This document shows, piece after piece, positions 1 through 64,000 of a stretch of DNA of 64,000 nucleotides. The DNA is taken from positions 1-64,000 of the forward strand of contig JBBIGR010000005.1 in assembly GCA_037447435.1 (NCBI GenBank), in the 5' to 3' direction. Numbering within the stretch: the stretch's first letter is position 1; every line of letters begins with the position of its first letter. The notes below the pieces were generated by a model. That model made no database searches. It worked only from the letters and a program-made list of their open reading frames with translations, and had not been told where the DNA came from. Made by a program: the position numbers and the translations under genes. The DNA is from Fibrobacteria bacterium (GTDB lineage: Bacteria; Fibrobacterota; Chitinivibrionia; Chitinivibrionales; FEN-1185).

Positions 1-957
1 TATCAAAAATATTTTACCGCCGCGGGTTGGGTTCACCGCGAGATGGTGCCGGGCCCGGCATTGACCGATAAAACTATAGACGAAATGGCTTCGGCATTTT
101 ACCGTCACATTCCCTGCGACAAAAGCACAGACTTCGACGAGCTTGTTTCTCAGGAAGCACTGATGGCGAAATACGGTCGTTTTTTGCTCGCCGAGATAGG
201 AATAAGACCCAACGCTCTCCAAAACAACGGTACGGTCGACCTATCGATCACGCAGTCCGGTCATTCCTTTGGAAATAAAAATCCTTTGCCTGTGAAAAGC
301 CCTATTCCGATTGACAAACCAAACTCTGACATCGTCCTTTTCCCGTCGGTCTGCGATTATTCAATGCAATCCGAAAGTGTATTGGGGTTAATTGCCATTT
401 TAGACAAAACGCAACGTAATTGGACTATAGGCTCCAATTTTTTCGACGGATTAAACTATGGTGCATTATTTGGGGACTGGTTTAATGAACGGATCCTGGA
501 AAATCTGCGCGACGCGGCAAATTCGCTCGGCGCCACACGTGTTCTTTTAGGCGGTTGCCAAGGATCTTCGATACCGTATTTCAACGGCATTTTTTCCACT
601 GCCAACGAATTTGTTCTTCAAGCCATCGAACACAATGAAATTAGTTTTCCTAACAAATCGATTTACAACAAGATAGGGTTCTGCGGTGTTGACGATAAAG
701 GAAGCTTTGGCAACAAAGCATTGAGCTTTTTTAAAATAACACAAGCCGTTGGTTTGCCGATTGTTAAAATTAGTATATCGGGCGGCAATTCGATGCAGCA
801 AGACGAAACCGTTGTCCGTAGTATGAAAGACGAGAATCTGAGCCTTATCGTGGCTCCCGATCATACCGTACGAAATCGATTAAAACTCCTTGCAAAACAG
901 AACGATTTGAAATTAGAAATATGCGGACTATATGAATTTTTATTGAAAACCCTTTAG
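1..957 (+). CDS. HmcF/DsrK-like (HdrD/CCG family) cytoplasmic subunit, 5'-truncated, with degenerate Cys motifs
   Basis: Frame is open from base 1 (YQKYFTAAGW...). Segments YFT..G, WTIGSNFFDGLNYG and LGATRVLLGGCQG resemble DsrK/HmcF (YFT.AG, WTLSS...NFG, LGVKRIVFGECGH). Lies next to an HmcE-like gene. Confidence 0.6.
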   Translation, partial: YQKYFTAAGWVHREMVPGPALTDKTIDEMASAFYRHIPCDKSTDFDELVSQEALMAKYGRFLLAEIGIRPNALQNNGTVDLSITQSGHSFGNKNPLPVKSPIPIDKPNSDIVLFPSVCDYSMQSESVLGLIAILDKTQRNWTIGSNFFDGLNYGALFGDWFNERILENLRDAANSLGATRVLLGGCQGSSIPYFNGIFSTANEFVLQAIEHNEISFPNKSIYNKIGFCGVDDKGSFGNKALSFFKITQAVGLPIVKISISGGNSMQQDETVVRSMKDENLSLIVAPDHTVRNRLKLLAKQNDLKLEICGLYEFLLKTL

Positions 958-1072
958 AAAATATTGACAAAGTATCTTTACGAAAAGCGTCGTCCATGGT
1001 AGTATGCGCATAAAATCGGTTGCAACATTCCCGCTGCCGTTTGGCGGGGTTTACAAAATGGTGAGATAAGTC

Positions 1073-1780
1073 ATGATACAAGATGTAACTGCTTTATTAA
1101 AAGGTCCCATATTCATTTTCTCTCTGACGGTTGCGATTTTGGGTGTTCTGAGACTTGCTTTTCTCCATTTCCACCTCATCACGACCGCGTTTTACAATTC
1201 CTGGAAGAAAACCGGCGGCAGTTCCGATTTTGTCAAAATTATCCTATCCAAAACGGGCTCATTTGAGTTTTTCAAATACAAACCGCGATCGTTGTCTTTC
1301 GCATGGATTGCGGCGTGCGCGTTTTTCACGTTTATTTTTTTATTCTCTATTGACCATGTAACCATCTTTGAACGTCATTTTGGCGTGAGGCTTATTGCGG
1401 TCTCCAGAGGCATAACCGCAATTGCTCTTGCTGTATCCGTGGTAACCATCATTGTTCGCATGAGGCTTTTGTCAAGTGCCTTCAAAGACACGGTCGGCGC
1501 TGCAAACGGCATGTGGTTTTGGACTCTATTATTGGTCATTCTTGTGACCGGCTTTTTCGCCTCGACCGTAAGCGATCCCGGCATGCTTCCCTTCATGCAG
1601 TTTTTACATGTTGCCTGCGGGGATACTCTTATTATGCTGATTCCATTTTCGCGTCTGGGATATTGGTTTGTTTCACCGCTTGCCACTATTACGTGCCATT
1701 TAGGAATATTGCTGTCGCCCGATTCGCCAAAGGGAGACGGGACTGCTGAATATCTTCATCGATTATCGGAGAAACGGTAA
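1073..1780 (+). CDS. HmcE/DsrM-like NarI-family membrane cytochrome b
   Basis: About 5 hydrophobic helices; N-terminal GPIFIFSLTV..LG; C-terminal FLHVACGDTLIMLIPFSRL resembles the HmcE LH...E.L....PFTKL motif. Confidence 0.7.
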   Translation: MIQDVTALLKGPIFIFSLTVAILGVLRLAFLHFHLITTAFYNSWKKTGGSSDFVKIILSKTGSFEFFKYKPRSLSFAWIAACAFFTFIFLFSIDHVTIFERHFGVRLIAVSRGITAIALAVSVVTIIVRMRLLSSAFKDTVGAANGMWFWTLLLVILVTGFFASTVSDPGMLPFMQFLHVACGDTLIMLIPFSRLGYWFVSPLATITCHLGILLSPDSPKGDGTAEYLHRLSEKR

Positions 1781-2541
1781 TGCAAGCCATATTGACCGAT
1801 ATTACCAAATGCGTGGGGTGTCGCAAATGCGTTGGCTCTTGCCAAAGCATCAATGCCTGCGCGCCTGAAAGACCGGAACAAAAAGCTCAGCCCGAAGAGT
1901 TGTTCAATACCAGGTATACGACCATTGTGAGAAAAACGAATGCCGCATCGGAACCGCGTTTCGTCAGAAGACATTGCAGACATTGTTTAAATCCCGCATG
2001 TGTTTCAGTCTGTCCGGTTGGCGCATTAAAAAAAACGCCTGCAGGCCCGGTCATTTATGACAAGAGACGATGCATGGGATGCAGATATTGCATGTTTGCC
2101 TGTCCTTTCGGAATTCCGCGGAGCGAGTGGGAATCATTGGCACCGGGGATCAAAAAATGCACTTTCTGTTTTGAAAAGACGCAAATGGGGGGGCAACCGG
2201 CATGCACCGAAGCTTGTCCCGAAGGTGCGACAATTTACGGGCAACGCGACACCCTTCTGACCGAGGCAAGGCAGCGGATTTCGAATGAACCCGAGCGGTA
2301 TTTGCATAAAATTTACGGTGAACATGAACTCGGGGGTACCAGCGTGATTTACCTTTCCGATATCAATCTCGACTTTTTATCGTTCGACAAAGACCTGAGC
2401 GACGTGCCCGCTCCCGAATTGACGTGGAAATTCATCAAAGAAACCCCTTTCATTTCAGGGGCTGTGGGCTTGTCTGTCGGTTTTTTATATTGGTTGTGGA
2501 AAAGAAAATTGAAACTCACAAAAGGATCGTCGATCGGTTAA
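1780..2541 (+). CDS. HmcB/HybA/NrfC-type 4x[4Fe-4S] protein with C-terminal membrane anchor
   Basis: CVGCRKCVGSC, CRHCLNPACVSVCP, CMGCRYCMFACP, CTFC...CTEACP; IYGEHELGGTS; C-terminal TM helix. Confidence 0.9.
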   Translation: MQAILTDITKCVGCRKCVGSCQSINACAPERPEQKAQPEELFNTRYTTIVRKTNAASEPRFVRRHCRHCLNPACVSVCPVGALKKTPAGPVIYDKRRCMGCRYCMFACPFGIPRSEWESLAPGIKKCTFCFEKTQMGGQPACTEACPEGATIYGQRDTLLTEARQRISNEPERYLHKIYGEHELGGTSVIYLSDINLDFLSFDKDLSDVPAPELTWKFIKETPFISGAVGLSVGFLYWLWKRKLKLTKGSSIG

Positions 2542-2607
2542 TGAGCCGCTCCCAAAGGGTGGATTTTTGTCTATACAGCATAACCTTTTGCATAAAATAA
2601 AGGATAC

Positions 2608-4491
2608 ATGCGCAAATTATTTATCACAAAGCTCATATTGACGATATTCACCGGCATCGGACTTGCGGGCGGCTTTTACCGCTTTGCCTGCGGCCTTGGC
2701 GCATCTTCCAATTTGTCTAATGCAGTCCCCTGGGGCCTTTGGATCGGGTTTGACGATATGGCCGGAGTTGCCCTTGCGTCCGGTGGATTCGTCATAACCG
2801 CGATTGTTTATATATTCCACCTAAAGCGATTCCGGCCGATTCTTAGAAGTACAATTTGTACCGCGTTTCTCGGGTATTGCCTCGTGCCGTTCAGCCTGCT
2901 TCTCGACATTGGGCTTCCGTGGAATATTTGGCATCCCATGATTTACTGGCAGTATCATTCGATCCTTTTTGGTGTTGCTTTGTGCGTAATGCTCGTTTCG
3001 ACCATTCTTATGGTCGGATTTGCGATCACGGTACTGGAACATCCGCTCTTTGCCCTTCCCCTATTCCAGAAAATTTACCGGTTCCTGAATAAATATTTCC
3101 TTGTCTGTGTGGTACTCGGCATTATCGTATCGACCTTGCATCAATCGTGGTTGGGTTCTTTATTCCTCATTTTGCCGCATCGGGTCCATCCGCTTTGGTA
3201 TAGCCCTATAATTTATGTGTTGTATTTCCTTTCCGCCGTCGGGCTCGGTTGCTCCATGATCATAGTTGAATCAACAATCACCTCTTTTCTTTACGGTCAT
3301 AGTATTGAAAATAAACTGCTCCAGGATTTGGGCAGGGCGTCTTCGGTAGTGATTTTTCTGTATGCGATTGTCCGTTGCGCGGATCTCGCCATTCGTCATA
3401 AATTATCCATTGCCGCTAACGGCACCTGGCAAAGCAACCTGTTTTTGGCGGAAATGATCGTGAGCGCGATTTTGCCGATTGCGATATTCAATATAAAGGG
3501 ATTGCGGTCAAAAAGGCGTTGGCTGTTTACGGCAGCCGTTCTGGTTGTCGGCGGATTTATTCTCAACCGACTCTGCACAAGCTTCATCACTATTTACAAA
3601 CCAGAAGGAACATCCTATATACCTTCACTAATAGAAATATGTACCAGCCTCGGTCTTATCTCCGCCGGAGCGCTGGTTTTCTTTTATTGCGTAGAGCATT
3701 TAAACCTTTTTGAGGGGAAGTTTGCGCATAAGCCGGCACATAAGGTCAAAATTCCGGTTTTTTCAATACCCGGACTGCACGACCAATTCAGTGCTTTAAA
3801 TCATATTTCCCGATATACGCTTGCCTTTATTCTTTCCGTTTCGTTTGGTATGGCAGTATTCTATGTGACAACCTCCAATGAGCGGAAATACCACACCGTG
3901 CAAACGGTAAAATCCCAGGCAAGTCCCGACGGTAAAACATTACGCATAACCGGCGGCAATAATCGTTTATTTGTCGATTTTAACCATAGATTCCATCAAG
4001 ACACCCTTGGCAAAAACGAATCTTGCAAAAAATGCCACCACATGAATATCAGGCAAAACGAAGTCTCGCCGTGCTATATTTGCCACGGCGAAATGTATAA
4101 GCCAACCCCCTTGTTCAATCATGCATTCCATGAAGCGCAATTTCGCGATAAAGGTTCGTGCAAAGTGTGCCATCCGCGGGAGCGTACCGAAACGACATAT
4201 CGCTCCTGTAAAGACTGCCATCCCACCATGTTCCCAAACAAACCAGTTGGGAACCCCATGCAATTAAATGCTCCGCCTTATATGGATGCAATGCACTCTT
4301 CGTGCATACAATGCCACCAAACCGAATGGCCCAAAACAGGAAAGCCCACTCCCGATTATTGCAATACGTGCCATAAAGACATGGAAGGCGACATTTGGAA
4401 AAAGAAATACGGCGGTCCTATAAAAATCGAAACTCAAGATTCCGTTTCCGGTAAAGCCGCGGATATTTCCGTAAAGGATATCAAAAGGTAA
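2608..4491 (+). CDS. HmcC/HybB (NrfD-family) membrane subunit fused to a C-terminal hexaheme cytochrome c3-like domain
   Basis: PWGLWIGFD..GVALASGGF, LSTLHQS-like motif and HPLWYSP are HybB/HmcC hallmarks; the C-terminal ~170 aa has 6 CxxCH. Confidence 0.85.
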   Translation: MRKLFITKLILTIFTGIGLAGGFYRFACGLGASSNLSNAVPWGLWIGFDDMAGVALASGGFVITAIVYIFHLKRFRPILRSTICTAFLGYCLVPFSLLLDIGLPWNIWHPMIYWQYHSILFGVALCVMLVSTILMVGFAITVLEHPLFALPLFQKIYRFLNKYFLVCVVLGIIVSTLHQSWLGSLFLILPHRVHPLWYSPIIYVLYFLSAVGLGCSMIIVESTITSFLYGHSIENKLLQDLGRASSVVIFLYAIVRCADLAIRHKLSIAANGTWQSNLFLAEMIVSAILPIAIFNIKGLRSKRRWLFTAAVLVVGGFILNRLCTSFITIYKPEGTSYIPSLIEICTSLGLISAGALVFFYCVEHLNLFEGKFAHKPAHKVKIPVFSIPGLHDQFSALNHISRYTLAFILSVSFGMAVFYVTTSNERKYHTVQTVKSQASPDGKTLRITGGNNRLFVDFNHRFHQDTLGKNESCKKCHHMNIRQNEVSPCYICHGEMYKPTPLFNHAFHEAQFRDKGSCKVCHPRERTETTYRSCKDCHPTMFPNKPVGNPMQLNAPPYMDAMHSSCIQCHQTEWPKTGKPTPDYCNTCHKDMEGDIWKKKYGGPIKIETQDSVSGKAADISVKDIKR

Positions 4492-4665
4492 ACCTCGTTA
4501 CCTCAGGCGCCCGGTTTCGGTTTCATTTTTTTATATTTGACAATACTGTTGGCATGTCGGATTTTATTATGTTACTTTTTTCACATTTACAATACGCCGA
4601 CTGCTCTACATTGGTAAAAAACAAACCATGGCGGTGCCATATTCCGCCGCATCCGGAGATACAAA

Positions 4666-6645
4666 ATGGAAAACCAGGATATATCCCTACAGTCCTTACT
4701 TGTTGAGAACAGGAAATTCCCTCCCCTGACGGATATTACCGAAAATGCCAATATGAAAAGCCTCGATTTGTACAAGGAGATGTGGGAAGAATCCATTTCC
4801 GAACCGGATAAATTCTGGTTGAATCAGGCGGATAAAATCGACTGGTTTAAAAAACCAACGCAAGGACTCAATTATGATTGGGATAACAAAAATCGTATTG
4901 TCAAGCATACATGGTTTGAAGACGGCGAGCTCAACGTCTCATATAATTGCCTCGACAGGCACCTTGCATCCCCGCTTGCCGATAAGACAGCCATCATATG
5001 GCAGGGGGAAAAAGAGGACGCGGTCATAAAATTGACTTATAGGGAATTGCATGCACAGGTGTCGAAATTTGCCAATGTTTTAAAATCCAAGGGAATTACG
5101 AAAGGAGATCGCGTCGCATTGTACATGCCCATGGTGCCGCAGCTTGCCGTTGCAATGCTCGCCTGCACCCGTATCGGCGCAATCCATTCGATTGTTTTTG
5201 GAGGTTTTTCTGCAGATTCCCTTAAAGGAAGGATGAATGATTCATCCTGTAAACTGCTTGTTACGGCAACGGTTTCGGTTCGGGCGGGAAAAACAATTCC
5301 CTTGAAGCAAATTGCCGATGAAGCAGTAGGCGGATGCCCGTCCATTACGACGGTTATAGTTGTCAAAGTAAACAACGCCGATGCAGCGATGAACGTGCCG
5401 CGCGACGTGTGGTATCATGAAGAAATGACCCATGCCGAAGAGGTTTGCGAACCGGTCGCCATGAATGCAGAAGATTTCCTGTTTATTCTCTATACTTCCG
5501 GCTCAACGGGAAAGCCCAAAGGCGTGGTGCATTCGACTGCAGGTTACCTGCTTCACGCAATGCTCAGTCATAAATACATATTTGACATTCACGATAACGA
5601 TATTTACTGGTGCACCGCAGACATCGGCTGGGTCACAGGCCACAGCTATGTCGTATACGGACCGCTTGCCAATGGGGCGACGACGCTCATGTTCGAGGGC
5701 GTGCCGACATACCCGGACCCAGGGCGATGCTGGTCGATCATAGATAAATTCAAGGTGTCCGTTTTCTATACCGCGCCGACTGCCATACGTTCTCTTATGC
5801 GTGAAGGCAAAACCTGGCCTGCTTTACATTCATTGGCGTCACTCAGGATCCTCGGCAGCGTGGGCGAGCCGATTAATCCTGAAGCGTGGATGTGGTATTA
5901 TGAGAACATCGGTCATAAAAAATGTCCCATTGTGGACACCTGGTGGCAAACCGAAACCGGCGGGATTATGATTTCGGCATTACCGGGAATTCATACTCTC
6001 AAGCCGGGGAGCGCAAGTAAACCTTTTTTCGGTATTCAGCCGGTAGTGCTGCGCGACGACGGAACCGAATGCAATCCGAATGAAGGAGGAAAGCTTTGCA
6101 TCAAACGTCCGTGGCCCGGTATCATGCGTACGACCTGGGGAGATCATAACCGCTTCATTGACACCTATTTTTCTCAATTCAACTATATGTACTACACCGG
6201 AGACGGATGCCGGGTCGACGAAGACGGAGACTATTGGCTTATGGGTCGTCTCGACGACGTTGTCAATGTTTCGGGTCACCGCATCGGCACTGCCGAAGTC
6301 GAGAGCGCATTAGTAAGCCATTCAAAGGTAGCTGAAGCGGCTGTGACGCCGATGCCTCATGAAATAAAAGGGCACGGCCTTTATGCATATGTCACTCTCA
6401 TCGACGGTGTTGCGGAAAGCGATGAACTTAAAAAAGAGCTCGCTAATCACGTTCGTAAAGAGATAGGTCCTATTGCAATCCCCGATAAAATTCAATTTGC
6501 CCAAGGCTTGCCGAAAACAAGGTCAGGGAAAATCATGAGACGGATTTTACGTAAAATAGCAGAGAATGATTTGGGTGATCTGGGCGACGTTTCTACCCTT
6601 GCCGATCCCTCGGTTGTTGATAATTTGCTGCAAGGACGGCAATGA
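4666..6645 (+). CDS. acs: Acetyl-CoA synthetase (AMP-forming)
   Basis: LYTSGSTGKPKG, DTWWQTETGG, LPKTRSGKIMRR. Confidence 0.97.
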   Translation: MENQDISLQSLLVENRKFPPLTDITENANMKSLDLYKEMWEESISEPDKFWLNQADKIDWFKKPTQGLNYDWDNKNRIVKHTWFEDGELNVSYNCLDRHLASPLADKTAIIWQGEKEDAVIKLTYRELHAQVSKFANVLKSKGITKGDRVALYMPMVPQLAVAMLACTRIGAIHSIVFGGFSADSLKGRMNDSSCKLLVTATVSVRAGKTIPLKQIADEAVGGCPSITTVIVVKVNNADAAMNVPRDVWYHEEMTHAEEVCEPVAMNAEDFLFILYTSGSTGKPKGVVHSTAGYLLHAMLSHKYIFDIHDNDIYWCTADIGWVTGHSYVVYGPLANGATTLMFEGVPTYPDPGRCWSIIDKFKVSVFYTAPTAIRSLMREGKTWPALHSLASLRILGSVGEPINPEAWMWYYENIGHKKCPIVDTWWQTETGGIMISALPGIHTLKPGSASKPFFGIQPVVLRDDGTECNPNEGGKLCIKRPWPGIMRTTWGDHNRFIDTYFSQFNYMYYTGDGCRVDEDGDYWLMGRLDDVVNVSGHRIGTAEVESALVSHSKVAEAAVTPMPHEIKGHGLYAYVTLIDGVAESDELKKELANHVRKEIGPIAIPDKIQFAQGLPKTRSGKIMRRILRKIAENDLGDLGDVSTLADPSVVDNLLQGRQ

Positions 6646-6720
6646 AGGTTCAACAACTTCGCATTGGGGAAGCGTTCAGGCCGGTGTCATTATTTTACGG
6701 TAACGTAAAATAAAATATAA

Positions 6721-7482
6721 TTACTCGCGCCCAACAACATTGGCAGTTAAGAACTCCCGGTTCATTCGCGCAATGTGTTCTGCAGAGATTTCCTTTGGGC
6801 AGGCTGCAGTACATTCAAAATGATTGGAACAGTTTCCAAATCCAAGCTCATCCATTTTTGCGATCATATCCCGCACGCGTTTTTGCTTTTCCGCTTGGCC
6901 TTGGGGTAATAAGGCTAAATGCGACACTTTTGCAGCAACAAAAAGCATTGCCGATGCATTCGGACACGCTGCAACGCAAGCACCGCAGCCGATGCATTGG
7001 GCTGCATCCATTGCCAAATCGGTCCTGCCCTTTGGAACTGGCATGCTGTTGGCATCCGGTGCACCACCCGTTGCTGCGGAAATGAATCCGCCGGCGGCGA
7101 TTATCTTATCAAAAGCGAAACGATCGACGATGAGATCCTTGATTATGGGAAAAGCCTTTGATCGGAAGGGTTCAACCACTATCGTTTCGTTATCCTGAAA
7201 GTGCCTCATATGCAACTGACATACGGTCGTCCCCACTTCCGGACCGTGCGCAACTCCGTTGATCACCAATGAACAACAGCCGCAAATTCCTTCTCGACAA
7301 TCATGTTCGAACGCTATGGCTTCCTCGCCTTTTCTGACGAGCGATTCGTTGACAATATCTAACATTTCCAGAAACGACATGTCGGGCGAGATATCTGAAG
7401 CTGAATAGTCGACCAGCTTTCCCTTGCTTTTGGGACCCGCCTGTCGCCATATTTTAAGTTTAATGTTCATCAAGGTACCCAT
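6721..7482 (-). CDS. sdhB: Succinate dehydrogenase/fumarate reductase Fe-S subunit
   Basis: [37 protein letters not shown]. Confidence 0.93.
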
Positions 7483-9395
7483 TATTTGTAATTCCTTTGC
7501 ACGAGCTTCACGTTATCAAACACCAAATTTTCAAGATGCAATTTCGGCTTTTTGTTTTCCCCGAGATATTCCCATGCCTGTACGTTGCAATGAATTTCAT
7601 CGTTTCGAAGCGCTTCCCCGTCTTCGGTCTGGTGTTCCTCGCGAAAATGCGCACCGCACGATTCGTTCCGGGTTAGTGCATCGACGGTAAGGACTTCCGC
7701 AAATTCCAGGAAATCGGCAACCCGTCCCGCTTCTTCCAATTGTTGATTAAAATCCCTGTCGCTGCCGGGCACGGCAAGGTCGTTCCAAAATTCTTGTCTG
7801 ATTTTAGGAATTGCAATGAGCGCTTCATGTAAACCTTTTTCCGTGCGACTCATCCCCACCTTGTTCCACATTACGTTGCCGAGCTTCCGATGAAAATACG
7901 AAGCGGGTTGACTTCCCTTGACAGAACGCAACTTTTCGATCCGTTCGCGAACGGAGTTTTCGGCCTCCGAAAAGGAAGGATGGTCCATATTGACTTTTTT
8001 GATCGCCGAACCGGCAAGGTAATTCCCGATCGTATACGGTATGACGAAAAATCCATCGGCCAGCCCTTGCATCAACGCCGAGGCGCCGAGACGGTTTGCG
8101 CCATGATCGGAAAAATTCGCTTCGCCCAACACGTGAAGACCGGGAATAGTTGACATTAAATTATAGTCTACCCACAAACCGCCCATAGTGTAATGAGATG
8201 CGGGATATATCCGCATCGGAGTTTTATACGGATCTTCGCCGGTGATTTTGGCGTACATCTGCATCAGATTTCCGTATTTCTCTTTTATCCTTTGTTCTCC
8301 CTGTCGTTTGATTTCATCGTGCAAATCCAGGTATACCGCAAACCCCGATTCGCCGACCCCGTACCCGTCGTCAGCCTGGTGTTTTGCGTTGCGCGATGCG
8401 ACATCCCGCGGAACAAGGTTACCGAACGAAGGATATCGTTCCTCGAGAAAATAGTTGCGCTCGGTTTCGGGAATTTCTTCGGGAGAACGTCCATCGCCTT
8501 TATTCCGGGGAACCCATATGCGGCCATCGTTACGCAACGATTCGGACATGAGCGTCAATTTACTTTGATGATCGCCGGTTACCGGAATACAAGTCGGATG
8601 AATTTGCGTAAAGCAAGGGTTGGCGAAAAACGCACCGCGTTTATGACATCGCCATGTCGCGGTCACATTGCAATTTTGCGCATTGGTCGACAAATAAAAA
8701 ACGCGTCCGTACCCTCCGGTTGCAAGGACAACGGCGTCGGCATAATGACGCTGCAGCTCACCCGTGATTAGGTTACGAACAATAATACCGCGTATTGCGT
8801 TGTCAATTAATACGACATCGAGCATTTCGCTTCTCGTATGAAGCCGTACGGCACCCAACGCCACCTGGCGCATCATCGAGGAATACGCTGCCAAAAGCAA
8901 TTGCTGGCCGGTTTGTCCGCGCGCGTAAAAAGTACGTGAAACCTGCGCCCCGCCAAAAGACCTGTTGTCAAGTAACCCCGCATAATCCCGCGCAAACGGT
9001 ACTCCGAGCATTGCGCAGTGATCGATGATCTTCACCGAAATTTCGGCTAGCCGGTGGACATTCGCCTCGCGAGCGCGGAAATCGCCTCCCTTTACGGTAT
9101 CGTAAAAAAGCCTGCGTATGCTGTCGCCGTCGTTTTGATAATTTTTCGCGGCATTAATGCCCCCTTGCGCCGCAATCGAATGCGCGCGTCGAGGCGATCC
9201 GTGAAAGGTAAACGTATGAACGTCGTAGCCGAGCTCTGCGAGAGAAGCCGATGCCGAGGAACCGGCCAATCCTGTTCCGACGACAATGATTTTATGCTTC
9301 CGTTTGTTCGCCGGATTGACAAGTTTCATATGAAAAATGTGGTCGTTCCACTTTTGCTCGATGTTTCCTGCGGGAATACGCGAATCAAGGATCAT
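7482..9395 (-). CDS. sdhA: Succinate dehydrogenase/fumarate reductase flavoprotein
   Basis: [40 protein letters not shown] 9395 overlaps the sdhC stop. Confidence 0.95.
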
Positions 9396-10099
9396 GAATG
9401 CACCCCTTGTAAAAAGGCCCATACGGCCAAAGCATTAAAACCGGCGCCGATGACAATCGCATACAGTTTTGAAAAGACCCGGATCAAGGGAAAATATTTC
9501 GGATGATTCAGACCCGCACTCTGAAAAGAACTTTCAACGCCGTGCCACAAATGTGTTGCCAACAATAAAAAGGCGATGCAGTAAAAAACAGTGAAAAAAG
9601 GATTTGCAAACGACGTCATGACCACCGTATAAACGTCGCGCATCACGGCGCCATTGACATTTACAACAAGGTGAGGCGCGGCCACTCCGAACCTGAACCG
9701 CAGAATGTGCAAGGTCATGAAAATGGCAATTCCCAAACCGGCGTAGATCATGCTTCGCGACGACAGCGTCGCGCCGCGGCCGAGCTTCTTTATTGCCCCG
9801 GCGCTCTTATATTTGACATAGCCGATTGGACGCGCCGCTCTGTTTTCCAAGGAAACCCAAATCGCTATAACGATGTGCGTAAGCAAACATGCTAAAAAAA
9901 GTATTTCGACCGGGATCGTGATTTCTCGTAACGTGCTTTGCAATAAGTTTCCGTAGGAATTGAATCGGTCGGCACCGGCCGTAAGCCCAAGATTCCCTAC
10001 CAGATGCGCAAAAAGAAAGCCGTACCAGACCAAACCGGTAAATCCCATTATCTGTTTTTTGCCGACCGAAGCTCCTATATATTTTATCAACCAACGCAT
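9392..10099 (-). CDS. sdhC: Succinate dehydrogenase cytochrome b558 subunit
   Basis: [32 protein letters not shown]; membrane protein directly upstream of sdhA. Confidence 0.9.
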
Positions 10100-10111
10100 C
10101 TAAGTCTCCTT

Positions 10112-11401
10112 TTACGGCCTATTTTCGATGGGAACAAAATCACGCAGTTGAGACCCGGTGTAAATTTGACGGGGGCGCCAAATTTTCCAATGGGGATCAA
10201 TCGAACTTTCTTTCCATTGCGCAATCCATCCCGGTAACCGCCCGATACTGAAAATCACCGTAAACATATTAAGAGGAATACCCATGGCCCGATAAATTAT
10301 TCCCGAATAAAAATCGACATTGGGGTAGAGCTGACGTTCGACAAAATATTCGTCGTGCAAAGCAATATCCTCAAGTTCTATTGCGATATCCAGGAGCGGA
10401 TCCTTAACCGAGGTTTCAGCCAAAAGCTCATGCACGGTTCTTTTCATAATCGCGGCACGCGGATCATATTTTTTGTAAACACGGTGGCCAAAGCCCATCA
10501 AACGCGTCGTACTGTCTTTCGCCTTGACTTTTTCCACGTATTTTTTTGGATCCCCGCCGTCAGCCTGAATCTTTAACAGCATTTCAACCGCGGCCTGGGT
10601 AGCGCCGCCGTGCAACGGACCCCATAATGCCGATATGGCCGCAGCAATTGCCGCATATAGGTTGACCCGCGCGCTCCCGACAAGACGCACGGTACTAGTG
10701 GAACAATTTTGTTCATGGTCCGCATGCAGGATAAGTACGAGATTCAAAGCCCGAACAAACGCCGGCTTAATTTCATACTCGTCGACCGATGAATCGAACA
10801 TCATATTCAAAAAATTTGCGCAATACGAAAGATCGTGGCGCGGATACACGAGCGGCTCACCCAAAGATTTCTTGTACGAAAAAGCCGCTATGGTCCGCAC
10901 TTTGGAAATCAGGCGGGCGGTGGTGATTTCGAAATCTTCATCGGGGTTGTCAAGTTTCGGATAAAAGCTGGAAAGTGACGTGACCATTGCCGAAAGTATG
11001 GACATTGGATGGGCCGATGGCGGAAAACCGGTAAAAAAGTGACGCATATCTTCGTGGATCATGGAATGCTGGGTCAAATATCTGCTGAACTGGTGAATAT
11101 CTTCCTCATTGGGAAGTTCTCCCCGAATAAGAAGATATGCCACTTCCACAAAGGAACAATGCTCGGCAAGAGTCGCAATATCGTATCCGCGGTACCGTAA
11201 AATCCCGTTTTCGCCGTCGACAAACGTTATGTTGCTCAGGCATGACCCGGTGTTGACAAACCCGTTATCATAGGTTATGCATCCGGTCTCTTTTCGCAAC
11301 GAGCTGATATCGATCGCCGTTTCACCTTCGGTGCCGACGATTATCGGCAACGACACGGTTTTACCGTCAATAATGAGCGTTGCAGATTTTAAATTCTCCA
11401 T
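10112..11401 (-). CDS. gltA: Citrate synthase (Si-type)
   Basis: LHADHEQNCST, GPLHGG, GFGHRVYKKYDPRA, YPNVDFYSG. Confidence 0.96.
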   Translation of the reverse strand: MENLKSATLIIDGKTVSLPIIVGTEGETAIDISSLRKETGCITYDNGFVNTGSCLSNITFVDGENGILRYRGYDIATLAEHCSFVEVAYLLIRGELPNEEDIHQFSRYLTQHSMIHEDMRHFFTGFPPSAHPMSILSAMVTSLSSFYPKLDNPDEDFEITTARLISKVRTIAAFSYKKSLGEPLVYPRHDLSYCANFLNMMFDSSVDEYEIKPAFVRALNLVLILHADHEQNCSTSTVRLVGSARVNLYAAIAAAISALWGPLHGGATQAAVEMLLKIQADGGDPKKYVEKVKAKDSTTRLMGFGHRVYKKYDPRAAIMKRTVHELLAETSVKDPLLDIAIELEDIALHDEYFVERQLYPNVDFYSGIIYRAMGIPLNMFTVIFSIGRLPGWIAQWKESSIDPHWKIWRPRQIYTGSQLRDFVPIENRP

Positions 11402-11438
11402 GGCATCCGTCTCCTTGTTCTTTGGGAATAATAGGCAA

Positions 11439-12572
11439 TTACCGTCCCTTGAATTGCCGCAGATAAATTTCCATGAGTTCTTTTTCGAACAATGCCCTTT
11501 TCTTTTCCGTTACCATTTTCCTGACCGAGGGAAGGAGTTCGTTTGCTTCTTCATTAGTCAGCTCTATGGAAAATTCCGCAAGTTTTTCCTGCAAAGAGGT
11601 GGTTTCGGTGTGCTTGCCGATGAGTATTTGCCGGGTTCCGCCGACAATGCTCGGCGAAAACGCTTCATAGGTTTCGGGGGCGTTTTTCAAAGCCGACGTG
11701 TAAAATCCCGCTTCATGCGAAAAAACGCCGCTGCCGAAAATCGGCTTGCTTTCCCAAAGCTTTCTGCCGCTGAATTCCGCCACGGCCTTTGAAATCGGCA
11801 GCAGTTTATCAAGAATAACATTAGTCAACCTGTTTTCTGTAAACGCAAGCGCCATCGCAACCTCTTCAAGGCAGGCGTTGCCCGCCCGTTCGCCCAGTCC
11901 GTTTACCGTAACATTTGCGAACGTGGCTCCCGCATCAAGCGCCGTCACGGTATTTGCGGTGGCCATTCCGAAATCATTATGCATATGAACTTCGATCGGC
12001 AAATCCAAGTTCGCTTTCAACCAGGTAATTTCCGAATGAGCCTTAAGCGGAGAAAGGATCCCTATGGTGTCGCAATACCGGATTCTGTCGGCCCCTGCAT
12101 TTCTGCCGGCTTCAAAAAATTCGAGCAAATAGTCGTGATGGGCCCGCGATGCGTCTTCAGCGCTGAGCAACACATACAAGCCATTGCTTTTTGCAAAATT
12201 GACCGTTGTTCGAATTTGTTCGAGGACCCACGCCTTTGTTCTATGTAATTTTTTCTCGATATGAATGTCGGAAGAAGATATGGAAATGCATACCGCATCG
12301 ACACCGCAAGAAAGCGACCACTGTATGTCATCGGTGTCGGCACGATTCCAGGCCAGGATGCTTGCGGGCAATTTGAGTTCGCAGATCGCCTTGATGGCTT
12401 CGCATTCATCTCCCCCCATTGCAGGAATACCGACTTCGATTTGGTCGACCCCCGCATCGGAAAGCAGCTTTGCAATGGATATTTTTTCCGCAGGTGAAAA
12501 AACGACTCCCGCAGTTTGTTCCCCGTCCCTCAGCGTCGTGTCGATTATATAGACTTTTTCCTTGTTCGTCAT
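11439..12572 (-). CDS. Homocitrate synthase (NifV/LeuA DRE-TIM family)-like acetyl-CoA condensing enzyme
   Basis: [30 protein letters not shown]; substrate uncertain. Confidence 0.8.
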
Positions 12573-13456
12573 ACTACCGCCTTATTCGACAACACACTAA
12601 GCATGGTCTTTCCCATTTCCGTCGGATCATCGACAATGGTAACGCCGGCATTTTTAAGCGCGTTGATTTTATCGGTAGCGGTCCCGCTCGATCCGCTGAT
12701 GATCGCGCCTGCATGCCCCATTCTTCTGCCCGGCGGTGCCGATTTACCGGCAATAAAGGCAACAATGGGTTTTGTTCCGTTCTTTCCGATCCATTCCGCG
12801 GCTTTTTCCTCGTCCGAGCCTCCGATTTCACCGATGAGAACAATGCCTTTTGTTTGGTCGTCTTTTTCAAACAATTCTAGTAAATCGATGAATCCGACGC
12901 CGTGTATGGGGTCTCCTCCCATGCCGACGCATGTCGATTGCCCAAGGCCAAGCGTCGTGAGCTGCCATACCGCCTCATAAGTCAAGGTACCAGACCTGCT
13001 TATGACCCCGATTTCTCCCGGTTTATGAATATATCCCGGCATGATTCCGATTTTGCTTTTTCCCGGAGAAATTATACCTGGACAATTAGGACCAATCAAA
13101 GTCGCTCTATATTTCATTACCGTTGCCCGCGCTTTAATCATGTCTTTTTGCGGAATACCTTCGGTGATGCAAACGATTAATCGGATCCCCGCCTCAGCCG
13201 CCTCCTCAATCGCGTCGCCCGCCAAAAGGGGTGGAACAAAAATCATAGTCGCGTCCACGTGATGATTGCGCATTGTAAAATCAACGGTATCATATACCGG
13301 AATGTCTTTATCGAACAGCTGTCCGCTTTTCCCCGGAGTCACTCCCGCCACAATTTGCGTTCCGTATTCACGGCACATGGTCGTATGAAATCCTCCGGCT
13401 TTGCCGGTAATTCCCTGGCAAATGACCTGAGTTTCTTTATCAATAAGTATTGACAT
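12569..13456 (-). CDS. sucD: Succinyl-CoA synthetase alpha subunit
   Basis: [27 protein letters not shown]. Confidence 0.96.
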
Positions 13457-14621
13457 AATTTCCTTTCGAAAGAAGCACTGCCTTCAAGACCGCCTGTTTC
13501 AAATCCCGGGCAAGTTCGAACGAACCGCCGTTTTCTTTTAGCAGGTCCAGTCCGCGTATTGCCTCAGTACCGTCTAAACGCACGACAAGCGGGACTTTTA
13601 CATGCACTTCTTTGCTTGCTGCCAACAGACCGGCCGCTATTATATCGCATCGGACTATTCCGCCGAACACATTGACCAGAATCACTTTTACGTCCGGATC
13701 GCTTGTCAATATTCGCAGTGCCGCCGTAGCCGCCTCCACATCGACATTACCGCCGACATCGAGAAAATTCGCCGCTTCGCCGCCATACAGCTTGACCGCG
13801 TCCATCGTTGCCATTGCAAGACCAGCTCCGTTGACCATGCAGCCTATTGAACCGCCGGCCACCTTGACATAATTTAAATCGAATTTCGAGGCTGCTATCT
13901 CCAATTGATCACGTTTGTTTTGTTTGTCGTATTCCGCCCAATCGGAATGCCGGGGAAAAGCATTGTCGTCGAGAACTATTTTTCCATCCAGGGCAATCAG
14001 TTCGCCCGAAAATGTCGAAGCAAGGGGATTAATTTCAACAAGCGTCGCGTCGTTATCGACAAATGTTTTAAAAAGCCCGTTGAGAAACCTTTGGGTTGTT
14101 CTAGGGTTAACGGTACTGTTACCTAATGCGAAATGAATGCGTCTGGCCTGATGATCGGCAATTCCTCTTACAATATCGAGCTCAATTCGTATTATCGATT
14201 CCGGTTTCTCTCTGGCCGCGGTTTCGATATCCATCCCGCCGCAGGTAGACACCATAAGTACCGGGCATGACGCTGCTCTGTCGACGGAAATTGCCGCAAA
14301 ATATTCCGACGAAATGACTTGCCCCTCTTCGATGAGAACGGCGTCCACCGGAAGTCCTTGCGGCCCGGTTTGTATTGTTTTAACTATCATTTTGCGAATT
14401 TCTTTAAAAGCAGCAATGGCCTCGGCTCGGGTATTCGCCTTTTTGACCGCACCCATTTTCCCCCTGCCGCCGGCGAGGACCTGCGCCTTGAGATATAAAG
14501 GAAATTTAAGTGTGTCAATTGCAGTTTCGGCATCATGTTCCGTTTTAGCAACAATACCCTGCGGCGTCTGAATCCCGCATTCCCGAAGCATTTTTTTTGC
14601 ATTGTATTCATGCAGATACAT
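13440..14621 (-). CDS. sucC: Succinyl-CoA synthetase beta subunit
   Basis: [45 protein letters not shown]. Confidence 0.96.
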
Positions 14622-15180
14622 GGATATTCCCCACTTTCTTACTCTGCCCCATATCGTATCCTAATTTCAACGCCCGCAGATTGAGTTCCGGTTTCTTGCG
14701 TGCAAAACGGGTTGCCACGGCAATCTCGGCAGCCGGATAACTGACGACTTCACAAACGCCGATAATTGTTCCCATAAGAATGATATTCGTGGTCAGCATC
14801 GTGCCGATGATATCAATCGCAGATTTGCATATCGGAAAACGAAGGAGATTCTTCCCTATAGTCTCGTCGCCGTCTATACTTTCCTCATCGGCAATTATCA
14901 CCACCGACTCGTCCAATCCGCGGCAATACAGGCGGAATGCTTCGCGCGAGAGGGCTGCAACGCAATTCGGCCGGACAACTTTGGGGTAATCTATCGGTTC
15001 CGCCGAGATGATCACGTCGGTTTTGCTCGCACCGCCGCGCGCCTCAGGACCATACGACTGAGTCTGCACGGCAAACGTATGATCATATATGGTGGCAGCT
15101 TCACCAAGAAGAATACCGGTGGTAATGATCCCTTGCCCTCCGGTACCGCTTATACGGATTTCATATCTATTTGGTTTCAT
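14608..15180 (-). CDS. korC: 2-oxoacid:ferredoxin oxidoreductase gamma subunit (probably 2-oxoglutarate)
   Basis: GTGGQG, QSYGPEARGG; start set at ATG 15180; specificity inferred from the adjacent sucCD. Confidence 0.88.
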   Translation of the reverse strand: MKPNRYEIRISGTGGQGIITTGILLGEAATIYDHTFAVQTQSYGPEARGGASKTDVIISAEPIDYPKVVRPNCVAALSREAFRLYCRGLDESVVIIADEESIDGDETIGKNLLRFPICKSAIDIIGTMLTTNIILMGTIIGVCEVVSYPAAEIAVATRFARKKPELNLRALKLGYDMGQSKKVGNIHVSA

Positions 15181-16027
15181 GTACCCGCTCAAAAAGGTGT
15201 GTGTATGCGTCCGAATATTCCTTGCGATTCTCGTTGTATAATTCACCGGTCAAATATTTTCCTGTAAGTTGTTCCGGAGTCATAAGCTGTGCGTCTTTTG
15301 CGGAGATCGCCTTGTCGCGTTGTTCCATGAGCAAAGAAACCGGGCTGGACTTTTTATTCAGTTTTCCATAATGGGTAGGACAAGCGCAAACAGCCTCGAC
15401 AACCGAGAAACCTTTGTTGGTAATCGCATTGGCTATAAGTTTGGGCAACTGACGCGCCTGGTAAGTCGTACCCCGGGCAACGTATGTAGCGCCGGCAGCG
15501 ATAGCAAGTTTACAAATATCAAACGGGGTCTCAACTGTTCCATAACTCGCCGTTGTTGCGAATGCACCGCGCGGAGTCAAAGGGCTGTATTGGCCGCTTG
15601 TCATACCGTATATGTTATTGTTGAAAATTATTAATGTTAAGTCAAGGTTTCTCCTGGCGGCCTGGATGAAATGGTTGCCCCCGATGGCAGTGGCATCACC
15701 GTCTCCCGACATGACAATAACGGTGAGTTTCGGGTTAGCGACCTTTATTCCTGTAGCGAAAGGCAAAGCCCTGCCGTGCGCCGTATGGACCGTATTAAGA
15801 TCAAGATATCCCGCCGAACGCGACGAACAGCCGATCCCCGCGACCGCAGCGACATTGTTACGATCAAGTGCAAGCATTTCCAATGCCTTTGTTATCGCGC
15901 GTAAAACTATGCCGTTTCCGCATCCGGGACACCAAATATGCGGGAGTCTGTTTTGCCGAAAATAATCTTGCGATTGAAGACCCAATGAAGGAGCAGTCGC
16001 GATTTCACTTTGCATTTGATCATTCAT
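15167..16027 (-). CDS. korB: 2-oxoacid:ferredoxin oxidoreductase beta subunit
   Basis: WCPGCG, GIGCS, HGRA, GDGD...IGGNH, NN.IYGMT.GQ.SP. Confidence 0.92.
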   Translation of the reverse strand: MNDQMQSEIATAPSLGLQSQDYFRQNRLPHIWCPGCGNGIVLRAITKALEMLALDRNNVAAVAGIGCSSRSAGYLDLNTVHTAHGRALPFATGIKVANPKLTVIVMSGDGDATAIGGNHFIQAARRNLDLTLIIFNNNIYGMTSGQYSPLTPRGAFATTASYGTVETPFDICKLAIAAGATYVARGTTYQARQLPKLIANAITNKGFSVVEAVCACPTHYGKLNKKSSPVSLLMEQRDKAISAKDAQLMTPEQLTGKYLTGELYNENRKEYSDAYTHLFERVHETK

Positions 16028-17246
16028 GATTTACGCAACCCTGTTGTTGAAGTACCGGATGGGGATGCCAATTTTCTAAAACAGAAATGATCTCCGAAGG
16101 TGCAATTGGCAAACCGTTCGCTTTATTTATTACCCGCAGATCGACATCCAATCCGATAATGGAACGAACCGTAGTGGTCATTTGTCCCAAATTCATTTCT
16201 ACGAGTAGAAAGCGGTTACACTGTTTGGCTAGTCGTTGCAATTGCTTGATAGGGAAAGGATGTAATGTAATGATCCGGAAAATCCCGATTTTTCTGCCGG
16301 TCCCGCCGAGCAATCGAACCGCTCGCTCAGCGGAGCGCGCGGTCGAGCCATAGGAAATAATTATCTCTTCCGCATCATCCGTTGCTATTTCTTCGGCAAA
16401 AGCCAGATCATCGGCACGGGATAGAACCTTATTGACAAGAAAGGTATTTAATTCGCCGGCCCGACCGGGATCGTTTGTGGGAAACCCGTCTTGGTCGTGA
16501 ACAAGTCCCGTAACATTATATCGATACCCTTCCCCCATAGCGGGCATTGCCGTAACGGCGTTGCCCTCGATTTTAAAAGGATGAAAATCTTCGGGCGGAA
16601 CCGTAGGCTTTCCGCGATTTTCGATTCGTATCAACTCCGTAGGCGGAATAAGCAGTAATTCACGCATATGTCCGACGACTTCATCGGGCAAGAATATGAC
16701 CGGTATACGTAAACGTTCCGATATGTTGACGCACCAAATTGCTAAATAATACATTTCGGAAACCGTTGCAGGTGCAACAACAACCACGGGATGATCGCCG
16801 TGGGTTCCCCAAATCGCCTGCATCACGTCGCCTTGCGCCGGAGAGGTCGGCATTCCCGTCGAGGGTCCGCTGCGCATAACGTTGACAATAACGCACGGAA
16901 TTTGCGTCATGCCGGAATAGCCGATCAGTTCTTGCATTAAAGAAAAACCAGGCCCCGATGTTGCCGTAAGCGCTTTGCTTCCAGCCAAAGAAGCACCTAA
17001 GACTGCCCCGATACTGGCAATTTCATCTTCCATTTGAATAAACGCACCTTTTATGCGAGGCAATCGCTCCGAAAGAATTTCGGCAATTTCCGTCGAGGGA
17101 GTTATGGGGTACCCGGCAAAAAATCTGGCGCCTGCAGCCAAAACACCTTCTGCAGCAGCCTCATTCCCTTGAAGAAAGCGCTTTTGAAAAACACCGCCTT
17201 CAGTATCAAAAAGGATCTGGCCCATTAATTCTTTTGGGATTTTCAT
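16020..17246 (-). CDS. korA: 2-oxoacid:ferredoxin oxidoreductase alpha subunit
   Basis: GYPITPSTE, QMEDE, TATSGPG, RSGPSTG; ATG 17246 overlaps the korD stop. Confidence 0.92.
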   Translation of the reverse strand: MKIPKELMGQILFDTEGGVFQKRFLQGNEAAAEGVLAAGARFFAGYPITPSTEIAEILSERLPRIKGAFIQMEDEIASIGAVLGASLAGSKALTATSGPGFSLMQELIGYSGMTQIPCVIVNVMRSGPSTGMPTSPAQGDVMQAIWGTHGDHPVVVVAPATVSEMYYLAIWCVNISERLRIPVIFLPDEVVGHMRELLLIPPTELIRIENRGKPTVPPEDFHPFKIEGNAVTAMPAMGEGYRYNVTGLVHDQDGFPTNDPGRAGELNTFLVNKVLSRADDLAFAEEIATDDAEEIIISYGSTARSAERAVRLLGGTGRKIGIFRIITLHPFPIKQLQRLAKQCNRFLLVEMNLGQMTTTVRSIIGLDVDLRVINKANGLPIAPSEIISVLENWHPHPVLQQQGCVNHE

Positions 17247-17482
17247 TGTGCGCTTTCCGGAGTTTGCAACGGGTATGTTGAAATTTCTATCGCATAATCT
17301 GGACACCGATCGACACAAAGCATGCATTTTATACATTTATCTTCATTTACAACTTCAGGAAATCCGCTTTTATCCTGAACAAAAACCGTTTTAGGGCAAA
17401 ATGCTGCACAAATACCGCAGCTTTTACAATATTTTCGGTTAACAGTTACTTTTGGTCTTATAGTTCCAGATTTTTCTTGCAT
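17243..17482 (-). CDS. korD: 2x[4Fe-4S] ferredoxin-like delta subunit
   Basis: CKSCGICAAFCP and CIKCMLCVDRCPD. Confidence 0.88.
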   Translation of the reverse strand: MQEKSGTIRPKVTVNRKYCKSCGICAAFCPKTVFVQDKSGFPEVVNEDKCIKCMLCVDRCPDYAIEISTYPLQTPESAQ

Positions 17483-17572
17483 GATTTCTTTCTCGTTAAT
17501 TCCATTCACAGAAACAAACAAACAGGCAATTAACCGTTAAACAAGTTTTCCCGTCCCAATTGCAATTTATAA

Positions 17573-17589
17573 AGCAATCATCGTACCGA
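17573..17589 (-). promoter_or_regulatory. sigma54 promoter (-24/-12) of the kor-suc-gltA-sdh operon
   Basis: Minus strand TCGGTACGATGATTGCT = GG-N10-GC ending TTGC, about 90 bp upstream of korD. Confidence 0.7.
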
Positions 17590-17765
17590 TTTTCTTAATT
17601 TGACAAAAAATCGAACAAATGAGTCGTTTTTATATCAATACCTGTTTTTTCATTCTTTATTTAAGAAAAACCGGCAAATGAATTTGTTCGAAAGAAACTA
17701 ATTTCCTATAAATTCAAAGATTTATAGAAATAATTTTGAAAAAGATTCTTAAAAACGATAATTAC

Positions 17766-17783
17766 TGCCTCATTGTTGCTGCA
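17766..17783. promoter_or_regulatory. Palindromic motif A (candidate enhancer-binding site)
   Basis: TGCCTCA-TTGT-TGCTGCA. Confidence 0.5.
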
Positions 17784-17843
17784 CTATTTATCGCAAGACA
17801 TTGTAATGCATTGATTTTATCAAAGTTAAAACAGTTAGATTGG

Positions 17844-17861
17844 TGCAGCGTTTTTGATGCA
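17844..17861. promoter_or_regulatory. Palindromic motif A (candidate enhancer-binding site)
   Basis: TGCAGCG-TTTT-TGATGCA. Confidence 0.5.
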
Positions 17862-17900
17862 CTATTTTATCGAATTTGATAATCGTGTTTAGAATCACAT

Positions 17901-18992
17901 CTATCCCATATCGTGAAAAGGGAATTTTATATAAAAAGTTGTTCCTTCGCCTTTGCAACTCACAAATCGAATTGTTCCATTATGTTTTGAAACAATCCCG
18001 TAAGAAATTGATAGGCCCAATCCAGTACCTTTCCCAAATTCTTTGGTAGTAAAAAAGGGTTCCATAACCCGATCGATGATATCATCAGGTATTCCAGTAC
18101 CAGTATCTCTGAAATTGATTTCAAAACCGTTTTTTCCTTCTTTAAATGTTACGGTCAAATTACCCTCTGCATGCGGCATCATGGCATCGAGAGCGTTGCT
18201 GAGCAGGTTTAAAAACACCTGCTGCATTTCACCCGAACATCCTTCAAATTTATGGATTTGGCTCCCCAGATCCCTAGTAACGGTAATATTGTTTTTCCGG
18301 AATCCGTGCTCCATGAACATAAGGGTTTCATTAATTAATTGGGGAAAATTGATGCTATTTTTCAATCCGATCGACTGCCGTGCAAAACTCAGCAAACCTT
18401 TGGTAATATCGCCAATCCGAAGCAAATGCGTTTCAAATTTATCAAGGTCTTTTTCCGCCTGGGCCATAAAAGTGTCCCGATCCGGAAAAAGCGATTTAAG
18501 GAACCCGGTTTTCGCTAAAAGTATGCACACCGGATTGTTAATTTCATGTGCGACACCGGCTGCAAGTTGTCCGATCATAGCCATCCGCTCTTTGACTATC
18601 AATTGTTCCAGCGTGCTTTCCACTTTTGCCGCTTCCTGACGAATAAGATCTTCCCTGCGCTTGTTGATGGTACCTAACGCACCGAAAATCAGGTAAAATA
18701 AAAGCGGATGTAAAAGAAATACCAGGAGAAAATGATATGTCCGAACCACGAACACCATTGAATGTAAAGAGAGCGGAAGCCCAAGGGTAAACAACACGAG
18801 GCCAACGGTGACAAAGGGAACCGGTATTCCCCATGCAAAACCGAACAAAGAATAAAGGTTCGCGAAAGGATTATATGTATAAGGGTTTTTGAATGAGCCG
18901 AAAAATTCCGGCACTAACGACCGTAAACGTGACAGGTTTTGGAACTGGTTTGATTTCGTCAAGGTTTCCCTGTTCATGTCATTCCTTTCCAT
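17901..18992 (-). CDS. Membrane sensor histidine kinase (NtrB-like)
   Basis: N-terminal TM segments; AHEINNP H-box, NLLSNA, DTGTGI, PFFTTK, GTGLGL. Confidence 0.93.
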   Translation of the reverse strand: MERNDMNRETLTKSNQFQNLSRLRSLVPEFFGSFKNPYTYNPFANLYSLFGFAWGIPVPFVTVGLVLFTLGLPLSLHSMVFVVRTYHFLLVFLLHPLLFYLIFGALGTINKRREDLIRQEAAKVESTLEQLIVKERMAMIGQLAAGVAHEINNPVCILLAKTGFLKSLFPDRDTFMAQAEKDLDKFETHLLRIGDITKGLLSFARQSIGLKNSINFPQLINETLMFMEHGFRKNNITVTRDLGSQIHKFEGCSGEMQQVFLNLLSNALDAMMPHAEGNLTVTFKEGKNGFEINFRDTGTGIPDDIIDRVMEPFFTTKEFGKGTGLGLSISYGIVSKHNGTIRFVSCKGEGTTFYIKFPFHDMG

Positions 18993-19061
18993 GGATTTTT
19001 ATCGAGTATTCCTTAAACTGTACGGTCTCAGCTCTGTAAACGTCTGGGGGCCTTTATTTGG

Positions 19062-20534
19062 TTAAATCGGGTCGGATGCGGTATCCGAAGCGGGCTTAAT
19101 CCAAGTGTCGCGTTTTTCTTCATCAATAACGACCGAATCTTTTATTGCTGCCGGCTGAACATGATATTTTCTGATAAGTCTTTGAAAAGAAGATCTGTGC
19201 ATTCCGGCCAAATCCGCTGCAGCAGAAACATTGCCCTTGCTTTTTTGGAGCAAAGCCAACACATAATTCTTTTCGAAATGTTCCAAGGCATCGGATTTCG
19301 CATCGTTAAACGGAACGCCGGAATCAATTGACGGTATTGCAACGGACGCGACCATTACCGGTTTATTCCGGATTTGATCCGGCAAGTTATCCGGTTCGAC
19401 TATTGCCGTATCGGCCATAGATGCCCCTTGATGCACCGCGTTTTCCAATTCACGTACGTTTCCAGGCCATTGATATTTTTTTAACAGCGCCATCGATTCG
19501 GGAGAGATTTGCATCGACGTTTTATGCGTGGCATTGAACGAGTCGAGGAAGTGGTTGACAAGCACGGAAATATCCTCGACCCTGTCCCGAAGCGGTGGGA
19601 CTTTTAATCGAATAACATTTAACCGGAAATACAGATCCTCACGAAACTTTCCGTCCTTAACAAACTGTTCAAGATCCCGATTTGTGGAAGCGATTATCCG
19701 GACGTCGATGGGAATTTGTTCCTTTCCCCCTACCCGGCGGACCTCTCGTTCCTGAAGTACGCGAAGTAGTTTTGCCTGCAACGTAAGCGGCAATTCTCCG
19801 ATTTCATCCAGGAATAAAGTGCCTTTGTCCGCAAATTCAAACAAGCCGATATTCCGGCTTACCGCTCCGGTAAACGCCCCTTTTTCGTGTCCGAAAAGCT
19901 CGCTTTCCAAAAGGGACTCCGGCAGGGCGCTGCAATTTATAGGAACAAATGTATTATCTTTTCTCTTACTGTTGAGATGTATGGTTTTCGCGACCAATTC
20001 CTTGCCGGTTCCGCTTTCGCCCGTTATGAGAACGCTTGATTCAAATGATGCCACTTTTTGAATCGAGTTGAGTACTTCACGAATCGACGGACTGGCACCG
20101 ATAAAAGGATGTTCGATGGCGGTATTTGCCAGTTTTTGTTTTAAATTTCGATTTTCTTCCTGCAATTTTCGAACGGAAAGAGCACGATCAATTACCGATA
20201 TTAATTGACTCGCCATAAACGGCTTGACCAGATAATCAAATGCGCCGTTTTTCATTGCGCCAACGGCAGATTCGATGGTCGGATATCCGGTGAAAATAAT
20301 GAACATCGATTCCTGGTTTGCTTTTTTGCCCGACGATAAGATTTCCATGCCGTCCACTTTGGGCATCATCAGGTCAACGATGACAATATCGAATTTTTTG
20401 GTTGTAACAATTTTCAGCCCTTCGCTCCCGTCGGAACATGTTTCAACCTCATATCCCTGAGCAGCAAGAATATTGGAACATGTTTCCACCATATCGGGTT
20501 CATCATCGATGATACAAATGGTTCCCTTAGACAT
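19062..20534 (-). CDS. sigma54-dependent response regulator (NtrC family)
   Basis: Receiver IIDDE/DLMMP, GESGTGKE, GAFTGA, LFLDEIG, C-terminal Fis HTH; GGGGAG upstream of ATG 20534. Confidence 0.95.
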   Translation of the reverse strand: MSKGTICIIDDEPDMVETCSNILAAQGYEVETCSDGSEGLKIVTTKKFDIVIVDLMMPKVDGMEILSSGKKANQESMFIIFTGYPTIESAVGAMKNGAFDYLVKPFMASQLISVIDRALSVRKLQEENRNLKQKLANTAIEHPFIGASPSIREVLNSIQKVASFESSVLITGESGTGKELVAKTIHLNSKRKDNTFVPINCSALPESLLESELFGHEKGAFTGAVSRNIGLFEFADKGTLFLDEIGELPLTLQAKLLRVLQEREVRRVGGKEQIPIDVRIIASTNRDLEQFVKDGKFREDLYFRLNVIRLKVPPLRDRVEDISVLVNHFLDSFNATHKTSMQISPESMALLKKYQWPGNVRELENAVHQGASMADTAIVEPDNLPDQIRNKPVMVASVAIPSIDSGVPFNDAKSDALEHFEKNYVLALLQKSKGNVSAAADLAGMHRSSFQRLIRKYHVQPAAIKDSVVIDEEKRDTWIKPASDTASDPI

Positions 20535-20584
20535 TTCCAACTCCCCTGTTTATAGTTTTACCGTTTGAATGATTGGTCGTGCAC

Positions 20585-20602
20585 TGCATCATTTCTGCCG
20601 CA
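20585..20602. promoter_or_regulatory. Palindromic motif A in the leader of the NtrC-family gene
   Basis: TGCATCA-TTTC-TGCCGCA. Confidence 0.5.
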
Positions 20603-20669
20603 CCTTCCGTTTTTTATGGTCATTGCCTCAGTTTGAAAACATCATACGTGAAAAACAACAAATAAAGGA

Positions 20670-20686
20670 TGCAAACCGTGTACCAA
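20670..20686 (-). promoter_or_regulatory. sigma54 promoter of the NtrC-family regulator/kinase genes
   Basis: Minus strand TTGGTACACGGTTTGCA, GG-N10-GC. Confidence 0.7.
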
Positions 20687-20765
20687 TTAAACTTTTTTTG
20701 CTAAATTTCGGATAAATCAGTAAAAAACAGCGGCCACTTGTCCTAAACCTTTAGCGAGAGCCGGG

Positions 20766-20793
20766 GCTATGGCTTTTGTAAATCGGCCATAGC
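20766..20793 (-). terminator. Possible terminator hairpin after the nqr operon
   Basis: GCTATGGC...GCCATAGC stem; no clear U-tract. Confidence 0.3.
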
Positions 20794-20833
20794 ACCTAAA
20801 ACAAAGAAACGTTCGGCAGTGATTTTAATCGCA

Positions 20834-21292
20834 TTACTGTATAGTAAGAAGACTCGCTTGTATGGAATGGAGTTTGGCAACCTCGTTTTCTTCCGTAACG
20901 ATGAGTTCATGTATCGCTTTGGAAACATGCTCATGGTCCAACTGATCGCCTAGCCAGTGATATAAGCAGACCAGCACATCGATAAATTCAACGGCAACGG
21001 CAATTACCTCGTCAGAAGATGATTTTGAATCCAAATAGTACGTATCAAAAACACGCTCCGGAAAAAAATCATCGGCCGAATGCTTGAGCGGAAGCTGTAA
21101 AAGTCTATTCAATTCTTCGTTTGAAAACAGGGCCTTGAGGCTAGACAAATTTTTCTTATGACGGGCCAAATGATAGGTTAGAAGCCTTGCATAATCGTTA
21201 GAAGCCCTGTCGCGGAAATCCGCAAAGAACGCAGTCATACTGTTGACGTATTCCTGCGCTCTATCGAACATTTTTCCCAAAGTCGCATCCAT
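20834..21292 (-). CDS. Hypothetical helical (ferritin/rubrerythrin-like) protein, paralog of 55884..56345
   Basis: All-helical pattern, E..E..KL C-terminus; shared RLL...A......FS.EEL....P segment. Confidence 0.55.
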   Translation of the reverse strand: MDATLGKMFDRAQEYVNSMTAFFADFRDRASNDYARLLTYHLARHKKNLSSLKALFSNEELNRLLQLPLKHSADDFFPERVFDTYYLDSKSSSDEVIAVAVEFIDVLVCLYHWLGDQLDHEHVSKAIHELIVTEENEVAKLHSIQASLLTIQ

Positions 21293-21325
21293 AATTATTA
21301 CCCCTTGTAAACGTTTCCGGACGTG

Positions 21326-21721
21326 TTATTCCCGGTTCAGAATTGCCTTCACTTTGCTTTTTAGCGAATCAAAATCTACGGGTTTTTCCAGGAATTCGGA
21401 TACCGGCATCCACTCGGCATCGATATCCAGATTGCTGAAGCCGATGGGAATTTTCTGGTTAATCGCCGAAAGCATGAGCACCGGAATCCGTTTATCATTG
21501 ATTGATTTTTGAGCTATCCACCGCGCAAGATCGAATCCGCCGGATGCATTTCCGGGAAACATGACATCGAGTAAAACGAGGTCTGGACGCCGCAATTCAA
21601 TCGATTTCTTCGCTTCTTCCGGATCCAATTTAATTTCGGTTTCATACCCTTCTGCAGCCAATACTTTAGCCGATGCGCCGGCAATATCCGGATCATCGTC
21701 GATAATTAAGAGGTACGACAT
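21326..21721 (-). CDS. Single-domain response regulator
   Basis: LIIDDD, DLVLLDVMFP, LSA, EKP; AAGGAG RBS before ATG 21721. Confidence 0.9.
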   Translation of the reverse strand: MSYLLIIDDDPDIAGASAKVLAAEGYETEIKLDPEEAKKSIELRRPDLVLLDVMFPGNASGGFDLARWIAQKSINDKRIPVLMLSAINQKIPIGFSNLDIDAEWMPVSEFLEKPVDFDSLKSKVKAILNRE

Positions 21722-21832
21722 AATAGTACTCCTTTCAATAAACTTATTTGACAAATTGATCGCTTGAAAATACCGGTATTTGCTCAAACGATCGAAAGCT
21801 CAATACCATCTCATGTTACAAAGACATTCAAA

Positions 21833-22924
21833 TCAGAACTTATCGTAAAAAATATCCGCGGGGGTCACCCCTTTTTCCAGCAACACCCGGGTAACCGCCT
21901 CGATCATCGGCGGCGGCCCGCATAAAAACGCCTGTCTCTTGACATTTTGCGCTAAATGCTTATCAACAGACAAATGCACAAAACCGCGTTCGCCGCTCCA
22001 CAGTTCTCCATCCTTGACAGGATCGGATAACGCGTACATCACCTTGAGAGTAGGGTGTTTTTTAGCCAACTCCAAAAATTCATTGAAATAGAAAACGTCC
22101 TGATTGGTACGGCAGCCGAAAAAAAGCCAACACGACCGTTGGGGCCATTTTTCGTAAAGAGAGTATATTATGTTTTTCATGGGTGCCATTCCGCAGCCGC
22201 CGCCGACACAAATGATTTCGGTTTCAGGTTCTTCACTAAGGCGAAATTCGCCGTAAGGCCCGGTAAATTCCACGCTGTCGTTTTCTTTGAGGCTGTGCAG
22301 ATAGGTCGAGCCCAGCCCTTGCGGCATAAGCCGGACATTGAGTTCGACATGCTTTTTATCGAACGACGGGCTCGAAATCGAATAGGCGCGAAAAACAGGA
22401 CCGTCCGGGGTCGGCACTTTAATTTGCACATACTGCCCCGGGCGCTGCGAAATTTCCGACGGCTCAATAATCGAAAACCGGATTTCCTTTATATCATGCG
22501 TCAGTGTTTTGACGCTTTGAACACTTGCCGAAAAAAGCTTTACATTGAGCATTTCTTCGGGAATCTTCATATGCAATTCCTGTTTCACTTTTACCTGACA
22601 CGCCAAACGCAGGTTCGCGCGCTGTTCGGTACGGGTTAGAAAGGTAGTTTCCGTCGGAAGCACCGGGCCGCCGCCTGAAATCACCGTGACCTTACAAAAG
22701 CCGCATGTCCCATGGCCTCCGCAAGCGGAAGGAATGAATATTTTCTGCTCTATGAGGCAGGAAAGCAATGTCATTCCGCCTTCAACGTCGAAGGATCGCT
22801 GCCCCGCGTTGATATCAACTTTACAGATGCCGTAATTGGCCAGGTATCTTTCGGCGACCAACAGTAACGCGGTTAAAAACACCATCATGCCGACGAAAAC
22901 GGATGTTGCGTATATGTAAATCAT
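21833..22924 (-). CDS. nqrF: Na+-NQR subunit F (2Fe-2S/FAD NADH-oxidising)
   Basis: N-terminal TM, CGGHGTCGFC...RLAC, RAYS, GPYGEF, GGGCGMAP, LCGPP. Confidence 0.88.
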   Translation of the reverse strand: MIYIYATSVFVGMMVFLTALLLVAERYLANYGICKVDINAGQRSFDVEGGMTLLSCLIEQKIFIPSACGGHGTCGFCKVTVISGGGPVLPTETTFLTRTEQRANLRLACQVKVKQELHMKIPEEMLNVKLFSASVQSVKTLTHDIKEIRFSIIEPSEISQRPGQYVQIKVPTPDGPVFRAYSISSPSFDKKHVELNVRLMPQGLGSTYLHSLKENDSVEFTGPYGEFRLSEEPETEIICVGGGCGMAPMKNIIYSLYEKWPQRSCWLFFGCRTNQDVFYFNEFLELAKKHPTLKVMYALSDPVKDGELWSGERGFVHLSVDKHLAQNVKRQAFLCGPPPMIEAVTRVLLEKGVTPADIFYDKF

Positions 22925-22939
22925 CTCATTTGCCTTCCA

Positions 22940-23530
22940 TTACTCGATTGCGACCATTCCTGCGAACCCCATAAATGCCATGGCCATGAATCCCGCAATA
23001 ATCATGACGATTCCCGCACCGGCAAACGCTTTCGGCGGGTTACTGTACCCCGCCTTTTTCCGCAACGCAGCCATAAGGACGGCGGAAAGCATCCAGCCCC
23101 CGCCGGCTCCAAATCCCCATCCGACGGTTTGCATAAACGAATAATGCCGTACCACCATGAAAAGAGCTGCGCCCATGATGGTGCAGTTTACCACCATGAG
23201 AGGCAGAAAAATCCCAAGCGAATAGTACAATTTGGCATTGAAACGTTCGACAATCATTTCGGCGAGCTGGACAAATGCGGCTATAACGGCGATAAACATG
23301 AGAAACATCAAATATTCCAAACGCAACGGTATCAATATATTGTAATATATCACGTAATTCAATACCGTCGTAAGCCCGGTAACAATCGTCATAGCCATTC
23401 CGAGGCCGGTAGCCGAAAGCATATTCCTGGTGCAAGCAAGCCAATGGCACATTCCAAGGAAATTCGACAATAAAATATTGTTTGTAAATAACGCCGCAAA
23501 AAATATTAAATATGCCGGAGTGTGATTCAT
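22940..23530 (-). CDS. nqrE: Na+-NQR subunit E
   Basis: NNILLSNFLGMC, IAAFVQLAE, GIFLPLMVVNC. Confidence 0.88.
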   Translation of the reverse strand: MNHTPAYLIFFAALFTNNILLSNFLGMCHWLACTRNMLSATGLGMAMTIVTGLTTVLNYVIYYNILIPLRLEYLMFLMFIAVIAAFVQLAEMIVERFNAKLYYSLGIFLPLMVVNCTIMGAALFMVVRHYSFMQTVGWGFGAGGGWMLSAVLMAALRKKAGYSNPPKAFAGAGIVMIIAGFMAMAFMGFAGMVAIE

Positions 23531-24189
23531 TTCTTTATTCCCTGTGGTTTTAAAACAGTGAGATTAAGTACGGCAATGAGAATGCCAAGCCCGAAAAATG
23601 CGCCGGGCGCCAAAACCATCATTTGATTCGGCGTGTAAATGGCCGGCGGCAACAGCAAGTGGCCCAAAATCTTGCCGGTCCCGAAAAGTTCGCGTACGGT
23701 ACCGATAACGATCAAAACAAGCGCATACCCGAGTCCGTTTCCGACACCATCGACAAGCGATACTATGGGTTTGTTTTGTATGGAAAATCCTTCGGTCCTG
23801 CCGAGTGTCAGCGTATTGGTTATGATGAGCCCTACATAGGGGCCGAGTTGACGGGATGCTTCCCAATAAAATGCCTTAAGCAACTGATCGAGAATTATGA
23901 CGAATACGCACACGACAAGTACTTGGGTAATGATCCTGATGCGATGCGGAATGGTGTGCCGAAGCAGCGAAACAACGAGTGTGGAAAAGGAAAGGACGAA
24001 TACGTATCCGATTCCCATCACCAGCGACGTTTCGAGTTTACTGGTTACGGCAAGCGCCGAACAAATTCCCAGGACCTGCGCGAAAATAGGATTATTATCG
24101 AGGACTCCATCTCTAAAGGTCTTGGTTCCTTTACCATCGCAAGCGCCGCAATGGGTCATTCCTGCGGTCAAAGAAGCGTTATTTGCCAA
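23527..24189 (-). CDS. nqrD: Na+-NQR subunit D
   Basis: NNPIFAQVLGICSALAVT, GLIITN, DGVGNGLGY, RELFG, LAPGAFF; TTG start after AGGAGG inferred. Confidence 0.88.
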   Translation of the reverse strand: MANNASLTAGMTHCGACDGKGTKTFRDGVLDNNPIFAQVLGICSALAVTSKLETSLVMGIGYVFVLSFSTLVVSLLRHTIPHRIRIITQVLVVCVFVIILDQLLKAFYWEASRQLGPYVGLIITNTLTLGRTEGFSIQNKPIVSLVDGVGNGLGYALVLIVIGTVRELFGTGKILGHLLLPPAIYTPNQMMVLAPGAFFGLGILIAVLNLTVLKPQGIKK

Positions 24190-24808
24190 AACCAACCTCC
24201 TTATCGATTGTTGCAATTATGGACGAGAGTACCGCTTCGACCTTTCCACATGTCAATGTCGCCCCGCTGATCCCGTCGATTTCATTGGATGCTTTTGCGC
24301 CGGTTCGTTTTATCTTGATTCCGGGTTTTCCAAAATCATCCCGAATTTTTTTTCCGATAAATTCGTTCTGAAACCTTTCTGTGCCGATTTCACCGCCCAA
24401 ACCCGGAGTCTCCTCATTTTGATAAAACGAAATGCGACGAATGGTCACCATGTCGGTGTCGAGAGCAATAAATCCTTTAATCAAGCCCCATACCCCGCCG
24501 CCGGAAAATCCTATGGCGATTGCAAGCACTTTCGACGAATCGACGCTGTCGCACGAAACATACATTTGCAAATCGCCTTTTTTACGCAACTTAACCTTAC
24601 TTTCAAACTGTGCGACGAGTTGCCGGGAAGTCGCGCCTTGAGCAACGGGAATATCCAGCACATGCATAATGTTGCGAACCTCTTCGGCACGGGCATTAGC
24701 TTCACGATACGGTGCGGTAAACTCCCCGACGGTCGTGGGAACAAGCGCACAGACGACGCCAAGCATAAACGCATAAAATATCGTGTAAAGATTACGCTTC
24801 ATTTTCAA
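24179..24808 (-). CDS. nqrC: Na+-NQR subunit C (FMN-binding)
   Basis: G.GVWG.I, ETPGLGGEI, DGISGATLT. Confidence 0.88.
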   Translation of the reverse strand: MKMKRNLYTIFYAFMLGVVCALVPTTVGEFTAPYREANARAEEVRNIMHVLDIPVAQGATSRQLVAQFESKVKLRKKGDLQMYVSCDSVDSSKVLAIAIGFSGGGVWGLIKGFIALDTDMVTIRRISFYQNEETPGLGGEIGTERFQNEFIGKKIRDDFGKPGIKIKRTGAKASNEIDGISGATLTCGKVEAVLSSIIATIDKEVGFGK

Positions 24809-25880
24809 GCCGTTTCATTTGTATTTTGTATACTATTTCATCAATCAACGGTGACGCGATGTTCCCCAAAAGTATGGCAAACATGACGCCCTCGACATAC
24901 CCCGAAAAGTTCCGTATCAGTATTGTTACTACACCGATAATGGCGCCATAAAACCATTTACCTGTATTGGTTGCCGGGCTTGTGACCGGATCGGTGGCCA
25001 TGAAAAATGCGCCGAAAAGAAGCCCGCCCGCGCCGATATGCCACAGGGCGGGAACAAAAAGGGTAGGATTGACATAATGCAAAATGCCCGCCATGACAAA
25101 GGCGGAAACAAGTACCGATGCGACCGTTCGCCAGCTCGCGATTCTCGTCATAAGCAAAAACAGACCCCCGGCAACAATCGCAATACCGCTTGTTTCGCCG
25201 ATGCATCCCGAAACGTTTCCCATAAAAAGCGGCAGAATGTCGGTATGTATCCCCTGCTTCAGCAATCCGAGGGGGGTCGCTTTGGAAATTGCATCTAAAG
25301 AATTGGCCGAAACATATTCCGTCAACCTGCCTGCCAATCCGGAACCCGGAACGATCCAGCCCGACGACATCGCTACGGGATAACTCACCGCAAGAAAGCA
25401 ACGTCCCGCGACCGCAGGGTTAAATAAATTTCGTCCGGTACCGCCAAAAAGCTCTTTCCCCATAATAACCCCGAACAACACCCCCAATCCTACCATCCAA
25501 AGAGGGAGTGTCGGAGGAAGAATGAGCGGATAAATGAGTCCCGTCACCAGAAAGCCTTCATTGATTTTTTCCTTGCGAATGACGGCAAAAACCACTTCCG
25601 CAATACCGCCGATTGCATACGATACGATTATAACCGAGAAAACCCGCAAGCCGAAAAAGTAAAATCCCGCCAGCGTGCAAGGAATCATTGCGACAATGAC
25701 AAGGGACATGAATCGTTTAAGATCGAGCGGGTCCCTGACATGGGGTGCCGATTTCGTACGCTCGCTTGTCGAAAAAAGGAAATTTTCAGCAGCTTCGAAT
25801 AATGGACCGAAGCGTTCGGCTTTTCCCTTTGGGCCAAAATGCGGTTGCATTTTTTCTAATATTTTGAGTAACCAGGTCAT
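24792..25880 (-). CDS. nqrB: Na+-NQR subunit B
   Basis: PHVRD..DLKR.M, KELFGGTGRNLFNPA, DAISKATPL, GSIGETS-like, FMATDPVT, EGVMFAIL. Confidence 0.9.
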   Translation of the reverse strand: MTWLLKILEKMQPHFGPKGKAERFGPLFEAAENFLFSTSERTKSAPHVRDPLDLKRFMSLVIVAMIPCTLAGFYFFGLRVFSVIIVSYAIGGIAEVVFAVIRKEKINEGFLVTGLIYPLILPPTLPLWMVGLGVLFGVIMGKELFGGTGRNLFNPAVAGRCFLAVSYPVAMSSGWIVPGSGLAGRLTEYVSANSLDAISKATPLGLLKQGIHTDILPLFMGNVSGCIGETSGIAIVAGGLFLLMTRIASWRTVASVLVSAFVMAGILHYVNPTLFVPALWHIGAGGLLFGAFFMATDPVTSPATNTGKWFYGAIIGVVTILIRNFSGYVEGVMFAILLGNIASPLIDEIVYKIQMKRLENEA

Positions 25881-25881
25881 T

Positions 25882-27270
25882 TTAATGCCCCGCCTTTTCG
25901 GGTGTAAGTTCTTCACGGAGTTTCATCTTGACCGCTGCAATTTCCGAATAAAGGTTTATTTTGGATGGGCAGACATATGAACAGAGCCCGCAATCGACGC
26001 AAAGATCCGGCCGGTAAAATTCCAATTCGTCCATATTCGATTGATAGACAAGTTTATGGATCGCGCTTGGGACAATTTCCGCCGGACATACCTTGGAACA
26101 AAACCCGCAGTTGACGCAAGCTCTGCCTTCACCGCAGAGGGCCGTATCCACTTTTTCTGAAAACGCGGGACGAAGCGCACTTGCAAATGCCGGAGCAAAA
26201 GAACGGCGGTCGAACCCAGGAGTCACAAATTTCAGGAAAGAACGATTTACTTGCTCCGAAAGAACGGTGATTCCCCCGCATTCGCAATCTATCCCCTTTT
26301 GCAGTTCCGATATGATTGCGCCAGAAAAAACGCCTCCGTTCAAATATCGCGAGCCGGTTTCACATTCCGCCATGTGCAGTAATTCGGCCAACGGGTATCC
26401 GACAGGTACCTTAAAATGAGCAGGTTTTTTAACTGCAGGGCCGCCGATCGCTACTACTTTCTCGGCAACGATTTGCGAGTTTGTCAAGACACTGTCTATG
26501 GCCAACACCCCTTCCGTCCGAAGTGTCCAGACATTGTCCTTATTGCTTTTAGAGATAAGCCCCAACTTTCGTGCGAGCAACCGAAAGTCGTCGAACGGAT
26601 AGGTAACGGGAATTTCGACAAGTTTGATCCACGCAAAGCCGCGTATCGTTTCTTTTATTTTAAGGGCAAGTTCGGTGGTAATTTTAGGAAACACGAGGAA
26701 TATTGGTTGATATTCTAGAAGAGGCTGCAAATGCTCAAGCCCTCTTGTAAAGCTGGCAAGTTTTTCTTTCAATAAAACATCACCGCGCACGGAGAAGGGT
26801 TCGATGGTGATTGTCGAAACAATAAGTGCAGACGGTATCGCCATCGGGTCGGGCAACAATCCGGTTGCCGCATCCTTAAAGTATTGCCATGCTCCCATTT
26901 TCAACAACTTGAATCTCACTTGCCCACTTGAATCAAGATTGGACGGTGCATGAGGCCAAGAAGACGTTTGTTGATTGCTTCCGGCGGCAGATACGGGTTT
27001 CACCTTATCGATTACGATTTGTCCGAGAGTGCGGTCTAAATGAATTGTCCCTCCGCGGGAAGCAAGCAACGGAACATTGAATTGCTTCGGGTCACAGGCG
27101 AGGATTGTCCCTTGGGTAACGTCCGTATTGTCCTGAACAACAATTTCCGAGAAATGAAACCGACGGGTGCGAAGAGGAATAAACAGAGTCGACGGCTCGG
27201 GAGGCGTCTGCACAATTGCGGAGGGACGGCCCACTATTCGGATATCGAATCCGCCTTTCAATCTTTTCAT
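25882..27270 (-). CDS. nqrA: Na+-NQR subunit A with an intact C-terminal 2x[4Fe-4S] domain
   Basis: NqrA-like N-terminus KRLKGGFDIRIVGRP, GAWQYF, GEGRA; first in nqrA-F order; CVNCGFCSKVCP and CVDCGLCSYVCP. Confidence 0.8.
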   Translation of the reverse strand: MKRLKGGFDIRIVGRPSAIVQTPPEPSTLFIPLRTRRFHFSEIVVQDNTDVTQGTILACDPKQFNVPLLASRGGTIHLDRTLGQIVIDKVKPVSAAGSNQQTSSWPHAPSNLDSSGQVRFKLLKMGAWQYFKDAATGLLPDPMAIPSALIVSTITIEPFSVRGDVLLKEKLASFTRGLEHLQPLLEYQPIFLVFPKITTELALKIKETIRGFAWIKLVEIPVTYPFDDFRLLARKLGLISKSNKDNVWTLRTEGVLAIDSVLTNSQIVAEKVVAIGGPAVKKPAHFKVPVGYPLAELLHMAECETGSRYLNGGVFSGAIISELQKGIDCECGGITVLSEQVNRSFLKFVTPGFDRRSFAPAFASALRPAFSEKVDTALCGEGRACVNCGFCSKVCPAEIVPSAIHKLVYQSNMDELEFYRPDLCVDCGLCSYVCPSKINLYSEIAAVKMKLREELTPEKAGH

Positions 27271-27305
27271 GGATTTCCTTCTTTGCGTTGGGTCTTATAT
27301 ACCCA

Positions 27306-28778
27306 TTATGTTTCAAGCCTGCTCTTAGGCAATACGGCGGTCACTATTGTCCCTTGTCCCAATTCGCTTTCGACCTTCAACCGAATACCGTGGGTCTCGG
27401 CAACTTTCTTAACAATCGCAAGCCCGATCCCCGTTGATGCACTGTTATGACAAACCGATTCCTTCGTATGAAAATAGTCTTCAAAAATATGCGGCACCTT
27501 TTCGGCAGGAATCCCTATCCCACGGTCCGCCACCCGAAAAACAGGAGCATCGATTTGCGTATCATAATCACAACGAACGAATACGACACCGTTTTCGTTC
27601 GAATAGACAATGGCGTTCGAAATAATATTTTCAACCATCATGTGGATCTGATCCGCTACGGCGTACGTTTGAGTTTTTTCAATGGAGGTTTCGATGGTTA
27701 TTTTTCGCTGTCGCGCAAGAGCGGTCAGTTCATCAACGCAGCGTTCAACGATTTCATCAAAAGCAATATTTACCGGTTCCGGCGGGACAAGGGGCGTATT
27801 GAGCCGGGAAAGCTTCAGCACATCGAGTATCAATGCAGCCAGGCCTCTTGCCCGTGCGTCGATTTTTTGTAATAAAGCAACAACCTCGACCGGTATTTTT
27901 TCGCCATTAAAATATAACACAAGCGAAATATTGCTTCGTATCGCGTCAAGCGGCGCTTTGAGCTGATGGGTCATCTGGGCCGAATACCGGTCTTTTTCAA
28001 GCTGCAAATTCCGAGTCTCCTCGCCTGCCGCAACGAGTTGTTTTTCCCGAATGCGAATCACCTTTGTCAGTCGGGATACCATATACCAAAGCAAAAAGAA
28101 CAGGGTTGTAACCGAGAATACATGCCACGCGAGGTACGATCCGTTTGCAAAATATCCTAATGGTCCCATAGCCCGCGCGGCAAAAACCGCATGCGGACGT
28201 ATAAAACCGATATATTCGAAAAAAACGCACGCCCCATACAAAACCGATGATATAAACGTCACGGAAAGGCTAAGATGGATAGGAAAAAAAATGCATGCAA
28301 GTGCTATATGGAGAATGTAAAGAAACGGGGCCGGTGTGGCGACGCTCCCGCCGAAATGAACGACAACGGCGATACAGGATATATCAATAACGATTTGAGC
28401 CCACATCTGAGCGTGAGGCCCTACGAATCCAGACAGGCTTTTTCTACGGGATACTACATAAAATATGCCGTTGGCAAATAATAGAAAACAAGCAAGATAC
28501 AGCGACCACGTTCCCTCGGAAACTACCCCGATAAAATGTATCACTGCAGATGGAAGGAACGAAATGCAATAATACAAAAGCAATATTGAACACGACACCC
28601 ATCGCAACGAAATATACCACGCGATATTCCGGTTCAGGACTTCGGCGCTGAACTGATGAGAATCCGGGCTCGTTGGCGATATGCAGTCCGCGCCATCGCG
28701 CTTTTTCCAGAAAAAATCGACTGCGTTCATTGCCGCCATATCGCGTAGGATCATTTCCGCGTTGCATTCATTGTACAA
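27306..28778 (-). CDS. Multi-pass membrane sensor histidine kinase
   Basis: About 6 TM; THQLKAP H-box, NIISNA, DRGIGI, TGIGL. Confidence 0.9.
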   Translation of the reverse strand: MYNECNAEMILRDMAAMNAVDFFWKKRDGADCISPTSPDSHQFSAEVLNRNIAWYISLRWVSCSILLLYYCISFLPSAVIHFIGVVSEGTWSLYLACFLLFANGIFYVVSRRKSLSGFVGPHAQMWAQIVIDISCIAVVVHFGGSVATPAPFLYILHIALACIFFPIHLSLSVTFISSVLYGACVFFEYIGFIRPHAVFAARAMGPLGYFANGSYLAWHVFSVTTLFFLLWYMVSRLTKVIRIREKQLVAAGEETRNLQLEKDRYSAQMTHQLKAPLDAIRSNISLVLYFNGEKIPVEVVALLQKIDARARGLAALILDVLKLSRLNTPLVPPEPVNIAFDEIVERCVDELTALARQRKITIETSIEKTQTYAVADQIHMMVENIISNAIVYSNENGVVFVRCDYDTQIDAPVFRVADRGIGIPAEKVPHIFEDYFHTKESVCHNSASTGIGLAIVKKVAETHGIRLKVESELGQGTIVTAVLPKSRLET

Positions 28779-29128
28779 GAATGAATTGCACTTAGCAACC
28801 GATCCGGCGAAACCGGTTTTTCAAGGATTCCGACGTCAAATCCCCGATCTTTAAAATACGGCCTCACCATTTCGCCGAGCGAGGTCATAAGAATTACCGG
28901 AACGCGGGGAAAACGATTTTGAAGCAGTTCGAATGCGATAAGCCCAGAATCCTGCTCCTCGATCATTGCGTCCAAAAGTATCAAGTCGAATTCATCCTGG
29001 TCTAAAGCAGGAAATACATCGCCCAATGTCCGTACACTCGTGACGTAAAAGCCCTCTCTTTGTAACACGGCGCAAACCATGGTCCCGATATCCGGATCAT
29101 CATCGACATGCAAAATCCTTTTCGACAC
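28751..29128 (-). CDS. Single-domain response regulator
   Basis: ILHVDDD, DLILLD, TS, EKP. Confidence 0.9.
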   Translation of the reverse strand: MSKRILHVDDDPDIGTMVCAVLQREGFYVTSVRTLGDVFPALDQDEFDLILLDAMIEEQDSGLIAFELLQNRFPRVPVILMTSLGEMVRPYFKDRGFDVGILEKPVSPDRLLSAIHSCTMNATRK

Positions 29129-29149
29129 ACACCCTCCAAAGCATCTTAC

Positions 29150-30094
29150 TTATAATGCTTTCAATCCACCGTATTGCACATGGAGAACCGGAAAAAAATC
29201 GTTTTTCAAATAAACCGATAAATTGGTCTGGAATTCCGGCCATTCGCCAAGCAATGCTACCGCATCGTTACAAAGAGACTCGATAAGATTAACCAATCGA
29301 TCATCGTTTTCCCGCGCATCGTTTGCCAAGGTATACTTCCTTCGCAATCTATCGGTACCCAAGGTTTTTTTGTTGGCATCCGGATCGCCTTTTTCATCTA
29401 TCAAATCATCGGCAAGTTGATATGCGGTACCGATTATATAGCCGACTTCTTCAAGGGCGACGCGAAGCCGCAGGTCCGGACCGCAACAAAGAGAGGCACC
29501 GAATCCGAACAAAGGCCCTGTTTTGCCTCGTGCGATTTTAATGCAATCTTCTTTATTGAGAGTTTTCCCCCGATAAATAAGTTCTTGCTGTATTTCGGCC
29601 GAGCAAGTCTCATGCATTTTTTCGATAAATCCCGCTATTTGCGACGCATCGCCTTTTTTTGTAAGAAGGTCTATAGCTGCACAAAGATATAGGTCGCCGA
29701 TAAGTATTGAACCGCTTGTCGATGTTTGGCGCCACAAACTCGGCTCACCCCGTCGCATTTCACCGACATCGATGACATCATCATGAAAAAGAGTGGCAGC
29801 ATGAACGAGTTCGATAGCGGCGCATGCATTTGCAAGCATTTCCCTGTCAAATGATATTGTTTTGTTTTCTGAAAGCCGCTGAACCAATAGCGTACGGAGC
29901 ATTTTTCCGCCGGCAGGATTCCCGTTTTGCAATTTGATATGACGAAAGCTTTTTTCATTGATAAACCACCGATGCAGAATATCCTTTACCAAGATGACGA
30001 GTTCAGCGTCCGACGAAGCGTATGAGGCCTCGCGGTGACCGGAATCGGTATTTTGAATATTTTTCGGCGAATCAATTACGATATTTTCAACCAT
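29150..30094 (-). CDS. Polyprenyl diphosphate synthase
   Basis: GGKMLR, ELVHAATLFHDDVID...RRG, KTG.LF, YQLADDLID. Confidence 0.9.
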   Translation of the reverse strand: MVENIVIDSPKNIQNTDSGHREASYASSDAELVILVKDILHRWFINEKSFRHIKLQNGNPAGGKMLRTLLVQRLSENKTISFDREMLANACAAIELVHAATLFHDDVIDVGEMRRGEPSLWRQTSTSGSILIGDLYLCAAIDLLTKKGDASQIAGFIEKMHETCSAEIQQELIYRGKTLNKEDCIKIARGKTGPLFGFGASLCCGPDLRLRVALEEVGYIIGTAYQLADDLIDEKGDPDANKKTLGTDRLRRKYTLANDARENDDRLVNLIESLCNDAVALLGEWPEFQTNLSVYLKNDFFPVLHVQYGGLKAL

Positions 30095-30208
30095 TGTTGT
30101 TCCTTTGGTCAATTTTCAATGTTACGATACCCCAACCGACATATAAACCGGAACATCCCTTGATGTTTTAACTAATTGGCAAGCAGTATCTAACATCACA
30201 GGGATTAT

Positions 30209-30224
30209 CGCAATTGTCATGCCA
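30209..30224 (-). promoter_or_regulatory. sigma54 promoter of the polyprenyl synthase-TCS-nqr operon
   Basis: Minus strand TGGCATGACAATTGCG. Confidence 0.75.
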
Positions 30225-30298
30225 TAGTATTGAAAGTATGGATACGTTAAAAAAAATACAGATTTTCTTTTATATGCATGTTCCTGTCAGTTTCTTTT

Positions 30299-30316
30299 CG
30301 GATGATTATTCATCCG
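30299..30316. promoter_or_regulatory. Palindromic motif B (candidate enhancer-binding site) between divergent sigma54 promoters
   Basis: CGGATGA-TTAT-TCATCCG with perfect 7-bp arms; weaker copy AATGATTTTTAAAC at 30321. Confidence 0.55.
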
Positions 30317-30473
30317 TTTTAATGATTTTTAAACTTTCCCCATAAAATCCCTTCGTTGAATACCCTGTATCATATAGTAACAAAAGTTTACCATTAAGCT
30401 TCTTTTTCTCTGTATTAGGGCTATATACAATAATTTACCTAGGTTCCGGCATATAAAACAAGAAAAGTTTAAT

Positions 30474-30489
30474 TGGCTCATTCTTTGCT
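30474..30489 (+). promoter_or_regulatory. sigma54 promoter of the dodecaheme cytochrome gene
   Basis: TGGCTCATTCTTTGCT. Confidence 0.7.
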
Positions 30490-30618
30490 TCAATGTTTAC
30501 AGTACTCAAAATTGTTCACAGTGGCATTTTTTCCGTGATATCTCGTATATTTCCAATGACCTTAATTGAGAATAAATAGTATAATCAATTTTTTGCAACG
30601 TTCCATTAAAAAGGAGTT

Positions 30619-31989
30619 TTGTTTACTCGTATGAAATTTAAGGGAAAACCAGTTACCGCCCGAGCCATTTTATTGGCAGCATGCATAATTATCGCTGGAG
30701 GCATACTACTCCTTTTCGGCACTCTCGAAATCACTTCCCAACCCATTTTTTGCAGTTCGTGTCATTATATGAAACCGTATTACAAGCAATGGAAAGCATC
30801 TTCGCATAATAAAGTGAATTGCCTCGATTGCCACTCAAAACCGGGATTCACTAATTATCTTAAAAGAAAATTCGCCGCATTACATGAAGTTGCGTCCATG
30901 GTTACCGGCAAATACCCTCCTCGCCCGCATGCGGAAGTGGACGATGCATCATGCCTCCGGCAGGGTTGCCATGAAACGAGACTTCTCAAAGGTAAAGTTT
31001 CTTTCAAAGGCATTTCATTCGACCATACGCCCCATTTGACCCAAGAAAGGCGCGGTCGAAAGCTTCGATGCACGACGTGTCATGCGCAAATGGCCATGGG
31101 CCGCCACATTGCGGTAACCGAAGAGGTTTGTTTCCTGTGTCACTTCAAGGACAGAATGCAAACACCGGAAGCTTCGACATCGGCATTTTGCTTGAAATGC
31201 CACAAGGTCCCTGACACGGCAGTAACAATCCGAAATACCAAAGAAACGTTTACGCATACCGATTATGTCAAGGGTAAAGTCCAATGCCAAGATTGTCATA
31301 CAGGAATCATTCGCGGAGACGGAAAAGTTCCAAAAGTCATGTGCTTTCAATGCCATAACAAACCTGAAAACCTTGAAAAATTCGACGATATCCCGTTTAT
31401 CCATGAAAACCATATTACAAAGCATAAAGTTGAATGCTATTTATGCCATACTGAAATTGAACATTCCATTTATCCGAAAGACCATGGCGAGCAAGCTCCT
31501 TCCACGCCTGCCTCCTGTACCCGTTGTCACGGCAATGGCCATCTTGCATCCCAATTGCTATATAAAGGAATTGGGGCTAGAAATGTAGCCGGGGTTACAA
31601 GCAGCATGTATCGCGCTCATGTTTCATGTACCGCTTGTCATAGGATAACACCCCAAGATACCGTATCGTTTGCAACCGGTACGCATTTTCCAAAAGCCGA
31701 CCAAACCGGATGTGCGCTTTGCCACGGCTCGGATGGTGCATCGTATTATCAAGATTGGAACGGTCAATTAAAAACAGCCTTATCGGCTGCCGACGCGGCA
31801 CTTGGTCACGCAAATTCAAATCGTCCGCAAATTGAGAAAGACTCTGCCGCTTCCAAAAAATTTGCAGATGCCGAATACAATATCCGATTTGTAAAAGCAG
31901 GCAAAGGAATACACAACATTGAATATTCTGTTGCAATTCTTGAAAATGCGACAAAAAATCTTCAAGGGTTATCGCAGGGTAAAAAGTAA
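30619..31989 (+). CDS. Membrane-anchored NapC/NrfH-type multiheme cytochrome c (11 CxxCH + 1 CX4CH)
   Basis: N-terminal TM then TSQPIFCSSCHYM...W..SSH..V.C.DCH, as in NapC/NrfH; 12 heme motifs. Confidence 0.88.
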   Translation: MFTRMKFKGKPVTARAILLAACIIIAGGILLLFGTLEITSQPIFCSSCHYMKPYYKQWKASSHNKVNCLDCHSKPGFTNYLKRKFAALHEVASMVTGKYPPRPHAEVDDASCLRQGCHETRLLKGKVSFKGISFDHTPHLTQERRGRKLRCTTCHAQMAMGRHIAVTEEVCFLCHFKDRMQTPEASTSAFCLKCHKVPDTAVTIRNTKETFTHTDYVKGKVQCQDCHTGIIRGDGKVPKVMCFQCHNKPENLEKFDDIPFIHENHITKHKVECYLCHTEIEHSIYPKDHGEQAPSTPASCTRCHGNGHLASQLLYKGIGARNVAGVTSSMYRAHVSCTACHRITPQDTVSFATGTHFPKADQTGCALCHGSDGASYYQDWNGQLKTALSAADAALGHANSNRPQIEKDSAASKKFADAEYNIRFVKAGKGIHNIEYSVAILENATKNLQGLSQGKK

Positions 31990-32147
31990 CATTGTTTTTC
32001 CCAAGCAAGTCAATTTATTGCCTTATTTGGGAAAAATTCTCCGAACAGATTAATTTTCAATGGGTGATGCAATGATTTTTAATCCGGATGATTTATTTTT
32101 GATTGCAAAACCCTTTGTTTTCTTTATAATTTTACTTGCATAATGAA

Positions 32148-32163
32148 TGGCATGGGTTTTGCA
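32148..32163 (+). promoter_or_regulatory. sigma54 promoter of the lipoprotein cytochrome gene
   Basis: TGGCATGGGTTTTGCA. Confidence 0.75.
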
Positions 32164-32263
32164 ATATTCATCAACTTGTGATATTTTTAGCATAATATTT
32201 CCATTTTTTGTAATTTTGATCTAAAACCTATAAATTTTCATCTACACTATTCAGGAGGCTCTT

Positions 32264-33445
32264 GTGAAATTTGGAAGAAGAATTGGCTTGTATGTGTTGG
32301 TATTCAGCTCTCTATTATTGACCACGACTGGATGCCTGCAGGGACCGACCGGTGCGGCTGGAAAAGATGGAAAAAGCGTTACCGACACTATTTATATCAA
32401 AGACACACTGCTGACCAGAGACTCCAGTTTCATTCGCGATTCAATTATGACCATGACCACTTGCTCGCAATGCCATTTCAATAATCAATTGATTGTTTCA
32501 AAGCAATATGAATGGGAAATGACCAAGCATGATACCGGAACGACATGGGTCGGCGAAGGTTCCAACGCAGCATGCATAGCCTGTCATAACGGTAATGCTT
32601 TTATTTTCAAGCTTTCCTCGGCGGATTCGGCCAATGTAATGGCAAATCCGACAAATGCGAATTGCCGCACGTGCCATAAAATTCATACAAAATACGACAC
32701 TACCGATTTCGCACTTGTCGGCGATGAACAACGCGTTGTATCAAAGAATAACAGTAATTTAACATTCCCCGATTACGGCGCAGGAAACCTGTGCGTGAAT
32801 TGTCACCAACTCCGTACGAATTTCCTGGAAGACGTCAAGGCGGGAAAAGGAGTCGAGGGAATCAATCCGAACAATTCGATTACTTCGACTGCCGTTATGG
32901 TTGGAACGGATTCGGTCAAATTTACGGCCACAGCAAGTCGTGCCAGCATGCATTATGGAGCGCAGGCCGAAATCGTTGCCGGTGCCGGCTTATATCTGCC
33001 GAACGGCGGAGCATCATTGAATCTTCCTTCTGCTCATAGAACAGCCATTGCCGACGGTTGCGTCGATTGCCATATGGGATCAACGAGGGTTCACACCTAT
33101 CAACCTCAGGCATCATCCTGCGCTTCGGCATCCTGCCATCCCAGCTCAATCGTCGGTCCTCGAGGCAAATTCGACATCGACAGCGTACAAACAAAAACAT
33201 TGGTTCTCGCAAAACAAGTCCGCGACTCCTTGGTTTCAAGAAAGATCGCCACCTGGGATACGACTAAAGTCTGGCCCGATCCTACCGGTCTTGGCTTCGG
33301 CGGCAAAGGGAAGACCTTCCCCGTCAGCGTCGTTGGCGCATATCTCAACTTGGGAGTGATTTTATGGGACGGAAGCAAGGGCGTTCATAATCCGAAATTT
33401 GTCAACGGCCTGCTTACCGGTTCCATTGCAGATTTAAAAAAATAA
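32264..33445 (+). CDS. Lipoprotein multiheme cytochrome c (5 CxxCH + 1 CX4CH)
   Basis: Lipobox TTGC, collagen-like GPTGAAGKDG, heme motifs, C-terminal DGSKGVHNP; AGGAGG RBS. Confidence 0.88.
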   Translation: MKFGRRIGLYVLVFSSLLLTTTGCLQGPTGAAGKDGKSVTDTIYIKDTLLTRDSSFIRDSIMTMTTCSQCHFNNQLIVSKQYEWEMTKHDTGTTWVGEGSNAACIACHNGNAFIFKLSSADSANVMANPTNANCRTCHKIHTKYDTTDFALVGDEQRVVSKNNSNLTFPDYGAGNLCVNCHQLRTNFLEDVKAGKGVEGINPNNSITSTAVMVGTDSVKFTATASRASMHYGAQAEIVAGAGLYLPNGGASLNLPSAHRTAIADGCVDCHMGSTRVHTYQPQASSCASASCHPSSIVGPRGKFDIDSVQTKTLVLAKQVRDSLVSRKIATWDTTKVWPDPTGLGFGGKGKTFPVSVVGAYLNLGVILWDGSKGVHNPKFVNGLLTGSIADLKK

Positions 33446-33466
33446 CCATCGCGATTGCGAAGTTTT

Positions 33467-33502
33467 AGAGGCTTCCCCGTTTCAGGGGAAGCCTCTTTTT
33501 TT
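33467..33502 (+). terminator. Rho-independent terminator
   Basis: AGAGGCTTCCCC-GTTTCA-GGGGAAGCCTCT followed by a T-run. Confidence 0.9.
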
Positions 33503-33532
33503 AAAATCCTTATCCGTAAAACTGGGGCAACA

Positions 33533-34315
33533 ATGATCGGTATTTGTCGGATTTGTATTGTTTTCTTTCTTATGTTTTTTTGGGGATGCAAAGGCACACA
33601 AAAAACAAACGACCAAATTGGCAAAGTAAAAAGGGATACCGTCATTAAGGTTTGCCCAATGCAAGCTGGTTCGAATGCAATTTCAGGTGCCGGTTTTTCG
33701 GGCATTGTCAAAGAGATCATTAGTACCGCGGGGTACACGTATGCACTCATTGACACAGGTAAATCCAAAGTATGGGCGGTTGCCCCCGGTGCTGCCGTTA
33801 AGGCCGGAGATACTGTTACCGTTTCCGGCGTCATGCCGATGGAAAATTACAAATCTAAGACATTGAACCGCACCTTCGATTTCGTGTATTTCGCCGGATC
33901 TATTGCCCGAAATGGCGAACAGAGAAAAAGACCGGTTTCGCCTTCCCCGCATTCGACCAATTCGTCGACCATTGTTCCGATGGCAAAGTTGGATTTTTCA
34001 AAGATAAAGAAACCTTTACACGGGGTAACAATCGCGGATATGTATACGCAAAAAGACGCTTTGATAGGAAAAAAAGTCGTTTTTGCCGCCAGGGTTGTCA
34101 AAATTACATATGCTATTTTAGGAAAGAATTGGCTGCATGTGCAGGACGGAACCGGCGATGCGGGCTCAAATGATTTAACGGTAACGACCGTGGACAACAG
34201 TAGTCCCGGCAATACCGTGATCGTTGAGGGTACCCTTGCGAAAGATAAAAAAATCGGCAATGGCGATACGTATGGTGTAATAGTTGAAAATGCAAAACTC
34301 ACAGCAGAGAAATAG
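33533..34315 (+). CDS. NrfJ-like two-OB-fold lipoprotein
   Basis: Lipobox FWGC; GYTY......WA, SKTLNRTF..VYF, ILGKNWLHVQDGTG. Confidence 0.65.
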   Translation: MIGICRICIVFFLMFFWGCKGTQKTNDQIGKVKRDTVIKVCPMQAGSNAISGAGFSGIVKEIISTAGYTYALIDTGKSKVWAVAPGAAVKAGDTVTVSGVMPMENYKSKTLNRTFDFVYFAGSIARNGEQRKRPVSPSPHSTNSSTIVPMAKLDFSKIKKPLHGVTIADMYTQKDALIGKKVVFAARVVKITYAILGKNWLHVQDGTGDAGSNDLTVTTVDNSSPGNTVIVEGTLAKDKKIGNGDTYGVIVENAKLTAEK

Positions 34316-34351
34316 ATGGAAATTCATCTTTTGAAAGAATGATGATTCATC
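34315..34351. promoter_or_regulatory. Tandem motif B sites
   Basis: GATGGAAATTCATC (34315) and AATGATGATTCATC (34338). Confidence 0.5.
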
Positions 34352-34413
34352 TTGGTTTTGTATAACGAAAGAATAATTCAGCCTTTTTTGATAATTTTAA
34401 GACCATAGCCCCT

Positions 34414-34429
34414 TGGCATAGTTGTTGCA
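34414..34429 (+). promoter_or_regulatory. sigma54 promoter of the porin-cytochrome operon
   Basis: TGGCATAGTTGTTGCA. Confidence 0.75.
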
Positions 34430-34514
34430 TATATAGTATGATCGAATTAAATTTTATTTATCGCGCTCTGTGCGGCGAATAATTAGCCCTTTAGACCTAT
34501 TCCAGGCATTATTA

Positions 34515-35735
34515 ATGATCAAGTTTATCCATTTTTCCGTTTTGGCGATTTTTATTTTTTTAATCGGAAACGTATACCCAACGTCATTGGATGTTGTTCT
34601 TGACAACTCGTTCAATGCCCGAAAGAACCTTATCGATTCGTCTGCGAAAACGTATACGTATGCTGAAGCGTTAAGCGTCAATCTGCTCAAATTGGGATCA
34701 ACGGATATTTCGTTTTATTCCGACCTTGGGCTTTCGAATACATTTCTCGACACTGCGCATAAACAATTTGACCTCCGTACTTTTTATATAGACGTTCCTG
34801 CATCCGCAAACTTCGATGCGAAAATAGGGCGTCAATTGTTTTGCGACTTGTCGTCAAGAAATGTTTGTCTTGATGGTGCAAAGTTCCAATACGATTTTCC
34901 CCAACAAGCGAAGCTGCATGGTTACGTCGGTGAACCGGTTCCGTCGGTTGATGGAAAATCCTTTGTCAGGCATGATCTGCACCTTCTTCAGGAAGGCTTC
35001 GGAGCCGATGTGGCGCTGGACCGCTCGACATGGATCGGTTTGCAAACCGCCTATCTCCCCGATACCGGCGGAGCAAAAGAAAGAATTCCGGTTTGCGGAT
35101 ATGTGGATTCCCGTCTGTCTAAAAATCTTAATTTGAAAATGAATGCAAATTACGACATGTCGGCAGAGTCAATGGAAGAATATGGCGTTTCGTTAAGCGG
35201 AAGAACATCGGCTCATTTGCAATGGAGAGTTTTTGCGCTCGGCGGAAACCGTGCAATAGATTCTATGAATGCCTATGAAAAGCTTGTGCTTGGAACCTAT
35301 AACGATGTCGGCGTTCAAATCGGCTATAACGACCGAAAGAATTATGTTCGGGGTTACTATTCGTTACGATCATTGGAAAACGGCAGCGATCATTTAGCCG
35401 GTATTGCAGCCTCTTTCTTCGGCGTATTTCTCGATCTCGAAACCGGTAGCGGAATTAGCGGCAATAGCGTCAAGACTTCAGCCGGTTATTGCCGGAATAT
35501 CTTAGAACTGCTTCAAGGCGGCGCTTCGGTTTCGTATTATGTATTCAGTCTGAGCCAAAATCCCTCGCAAGAGCATTCGATAACGACTCGTGCCTATGTG
35601 AACTGGTTAATCCCCACGCTCGGACTTTCGGTATCCCCTGAAATTCAATATTTGTCCAATCAATATTATCATAAAGACATTCGATTCCAAATCAATGCTC
35701 AGTATCAATATCTTTCTTTCTGGAAATCTAAATGA
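34515..35735 (+). CDS. Putative outer-membrane beta-barrel (porin of a porin-cytochrome complex)
   Basis: Signal peptide; many alternating aromatic/hydrophobic strands (AKIGRQ, LKMNANYD, VQIGYN, FQINAQYQY); no internal TM helices; stop overlaps the decaheme start. Confidence 0.65.
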   Translation: MIKFIHFSVLAIFIFLIGNVYPTSLDVVLDNSFNARKNLIDSSAKTYTYAEALSVNLLKLGSTDISFYSDLGLSNTFLDTAHKQFDLRTFYIDVPASANFDAKIGRQLFCDLSSRNVCLDGAKFQYDFPQQAKLHGYVGEPVPSVDGKSFVRHDLHLLQEGFGADVALDRSTWIGLQTAYLPDTGGAKERIPVCGYVDSRLSKNLNLKMNANYDMSAESMEEYGVSLSGRTSAHLQWRVFALGGNRAIDSMNAYEKLVLGTYNDVGVQIGYNDRKNYVRGYYSLRSLENGSDHLAGIAASFFGVFLDLETGSGISGNSVKTSAGYCRNILELLQGGASVSYYVFSLSQNPSQEHSITTRAYVNWLIPTLGLSVSPEIQYLSNQYYHKDIRFQINAQYQYLSFWKSK

Positions 35736-36460
35736 GACTAGAACTACTTGCCGTTTTCGCCTTTTTCACGCTCGCTCTCGGTAATTCGGGCCCTCCCGAC
35801 ACGCTTAAGTTTTCCCATAAGTCGCATATACAGGATATCGGCGCGCGGTGCATCGACTGTCATGTTACTTTATCGGATAAAGGCAAGCCGGCCAAAGCAC
35901 CAATTGTTTCGGAAGCGACCTGCAAAAAGTGTCATGACAATAAAACAGCGGACTTTGCATGTAACGTCTGCCATACGAATTCCGGTAATGTGACGCCAGG
36001 AAAGCCGACGTCTCTCGCAACAAGATTCCCGCATGCCAAGCATTTGGATTCTTCGGCGACTTGCACGCCCTGCCATCTGGGAGTTGAATCCGTTGCAATC
36101 GCAGACAAAAAGAATTTTCCGACCATGAAAACCTGTCAAACATGTCACGATGACCGTAAAGCACCTTCTTCGTGTGCTGTTTGTCATATTGATCTTGCGG
36201 CCATAAAACCGGTCACCCACGACGGCCAATGGCTTGAAGTCGGCGGACACGGGTATCAAGCTCGTTTCCCCGGAGCCGAATGTTCAAATTGCCATCAAAC
36301 ATCGTATTGCAATCAATGTCATCAAGGAAATACTCCGGTCAAGATTCATTCACCCGGCTATGAATTTGAGCATGGTCTCGATGTAAAGCAAAAAACTATG
36401 GATTGTACCGTTTGTCACGAAGCGTCAAGCATGTGCCTCCGTTGTCACGGGGGTAAATAA
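35732..36460 (+). CDS. Periplasmic decaheme cytochrome c
   Basis: Signal peptide; 10 CxxCH in 242 aa; c3-like FSH..H and FPH..H motifs. Confidence 0.9.
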   Translation: MRLELLAVFAFFTLALGNSGPPDTLKFSHKSHIQDIGARCIDCHVTLSDKGKPAKAPIVSEATCKKCHDNKTADFACNVCHTNSGNVTPGKPTSLATRFPHAKHLDSSATCTPCHLGVESVAIADKKNFPTMKTCQTCHDDRKAPSSCAVCHIDLAAIKPVTHDGQWLEVGGHGYQARFPGAECSNCHQTSYCNQCHQGNTPVKIHSPGYEFEHGLDVKQKTMDCTVCHEASSMCLRCHGGK

Positions 36461-37353
36461 TGAGCTTTAAAAAAATCATTGTTTTTGTAGGACTCGTTGC
36501 CGCGTTTACAGGCTGTTCCAGCCTCAATGACAACATTGCGGTGGTATCTGCAAATAAATGCAGAGCTTGCCACGCACTTCCTCCCGCCGATCTTGTGCAT
36601 ACTGCCCATGTCGACACAATGCATTACTCGTGCGAAATTTGCCATAAAGGGGCTAGCGACAGCTTACAAACCGTTTCAAAAGGCCACAGTTTAGGAGTCG
36701 TGCAAGTTCATATATCTTCCGCATTCGACCCGAACGGTACGGCCACTTACGACCCCGTAAAAATGACCTGCAACATGATTTATTGCCATGGGAATTTCGT
36801 TGCGGGCAATTTGGGGACCGTCAAAACAACGGACATGGTTACCGGTTGCAGTTTTTGCCATGCGACTCCCCCGGTAGACCGTATGCATTCTGCCCATATA
36901 GATACCATGCATTATGCGTGCGTTTTGTGCCACATAGGCGCCGGAGAGACGCAATTATCGGCTGATGCCAAAAAGCTCCATGTCAATGGTATTGTCGACG
37001 TGCAAATCAAATCATCCTTTGACACAACCGGTAAAGCGTATTACGATAATAGCAAGAAAACATGTAACCTCGTCTATTGCCATGGTGCCGTTGTACCGAA
37101 AGATTCCGGAATTGTCAATATTCAGGACACCGTTACCGGTTGCGGGTTCTGTCATGACCTTAACAAATTAAGACTTGTCGACCATCACGACTCCTTAAAA
37201 TTGCCTATCAAAACTTTTTATAAGTGCGGCCTGTGTCACCCTGGATATGATCTGGCGACAAAAAAAACCAATGACGCCCTTCATATCAATGGCCACATCG
37301 ATGTCGCCGGTTGCGATCAATGCCATGAGTTACGAACATGGATAAGGAAATGA
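36460..37353 (+). CDS. Lipoprotein nonaheme cytochrome c with CxxxxCH/CxxCH repeats (7 CxxCH + 2 CX4CH)
   Basis: Lipobox FTGC; TCNMIYCH and TCNLVYCH plus H.NG..DV segments, as in Geobacter-type CxxxxCH...CxxCH domains. Confidence 0.88.
   Translation: MSFKKIIVFVGLVAAFTGCSSLNDNIAVVSANKCRACHALPPADLVHTAHVDTMHYSCEICHKGASDSLQTVSKGHSLGVVQVHISSAFDPNGTATYDPVKMTCNMIYCHGNFVAGNLGTVKTTDMVTGCSFCHATPPVDRMHSAHIDTMHYACVLCHIGAGETQLSADAKKLHVNGIVDVQIKSSFDTTGKAYYDNSKKTCNLVYCHGAVVPKDSGIVNIQDTVTGCGFCHDLNKLRLVDHHDSLKLPIKTFYKCGLCHPGYDLATKKTNDALHINGHIDVAGCDQCHELRTWIRK
36559..37140 (+). repeat. Intragenic tandem duplication (96 and 98 codons, plus a partial third unit)
   Basis: CH..PP.D..H.AH.DTMHY.C..CH...S.FD..G.A.YD....TCN..YCHG...VTG occurs twice. 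Confidence 0.85.
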
Positions 37354-37354
37354 A

Positions 37355-40150
37355 GTGCCTGGAACAATCGAGGATTCAATTGTTTCTATGAAATCGATTG
37401 GATCCGGGCGCGAACGATTGAACCCTGTTCACAATGTTTTCCTTATTGTCACTTTTATTTTCTTAAGTGCAAACGCCCGGTTCGTCGATAGTCCCGCCAC
37501 ATGCCTTGAGTGCCATAAAGACAATACCCTTGTTTCCGAAAAAAAACCGAAAAAGTCATTGTTTGTCGATAAAAGCATTTTAGAAAATTCGATCCATGCG
37601 AAACTGAATTGCGTCGATTGTCATGTTGATGCCGATGTTGAAGACTTTCCCCATCCATCGCTTAAAGCCGCAAAATGCGACAAATGCCATTCGGTCGAAG
37701 TCAACGACTATTCCTTAAGCCGTCACCAAAATGCCGTAAACAAAAACAACCCCAAAGGTCCGGGCTGTTCCACCTGCCACGGGACGCACGATATTCTGTC
37801 CAATAAAGATTTAAATTCCCCCACGTATGTCCTAAACATCAATCAATCTTGTCTTAAATGTCATGGCGATAAAACAAAGCCGTCTTCGGAACAGGAAGAT
37901 TTTTCCGACCGAATTCATGGAAAAGGTGAAAAACAACACTTAAAAGTTACCGCCGTGTGCACGAATTGCCACAACAGCCATGATGTGCTCCGCCATACCG
38001 ATAGAAATTCGCCTACCAGCCGTGGGAAGCTCGTTTCGACCTGTTCCGTTTGCCATGCCCAAATAGAAGATTTACATAAAAAAATCGTATCGGTTGGAAA
38101 TACGATGTCCGGCTCGCCCAAGCTCCCCGAGTGCGGCGGTTGTCATGCGCTCCATGCCAAACGGAAAGTCTTTCCCGACGAAACATTCTCCGACGACTAT
38201 TGTCTGAATTGTCATAGTACGGCAAACAACAAAAGTCATATGATACAAGACAATTTGCGGGTAAACATGTCGGAAATAGACAGTTCCGCCCACAAAAACC
38301 TGCATTGCATCGAATGTCATTCGAACGTCGCTAAAAACCACGATCCCGTATGCGAAAAAAGCGGTAAAGTAAACTGTGCGACTTGTCATTCGAAAGTCGT
38401 TTCCGTCTATAATACCAGTATTCACGGCGTTCTGCACGCAAACGGTGAAAATGCTGCCCCGGTTTGTACCGATTGTCATGGGACGCATGCGACCAGGAGC
38501 AAAAACGATCCTGCATCTCCGGTCTCGCGATTGAATGAAATTATGCTATGCGGTCAATGTCACAAGGAAGGCGGAAAGGCGGAAGTGCGCAATCCGCAAA
38601 CAAACGGATTGTGGGAAAAATATACCCGCAGTATTCATGGGCAAGGTGCCATTAACAGCGGCCTGGTCGTCACCGCGGTCTGCACCGATTGTCATTCGAC
38701 GCATGGCGAACGCAAAGCAAGCGACACCCTATCAACCGTCAACAGAACCAAGATCGTTAAAACATGCGCTCGTTGTCATCAGGGAATTTATGAAAAATTT
38801 TCAGCCAGCGTTCATAGTCCGCTTATTACCAAAACAACGAAAACGCTTCCGGTTTGTTCCGATTGCCATCCGCTGCACAATATTTCCCGGGTTACCGACG
38901 ATGCATTTCGCCAACAAATTTTGGCGCAATGCGGAAAATGTCATATTGACGTATCTGAAACTTATTTTGAAACGTATCATGGTAAAAAATCCCGGCTCGG
39001 GTCTAATCATGCGGCGAAATGTTCGGATTGTCATGGATCGCATACCATATTTGCCCTTTCCGACCAACGATCGACACTTTCCAAAGCGAACATTGTCGCG
39101 ACGTGTAAGAAATGCCATCCTGGTTCAAACAAAGGGTTCACCGGGTATTTGCCGCATGCCACGTATCAGGATAAACACAAGTATCCGGTTCTTTTTTATT
39201 CCTTTTGGAGCATGAGCGCATTGCTTTTTGGGACATTCGGCTTTTTCGGGCTTCACACCATTTTATGGATTCCACGGTCCATTCGGGAACGTTTAAAACG
39301 TCGTCCGAACAGTATCGAATTGAATGGAAAATGGGTTAAACGATTCCCCGCATATTACCGGGTTTTGCATGTTTTTGTCATAATTTCATTTTTAGGGTTG
39401 GCATTGACCGGTATGGCATTGAAATTTTCCGATCAGAATTGGGCAATCGCGATTTCCCGATTCCTGGGAGGTATATATGTAAACGGGTTTATTCACCGCC
39501 TTTGTGCGATTATCACCTTCGGTTATTTCAGCGCGCATCTTATTGAACTTTTTGTTCGAATGAAACGGGAAAAACAAAAATTCGTCGACTTTGTTTTTCT
39601 CAAAGACAGCATGATCCCGACCTGGCGCGATGCGAAAGAATTTTGGCAAAGTATTTTGTGGTTTACAGGTTTTGGGCCCCGACCGGCGTACGGCAGGTGG
39701 ACGTATTGGGAAAAATTCGACTATTTCGCCGTATTTTGGGGCGTTATGATTATAGGTTCGACAGGTCTTATGTTATGGTTCCCGGAATTTTTTACCCGGT
39801 TCTTACCCGGATGGTTTATTAACATTGCCACTATCATTCATAGTGACGAAGCGCTTCTTGCCGTCGGCTTTATTTTCACCATACATTTTTTCAATACGCA
39901 TTTCAGACCCGATAAATTTCCAATGGATATGGTGATTTTTACCGGTCGAGTTCCCTTCGAGGTTTTTTCTGAAGAACGGCCTCGAGAACTTGAAGAATTA
40001 AAATCACAAAACCGACTTGATAGCATGTTTATGGAGCCCCCCTCAAAAAAATTAATTCTCATTGCGCGTGTTTTTGGAATATCGGCTTTAGTCACAGGAT
40101 TACTGCTTGCCGGTTTGATTATTTGGACTATGGTGTCGAAACTTTTTTAA
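37355..40150 (+). CDS. CbcL-like multiheme cytochrome c / cytochrome b fusion (19 CxxCH)
   Basis: 19 CxxCH, then a membrane domain with [41 protein letters not shown]; exact start uncertain. Confidence 0.88.
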
Positions 40151-40321
40151 ATCATGGATAAAACGTCTTGCGATGGAATCGGGTATAAAACATATTGATC
40201 AAATCCGGGCCAAGGTAAAATATTGATACCTATATTCACGTATTCAGTTTGCTCATTATGATAAAAATTGCTGCAAACTGCATACATACATTAATTTCTT
40301 CATTTTTGCAGGAGGATGTGT

Positions 40322-40870
40322 ATGCGTTTATTGACTAGTGTCTTGGTTCTTTTTATGGCCGGCAGTCTTTTTGCCGATTCAAACTATATCGGTGCCGACA
40401 AATGCGCCAAGATGTGCCATAAAAGCAAGGCTAAGGGTGATCAGCTTTCGATATGGAAAGAAAGCAACCATGCCAAAGCTTACAGTGTTTTGGCAACTCC
40501 TGCAGCTCTTGAGACTGCAAAAAAGGTCGGTTTGACAGGCGATCCTCAGAAATCAGACAAATGTCTTAAATGTCACGTGACTGCATTCGGTGTCGATGCG
40601 TCTCGTTTGGATTCGACCTATAGCAAAGAAGAAGGTATTAGTTGTGAAGCATGCCACGGAGCCGGAAGCGGCTATGCAAAACTCAAGATCATGAAAGACA
40701 AGAAAGCTGCGATTGCTGCCGGCCTTGCCATTCCTGATGAAAAAACATGTGTAAAATGTCATAATACCGATTCACCGAATTATAAGAAATTTAATTTTGC
40801 AGAAATGGTAAAGAAGATTGCTCATCCTACGCCGAAGCAAGCTGAAACTAAAGAAGGCGAAGCAAAGTAA
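40322..40870 (+). CDS. Cytochrome c554-family tetraheme (3 CxxCH + 1 CX3CH)
   Basis: Signal peptide; YIGADKCAKMCH, W..S.HAKAY, CLKCHVT, EGISCEACHGAGS, CVKCH. Confidence 0.88.
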   Translation: MRLLTSVLVLFMAGSLFADSNYIGADKCAKMCHKSKAKGDQLSIWKESNHAKAYSVLATPAALETAKKVGLTGDPQKSDKCLKCHVTAFGVDASRLDSTYSKEEGISCEACHGAGSGYAKLKIMKDKKAAIAAGLAIPDEKTCVKCHNTDSPNYKKFNFAEMVKKIAHPTPKQAETKEGEAK

Positions 40871-40898
40871 TTTGGACCTGTTTTAAAAAGTTTTTTAT

Positions 40899-40926
40899 GT
40901 AAGGGCGATTCATGAATCGCCCTTAC
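40899..40926. repeat. Perfect 28-bp palindrome, REP-like
   Basis: GTAAGGGCGATTCATGAATCGCCCTTAC is its own reverse complement. Confidence 0.7.
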
Positions 40927-40992
40927 TGCATCAAAATGGTTGTAAATTTGATTTTGACGAGCCGCGATCATAGAGGGAAAGGCATTATATAA

Positions 40993-42372
40993 ATGATAAA
41001 AAGATTTATTAACTTGCTCGGTTCAGTACAGGTTATCGTACCGCTTCTTATCGTCATAACAGTGGTTTCTCTCGCCGGCGTCATTGTACCTCAAAGTTTA
41101 CCGACAGCCCAATACCTTCAAATCATGCCCGGATGGAGAAGCTCGATTATTCTCCAACTTGGACTTGATCATATTTTTTCCACATGGTGGTTCTACACGC
41201 TCTTGGGAATATTGGCTGTCAATGTCGTGGCTTGTTCATTGACACATCAGGTGAAAAGCCTGAAAAACGCCGGCGCCATGCGGTTTCTCCAAAAACCCGA
41301 CGATGCAAATCGCCTAAAATGCTCTGTATCTTTTGAGGTGGATGGCGCACAGATTAATGCTGTGGAAACCATAACGGGATTTATGAAACGCCGCATGTTT
41401 TTTTGCTCAAATCAAACCAAAGAAAATGTCACTCAAATCGCGGCGAGGTCTCCCCGGCTTAAAGAAATCGGCTCGCTGATGTTCCATTTAAGCATCCTTT
41501 TCTTTTATGTCGGCGGCATTGTGAGTACTATGGGCGGGTTTTCATATGTTAAAGAGCTATGTTCCGGCGACGTGGTTGGAGTCCAAAATTGGCCCTACCG
41601 GATACGATGCGACGGTTTCAAGGTGGAAAGAAACCAGGACGGAGCTGTTTCATCGTACAAATCCAATTTAACAGTACTGTCGGCCGATTCGACCCAACTG
41701 TTGAAAAAAGTCGTTGAAGTCAATCATCCGCTTGCTTTTGCCGGTGTCAATTTTTATCAAAACAGCTACGGAGAACAATCGGGAAGTTTTGAAGTTGCAA
41801 GTCTGCAGGTTTTTGGCCCTCAATTCGATACAAGCGGCTACATGACCGCCGCTTCCTTAAATACGCCGGTGACGCTCCCCGGTAACGGCATAACTTTGAC
41901 CGTTTCCCGATTTATCTCGGATTTCATCATCGACATGCAATCCGGCGAAGCGACATCCCGTTCCGACAGGCCGAATAATCCCGCTGTCAAGGTTACATTG
42001 ACCAGGGGGGCCGATACGTTGTACAGCGGCTGGGCTTTTGAGAATTACCCCGACGTTCATCAGGAATCAAAAAAAGACTATAAAGTCGTTTTTGTCGGCT
42101 ATGAACCCCGTTATTATACCGGCATCAAGATTTCCCATAACCCCGGCAATCCATTCATCTGGTTTGGTTTTGCTTTCATGACATTGGGAATTTTCCTCGT
42201 GTTTTATTTTCCGCATCGGAATTATTGGATTTTCATCGGGCAGGGAAATAACCGGAAGGTTATTGTGACCGTCGGCGGTGCATCGAGCCGCTCGGCATCG
42301 GCATTTCAGGCAGAATTTAACCATAGTTGCGATTCTTTGAAACGTGTACTGAAGGAGGGATCTTCATCGTGA
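40993..42372 (+). CDS. resB: Cytochrome c biogenesis protein ResB/CcsB (System II)
   Basis: G.IVPQ, IFSTWWF, HLS, VEVNHPL..G..FYQ.SY, NPG....W.G. Confidence 0.9.
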   Translation: MIKRFINLLGSVQVIVPLLIVITVVSLAGVIVPQSLPTAQYLQIMPGWRSSIILQLGLDHIFSTWWFYTLLGILAVNVVACSLTHQVKSLKNAGAMRFLQKPDDANRLKCSVSFEVDGAQINAVETITGFMKRRMFFCSNQTKENVTQIAARSPRLKEIGSLMFHLSILFFYVGGIVSTMGGFSYVKELCSGDVVGVQNWPYRIRCDGFKVERNQDGAVSSYKSNLTVLSADSTQLLKKVVEVNHPLAFAGVNFYQNSYGEQSGSFEVASLQVFGPQFDTSGYMTAASLNTPVTLPGNGITLTVSRFISDFIIDMQSGEATSRSDRPNNPAVKVTLTRGADTLYSGWAFENYPDVHQESKKDYKVVFVGYEPRYYTGIKISHNPGNPFIWFGFAFMTLGIFLVFYFPHRNYWIFIGQGNNRKVIVTVGGASSRSASAFQAEFNHSCDSLKRVLKEGSSS

Positions 42373-43202
42373 ATATTTTTGCTCAAAATTCTATCGAATT
42401 CACTTTTTTCTGGTGGGCTTTTATTGCGTACTCAGCATCGTGTCTTTTGTACGTAGCCTATTTTCCTATTTCAAAAAAATGGCTCGCCACCTCGGCTTCG
42501 ATCGCAATGGCAATCGGATTGTTGATGCAAACACTGGCAATGATTGAACGGACCGTTCATATCCATCATATGCCTCTCACGAACATGTTCGAATACATAA
42601 GCCTGTTCGCCTGGTTTGCGACCTGTTTCTATTTTGTATTCCTCCGGGTTTACAAGTTACATTTACTCGGTGCGGTTATTTCCTTCACCGTCTTCATGCT
42701 AATGGTTGCCGGATCATTATTGCCCAAAGACGCTGAAATGCAACTTGTTCCTGCATTGCAAAGCTATTGGCTTCAAATTCACGTATCGGTAGCATCTTTG
42801 GGTGAAGCTGCGTTTTTAGTCGCATTTGCGGCCAATATCCTTTACTTCCTAAAAACCGGAATGTCCAAAACGTCTGCATTCGCCTCTCGATTGCCCGATG
42901 CCCAGACACTCGATCGTATTGCATACAAAGCCATCACGGTCGGTTACCCTTTGTTTACCATCGGTGCGTTGTTTGCCGGCGCAATTTGGGCGGAACAAGC
43001 GTGGGGCAGTTTTTGGAGCTGGGACCCTAAAGAAGTAGGTTCTTTGATCGTATGGTTGATTTATTCCGCATACCTTCATGCCCGATTTGTCAAGGGATGG
43101 ACGGGTTCGCGGGCCGCGATTCTCAGTACGACGGCGTTTACTTGTACCTTGCTTACGTTTTTCGCAAACCTTATTCTCGGAGGTCTGCACGCATACGGCT
43201 AA
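42369..43202 (+). CDS. ccsA: Cytochrome c synthase CcsA/ResC (System II)
   Basis: PLTNMFE, LVPALQSYWLQIHV, WWD domain GAIWAEQAWGSFWSWDPKE, GLHAY; GTG start overlaps the resB stop. Confidence 0.93.
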   Translation: MNIFAQNSIEFTFFWWAFIAYSASCLLYVAYFPISKKWLATSASIAMAIGLLMQTLAMIERTVHIHHMPLTNMFEYISLFAWFATCFYFVFLRVYKLHLLGAVISFTVFMLMVAGSLLPKDAEMQLVPALQSYWLQIHVSVASLGEAAFLVAFAANILYFLKTGMSKTSAFASRLPDAQTLDRIAYKAITVGYPLFTIGALFAGAIWAEQAWGSFWSWDPKEVGSLIVWLIYSAYLHARFVKGWTGSRAAILSTTAFTCTLLTFFANLILGGLHAYG

Positions 43203-43323
43203 TCCCGACGGCTATCGGCCTCCTCAAATGGATCGGGTTACTGAATTCGCAGCATCTCGGGTTTGCCGAACCGTTATATTGTAGCTTCCGAATGGAAAAA
43301 TTACCGAAGAGGTCGGCCTTGCA

Positions 43324-44130
43324 ATGACACATATTTTTTCCGAAATTATCCGGATTGTTATTCCGGTTGCTTACTTTGCGGTATCGGTAAGCTTTATCGT
43401 CGCATTCACGAAGAAACAACAATTGTCTTCTGTTTGGCCGTCACTTTTTCTTGCAATTGGTCTTTTTGCCCATACCTGCCTGCTGATCAATATTCTCATT
43501 GCAAACGGATATTATCTTATAGAAACCCCTTTTGAAGGGCTTGCATTCTGCGGCTGGTTTTTTATCGTCGCTTCAACCTTGCTGGTGTATAGGCAAAAAG
43601 AAGCAAGTTTCGGTGCGTTCCTTTTTCCCGCCGGCTTTGTCGTATCGACCCTGGCCGTTATTTTTATCAGCCAAGGTCCTCACCTGCCGAAATTTCTCTT
43701 GTCGCAACCATTCATGGCTCATACGTGGATATTGTTCGGTTCGTATGCATGTTTTCTGCTTTCCGCCATTATCTCGATTATGTATCTGGTACAACATCAC
43801 CTGATTCGATCCCGTTCACTGGGTTCGGTATACGAACGTCTTCCGGCACTCGAGGTCATGGATCAGGTTATCATGAACTGCGATGCCGTTGGCGCGGCTT
43901 TGTTGATTATCGGCATTGTTATGGGTTTTCTTCTTATGAATTCGGCAATAATCAGACCTCCGAATTTGAACATCAAGATTTCATTCGCCATGCTTGCAGC
44001 CGTAACGTACGCCTGCGAACATATTTTACGAGTCGGAATCGGATGGAAAGGTCAACGGGCCTGTTTCGTTTCGATTTTCGGGTTTGTACTCATCATGATC
44101 ACCCTGTTGTCGGGGCGCCATGGATTCTAA
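43324..44130 (+). CDS. HemX-like / CcsA-related membrane protein
   Basis: About 8 TM; H...., MYLVQ...., RLPALE.MD, GWKG.R, terminal H.F; lacks the WWD motif; directly upstream of hemA. Confidence 0.75.
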   Translation: MTHIFSEIIRIVIPVAYFAVSVSFIVAFTKKQQLSSVWPSLFLAIGLFAHTCLLINILIANGYYLIETPFEGLAFCGWFFIVASTLLVYRQKEASFGAFLFPAGFVVSTLAVIFISQGPHLPKFLLSQPFMAHTWILFGSYACFLLSAIISIMYLVQHHLIRSRSLGSVYERLPALEVMDQVIMNCDAVGAALLIIGIVMGFLLMNSAIIRPPNLNIKISFAMLAAVTYACEHILRVGIGWKGQRACFVSIFGFVLIMITLLSGRHGF

Positions 44131-45406
44131 CGTCGACATTTGCAAACATGTCGTAGTATTTGGCATTAGCCATAACACCGGTTCTCTCGGCGTCCGTGAA
44201 AAAATTTTGTTTGCGGAACAAGACATTCCTGAGGCGCTTTCGGAACTTTGCAAGCTCGACGGTGTATTGGAAGCCGTTATACTCTCTACCTGCAACCGTG
44301 TAGAAATTTATGCAGTGATAGACAAACCGGATAAAGCGCAGGCGTTACTCTCTTCTTTCATCAGCGCAAAAAAAAACATTCCCCTGGAAGACTTCGAAAA
44401 GCACATCTATTTTCACCGATGTAACCAAGCCGTTGAGCACCTTTTCCACGTAACCGGCAGTCTCGATTCCCTCGTTGTGGGCGAAGCCCAAATTCTTTCC
44501 CAGGTAAAAAACGCCTTTTCCGTTGCCCGAGAAAACGGTTCCACGGGGATAGTACTCAATAAACTTTTTCTTTTCGCAATAACCTCGGGCAAACGTGTCC
44601 GTTCGGAAACGAAAATAGGCAAAGGAGCGGTATCAATTTCCCAGGCGGGTGTGGAACTTGCAAAAAAAATACTCGGTCAGCTCACGAACCACTGCGCCAT
44701 GATTATCGGTGCCGGCGAAATGAGCGAACTTACCGCAAAACATCTTAAAAGCGCCGGCATCAGGAAGCTCTTTTTTGCAAACCGGACTCTCGACCGGGCT
44801 GCTGCATTGTCTGCACAATTCGACGGCGCCGCCATAAACCTCGCCGAAATGCCGGGGATACTGCCCGAATGCGACATCGTAATTTCGTCCACGGCATCGC
44901 CCGATTACATAATCGACGTCGACGACATGCGTGAAGTAATTGTAAAACGCAAAAACCAACCGATCCTTCTAATAGACATTGCCGCACCGCGCGATATCCA
45001 TCCCGATGTCGGCAAACTCTACAACGTGTTTCTTTACACCATAGACGATTTGGCCCAGGTTGCAAAATATAATGTCGAAGCAAGAACCAATGAAATTGCC
45101 GCTGCAATGATAATCATAAACGAAGAGATGAACGAATACTTCGAGTGGTATAATTATCTCCGCGTGCAGCCGATAGTCGTGTCTTTACGGAAGAAATTCG
45201 ATACGATTCGCGATAAAAACTTGACCTTGTTGGCCGGACAAATAGCGGAAATGCCCGAAGAAACCCGGAATTTGATTAAAAATTTCGCAAGCGAGTTGAC
45301 AGACGATTTCTTTGAAATGCCGTCTATCGCCCTGCGCGAATCGGCAGGCACGTCCGACTGGATGCAATTATCGGATGCACTCACCAAATTGTTTAAACTG
45401 AAATAA
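44120..45406 (+). CDS. hemA: Glutamyl-tRNA reductase
   Basis: LSTCNRVE, SLDSLVVGEAQIL, GAGEM, DIAAPRDI. Confidence 0.95.
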   Translation: MDSNVDICKHVVVFGISHNTGSLGVREKILFAEQDIPEALSELCKLDGVLEAVILSTCNRVEIYAVIDKPDKAQALLSSFISAKKNIPLEDFEKHIYFHRCNQAVEHLFHVTGSLDSLVVGEAQILSQVKNAFSVARENGSTGIVLNKLFLFAITSGKRVRSETKIGKGAVSISQAGVELAKKILGQLTNHCAMIIGAGEMSELTAKHLKSAGIRKLFFANRTLDRAAALSAQFDGAAINLAEMPGILPECDIVISSTASPDYIIDVDDMREVIVKRKNQPILLIDIAAPRDIHPDVGKLYNVFLYTIDDLAQVAKYNVEARTNEIAAAMIIINEEMNEYFEWYNYLRVQPIVVSLRKKFDTIRDKNLTLLAGQIAEMPEETRNLIKNFASELTDDFFEMPSIALRESAGTSDWMQLSDALTKLFKLK

Positions 45407-45411
45407 GCGCC

Positions 45412-46053
45412 ATGAAGAACAATCATACCTACCCTGTTTTTCTTGATTTGCACGGTATTTCATGTCTGGTGGTCGGCGGCGGCCGAATTGCAACCCGTAA
45501 AGTACTTTCGTTGGTACGAGCCGGTGCTCGTCTGACCGTGGTCAGCCCTTTGGTGAACGCAAGGATTTTAAAATTGGCGCATAAAAACAAGCTGGTCTGG
45601 AAAGCTGAACCATACGCCAAATCATGTCTTTGCGCTATGCGAATGGTCATTGCGGCAACCAACGATAAAAAAGTAAATCATCAGATTTTCAATGATGCGG
45701 AAATGCTGGGAATAATGGCCAATGTCGTCGACGATCCGGACTATTGCCGTTTTGTGCTGCCAGCCCGATTCACCTCGGGAAATCTGGAAATTGCCGTAAC
45801 CACGGGCGGAGCAGCCCCCGTATATTCAAAAATAGTACGGGATGATATAGCAAACCATGTTGTTGCAAAATATACTCCGATAATTTCGGCCCTAGGAAAG
45901 AACCGGCTCAGGATCAAAAACCTTTCCCCTGGTTCTAAAAATGTATTTTGGAAAAAGGTGGCATCGGTTGACAACACCGGAAAAATCGGCTTAAAAAAAG
46001 TCAAGACCATTATTAACGATACCGTAAAGACTGCTGAAGGTGGTAATCAATGA
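45412..46053 (+). CDS. sirC: Precorrin-2 dehydrogenase / sirohydrochlorin ferrochelatase (CysG N-terminal type)
   Basis: YPVFLDL, VVGGGRIATRK, ANVVDDP. Confidence 0.85.
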   Translation: MKNNHTYPVFLDLHGISCLVVGGGRIATRKVLSLVRAGARLTVVSPLVNARILKLAHKNKLVWKAEPYAKSCLCAMRMVIAATNDKKVNHQIFNDAEMLGIMANVVDDPDYCRFVLPARFTSGNLEIAVTTGGAAPVYSKIVRDDIANHVVAKYTPIISALGKNRLRIKNLSPGSKNVFWKKVASVDNTGKIGLKKVKTIINDTVKTAEGGNQ

Positions 46054-46985
46054 CGTCCAGAATATTTCGCGTGGCAACCAGAGCAAGCCAGCTTGCCCTG
46101 ACCCAAACAAAGCAAACCGTCGCTTTACTTGAAAAGGCAAACCCGGGTATCGCTTTTGAGCTCGTTACGATCCGGACATCGGGAGACGCCTCAACGAATA
46201 CGCCGCTCGCAGGTTTCGGCGGCGTAGGCGTATTTGTAAAGGAACTTGAGACTGCTTTGCGCGAAGACAGAGCCGATTTGGCTATTCACAGCCTCAAGGA
46301 TGTTCCGTCGTCGGTTGCACAGGGGATGGTAATTGCCGCGATTCCTTCACGTGTCTCCCCATGGGATGTGGTTATCACAAACTCAGGACTATCACTTGAC
46401 AAAATCCCCCATGGTGCAAAGGTAGGCACCGGCAGTCCTCGCCGGATTATGCAGCTAAAAGCGATTCGTCCCGATTTACGGTGCGAAGATATTCGCGGAA
46501 ACCTTGACACAAGAATTAAAAAGCTCTCACAAGGAGATTTTGATGCAATCATTCTTGCTGCCGCCGGAATGATTCGGCTCGGCATCGCCTTTAACCAAAA
46601 TGGAGTACTGTCTCTTTCACAATGTATTCCTGCCTGCGGCCAAGGCGCCTTGGGATTGGAGTGCCGTGCCGACGACGCAGAAACCGTTTCGATCGTCAGA
46701 AAAATCAATGATGCAACATCGGAACAAGAAGCAACGGCCGAACGATCGTTCATGAAACGTACGGGTGCGGGTTGTGCGGTTCCGGTTGCCGCCTTTGCAA
46801 AAATAAGCGAAAAAAACCTTGTCATACGGGCGGTTGCTGGCGATCTGACAACCGGCGCCATCGTATCCTCGGAAAAAAGCGGACCATCTGAAGAATTCAA
46901 CCGCATCGGCATTGCCTGCGCCGATGAAATTCTTACCAAATGCGCTGAACACGGAATAACCCTTTCCCCGGAGCGACGTTCGTGA
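46050..46985 (+). CDS. hemC: Hydroxymethylbilane synthase
   Basis: TRASQLAL, GVFVKELE, HSLKD, IRGNLDTR, GQGAL. Confidence 0.95.
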   Translation: MTSRIFRVATRASQLALTQTKQTVALLEKANPGIAFELVTIRTSGDASTNTPLAGFGGVGVFVKELETALREDRADLAIHSLKDVPSSVAQGMVIAAIPSRVSPWDVVITNSGLSLDKIPHGAKVGTGSPRRIMQLKAIRPDLRCEDIRGNLDTRIKKLSQGDFDAIILAAAGMIRLGIAFNQNGVLSLSQCIPACGQGALGLECRADDAETVSIVRKINDATSEQEATAERSFMKRTGAGCAVPVAAFAKISEKNLVIRAVAGDLTTGAIVSSEKSGPSEEFNRIGIACADEILTKCAEHGITLSPERRS

Positions 46986-48526
46986 AATCCGGAAAAGTTC
47001 AAACGCAAACGGGCAAAATTTATATCGTCGGCGCGGGGCCGGGCGACCCTGAATTGATTTCCGTCAAGGCGAAAAGAATTTTATCCCTGGCCGATGCCGT
47101 AGTCTATGATTCTCTCGTAGCGCCGGAAATTCTTGCGCAAATTCCAGGCGACTGCCAAAAATTTTTCGCAGGGAAAAAATCCCAAATTCATGCCATACAA
47201 CAAGGTGAAATCAATAACCTTCTCGTCAAGCTTGCCCGTGCCGGGAAAATCGTTGTACGGCTTAAAGGCGGAGACCCGTTCATATTTGGCCGCGGAGCAG
47301 AAGAATGTGAAGAAGCGATTGCCGCAAAAATACCCTACGAAATCGTCCCGGGCATATCATCCGGAATCGCAATTCCTGCCTATGCGGGAATTCCCTTGAC
47401 ACATCGGGGCTTGGCTTCATCGGTGGCCTTTGTTACCGGACATGAAGCTGCATCGAAAACGACATCCGCTGTTCGATGGAAGCATTTGGCAAAAGGAATT
47501 GATACGCTTGTTATTTACATGGGCGTTCACAATTTGAATAGCATCGTAAAAAAACTGATAACGCAGGGCCGGGGTATTGCAACACCGGTTGCTTGTATCG
47601 AACGCGGCACTACTCCGCAACAAAGAACCGTTACCGGGACTCTCGGCTCGATAGTTTCTAAAGTCGATGAAGCTCACCTAGGCTCGCCGGCTATTATTAT
47701 TGTGGGTGAAGTTGTCGATAAACGGAAAACCCTGCAATGGTTCGAAAAAGCTCCCTTATTTGGCCGGACAATCATCATTACCCGATCGGCCGAGCAGGCT
47801 CCGATACTTTCAAATTCGTTACGATTGCGCGGAGCGAGGACTATCGAATTTCCTACCATTTTTATTGAGACTACCGGCATAGGCGGTGATTTGGATAAGG
47901 CAATAAAAAATATTTCTTCCTATGCATGGATTGTGTTTACAAGTTCTAACAGTGTGAATGCCTTCTTTAAAAGGCTTATTGCATTACGGCGGGACATCCG
48001 CTGCCTCTATGGGGTACGAATAGCAAGCATAGGACCGAGTACGACCGCATCCATTGAGGCATACAACCTATCCGTCGATGTTACGGCACAAAACAACGTT
48101 GCCGAAGGTCTCATCGAATCTCTTAAAAAGAAAGATTCATGGAAAGGAAGAAAAGTGCTGTTGCCTCGTGCTAAAGAAGCTCGAGACGTTCTGCCCGAAA
48201 CCTTAAAAAAGTGGGGCGCAGACATTCGGATCGTGGCCGCGTATGCAACGGTAAAACCAAAAAATGCCGACCCAAACGTTATTGCCATGATTGCCGACGG
48301 GAACTACGACCTTGTCACATTTACCAGTTCATCGACATTTAAAAACTTCAAAGCCCTCTGCGGACCTGCATCATGGAAACGTATTCGATCGTCGCTTCGC
48401 GCCGTAAGCATAGGGCCGGCAACATCGGAGGCAATCCGTGCATGCGGTATTGAACCCGTAGCCGAAGCAACACCCCATACGATCGATGGCGTTGTCGCTT
48501 GTTTGGAAAAATTGTTACGCAAGTGA
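46982..48526 (+). CDS. cobA-hemD: Uroporphyrinogen-III methyltransferase / synthase fusion
   Basis: VGAGPGDPEL, RLKGGDP..FGRG.EE, then HemD motifs FTSSNSV, IGPST, FTSSST. Confidence 0.93.
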   Translation: MKSGKVQTQTGKIYIVGAGPGDPELISVKAKRILSLADAVVYDSLVAPEILAQIPGDCQKFFAGKKSQIHAIQQGEINNLLVKLARAGKIVVRLKGGDPFIFGRGAEECEEAIAAKIPYEIVPGISSGIAIPAYAGIPLTHRGLASSVAFVTGHEAASKTTSAVRWKHLAKGIDTLVIYMGVHNLNSIVKKLITQGRGIATPVACIERGTTPQQRTVTGTLGSIVSKVDEAHLGSPAIIIVGEVVDKRKTLQWFEKAPLFGRTIIITRSAEQAPILSNSLRLRGARTIEFPTIFIETTGIGGDLDKAIKNISSYAWIVFTSSNSVNAFFKRLIALRRDIRCLYGVRIASIGPSTTASIEAYNLSVDVTAQNNVAEGLIESLKKKDSWKGRKVLLPRAKEARDVLPETLKKWGADIRIVAAYATVKPKNADPNVIAMIADGNYDLVTFTSSSTFKNFKALCGPASWKRIRSSLRAVSIGPATSEAIRACGIEPVAEATPHTIDGVVACLEKLLRK

Positions 48527-48549
48527 TTTGTTTATAAAGGAGAGTACTC

Positions 48550-49530
48550 ATGGGATTTCCGTCCATACGGACCCGGCGTTTACGCCGTAACAAATTAATA
48601 AGAGACCTCGTGACCGAGACCAAGATTGACGTACAGGATTTTATTCTTCCCTTATTCGTGTGCCACGGGAAAAATGTGCGTAATCCGATATCGTCGATGC
48701 CCGGCCACTTTCAGCTTTCGGAAGACGAACTACGGCGGGAATGCGATACAATATCATCCGCCGGGTTACAATCAATTTTACTCTTTGGAATACCAAAGGA
48801 AAAAGACCAAGACGGACGTTGCGCATGCAGGGAAGACGGTATTATCCAGAATGCAGTACGAACGTTAAAAAAAAGTCATCCGAACCTGCTCATTATCACC
48901 GACATTTGCAATTGCGAATACACAACCCACGGTCATTGCGGACCCCTCGTTAACGGTGACGTACATAATGATCAGACAATCGAAATTTTAGCGGAACAAG
49001 CACTTTCTCACGCCCGGGCCGGCGCCGATATTGTTGCACCAAGCGATATGATGGACGGTCGCGTCGGACGGATCAGGCAAACTCTGGACAACAACGGTTT
49101 TCAGGACATTGCCGTAATGTCCTATGCCGCTAAGTACGCTTCCGCATTTTATGGTCCTTTCAGAGAAGCGGCGGAATCGGCACCTACCTTTGGAGATCGC
49201 AAAAGCTATCAAATGGATCCGGCTAATTCAAGGGAGGCATTACGGGAAGTCGAACTCGATATCGAAGAAGGGGCAGACATAATTATGGTCAAACCGGCCC
49301 TCAGTTACCTCGATATCATCAATCAGGTAAAAACCACCTTTCGAGTACCAATAGCGGCTTATAACGTCAGCGGCGAGTTTTCCATGGTAAAAGCTGCCGC
49401 TCAACAAGGTTGGGTCGACGAAAAACGTATTGTACTTGAAATCTTAACGTCAATAAAACGTGCCGGGGCCGATATTATAATTACCTATCATGCCCTTGAA
49501 GCGGCGCATTACCTTGCAAAGGAGCAATAA
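48550..49530 (+). CDS. hemB: Porphobilinogen synthase
   Basis: R.RRLR, DICNCEYTTHGHC, APSDMMDG, MVKP, AAYNVSGE. Confidence 0.96.
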   Translation: MGFPSIRTRRLRRNKLIRDLVTETKIDVQDFILPLFVCHGKNVRNPISSMPGHFQLSEDELRRECDTISSAGLQSILLFGIPKEKDQDGRCACREDGIIQNAVRTLKKSHPNLLIITDICNCEYTTHGHCGPLVNGDVHNDQTIEILAEQALSHARAGADIVAPSDMMDGRVGRIRQTLDNNGFQDIAVMSYAAKYASAFYGPFREAAESAPTFGDRKSYQMDPANSREALREVELDIEEGADIIMVKPALSYLDIINQVKTTFRVPIAAYNVSGEFSMVKAAAQQGWVDEKRIVLEILTSIKRAGADIIITYHALEAAHYLAKEQ

Positions 49531-49535
49531 TACCC

Positions 49536-50639
49536 ATGAATTCGCCAATGACCAGTGTACCGAACCAGCTTCGGCTTATCGCATGGGAAGTTACCCGTTC
49601 ATGTACGCTGAATTGCAGGCATTGCCGTGCATCTGCTGAAAAAGGTCCTTATACTGGGGAATTGTCTACTACGGAATGCGAGCAAATCCTTGTCAATGTC
49701 GCATCATTTGCCAAGCCGATAATCATTCTGACCGGCGGCGAGCCAATGCTGAGGCCCGATATTTATCATCTTGCCGAATTCGGCCACAAACTTGGGTTAC
49801 GTATGGTAATGGCTCCGTGCGGTAAACTTTTGACTGAAGAATCCTGTTTGCAACTCAAGGCCTCCGGCATTCAACGAATCAGTTTAAGCATCGATGGCGC
49901 CACAGCCCAATCTCATGATTCTTTTCGCCGGGTCGACGGCGCATTTGCAAGTGTCATGGCCGGTATCGAGGTCGCAAGGAAAACAGGGTTGGAATTTCAA
50001 ATCAACACGACGGTTACAAAACTCAACGTCGAAGAATTGCCGGCAATTTTCGATTTAGCAATCAGCCTTGGCGCAGTATCGTTTCACCCGTTTTTACTGG
50101 TGCCGACCGGCAGAGGAAAAGAATTGGCCGACCAGGAAATTCCCCCGGAGCAATATGAACGGGTGCTGAACTGGATTTATGAGCATAGCGCGCACAAGGT
50201 AAAAGCGGCACTAACCCTGAAACCGACCTGCGCGCCGCATTACTACCGGATTCTTCGTCAACGGGAAAAGGAAGCGGGCAGGACCGTCACCATGCAAACA
50301 CATGGTCTGGACGCAATGACCAAGGGTTGTCTCGGCGGTCAAGGTTTTGCTTTTATTTCTCATGTCGGTGTCGTTCAAATTTGCGGCTTTCTCGATATTC
50401 CCGCAGGTAATCTGCGGGAAAACAACGGCAATTTCAAATCCGTGTGGGACAATTCGCCCCTGTTTCATGAAATGAGGAATCTTGACGGTTATCACGGCCG
50501 ATGCGGTTATTGTGAATACAGGAGGGTATGCAGCGGATGCCGGGCACGCGCCTATGAATCGACCGGCGATTATCTGGCGGAAGAACCATATTGCGTTTAT
50601 GAACCAGCAAAGAAAAATTCGGAAGGTACCAATGTATAA
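49536..50639 (+). CDS. ahbD: Radical SAM/SPASM heme b synthase (AhbD-like)
   Basis: [48 protein letters not shown]...C.GCRARA. Confidence 0.85.
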
Positions 50640-51924
50640 TACGGCAAAAAGTTCTGCGGCATTTACAGAAGCAAAAAAATATATCGTCGGCGGCGTTAAT
50701 TCGCCGGTAAGGGCGTTCAAAAGCGTTGGCGGCGCCCCGATTTTCTTTTCATCGGGCAAGGGCGCATATATCGAAGATATCGACGGCAATTCCTATATGG
50801 ACTTCGTTGCTTCATGGGGCCCCCTAATTTTGGGACATTGTCATCCGGACGTTGTCGAGGCCATTAGCACTACGGCAAGGCTCGGAACAAGTTACGGCGC
50901 CCCCACCTTACTTGAAACCGAACTCGCGAAGCTCATAACCGCAATGGTACCATCCCTTGAACTTGTCCGTTTTGTCAACTCAGGTACGGAGGCGACAATG
51001 AGCGCCGTGCGTTTGGCACGAGGATTTACTAAACGTAACTGTATTATAAAATTTGAAGGGTGTTATCACGGTCACGGTGACAGTTTTCTTATCGCCGCAG
51101 GATCCGGCGTTGCAACACTCGGCATCCCCGATAGCCCCGGAGTCACCCCAGGCACCGCAGGCGACACTTTGATAGCACGCTACAATGATCTTGAATCCGT
51201 AAGAACAATTTTCAAGAAATACCCGGAAAAAATTGCCGCGGTCATTGTAGAGCCTGTGGCAGGAAACATGGGTGTTGTCGTACCAAAGAAAGGCTTCTTA
51301 GAAGGACTGCGCGATCTAACATCCTCGAACGGAAGTTTATTGATTTTTGATGAGGTAATGAGCGGTTTCCGGGTTTCGGCAGGAGGGGCGCAGGAGCTTT
51401 ACGGAATTCGTCCGGATCTTTCTACATTCGGGAAAGTGATCGGCGGAGGTTTACCCGTTGGGGCCTACGGCGGGCGCAGAGACATAATGGAAAACATCGC
51501 CCCTCTCGGTTCGATATATCAGGCAGGTACACTTTCGGGGAATCCGCTTGCAATGGCGGCGGGACTTGCGACTTTGAGCTATATCAATAAAACAAAAGAT
51601 TTCTATGAAATCTTGGAAAAACGTTCTCAGCATTTGGCAAACGGGCTTATTTCGAATTGCCAATCTGCGGGAATACCAGTAGTATTGAACCGAGTCGGTT
51701 CAATGATGACAATGTTTTTTACTACGGAAAAATCGGTTTCATCGTGGGATGAGGCAAAAAAAAGCGACACCGCCCGATATGCCCGGTATTTTCAGAATTC
51801 ACTCTCCGGCGGCATTTATTTGGCACCTTCGCAATTTGAGGCGGCATTTATTTCCGCGGCTCACACTGAAAACGACATCGACAATGCCATAGAAGCCGGC
51901 AAACGCGCTCTAACAAACGTGTAA
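50632..51924 (+). CDS. hemL: Glutamate-1-semialdehyde 2,1-aminomutase
   Basis: [42 protein letters not shown]. Confidence 0.96.
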
Positions 51925-52074
51925 TCCGGGCCATTTCACCACATTCCTGCAATGGAACACAATGAAAATCTGGATGAAACCGATACCGAAAGTTCGTATG
52001 CCATTTTCCTTTCATGGTGTAGAAATGGTAGTGCAGCAACATTGTTCTCCTCCAACAAAGGCCGAACGACAACG

Positions 52075-53010
52075 ATGATTAATTTTGCAGTTCTTTCTCG
52101 ATTGCAAATATTGAAGGTTGCATTGCCCTTAATCATGGCTTCCTCACTATTGTTTTGTTCCCGAAACGTCCACTACAAGGAAATCGATTATCAAAAGCGG
52201 ACTTCGATTCTTAGCACCAACGATTCATTGAGAAACGATTCGCTCGATTTGACCATAGCGGTAGCGCCGGTTGTATCTACCGAAGAAAGCTATAAAAAAT
52301 ATTATGATTTATTTTCATATACCGCATCCTTATGCTCGCTTAAAATTAAAACGACCTATTACAAAAAAAACGTAGAAATATATCGCCTCTTTCAGTCAAG
52401 ATGCGTCGATGTTGCCTTTGTCAGTGAAATCCTTTATGTTATGGGGAAAAGACAGCATCTGCTCAATTTATTGGTAGTTCCGGTACGAAAAGGCAAACCT
52501 ACCCATCAGGCCTACATAATAGCCCAAAAAAAAACGAGCGCAAAAACATTTATTGACTTGACAAAAGAACGATTTGCATTTACCGATGAATTTTCTTTTA
52601 CCGGATATTGGTATCCCCTTTCCCGAAGCGGTAATGCAAACCTACCGTTAAAACAAGTGTTTTTCTCCGGCTCCCACGACCAGTCGGTATACCTAGTAAA
52701 CAGAGGGTTGCTCGATGGGGCCAGTGTCGACGGCTACGTGTACGATGCTATAAGCAAGGCAAGCCCCAAATGCGTTTCGAACACACGTGTTTTGGAGGTT
52801 TCAAAAGAGTTCGGTACGCAACCCATCGTCATATCACAACAGGTTTCTCCTCGAATACGGGACGCGTATACGAAGGCATTCTTATCATTAGACAAAGACA
52901 GTACCGGTCGCAAGCTACTTGCTGCACTGGGAATCGATGAATTCATTACCCAGGATGATTCTTGTTATGCATCCATTTCCGCAATGGTTCCGGAAACAAT
53001 TATTCCATAA
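52075..53010 (+). CDS. PhnD-like periplasmic binding protein, probably a sensory partner of the downstream kinase
   Basis: FAFTD..S.TG...P, SHDQSV..V..G..DGASVD; no permease or ATPase genes nearby; start uncertain. Confidence 0.7.
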   Translation: MINFAVLSRLQILKVALPLIMASSLLFCSRNVHYKEIDYQKRTSILSTNDSLRNDSLDLTIAVAPVVSTEESYKKYYDLFSYTASLCSLKIKTTYYKKNVEIYRLFQSRCVDVAFVSEILYVMGKRQHLLNLLVVPVRKGKPTHQAYIIAQKKTSAKTFIDLTKERFAFTDEFSFTGYWYPLSRSGNANLPLKQVFFSGSHDQSVYLVNRGLLDGASVDGYVYDAISKASPKCVSNTRVLEVSKEFGTQPIVISQQVSPRIRDAYTKAFLSLDKDSTGRKLLAALGIDEFITQDDSCYASISAMVPETIIP

Positions 53011-54418
53011 ATATATTTCGATCCGGACCAAGCTGCTTTTTTCCGTTTTTATCGTCATCGGCCTTTTTGGCGCAATGGCTACATGGATGTCGTATTATTA
53101 TATAACAGAAACGGCAAAGCTCGACCTTTCGAGGAAAGCAAGCTTCTTCACCAATCTTCTTGACAATCAATTGACACCGCAAATACTTCTCAACGATATA
53201 GTATCCGTCAACTCGATTATCAGCCACTTCATATCGGACGCTCCCGAAATTCTTTATATTGTCGTTTACGACAAAAACAAGAACATTATCGGCCATACGT
53301 TCGAAGGCGATTCGATACCGGTGTTCATCACTCCGCCCAGCGGAAACGATTCGGTGATGCTCTTTTTAGACCGACCGCATCATATTCGAATTCGGCAGCA
53401 AACCGTTTCTTTATCAAACGGCACTATCGGGTTCGTAAAAGTCGGACTGGACGAAACGACGGTCTTTAATAAAGGAAGAAAAATAGCCACGATTATCGCA
53501 GGGCTCCTGATCCTTTTATTGATTCCCGCAAGCATAATAACAATTTCGTTTTCTTACCTTATCACTTATCCCATACATGAAATTCTCAAATGTCTTAAAA
53601 AGTTCATGCCCGGCGAATCGCCTCCCAAACCGAAAATAATTTTCAACGACGAAATTGCGCTTTTATCCAACAGTATCCAAGAAATGATGCATCGGGTTTC
53701 TATAATGACCGATGAATCGAAAAAAAACCATTTAAAATTCATCGAAACAGAAAAACATGCAAGCGTCGGAATATTGGCTTCCGGAATTGCCCATGAAATC
53801 AATAACCCCATCGCGGGCATCGAAATATGCGCTTACCGACTTGAACGCGATTCCAACCTTTCAATAAAAAACCGTGAATATGTCCAGCTCATTCTAGAAG
53901 CAGCCAGGCATATTCAATCTGTTGTGAAAAATCTACTCAACTATGCCCGGCAACCCGACCTTAAAGAAACGTCCCTCGATCTTCGTGCAACGATTAGCGT
54001 TGCCGAAAAACTAGTCCAATACAGATTGAAAAAAAACAATATTATATTCGAAATGATTTGTCAGCCGTTTCCTTGTATTATTACCGGAATAAAAGCCCAA
54101 ATTATCCAGGTATTGGTAAACGGGCTTCTTAATGCAATTGACGCAATAGAAAAAAACGGCAACATTATTGTGCGCCTTACGGAACAAAATGCCTCGTTTA
54201 TCCTTCGAATCGAAGATTCGGGTAAAGGTCTGGACACCGAGGTCAAAAGCAAGGCATTTGATCCATTTTTCACTACAAAAGGCACTTTGGGCACTGGTCT
54301 GGGACTGTATGTCAGTTACAATATCATTCAATCACATAATGGCCGCATAGACCTGGCCCCGCTCCCGGGCAAAGGAGCCTGTTTGGAAATTACACTACCC
54401 AAAGGAGAAAACCGATGA
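52967..54418 (+). CDS. HAMP-domain sensor histidine kinase
   Basis: 2 TM, HAMP, AHEINNP, NGLLNA, DSGKG, PFFTTK, GTGLGL; start uncertain. Confidence 0.92.
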   Translation: MHPFPQWFRKQLFHKYISIRTKLLFSVFIVIGLFGAMATWMSYYYITETAKLDLSRKASFFTNLLDNQLTPQILLNDIVSVNSIISHFISDAPEILYIVVYDKNKNIIGHTFEGDSIPVFITPPSGNDSVMLFLDRPHHIRIRQQTVSLSNGTIGFVKVGLDETTVFNKGRKIATIIAGLLILLLIPASIITISFSYLITYPIHEILKCLKKFMPGESPPKPKIIFNDEIALLSNSIQEMMHRVSIMTDESKKNHLKFIETEKHASVGILASGIAHEINNPIAGIEICAYRLERDSNLSIKNREYVQLILEAARHIQSVVKNLLNYARQPDLKETSLDLRATISVAEKLVQYRLKKNNIIFEMICQPFPCIITGIKAQIIQVLVNGLLNAIDAIEKNGNIIVRLTEQNASFILRIEDSGKGLDTEVKSKAFDPFFTTKGTLGTGLGLYVSYNIIQSHNGRIDLAPLPGKGACLEITLPKGENR

Positions 54419-55758
54419 ATATCCTCATCGTTGACGATGAGAAAAGCCTGAGACTCGCCTTAGCCGACGAATTGATCGAAAACGGTTATGACGTGGACGT
54501 CGCGAGTTGCGGCGAAGATGCCATGCTCCTTTTAGGAAAGAAATATTTTGACCTTGTCATCAGCGATGTCGTTATGATGTCCATCAGCGGTATGGATCTA
54601 TTGAAACATATTAAGGAAAAAACACCGCAAACCGAATTGATCCTTATGACGGCATATGGAACTATTGACGCTGCGGTCAATGCCGTCAAAGCCGGCGCAC
54701 TGGATTATATTTGCAAACCCTTCGAACTTGAACGACTTTTGCGGTTTGTAAAGACAATGAAGGAAACCATCCAACTCCGGCATGAGAATAAGGCATTAAA
54801 ATCGAAATTATACGACCGATATAATTTTCACAATATTATCGGCCAATCCGCATCCATGCAACGTATGTTCAGCCTCCTTGAAACCGTCTGCGATACCAAT
54901 GCGACCGTGATAATTCAGGGGGAAACCGGAACCGGAAAGGAACTCGTCGGCGAGGCGATACATTTTAACAGCCTCAGAAAGGACAAAGCTTTTGTTCCTG
55001 TTTCATGCGCAGCGTTGTCGAAAGAACTTCTGGAATCGGAATTGTTCGGCCACGAACAGGGTTCATTTACCGGTGCGACAAAGCAAAAAAGAGGACGATT
55101 CGAATTGGCACATGAGGGGACCCTTTTTCTCGACGAAATAGACGATATCCCCCTGGAAGTCCAAGTTAAATTACTCCGTGCCATTCAATCGGGCCGATTC
55201 GAACGCGTGGGCGGCGAACATCCCATTCAGGTCGACGTCCGAATTATCGGGACGACAAAAGAAAACCTTCTGGACCTTGTCGAACAAGGGAAATTCAGGC
55301 GGGACCTTTATTACCGGCTTAACGTCATTCCCCTTATCCTTCCTCCTCTTCGCGACCGTAAAGAGGACATTCCGCTTCTTGTCAATCATTTCCTCAAGAA
55401 ATATTCCCCGGTTCATCATGTCGAGGTGTCTTCGGAAATCATGGATTTGCTGCTTAAATACGATTGGGACGGCAATGTCCGCGAGCTTCAACATGTGATT
55501 CAGCGACTGGTCCTTTTACGAAAAGACGGTGCGGTCGATATCGACACGCTTCCGGGAAAAATCTTGAATTTTAAAAGCCAGGAGCCGCTCTTTGAACTTG
55601 GAAAAGACACGTTGTCGGAGTACCTTGACCAATTAGAAAAAAGCATCCTGGATAGGGCATTGGAATTTACTAAGGGAGGGAAAACCGAAGCTGCGAGGAT
55701 TCTGGGGATCCCTTTGCCGACGCTTAAAAGCAAATTAGCCCGTTTTTTTCAAAAATAG
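54415..55758 (+). CDS. sigma54-dependent response regulator (NtrC family)
   Basis: ILIVDDE, GETGTGKE, GSFTGA, FLDEID, Fis HTH. Confidence 0.95.
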   Translation: MNILIVDDEKSLRLALADELIENGYDVDVASCGEDAMLLLGKKYFDLVISDVVMMSISGMDLLKHIKEKTPQTELILMTAYGTIDAAVNAVKAGALDYICKPFELERLLRFVKTMKETIQLRHENKALKSKLYDRYNFHNIIGQSASMQRMFSLLETVCDTNATVIIQGETGTGKELVGEAIHFNSLRKDKAFVPVSCAALSKELLESELFGHEQGSFTGATKQKRGRFELAHEGTLFLDEIDDIPLEVQVKLLRAIQSGRFERVGGEHPIQVDVRIIGTTKENLLDLVEQGKFRRDLYYRLNVIPLILPPLRDRKEDIPLLVNHFLKKYSPVHHVEVSSEIMDLLLKYDWDGNVRELQHVIQRLVLLRKDGAVDIDTLPGKILNFKSQEPLFELGKDTLSEYLDQLEKSILDRALEFTKGGKTEAARILGIPLPTLKSKLARFFQK

Positions 55759-55883
55759 GATAAAGCAATTATTATAAACTGCAGCAGCGATTTAAAAAAA
55801 TTAAATAGTTTTAGTTTTTACGGTGACGGAATTTATCTTTAATCGAATCCGTTCCTTCTCCCTTTGGTACCAAGAGGCTAATA

Positions 55884-56345
55884 ATGGGTGTATCAACATT
55901 CGGAACAGTGTTGGATGTCATCGATTCATTCGAGTTGCGTCACTCACTCATATTTGACAATCTCAGCAAGCAAGGTACCAGCGAAGGCGTTCGATTATTA
56001 TGCAACTACTTTGCAAAACGGCGCAGACATATTCCCGAAGCTCTTGCCAATTTTTCCGAAGAAGAATTGCACGTTATCAGAGCAACCCCGATTTTTGAAG
56101 ACGATATCAAGTCTGAACTTGAAAGGCATTTTTCAATGGAACCCAATGCCATTGACATTGAGGCAGACATATTACTTCAGCACTCAATTGATTTCATACA
56201 AATATGCCTCGATTGTTATACCCGGATTTCGGAACAGCGCATCGGAGAAAATGCAATTTCGTTTCTTAAGTCACTCATTATTATTCAAACCCGCTATATT
56301 GTCGAACTTAAAAAAACCAAGAATTTAAACTATTTTTGCCCGTAA
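55884..56345 (+). CDS. Hypothetical helical (ferritin-like) protein, paralog of 20834..21292
   Basis: Same length and shared RLL...A......FS.EEL....P segment. Confidence 0.55.
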   Translation: MGVSTFGTVLDVIDSFELRHSLIFDNLSKQGTSEGVRLLCNYFAKRRRHIPEALANFSEEELHVIRATPIFEDDIKSELERHFSMEPNAIDIEADILLQHSIDFIQICLDCYTRISEQRIGENAISFLKSLIIIQTRYIVELKKTKNLNYFCP

Positions 56346-56396
56346 TTTCCCCGACACGATTCTTGAACAGCGTTCCTGCAAACAATTCAAGTATTC

Positions 56397-56410
56397 TTGA
56401 TCCAAATCAA
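56397..56410. promoter_or_regulatory. FNR/DNR-type box
   Basis: TTGAT-CCAA-ATCAA, an exact TTGAT-N4-ATCAA, 57 bp upstream of the ygbA-like start. Confidence 0.65.
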
Positions 56411-56467
56411 TTTTATACATTCATAATTTATGTAATTTAATTATTATCGTACGGAGGTCAATAAATC

Positions 56468-56815
56468 ATGAATGCAGATAAAAAAGAACAAAAGACCATT
56501 ATAGCGATGATCGACATCTATTGTCGAGGCAATCATAAGGGACAACCACACCCTTGTCCCGATTGCACTTCTTTGCTCAACTATGCAAAAACCCGCATTG
56601 AAAAATGTCCTTGGGGTGCAATGAAGCCAACATGCGCCCGCTGTACAATTCATTGTTACGAAAAACTAAAACGGGAACAAATTATTACAATCATGCGCTT
56701 TTCAGGTCCTAAAATGGCAATCCGACATCCCTTTTTGACGCTTCTACATTTATTGAGCCCCAGATCGATAAAACCCTCTGTAAGCCGGAAATCAATATCT
56801 GAGACTGTTGTTTAA
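56468..56815 (+). CDS. YgbA-family protein
   Basis: MI.IYC...H, CPDC..L..YA..R...CP....KP.C..C..HCY, MRFSGP.M...HP. Confidence 0.85.
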   Translation: MNADKKEQKTIIAMIDIYCRGNHKGQPHPCPDCTSLLNYAKTRIEKCPWGAMKPTCARCTIHCYEKLKREQIITIMRFSGPKMAIRHPFLTLLHLLSPRSIKPSVSRKSISETVV

Positions 56816-56979
56816 AAAGTTCTTTTTTTCACAAATGGAATATTTTATATTTATACGGATGCATCATTGTTTCATTCTCCGCTTTTACTTCGGAAGACAT
56901 GTTGCAACTTGATGGTTTATGAATGATATTCTTTTTTGATCATGACGCTTTATTTATAGAAACCGATAAGTACTTCTAA

Positions 56980-57348
56980 ATGTCAACCTCATTTACCCTT
57001 TTCTTCCCTTTTCTAATAACTCTTGCCTTGGCGTTACTCATTCCGATCAGCATGATGGTTCTTTCCGCAGTATTGGGGCCCCAAAAAAAGACTGCCATCA
57101 AAATGGAACAATATGAATGCGGAGTCCCCGCACCAACCGGCGTTCGACGGGGAAAGCTATCCGTTAAATTTTTTTTAGTGGCTATTTTATTTCTCGTGTT
57201 CGACATAGAAGTAGTTTTTCTTTTTCCATGGGCAGTTGTGCTTCGGCGCCTCGGCATGATTGGCTTTGTTGAAATGGGGTTATTTATCCTGGTGCTTATT
57301 GCAGGGCTTGCATATGCCTGGAAAAAAGGAGCTCTTGAATGGGAATAG
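56980..57348 (+). CDS. nuoA: NADH:quinone oxidoreductase subunit A
   Basis: YECG, FLVFDIEVVFLFPWA, KKGALEW. Confidence 0.95.
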   Translation: MSTSFTLFFPFLITLALALLIPISMMVLSAVLGPQKKTAIKMEQYECGVPAPTGVRRGKLSVKFFLVAILFLVFDIEVVFLFPWAVVLRRLGMIGFVEMGLFILVLIAGLAYAWKKGALEWE

Positions 57349-57818
57349 AAACAGTATTCGGCCGTTCATGGATCACAGCCCGCATTGACGATATAGTAAA
57401 TTGGGGACGCCTTAATTCTCCTTGGCCGTATGTGTTCGGAACAGCTTGTTGCGCAATCGAATTTATGAGTGCCGCATCATCGCATTTTGATATTGCCAGA
57501 TACGGAGCAGAACTCATCCGTTGGTCTCCGCGCCAGGCAGACCTCCTCATTGTCGCAGGAACGATCTCGTATAAGCAAGCACCGGTACTGAAACGGATAT
57601 ACGAACAGATGTGCGAGCCAAAATGGGTTATTGCCGTGGGTGCGTGTTGCTGCTCCGGCGGTTTGTATGATAATTACTGTACGGTTCAGGGAGTAAGCGA
57701 AATAATTCCGGTCGATATGTATGTTCCCGGATGTCCTCCCCGTGCAGAAGCGATCTTTGACGCGATAATCAAATTACAGAATAAAATCTCAAAGGAATCG
57801 GTACTTGACAGAAAATAA
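57339..57818 (+). CDS. nuoB: NADH:quinone oxidoreductase subunit B
   Basis: GTACCAIE, SPRQAD, VPGCPP. Confidence 0.95.
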   Translation: MGIETVFGRSWITARIDDIVNWGRLNSPWPYVFGTACCAIEFMSAASSHFDIARYGAELIRWSPRQADLLIVAGTISYKQAPVLKRIYEQMCEPKWVIAVGACCCSGGLYDNYCTVQGVSEIIPVDMYVPGCPPRAEAIFDAIIKLQNKISKESVLDRK

Positions 57819-59532
57819 CACGCAAGCGGTTTCCTTGCAGCGGATTGTGAGCCAGCTTGCCGGTAACGACCATATTGAATTTGAGGAAAATTGCGGCTCC
57901 CTGTTTGCCGTTGTTGACTCAAAAAATATTATTTCGCTTTTGACGCTGTTACGTGATACGCCGTCAACACATTTCGATATGCTCGTCGACATTGTGGGCA
58001 TCGATAGCTTGTCGCTTACGCCGATCACGGCCAACCGGTTTCAAATCGTATACGTCCTAACGTCAACCGACTTGGGTCATCGCATTTGCATTAAGGTTCA
58101 TCTACCGTCCGATACGCCGGAGATTCCATCGGTAAGTTCGGTTTTTGCCGTCGCAAATTGGCTCGAACGTGAAGTATTCGACCAATTCGGTATCGTTTTT
58201 CAAGGTCATCCGAACCTGAAACGTCTGTTGAATTTCCAAGGATTCGCGGGACATCCGCTTCGGAAGGATTTTCCTATCAATGGTCGCCAGGCTATCCCGG
58301 AAAGCGAAGATTTACTTGACGAGATGAAAATTAAACTCGGGAAACTGGGGAAACCGATTGAATCAATTAAAATTGGCGAATGCGGAAATACACTCGAAAA
58401 AGAAACTTCAAATGATTCCGATCCTTTCATAGTCAACCTTGGTCCGGCGCATCCCATTGTTCATGGAATTCTACGCCTTTTACTGGCAGTGGAGGGAGAA
58501 ACAATAATTGCCGCAGTACCCGAATTGGGTTATTTGCACCGCGGCGCCGAGAAAAATTGCGAGGCAGGAAATTATCATCAAGTTATACCATACACCGATC
58601 GTATGAATTACGCCTCGCCGATGATGAATAATATCGGGTATTGTAAAGCTGTCGAAAAAATGCTCGGTATCATAATTTCAGAGCACGACATGATTTTAAG
58701 AGTCCTGTTCTGCGAACTTGGACGGATTATGGACCATTTGCTTTGCCTGGGGCCGCACCTGGTGGATCTTGGCGCATTAACACCGTTTTGGTTTTTGTTT
58801 CAAATCCGTGAAAAAATTTACGATATCATGGAAAAGTATTCGGGCGCTCGGCTTACGTATTCTTGCGTACGGATCGGAAGCTTCCCATTTCCCTTATATG
58901 AAGGTTTTACGGATGAGGTTGAATCTGTGTTAAAAGATCTTGCCGGTGCAATCGATGACGTTCGAAGGCTTGTGGAAAGAAACCGGATATTTTACGACCG
59001 ATGCTGCAATGTGGGAGCAATTACCCCGCACGATGCGATTCGAAACGGATTTACCGGGCCTTGTCTTCGGGCAACCGGCCTCGAGTATGATTTGCGGAAA
59101 AATAAACCGTATTATCTTTACGAAACATTTGATTTTTCGGTTGTGGTCGGGACAAACGGCGATACCTACGACCGCTTTTTCGTCCGTGTTTACGAAATGA
59201 TCGAGAGCGTAAAAATTATCCGTCAAGCTATTACCCGTATAAAAGCTATGCCCCCGGACTCTTCCGTTGCCGAAGGCGCAAAAAAGTCAAAAGGGTTTAA
59301 AAAAATAGCTCCCCCGGCGGGAGCCATTTACGACAGCACCGAAGCCGCCAATGGCGAGCTCGGATTTTTCATTATCTCCGACGGTTCGCCAAAGCCTTAC
59401 CGGATAAAAGTCCGGTCGCCGTCGTTATGTAATTATTCCGCGATCGAGTCCATGGTAGAAGGCACTATGATTGCCGACCTGGTGTCGATTATTGGCAGCC
59501 TCAACGTCATCGGCGGGGAGATTGATCGATGA
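57805..59532 (+). CDS. nuoCD: Fused NuoC/NuoD
   Basis: WLERE.FD.FG..F.GHP, HPLRKDFP; NLGPAHP..HG, GYLHRG.EK, GEIDR. Confidence 0.93.
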   Translation: MTENNTQAVSLQRIVSQLAGNDHIEFEENCGSLFAVVDSKNIISLLTLLRDTPSTHFDMLVDIVGIDSLSLTPITANRFQIVYVLTSTDLGHRICIKVHLPSDTPEIPSVSSVFAVANWLEREVFDQFGIVFQGHPNLKRLLNFQGFAGHPLRKDFPINGRQAIPESEDLLDEMKIKLGKLGKPIESIKIGECGNTLEKETSNDSDPFIVNLGPAHPIVHGILRLLLAVEGETIIAAVPELGYLHRGAEKNCEAGNYHQVIPYTDRMNYASPMMNNIGYCKAVEKMLGIIISEHDMILRVLFCELGRIMDHLLCLGPHLVDLGALTPFWFLFQIREKIYDIMEKYSGARLTYSCVRIGSFPFPLYEGFTDEVESVLKDLAGAIDDVRRLVERNRIFYDRCCNVGAITPHDAIRNGFTGPCLRATGLEYDLRKNKPYYLYETFDFSVVVGTNGDTYDRFFVRVYEMIESVKIIRQAITRIKAMPPDSSVAEGAKKSKGFKKIAPPAGAIYDSTEAANGELGFFIISDGSPKPYRIKVRSPSLCNYSAIESMVEGTMIADLVSIIGSLNVIGGEIDR

Positions 59533-60836
59533 CGAATTTCTTTACGCATTTGGATTGGCTATTCCTTGGTACGACAATCGGCAAAGCCGTATTCGCCTGG
59601 GGACTGACTCTCGGATTCATCCTTGTTAATATTTTTCTTGAACGTAAAATCTGCGCTTTCATTCAGGACCGCGTAGGACCCAACCGTGCCAACGTGCTCG
59701 GCATTCGGCTTTTCGGATTTGTCCTCAACTTCGCCGACGCAGTAAAATTATTGTTTAAAGAAGACATCACGCCACCTTTTGTCAACAAGTTTTATTACTT
59801 TATCGCCCCGCTTATAATTATGACCGTTGCGCTGATGGGTATGGCCGTCGTGCCATTTGCCGACGACCTTGTCATAGGCAACATCGTCATTCCCATGAGC
59901 GTGCTTGACATCAATGTGGGATTTCTATTCATTCTTGCAATTACCTCCTTATCGGTTTATAGTCTTGTCTTGGGAGGATTCGGCTCAAACAGCAAATATC
60001 CGCTTTTTGCCGCAATGAGGTCCTCCGCGCAAATGATAAGCTATGAAATAGTGATGGGGCTATCGCTGGTTGGTCTTGTCATGGTGTTTGGAACGGTTCA
60101 TCTTCGCGAAATGACCGCTATGCAAGGGGGCCTGCTGTTCGGTTTTCTCCCGAAATGGGGAGTTGTCATGCAACCGGTCGGCTGTATTCTTTTTTGTATA
60201 GCATCCCTCGCAGAGCTTAACCGTACGCCGTTCGACCTTCCGGAAGGCGAATCGGAAATCATCGGTTTTCATGTCGAATACAGCTCAATGAAATTCGCAT
60301 TATTCTTTATGGCCGAATACGCGAATATTTTCGTTGCCGCAGCCGTGATCACGACCTTGTTTTTCGGCGGTTGGCAAATTCCATGGCTTCCAACCGAAAC
60401 CATAAAAGAAAACGCGGCAATCGTTCTTCAAATAACCGCAGCCTTCGCGTTCTCCGGTGTTTCCATTGTCGCATTTCTTCTCCATCGTTTTTATTCGAAG
60501 CGAAAATACAAATGGAAAGATCTTCGCGAAAAAGAAGGAATGCTTTTATATGCCGTTTTAGCGTGCATCGCGCTCATTTCGATTGGGGCAATTGTTTTTG
60601 CGCAGTATGTACCTTTCAATTCCATACTGAAATCTTCCCTGGCAGCAGTATTGCAGATAGGCATATTTATTTTGAAATCGTTTTTAATCTGTTTCACCGT
60701 TGTTTGGATCCGATGGACATTACCGAGGTTGCGCTATGACCAACTTATGGCGCTCGGATGGAAAATAATGCTCCCGGTCGGCATTGCAAATATTCTTGTA
60801 ACCGGATTGATTTTGATTTTGGTTCCTGGAAAGTAA
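59529..60836 (+). CDS. nuoH: NADH:quinone oxidoreductase subunit H
   Basis: ERK..AFIQDRVGPN, AQMISYE, NRTPFDLPEGESE, RWTLPRLRYDQLM. Confidence 0.95.
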   Translation: MTNFFTHLDWLFLGTTIGKAVFAWGLTLGFILVNIFLERKICAFIQDRVGPNRANVLGIRLFGFVLNFADAVKLLFKEDITPPFVNKFYYFIAPLIIMTVALMGMAVVPFADDLVIGNIVIPMSVLDINVGFLFILAITSLSVYSLVLGGFGSNSKYPLFAAMRSSAQMISYEIVMGLSLVGLVMVFGTVHLREMTAMQGGLLFGFLPKWGVVMQPVGCILFCIASLAELNRTPFDLPEGESEIIGFHVEYSSMKFALFFMAEYANIFVAAAVITTLFFGGWQIPWLPTETIKENAAIVLQITAAFAFSGVSIVAFLLHRFYSKRKYKWKDLREKEGMLLYAVLACIALISIGAIVFAQYVPFNSILKSSLAAVLQIGIFILKSFLICFTVVWIRWTLPRLRYDQLMALGWKIMLPVGIANILVTGLILILVPGK

Positions 60837-60841
60837 CGCAA

Positions 60842-61312
60842 ATGATTGTTGTAAAAAAACAAAAACTGTCGCTGAGCGAAAAACTATACGTTTTTGAAGT
60901 CGCTAAAGGCATGTGGGTGACCATCGGCCATTTTATGAGAAATCTCATAAATCCGAGTGGTTTACCGACTATAAATTACCCTGAAGAAAAACGGATACTG
61001 GCAAAAAATTACCGCGGATTGCATCGTTTGTTAAAAAAGGAAACCGGCGAATTGAAATGTACCGCATGCAAGCTTTGCGCCAACGCCTGTCCCGCTCGGT
61101 GCATCACGGTTGAAATGGCCCTCACCGAAGAAGGAAAGCCAAAAAAAACTCCGTCCCGATACGACATTGACATCAGTCGATGCATTTTTTGCGGCTATTG
61201 CGTCGAAGCCTGTCCTTTTGAGGCGATAGACATGAGCTCGGGCATATATGAACTGGCAAACGGCGATTGCAAGAATTACTTATATACAAAAGAGAAACTT
61301 TCATCGTACTGA
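60842..61312 (+). CDS. nuoI: NADH:quinone oxidoreductase subunit I
   Basis: YPEE, CTACKLCANACP, CIFCGYCVEACP. Confidence 0.95.
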   Translation: MIVVKKQKLSLSEKLYVFEVAKGMWVTIGHFMRNLINPSGLPTINYPEEKRILAKNYRGLHRLLKKETGELKCTACKLCANACPARCITVEMALTEEGKPKKTPSRYDIDISRCIFCGYCVEACPFEAIDMSSGIYELANGDCKNYLYTKEKLSSY

Positions 61313-61325
61313 AACAGGAACACCA

Positions 61326-61835
61326 ATGACAGTGTTATTTTTTTCACTTTTTGCAGGGATTGCCGTCATCGCCTCGCTCTGTATGCTCACTCGGAGAACG
61401 GCACTTGGAGCTGCAATTAGCCTGGTAGTGTGCTTTCTTGCCTTTGCAGGTTTATATGCGATGCTTTCGGCACCGTTCGTAGCAGTTATGCAAGTCGTCG
61501 TGTACGCCGGCGCCATTATGATGCTTATAATTTTCGTCATCATGACCGTCGATACCGAAGAGGAAATTCTTCAAAAAGAACGCGGAACAATGATCGGCGG
61601 AATTCTGGCAACAATTATTATGATCGTAGGAATCTGTGTTTACGAACTGGCCTTGCATACGGCATATTTAAAACCACAGGATGCGTCCCTAAACGGAACG
61701 ATCGCAAATATCGGATCTTTGCTATTTACCCGCCATGTCCTGAATTTCGAAATGCTGTCTTTACTTTTGCTCGTCGCTCTTGTTGGAGCTCTGGTTCTTA
61801 CAAAACAACAAAAGAAAAAAACGGAGGCACGGTAG
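61326..61835 (+). CDS. nuoJ: NADH:quinone oxidoreductase subunit J
   Basis: QVVVYAGAIMML, FE..S.LLLVALVGA. Confidence 0.92.
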   Translation: MTVLFFSLFAGIAVIASLCMLTRRTALGAAISLVVCFLAFAGLYAMLSAPFVAVMQVVVYAGAIMMLIIFVIMTVDTEEEILQKERGTMIGGILATIIMIVGICVYELALHTAYLKPQDASLNGTIANIGSLLFTRHVLNFEMLSLLLLVALVGALVLTKQQKKKTEAR

Positions 61836-61841
61836 ACCGCT

Positions 61842-62141
61842 ATGGAATCAAGTGCCTATATCGGCTTGGCAATTACAATCTTTTTTATCGGCGTTTTCGG
61901 CATGCTTGTTCGCAAGAGTGCTTTTTTATTCCTGATGTCCATCGAGCTCATGCTTAATTCCGCAAATCTAGCGTGGGTAACCTTTGCCAAAGTCCATGGA
62001 AATCTTGATGGGCACGTATATGCCTTTTTTATTATGGCCCTTGCTGCAGCCGAAGCATGCGTAGGTCTGGCTATCATAGTCCTATTTTACCGGAAACGAC
62101 GCTCGGTGATTCTCGACAATGCCAAGGAAATGAGTAAATAA
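61842..62141 (+). CDS. nuoK: NADH:quinone oxidoreductase subunit K
   Basis: MSIELMLN, AAAEA.VGLA. Confidence 0.95.
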   Translation: MESSAYIGLAITIFFIGVFGMLVRKSAFLFLMSIELMLNSANLAWVTFAKVHGNLDGHVYAFFIMALAAAEACVGLAIIVLFYRKRRSVILDNAKEMSK

Positions 62142-64000
62142 TGGACCGTCAATCTATCGAACAACTTTTATGGGTTATTCCATTTGCTCCCCTTATAGGC
62201 GCTCTTGCAATAGGATTATTATGCGCTCTTTCGCCCAAGCGAGGCTCGTTTCCGTCGCGAACCGTCGTGGGCTTTCTCGCTTGTTTGGGGCCTTTGGCCT
62301 CATTTATGGTCGCCGGCGGCGTATTCCTTGCTTTAGGAAAATCGCCCGAAACAACGCCTGTGCATCAAACGCTTTTCTCCTGGATACAATGCGGCGCTTT
62401 TTCCATAAATTTTGCCTTTGAAGCCGACCGTCTTACCGCAGTGATGTTGATGTTTGTCACCTTTGTTGGAACGATCATTCATTTCTATTCAATCGGCTAT
62501 ATGGGACATGATAAAGGATATGCACGTTTTTTTTCCTATCTCAATTTATTTCTTTCCGCAATGCTCATTTTGGTACTCGGTTCAAACTTGGTACTCATGT
62601 TTCTCGGATGGGAAGGCGTTGGACTTTGTTCCTATTTGCTCATTGCATTCTGGTTCGATGATGAGGCAAAAGCCATAGCTGGGAAAAAAGCGTTTATCGT
62701 CAATCGAATCGGCGACTTCGGTTTTGTCCTTGGAATCTTTCTCATTTATACCACGCTTCTAAAAAACGGTCCGTCTTCGCTTGAGTTTTCGTTTTTAGCA
62801 ACCCATGCCTATCTTCTTGCTCCCGTAGCTACGATTGCGTCTCTTTTACTTTTTACCGGAGCAATGGGAAAAAGCGCGCAAATCCCCTTGTATGTGTGGT
62901 TGCCCGATGCAATGGCAGGCCCGACGCCGGTCTCGGCACTCATTCATGCCGCAACCATGGTCACCGCAGGCGTTTTTATGGTTGCGCGTATGCATTTTCT
63001 TTTTGACTTATCACCATTGTCCGGACAACTGGTAGCCGGAGTAGGAATTGCCACTGCGTTAGTCGCGGCACTTATCGGATTCGGCCAAAATGATATAAAA
63101 AAGGTTCTTGCGTATTCGACAGTAAGCCAATTGGGATATATGTTTGTTGCCGTCGGGGCAGGAGCCTATAGTGCCGGGATTTTTCATGTATTTACTCATG
63201 CATTTTTCAAAGCATGTCTCTTTCTCGGTGCGGGATCGGTCATTCATGCATTGCACGAAGAACAGGACATACGAAAAATGGGCGGTTTGTTAAAAAAATT
63301 GCCCATAACCGGAACAACATTTTTAATAGCCTGGCTTGCCATATGCGGCATACCTCCTTTCGCAGGATTTTTCAGCAAAGATGAAATTCTTTGGAGTGTG
63401 TTCAACACCTGGGGAGCATATGGTAAAATTTTATGGGTGCTCGGGCTGTTTGGCGCCGGTTGCACGGCTTTTTACATGTCTAGGCTCGTCTTTATCACTT
63501 TTTTCGGAAAAAATCGTTCGTCAACAGCTTTTGAAAAAATCCATGAATCCCCTCCCATCATGACTATTCCGCTTATTATCCTTGCTTTGGGTTCGGTGTT
63601 GGTTGGTTTTTTCGGAATACCGGAAGCTTTAGGCGGATCAAATGTGTTTGCATCATGGTTGACACCTGTTTTCGGCGAACATACCAGTGCGACGCATTCA
63701 AATTTCATTGAGTACGTAGTAATGGCATTATCCGTGAGCGTGGCGTTCATCGGAATCACTATCGCATATATAAAGTACGTTCGAAAGCCTTTTATTGCCT
63801 CTGAACCTCGCGGGATCGCAGCTTTTGCCGAAGCGGCATTTCATGTTGATGCGCTTTACCGAATAGTGCTAATCAATCCTCTCTTTTCTTTTACTCGAAA
63901 CATTCTCTTCCGTGTTGTTGACGTGGCCATCATCGACGGAGCGGTAAACGGAATCGCAAAACTATCGTCCGTTTCAGGGGGCCTTGTTCGTCGGTTACAA
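62141..64000 (+). CDS. nuoL: NADH:quinone oxidoreductase subunit L (3'-truncated; not in the ORF track)
   Basis: ATG 62141 overlaps the nuoK stop; reading by eye gives GWEGVGLCSY, KAFIVNRIGD, GKSAQIPL..WLPDAMAGPTPVSALIHAATMV, HAFFKACLFL. Confidence 0.93.
   Translation, partial: MDRQSIEQLLWVIPFAPLIGALAIGLLCALSPKRGSFPSRTVVGFLACLGPLASFMVAGGVFLALGKSPETTPVHQTLFSWIQCGAFSINFAFEADRLTAVMLMFVTFVGTIIHFYSIGYMGHDKGYARFFSYLNLFLSAMLILVLGSNLVLMFLGWEGVGLCSYLLIAFWFDDEAKAIAGKKAFIVNRIGDFGFVLGIFLIYTTLLKNGPSSLEFSFLATHAYLLAPVATIASLLLFTGAMGKSAQIPLYVWLPDAMAGPTPVSALIHAATMVTAGVFMVARMHFLFDLSPLSGQLVAGVGIATALVAALIGFGQNDIKKVLAYSTVSQLGYMFVAVGAGAYSAGIFHVFTHAFFKACLFLGAGSVIHALHEEQDIRKMGGLLKKLPITGTTFLIAWLAICGIPPFAGFFSKDEILWSVFNTWGAYGKILWVLGLFGAGCTAFYMSRLVFITFFGKNRSSTAFEKIHESPPIMTIPLIILALGSVLVGFFGIPEALGGSNVFASWLTPVFGEHTSATHSNFIEYVVMALSVSVAFIGITIAYIKYVRKPFIASEPRGIAAFAEAAFHVDALYRIVLINPLFSFTRNILFRVVDVAIIDGAVNGIAKLSSVSGGLVRRLQ

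What the first reader, a model, noticed from the sequence alone, without database searches (positions are those of the whole stretch)
30619..40870. Complete candidate extracellular electron transfer conduit with 60 heme motifs and an unfamiliar porin
Seen: six cytochromes with 12, 6, 10, 9, 19 and 4 motifs. The core operon is tightly coupled: beta-barrel, periplasmic decaheme, lipoprotein nonaheme, CbcL-like protein. Two cytochromes have lipoboxes. Known: porin + periplasmic multiheme + lipoprotein multiheme is the layout of MtrCAB and Geobacter Pcc/Ext conduits. I do not recognise these proteins as MtrA/B/C; the ~400-aa barrel and the c3-like decaheme differ. Inference: a distinct porin-cytochrome family encoded in one operon with its own quinol oxidase, spanning inner membrane to cell surface.
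Basis: partly seen in the sequence, partly recalled or inferred. Interest (0 to 1): 0.87.

Follow-up and report, generated by a model that had tools for sequence, protein, structure and literature searches.

The report
Modular porin-cytochrome conduit in Fibrobacterota
A bacterium of the Fibrobacterota encodes six cytochromes with 60 heme-binding motifs around a predicted outer-membrane barrel that one of them is predicted to plug, likely forming an electron wire from the inner membrane to the cell surface in a group known for fermenting polysaccharides.

Summary
In detail: 55 CxxCH plus 5 CX3-4CH motifs make 60. Gene D folds as a 22-strand barrel with no plug domain (pLDDT 88). A complex model puts the four C-terminal hemes of decaheme E in its lumen (score 0.70, best control 0.01). 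Relatives are Chitinivibrionales/Fibrobacterota. The barrel occurs in 32 of 296 phylum genomes. In 31 loci with downstream context it is always followed by a multiheme cytochrome: 30 E-type, and 27 then have an F-type lipoprotein. The input module varies: a 19-heme/cytochrome b protein here, and a periplasmic [NiFe] hydrogenase, Rnf or a Qrc-like complex in relatives. In hydrogenase loci E's first domain becomes cytochrome c3-type. This is not Mtr. However, barrel size, atypical motifs and an in-cluster cytochrome b protein are all described for Geobacter-type Pcc clusters (PMC4245776). Homology to OmbB/ExtB could not be tested, so 'distinct family' is unproven. Verdict: a new variant of a known kind; function and direction are untested.

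The parts
30619..31989 (+). A: 12-heme cytochrome with one N-terminal membrane helix, a NapC/NrfH-type N-terminal region, c7/c3-like middle repeats and a helical C-terminus; likely a second quinol-active membrane cytochrome; probably its own transcript
   Evidence: PF03264 E 1e-16 over residues 16-99; TIGR03153 below cut-off; TM helix 16-34; homolog 44% identical in G006, about 7 kb upstream of the B homolog
32264..33445 (+). B: 6-heme predicted lipoprotein (Cys24, +2 Leu) of the OcwA/OmhA/NrfA-related group with a C-terminal three-helix bundle; candidate surface terminal reductase
   Evidence: Profile A4 best PDB hits 6I5B (OcwA, PMC6703420) E 4e-12 and 6QVM (S-layer undecaheme) E 2e-9, then NrfA; model confident only for helices 246-333 of the folded part, mean pLDDT 50; B homologs directly follow barrel-E-F in 5 loci, L035-L039
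33533..34315 (+). C: heme-free predicted lipoprotein (Cys19), 260 aa, no confident family; role unknown
   Evidence: no confident Pfam/NCBIfam match; Atlas neighbours 0.96, Bacteroidota clusters, PF13457 GW on 16-37% of members; homologs beside the cluster in G006, L034, L090, L096, L098
34515..35735 (+). D: outer-membrane beta-barrel, predicted 22 strands, no plug domain, N-terminal signal-like hydrophobic stretch
35732..36460 (+). E: periplasmic decaheme; two c7-type triheme domains, then a four-heme C-terminal segment (motifs at 184, 193, 225, 235) predicted to fill the barrel lumen
   Evidence: PF14522; profile hits 3OV0, PpcA and ActA over the N-terminal 160 positions only; complex score 0.70 vs best control 0.01, interface E residues 154-237, 20 of 22 strands touched
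36460..37353 (+). F: 9-heme predicted lipoprotein (Cys19, +2 Ser) with two CxxxxCH...CxxCH domains; likely the outer partner; heme number varies from 5 to 17 in relatives
   Evidence: TIGR01904 52.5 bits over cut-off 27; lengths and heme counts
37355..40150 (+). G: 19 c-heme periplasmic region fused to an FdnI/HydC-type cytochrome b membrane domain (CbcL-like architecture); likely exchanges electrons with menaquinone
   Evidence: PF01292 E 2e-4, TIGR01583 E 5e-5, both below cut-off; His634, 672, 714, 728, 829, 844, 849 invariant in G and 61 homologs; family widespread, 586 relatives among 602 scanned stretches
40316..40870 (+). H: periplasmic tetraheme of the cytochrome c554 type; likely shuttle
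   Evidence: PF13435 E 2e-17; homologs recur beside the barrel trio and beside G
40993..44130 (+). System II cytochrome c maturation genes: ResB, CcsB and a second CcsA-like gene; followed by heme-synthesis genes from 44120
   Evidence: PF05140, PF01578, TIGR03144 over cut-off; downstream ORFs read from translations

Best explanation
The cluster likely encodes a porin-cytochrome electron conduit: a predicted 22-strand outer-membrane barrel (D) is predicted to be plugged by the four C-terminal hemes of decaheme E and would pass electrons, likely taken from menaquinol by the 19-heme/cytochrome b protein G, to the likely surface-exposed lipoprotein cytochromes F and B and on to extracellular acceptors. 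Shown by sequence: genes, motifs, order and coupling. Predicted by models: the barrel fold and the E-in-D arrangement, which leaves E's two c7 domains in the periplasm. Inferred: G and A oxidise menaquinol; G's 19 hemes and tetraheme H bridge the periplasm to E; F caps the barrel outside; B is a terminal reductase; the acceptors are Fe(III) or Mn(IV) oxides, humic quinones or partner cells. The D-E-F core is the conserved unit across Fibrobacterota, and the input is exchangeable (G-type protein, periplasmic [NiFe] hydrogenase, Rnf with a tetraheme, or a Qrc-like complex). Outward flow would give a fermenter a sink for surplus electrons. I put the conduit itself at about 0.85 and outward flow, given a conduit, at about 0.75.
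For: Barrel fold: pLDDT 88, 22 strands; full-length structural matches to outer-membrane barrels. Complex model D+E: score 0.70, best of 3 controls 0.01; the mark was reached by 116 of 157 solved complexes and 2 of 215 mismatched pairs (counts hold only roughly with my own alignments); runs agree in at least 81% of contacts, partner pLDDT at least 71. The contacts are alternating residues on 20 of 22 strands, as expected for a lumen, and involve E's more conserved half (non-Cys/His column conservation 0.43 vs 0.32). Order: 31 of 31 barrel loci with downstream room are followed by a multiheme cytochrome, 30 E-type, 27 then F-type. The variable F beside a conserved barrel and periplasmic cytochrome parallels the Geobacter pattern of replaced outer lipoproteins (PMC6148476). 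B's best solved relatives are cell-surface cytochromes of iron reducers. The host has menB over cut-off and maturation genes beside the cluster. For outward flow: the inputs in relatives are electron-donating systems (hydrogenase, Rnf), and CbcL, which has G's architecture, feeds periplasmic cytochromes in Geobacter (PMC13591261).
Against: No experiment, expression data or cultured host. The complex pass may partly reflect likeness to the solved MtrAB complex, and it was folded without hemes. F and B were not modelled on the barrel, and surface exposure cannot be read from sequence. B's model is low-confidence (mean pLDDT 50), with no Foldseek match at E <= 0.001. G is only loosely tied to the barrel: 4 of 80 G-family loci have a barrel-profile hit. 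FdnI-type cytochrome b usually reduces quinone (recalled), and the host has a heme-copper oxidase, so inward flow is possible. The E and F profiles used were built from many of the same loci, so the E/F labels are partly circular; the adjacency is not. Input types fall on barrel clades (quick tree only), so they are few independent events.
Confidence: 0.65

Rival explanations
1. Same conduit, opposite direction: electrons from Fe(II), reduced humics, metals or partner cells enter through F and E and reduce menaquinone through G, feeding the oxidase or nitrite reductase.
For: G's membrane domain is of the formate dehydrogenase gamma / hydrogenase cytochrome b type, normally quinone reductases (recalled). 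The genome has a heme-copper oxidase and an NrfHA-like pair on C12 (my reading). Porin-cytochrome clusters with cytochrome b-like inner-membrane proteins were proposed for Fe(II) oxidisers (PMC5566968).
Against: CbcL with the same layout works outward. Relatives link the same core to hydrogenase and Rnf. B resembles the terminal reductase OcwA.
Confidence: 0.17
2. Not a surface wire: F and B face the periplasm, and the E-plugged barrel reduces soluble compounds (metal chelates, humics, sulfur or nitrogen oxyanions) at or within the pore.
For: Surface exposure was not testable. B is NrfA-related and OcwA reduces nitrite slowly (PMC6703420). In 4 of 31 loci no F-type gene follows E. The extHIJKL conduit is linked to selenite and tellurite reduction (PMC6148476).
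Against: The model fills the lumen with four hemes rather than leaving a channel. F carries the CxxxxCH domain (TIGR01904) and varies strongly in size, as described for outer partners. The +2 residues are Ser and Leu, not the Asp that retains lipoproteins in the inner membrane of E. coli (rule recalled; may not hold here).
Confidence: 0.13
3. On membership rather than mechanism: D and E are remote homologs of the described Geobacter-type Pcc proteins (OmbB/OmaB, ExtB/E, the Ignavibacterium cluster), so this is a new branch of a known family and not a distinct one. This is compatible with the best explanation.
For: Strand number, heme range, atypical motifs and in-cluster cytochrome b proteins all fall within the Pcc description, whose porins can be only 8% identical. 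The nearest Atlas clusters (0.98, no Pfam) are commonest in Myxococcota, Zixibacteriota and Thermodesulfobacteriota; the first and last hold described Pcc clusters. The repeat pattern of E's C-terminal half resembles my recollection of OmaB-type cytochromes (recalled, unverified).
Against: A full phmmer scan of 1.84 billion representatives gave only 22 hits at E <= 0.001; the named ones among the 28 looked up are Fibrobacteria, Chitinispirillaceae or unassigned 'bacterium'. That scan used one sequence, not a profile, so it does not exclude remote homology.
Confidence: 0.55
4. The cytochromes act mainly as an electron store or redox buffer, or the barrel imports heme or metal and its neighbours are incidental.
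For: The best structural matches are TonB-dependent receptor barrels. Heme synthesis genes are adjacent.
Against: D has no plug domain, identity to those receptors is 5-12%, and the match reflects barrel size. The barrel is followed by a multiheme gene in 31 of 31 loci, and the model places E in the lumen.
Confidence: 0.05

Closest known systems
Geobacter-type Pcc clusters: OmbB-OmaB-OmcB, ExtABCD, ExtEFG, and the Thermovibrio, Desulfurobacterium and Ignavibacterium clusters (PMC4245776, PMC6148476)
   Same: Porin with 18-22 strands, then periplasmic multiheme, then lipoprotein multiheme(s); atypical CX3-15CH motifs in the outer cytochrome; variable outer partner; some clusters include a cytochrome b-like membrane cytochrome; extEFG shares a transcript with a Hox-type hydrogenase.
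   Different: Host phylum (Fibrobacterota is not among the hosts listed in PMC4245776); E is two c7 domains plus a four-heme plug; the input module changes between relatives, with a c7-to-c3 change in E where a periplasmic hydrogenase precedes the barrel; sequence homology untested.
MtrCAB / MtoAB / PioAB (structure 6R2Q)
   Different: Barrel of 385 mature residues and 22 strands against 649 residues (28 predicted strands in PMC4245776); E is not DmsE/MtrA family and F is not MtrC family; only four hemes are predicted in the lumen.
CbcL of Geobacter sulfurreducens (PMC13591261)
   Same: Periplasmic multiheme c domain fused to a cytochrome b membrane domain (CbcL's b domain is recalled); G hits PDB 28PB_A, labelled only 'Cytochrome c', 278 aa, E 2.5e-6, which I suspect but did not verify is the CbcL domain.
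   Different: 19 c hemes against 9; G belongs to a separate, widespread 930-aa family and is translationally coupled to the conduit genes.
OcwA (6I5B) and the Carboxydothermus S-layer undecaheme (6QVM)
   Same: B shares the NrfA-type C-terminal helical bundle and heme region by profile.
   Different: B has 6 hemes, is a predicted lipoprotein in a diderm, and lacks OcwA's c554-like N-terminal part; H, a separate c554-type protein, is encoded nearby.
PCC3 and PCC4 (PMC5566968)
   Same: Porin, multiheme cytochromes and an inner-membrane cytochrome b-like protein in one cluster.
   Different: PCC3 porins are larger (up to 42 predicted segments) and the inner-membrane protein is a stand-alone 300-aa protein; PCC4 has no extracellular cytochrome.

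Membership tests
MtrCAB/MtoAB/PioAB | Barrel of the MtrB/PioB family, about 28 predicted strands | tested here: not met
   No Pfam or NCBIfam match for D at E <= 0.1; no MtrB-type match for 34 alignment members or 20-23 distant homologs (that these libraries hold an MtrB/PioB model is recalled); model has 22 strands
MtrCAB/MtoAB/PioAB | Periplasmic decaheme of the DmsE/MtrA family | tested here: not met
   E has no TIGR03508 match at E <= 0.1, although the model is in the library and weakly matches A, G and H
MtrCAB/MtoAB/PioAB | MtrC/MtrF-type decaheme lipoprotein | tested here: not met
   F (297 aa, 9 motifs) has no PF22113 match; B matches only below cut-off over a short stretch
Geobacter-type Pcc (Shi et al. 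2014) | Adjacent genes for porin, periplasmic multiheme and lipoprotein multiheme | tested here: met
   D-E-F overlap by 4 and 1 nt; order conserved in 27 of 31 loci
Geobacter-type Pcc (Shi et al. 2014) | Porin with 18-22 strands; periplasmic cytochrome with 5-14 hemes | tested here: met
   22 strands in the AF2 model; 10 motifs in E; ranges, where strand numbers come from a different predictor
Geobacter-type Pcc (Shi et al. 2014) | Sequence similarity (BLAST E < 0.01) to OmbB/OmaB/OmcB or to ExtB/ExtE | not testable with these tools
   No tool returned these sequences; Atlas feature neighbours are suggestive only
Geobacter-type Pcc (Shi et al. 2014) | [quoted passage not shown] | not testable with these tools
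   Lipobox-like Cys present; complex model covers D+E only
ExtHIJKL | Rhodanese lipoprotein in place of an outer cytochrome; pentaheme periplasmic cytochrome | tested here: not met
   No rhodanese match for any gene; F is a multiheme lipoprotein and E has 10 hemes
PCC3/PCC4 (He et al. 2017) | Stand-alone 300-aa inner-membrane protein with two WX3HX13H motifs | tested here: not met
   G is a 931-aa fusion; it has one HX13H pair (714/728) without the Trp and one HX14H pair (829/844)
CbcL | Nine-heme periplasmic domain fused to a cytochrome b domain; orthology to GSU0274 | tested here: inconclusive
   Same architecture, but 19 hemes and only sub-cut-off cytochrome b matches; no named CbcL sequence to compare; 28PB_A hit unnamed

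The most novel reading that the evidence does not exclude
D and E define a porin-cytochrome family of their own, spread through Fibrobacterota, in which one barrel-and-plug core is rewired to at least four electron inputs. In one version a periplasmic hydrogenase feeds a cytochrome c3 domain fused to the plug, so electrons from H2 leave the cell without touching the quinone pool. Polysaccharide fermenters would thereby respire minerals or humics, or hand electrons directly to partner cells.
Probability: 0.3. Interest if true: 0.8.

Novelty: new variant of a known kind. Interest (0 to 1): 0.57.

Why it matters
Fibrobacteraceae and Chitinivibrionia were described as lacking a respiratory chain (PMC4704652), and my searches found no paper linking the phylum to porin-cytochrome conduits. 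If the conduit works, primary degraders of cellulose or chitin could couple fermentation to iron or humic reduction, which bears on carbon flow and methane competition in anoxic sediments and soils. The barrel has no Pfam or NCBIfam model, so screens built on those libraries miss it. The small predicted core (385-residue barrel, 224-residue decaheme) and its natural input swaps (c7 versus c3 first domain) make a compact system for testing how conduits are wired. The caution is that porin-cytochrome clusters are common in under-studied phyla (280 earlier notes in this scan), so the architecture alone is not surprising.

Tried and rejected
Family scans of D and its homologs found nothing useful: only scattered weak barrel matches below cut-off. 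PDB sequence search with the barrel profile gave no hit better than E 0.46. No solved Geobacter Pcc porin appeared among the fold matches; that is inconclusive, not exclusion. The TonB-dependent receptor reading was rejected: no plug domain, 5-12% identity. Attempts to reach Geobacteraceae or other non-Fibrobacterota genomes for a homology test failed; plasmid searches with D and with E's C-terminal part had no match. A single-protein scan of genome contigs found no relative. The structure of B was low-confidence and its fold search had no match at E <= 0.001. Single-sequence PDB searches with F and B were uninformative. Distance correlations across 24 loci (D-E 0.71, D-F 0.66, E-F 0.49) do not separate E from F and are confounded by kinship; the careful tree did not finish, so only the quick tree was seen. 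Promoter-like (26 vs 27.9 expected) and terminator-like (14 vs 17.8) counts were at chance. The LAAC in protein A lies inside a membrane helix and was not counted as a lipobox. The futalosine family PF02621 was not found with this query. No RNA holder was listed. No earlier scan finding resembled this stretch by sequence or place. One supplement of PMC12545173 was unreadable and could list Fibrobacterota.

Full report
Observation. The region 30619-40870 holds eight co-directional genes: A (456 aa), B (393), C (260), D (406), E (242), F (297), G (931) and H (184). Six are cytochromes. Shuffles give at most 3-4 motifs. D, E, F and G overlap or abut (-4, -1, +1 nt); A, B, C and H are set off by gaps, so the tight operon is D-E-F-G. 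ResB, CcsB and a second CcsA-like gene follow, then heme-synthesis genes (read from translations).

Host. The window is contig C5 of a 5.05-Mb, 99.6% complete genome. Loci with barrel relatives are titled Chitinivibrionales or Fibrobacterota, and named distant homologs are Fibrobacteria and Chitinispirillaceae. The genome has menB over cut-off, a heme-copper oxidase subunit I, Nqr-like genes at 21833-27270 (below cut-offs), an NrfHA-like pair on C12 (my reading) and three secretin loci below the GspD cut-off. Its three [NiFe] hydrogenase loci look cytoplasmic or membrane-bound by my reading; the periplasmic large subunit of congeners matched only over 88-114 residues.

The plug. E's first 135 mature residues are two c7-type domains. 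Its last four hemes form two close CxxCH pairs with conserved Trp, Gly, Tyr and His residues, and no solved structure matched that part. The D+E complex model scored 0.70 against a best control of 0.01; this mark was reached by 116 of 157 solved complexes and 2 of 215 mismatched pairs, counts that hold only roughly for my own alignments; the runs share at least 81% of contacts and partner pLDDT is at least 71. The interface is E residues 154-237 against alternating residues on 20 of 22 strands, so the four C-terminal hemes sit in the lumen and the c7 domains stay outside it. The model supports binding but does not show it, had no hemes, and may draw on likeness to MtrAB.

Other parts. F has two TIGR01904 CxxxxCH domains over cut-off and a lipobox-like Cys19. 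B's profile matches OcwA (6I5B; PMC6703420) at E 4e-12 and the S-layer undecaheme 6QVM at 2e-9, ahead of NrfA; its own model is poor except for the C-terminal helices. G joins 19 c hemes to an FdnI/HydC-type cytochrome b domain with seven His invariant in G and 61 homologs. A has a NapC/NrfH-type N-terminus and one membrane helix. H is c554-type. C is a heme-free predicted lipoprotein without a confident family.

Distribution. The barrel profile matched 32 of 296 genomes of the phylum, G000 included; the largest family had 1 weak match in 151. I fetched loci from 28 of the 31 other genomes (not G135, G237, G247). One search listed 34 barrel ORFs; I dropped two at contig ends (L019, L129) and counted one split gene (L034) once. 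Of the 31 left, all are followed by a multiheme gene, 30 of them E-type, and 27 then have an F-type gene. The E and F labels use profiles built partly from these loci. F varies from 5 to 17 motifs, the pattern described for outer partners in Geobacter (PMC6148476). In five loci (L035-L039) a B homolog follows F directly.

Exchangeable inputs. G's cytochrome b domain is in 9 of 296 phylum genomes and in none of the 5 congeners. It is common elsewhere, but only 4 of 80 metagenome loci carrying it have a barrel-profile hit, one of them (L046) a close copy of this cluster. In G002-G005, G029 and G044 the barrel directly follows small and large subunits of a [NiFe] hydrogenase with a twin-arginine-like leader and no cytochrome b gene in between (families over cut-off). 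In these loci E's first domain is class III cytochrome c3: PF02085 is the top hit in 6 of 6 tested, while c7 is the top hit in 8 of 8 others. Cytochrome c3 is the usual partner of periplasmic hydrogenase in Desulfovibrio (recalled). One of those six, G024, had a c3-type E but a truncated upstream side; I predicted a hydrogenase and found both subunits before the barrel's 5' end on another contig. In G075-G079 the trio is followed by Rnf-like genes, with a tetraheme seen in 4 of 5 loci; the full rnfCDGEAB order was read in L030 only. In one family a pentaheme, molybdopterin-family, Fe-S and NrfD-like block lies upstream (tested on L039). These inputs fall on separate barrel clades in a quick tree, so they are few independent events.

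Mechanism. Most likely G, and perhaps A, oxidise menaquinol; hemes of G and H carry electrons across the periplasm to E's c7 domains; E's four-heme plug crosses the outer membrane inside D; and F and B deliver electrons to extracellular acceptors. Genes and order are shown, the fold and plug are predicted, and localisation, partners and direction are inferred. Outward flow is favoured because CbcL works that way (PMC13591261), B resembles a terminal reductase, and the alternative inputs are donors. In the hydrogenase version, periplasmic H2 oxidation with electrons sent outside would lower H2 and, combined with cytoplasmic H2 evolution, could move protons outward (inference). Inward flow to the oxidase and a periplasm-facing reductase remain possible.

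Comparison. It works like MtrCAB but fails each Mtr family test. It meets the architectural criteria of Geobacter-type Pcc. Shi et al. 2014 report 18-22 strands, 5-14 periplasmic hemes, atypical motifs in outer cytochromes and cytochrome b-like membrane cytochromes within pcc clusters. The defining test, similarity to OmbB/OmaB or ExtB/E, could not be run; the nearest Atlas clusters lie in phyla that include Pcc hosts. I put remote homology at about 0.55.

Literature seen. PMC4245776: parts 1-3 of 6 of the text. PMC7399161: passages and section 18. Passages only: PMC5566968, PMC12545173 (3 supplements searched, 1 unreadable), PMC13591261, PMC11495043, PMC6148476, PMC7829351, PMC6703420, PMC4704652, PMC11475568 (3 supplements searched), PMC11492766. 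Searches pairing Fibrobacterota, Fibrobacteres, Chitinivibrionia or Chitinivibrionales with porin, multiheme, extracellular electron transfer or hydrogenase returned 0, 0, 1, 0 and 1 papers; the passages I saw of those two papers describe no such conduit. The library lacks most subscription journals.

Verdict. A real and probably functional porin-cytochrome conduit, a new variant of a known kind. The additions are the host phylum, the predicted four-heme plug in a 22-strand barrel, and the exchange of input modules with a matching change in the decaheme.

Noticed in passing
G000:C24:1-5820 (minus strand): A second porin-cytochrome cluster in the same genome: 5-heme, 423-aa barrel (weak match to the D profile), 10-11-heme paralog of E (32% identical), 9-heme predicted lipoprotein, 7-heme, and a membrane protein cut by the contig end. 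Related clusters in G291 (L034) and G006 (L129); the L034 barrel aligns to the D profile at probability 96.7.
   Followed up: partly
L013:6058-11763; also L012, L014, L015, L016, L025, L126: Periplasmic-type [NiFe] hydrogenase small and large subunits run directly into the barrel-E-F trio with no cytochrome b gene, and E gains a c3-type first domain.
   Followed up: yes
L030:283-12004 (G077); similar in L027, L028, L029, L031: Barrel-E-F followed by a membrane-anchored tetraheme and rnfCDGEAB, then a c554-type tetraheme and ResB/CcsB: an Rnf complex apparently wired to an outer-membrane conduit.
   Followed up: partly
window 33533-34315 and G000:C5:67122-67964: Heme-free predicted lipoprotein C has a 39% identical paralog just before heme-synthesis-like genes, and homologs recur beside multiheme clusters; a role in cytochrome assembly or heme handling is a guess.
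   Followed up: partly
window 1073-4491: TmcC-like anchor, HmcB/HybA-like Fe-S protein and an HmcC/HybB-like membrane protein fused to a 6-heme domain: an Hmc-like membrane redox complex (all below cut-offs).
   Followed up: no
window 21833-30112 (minus strand) and 55884-64000: Nqr-like operon, a two-component pair and a polyprenyl diphosphate synthase lie divergently from the cluster; Nuo-like genes lie downstream. The whole window is a respiratory island.
   Followed up: no
G000:C60:792-4408: Heme-copper oxidase operon in this Chitinivibrionales genome.
   Followed up: partly
L034:6646-7880 (G291): The barrel gene is split into two overlapping ORFs; sequencing error or real break not determined.
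   Followed up: no
L032:5722-11275 (G078) and L026:7286-10513 (G242): Very large cytochromes upstream of the barrel: 27 CxxCH plus 12 atypical motifs in one, 22 motifs in the other, which has two barrel-E-F trios in tandem.
   Followed up: no
L046-L125: The 19-heme/cytochrome b protein is a conserved family of about 930 aa, with roughly 5000 matching stretches estimated in the metagenome collection and no dedicated family model among my hits.
   Followed up: partly
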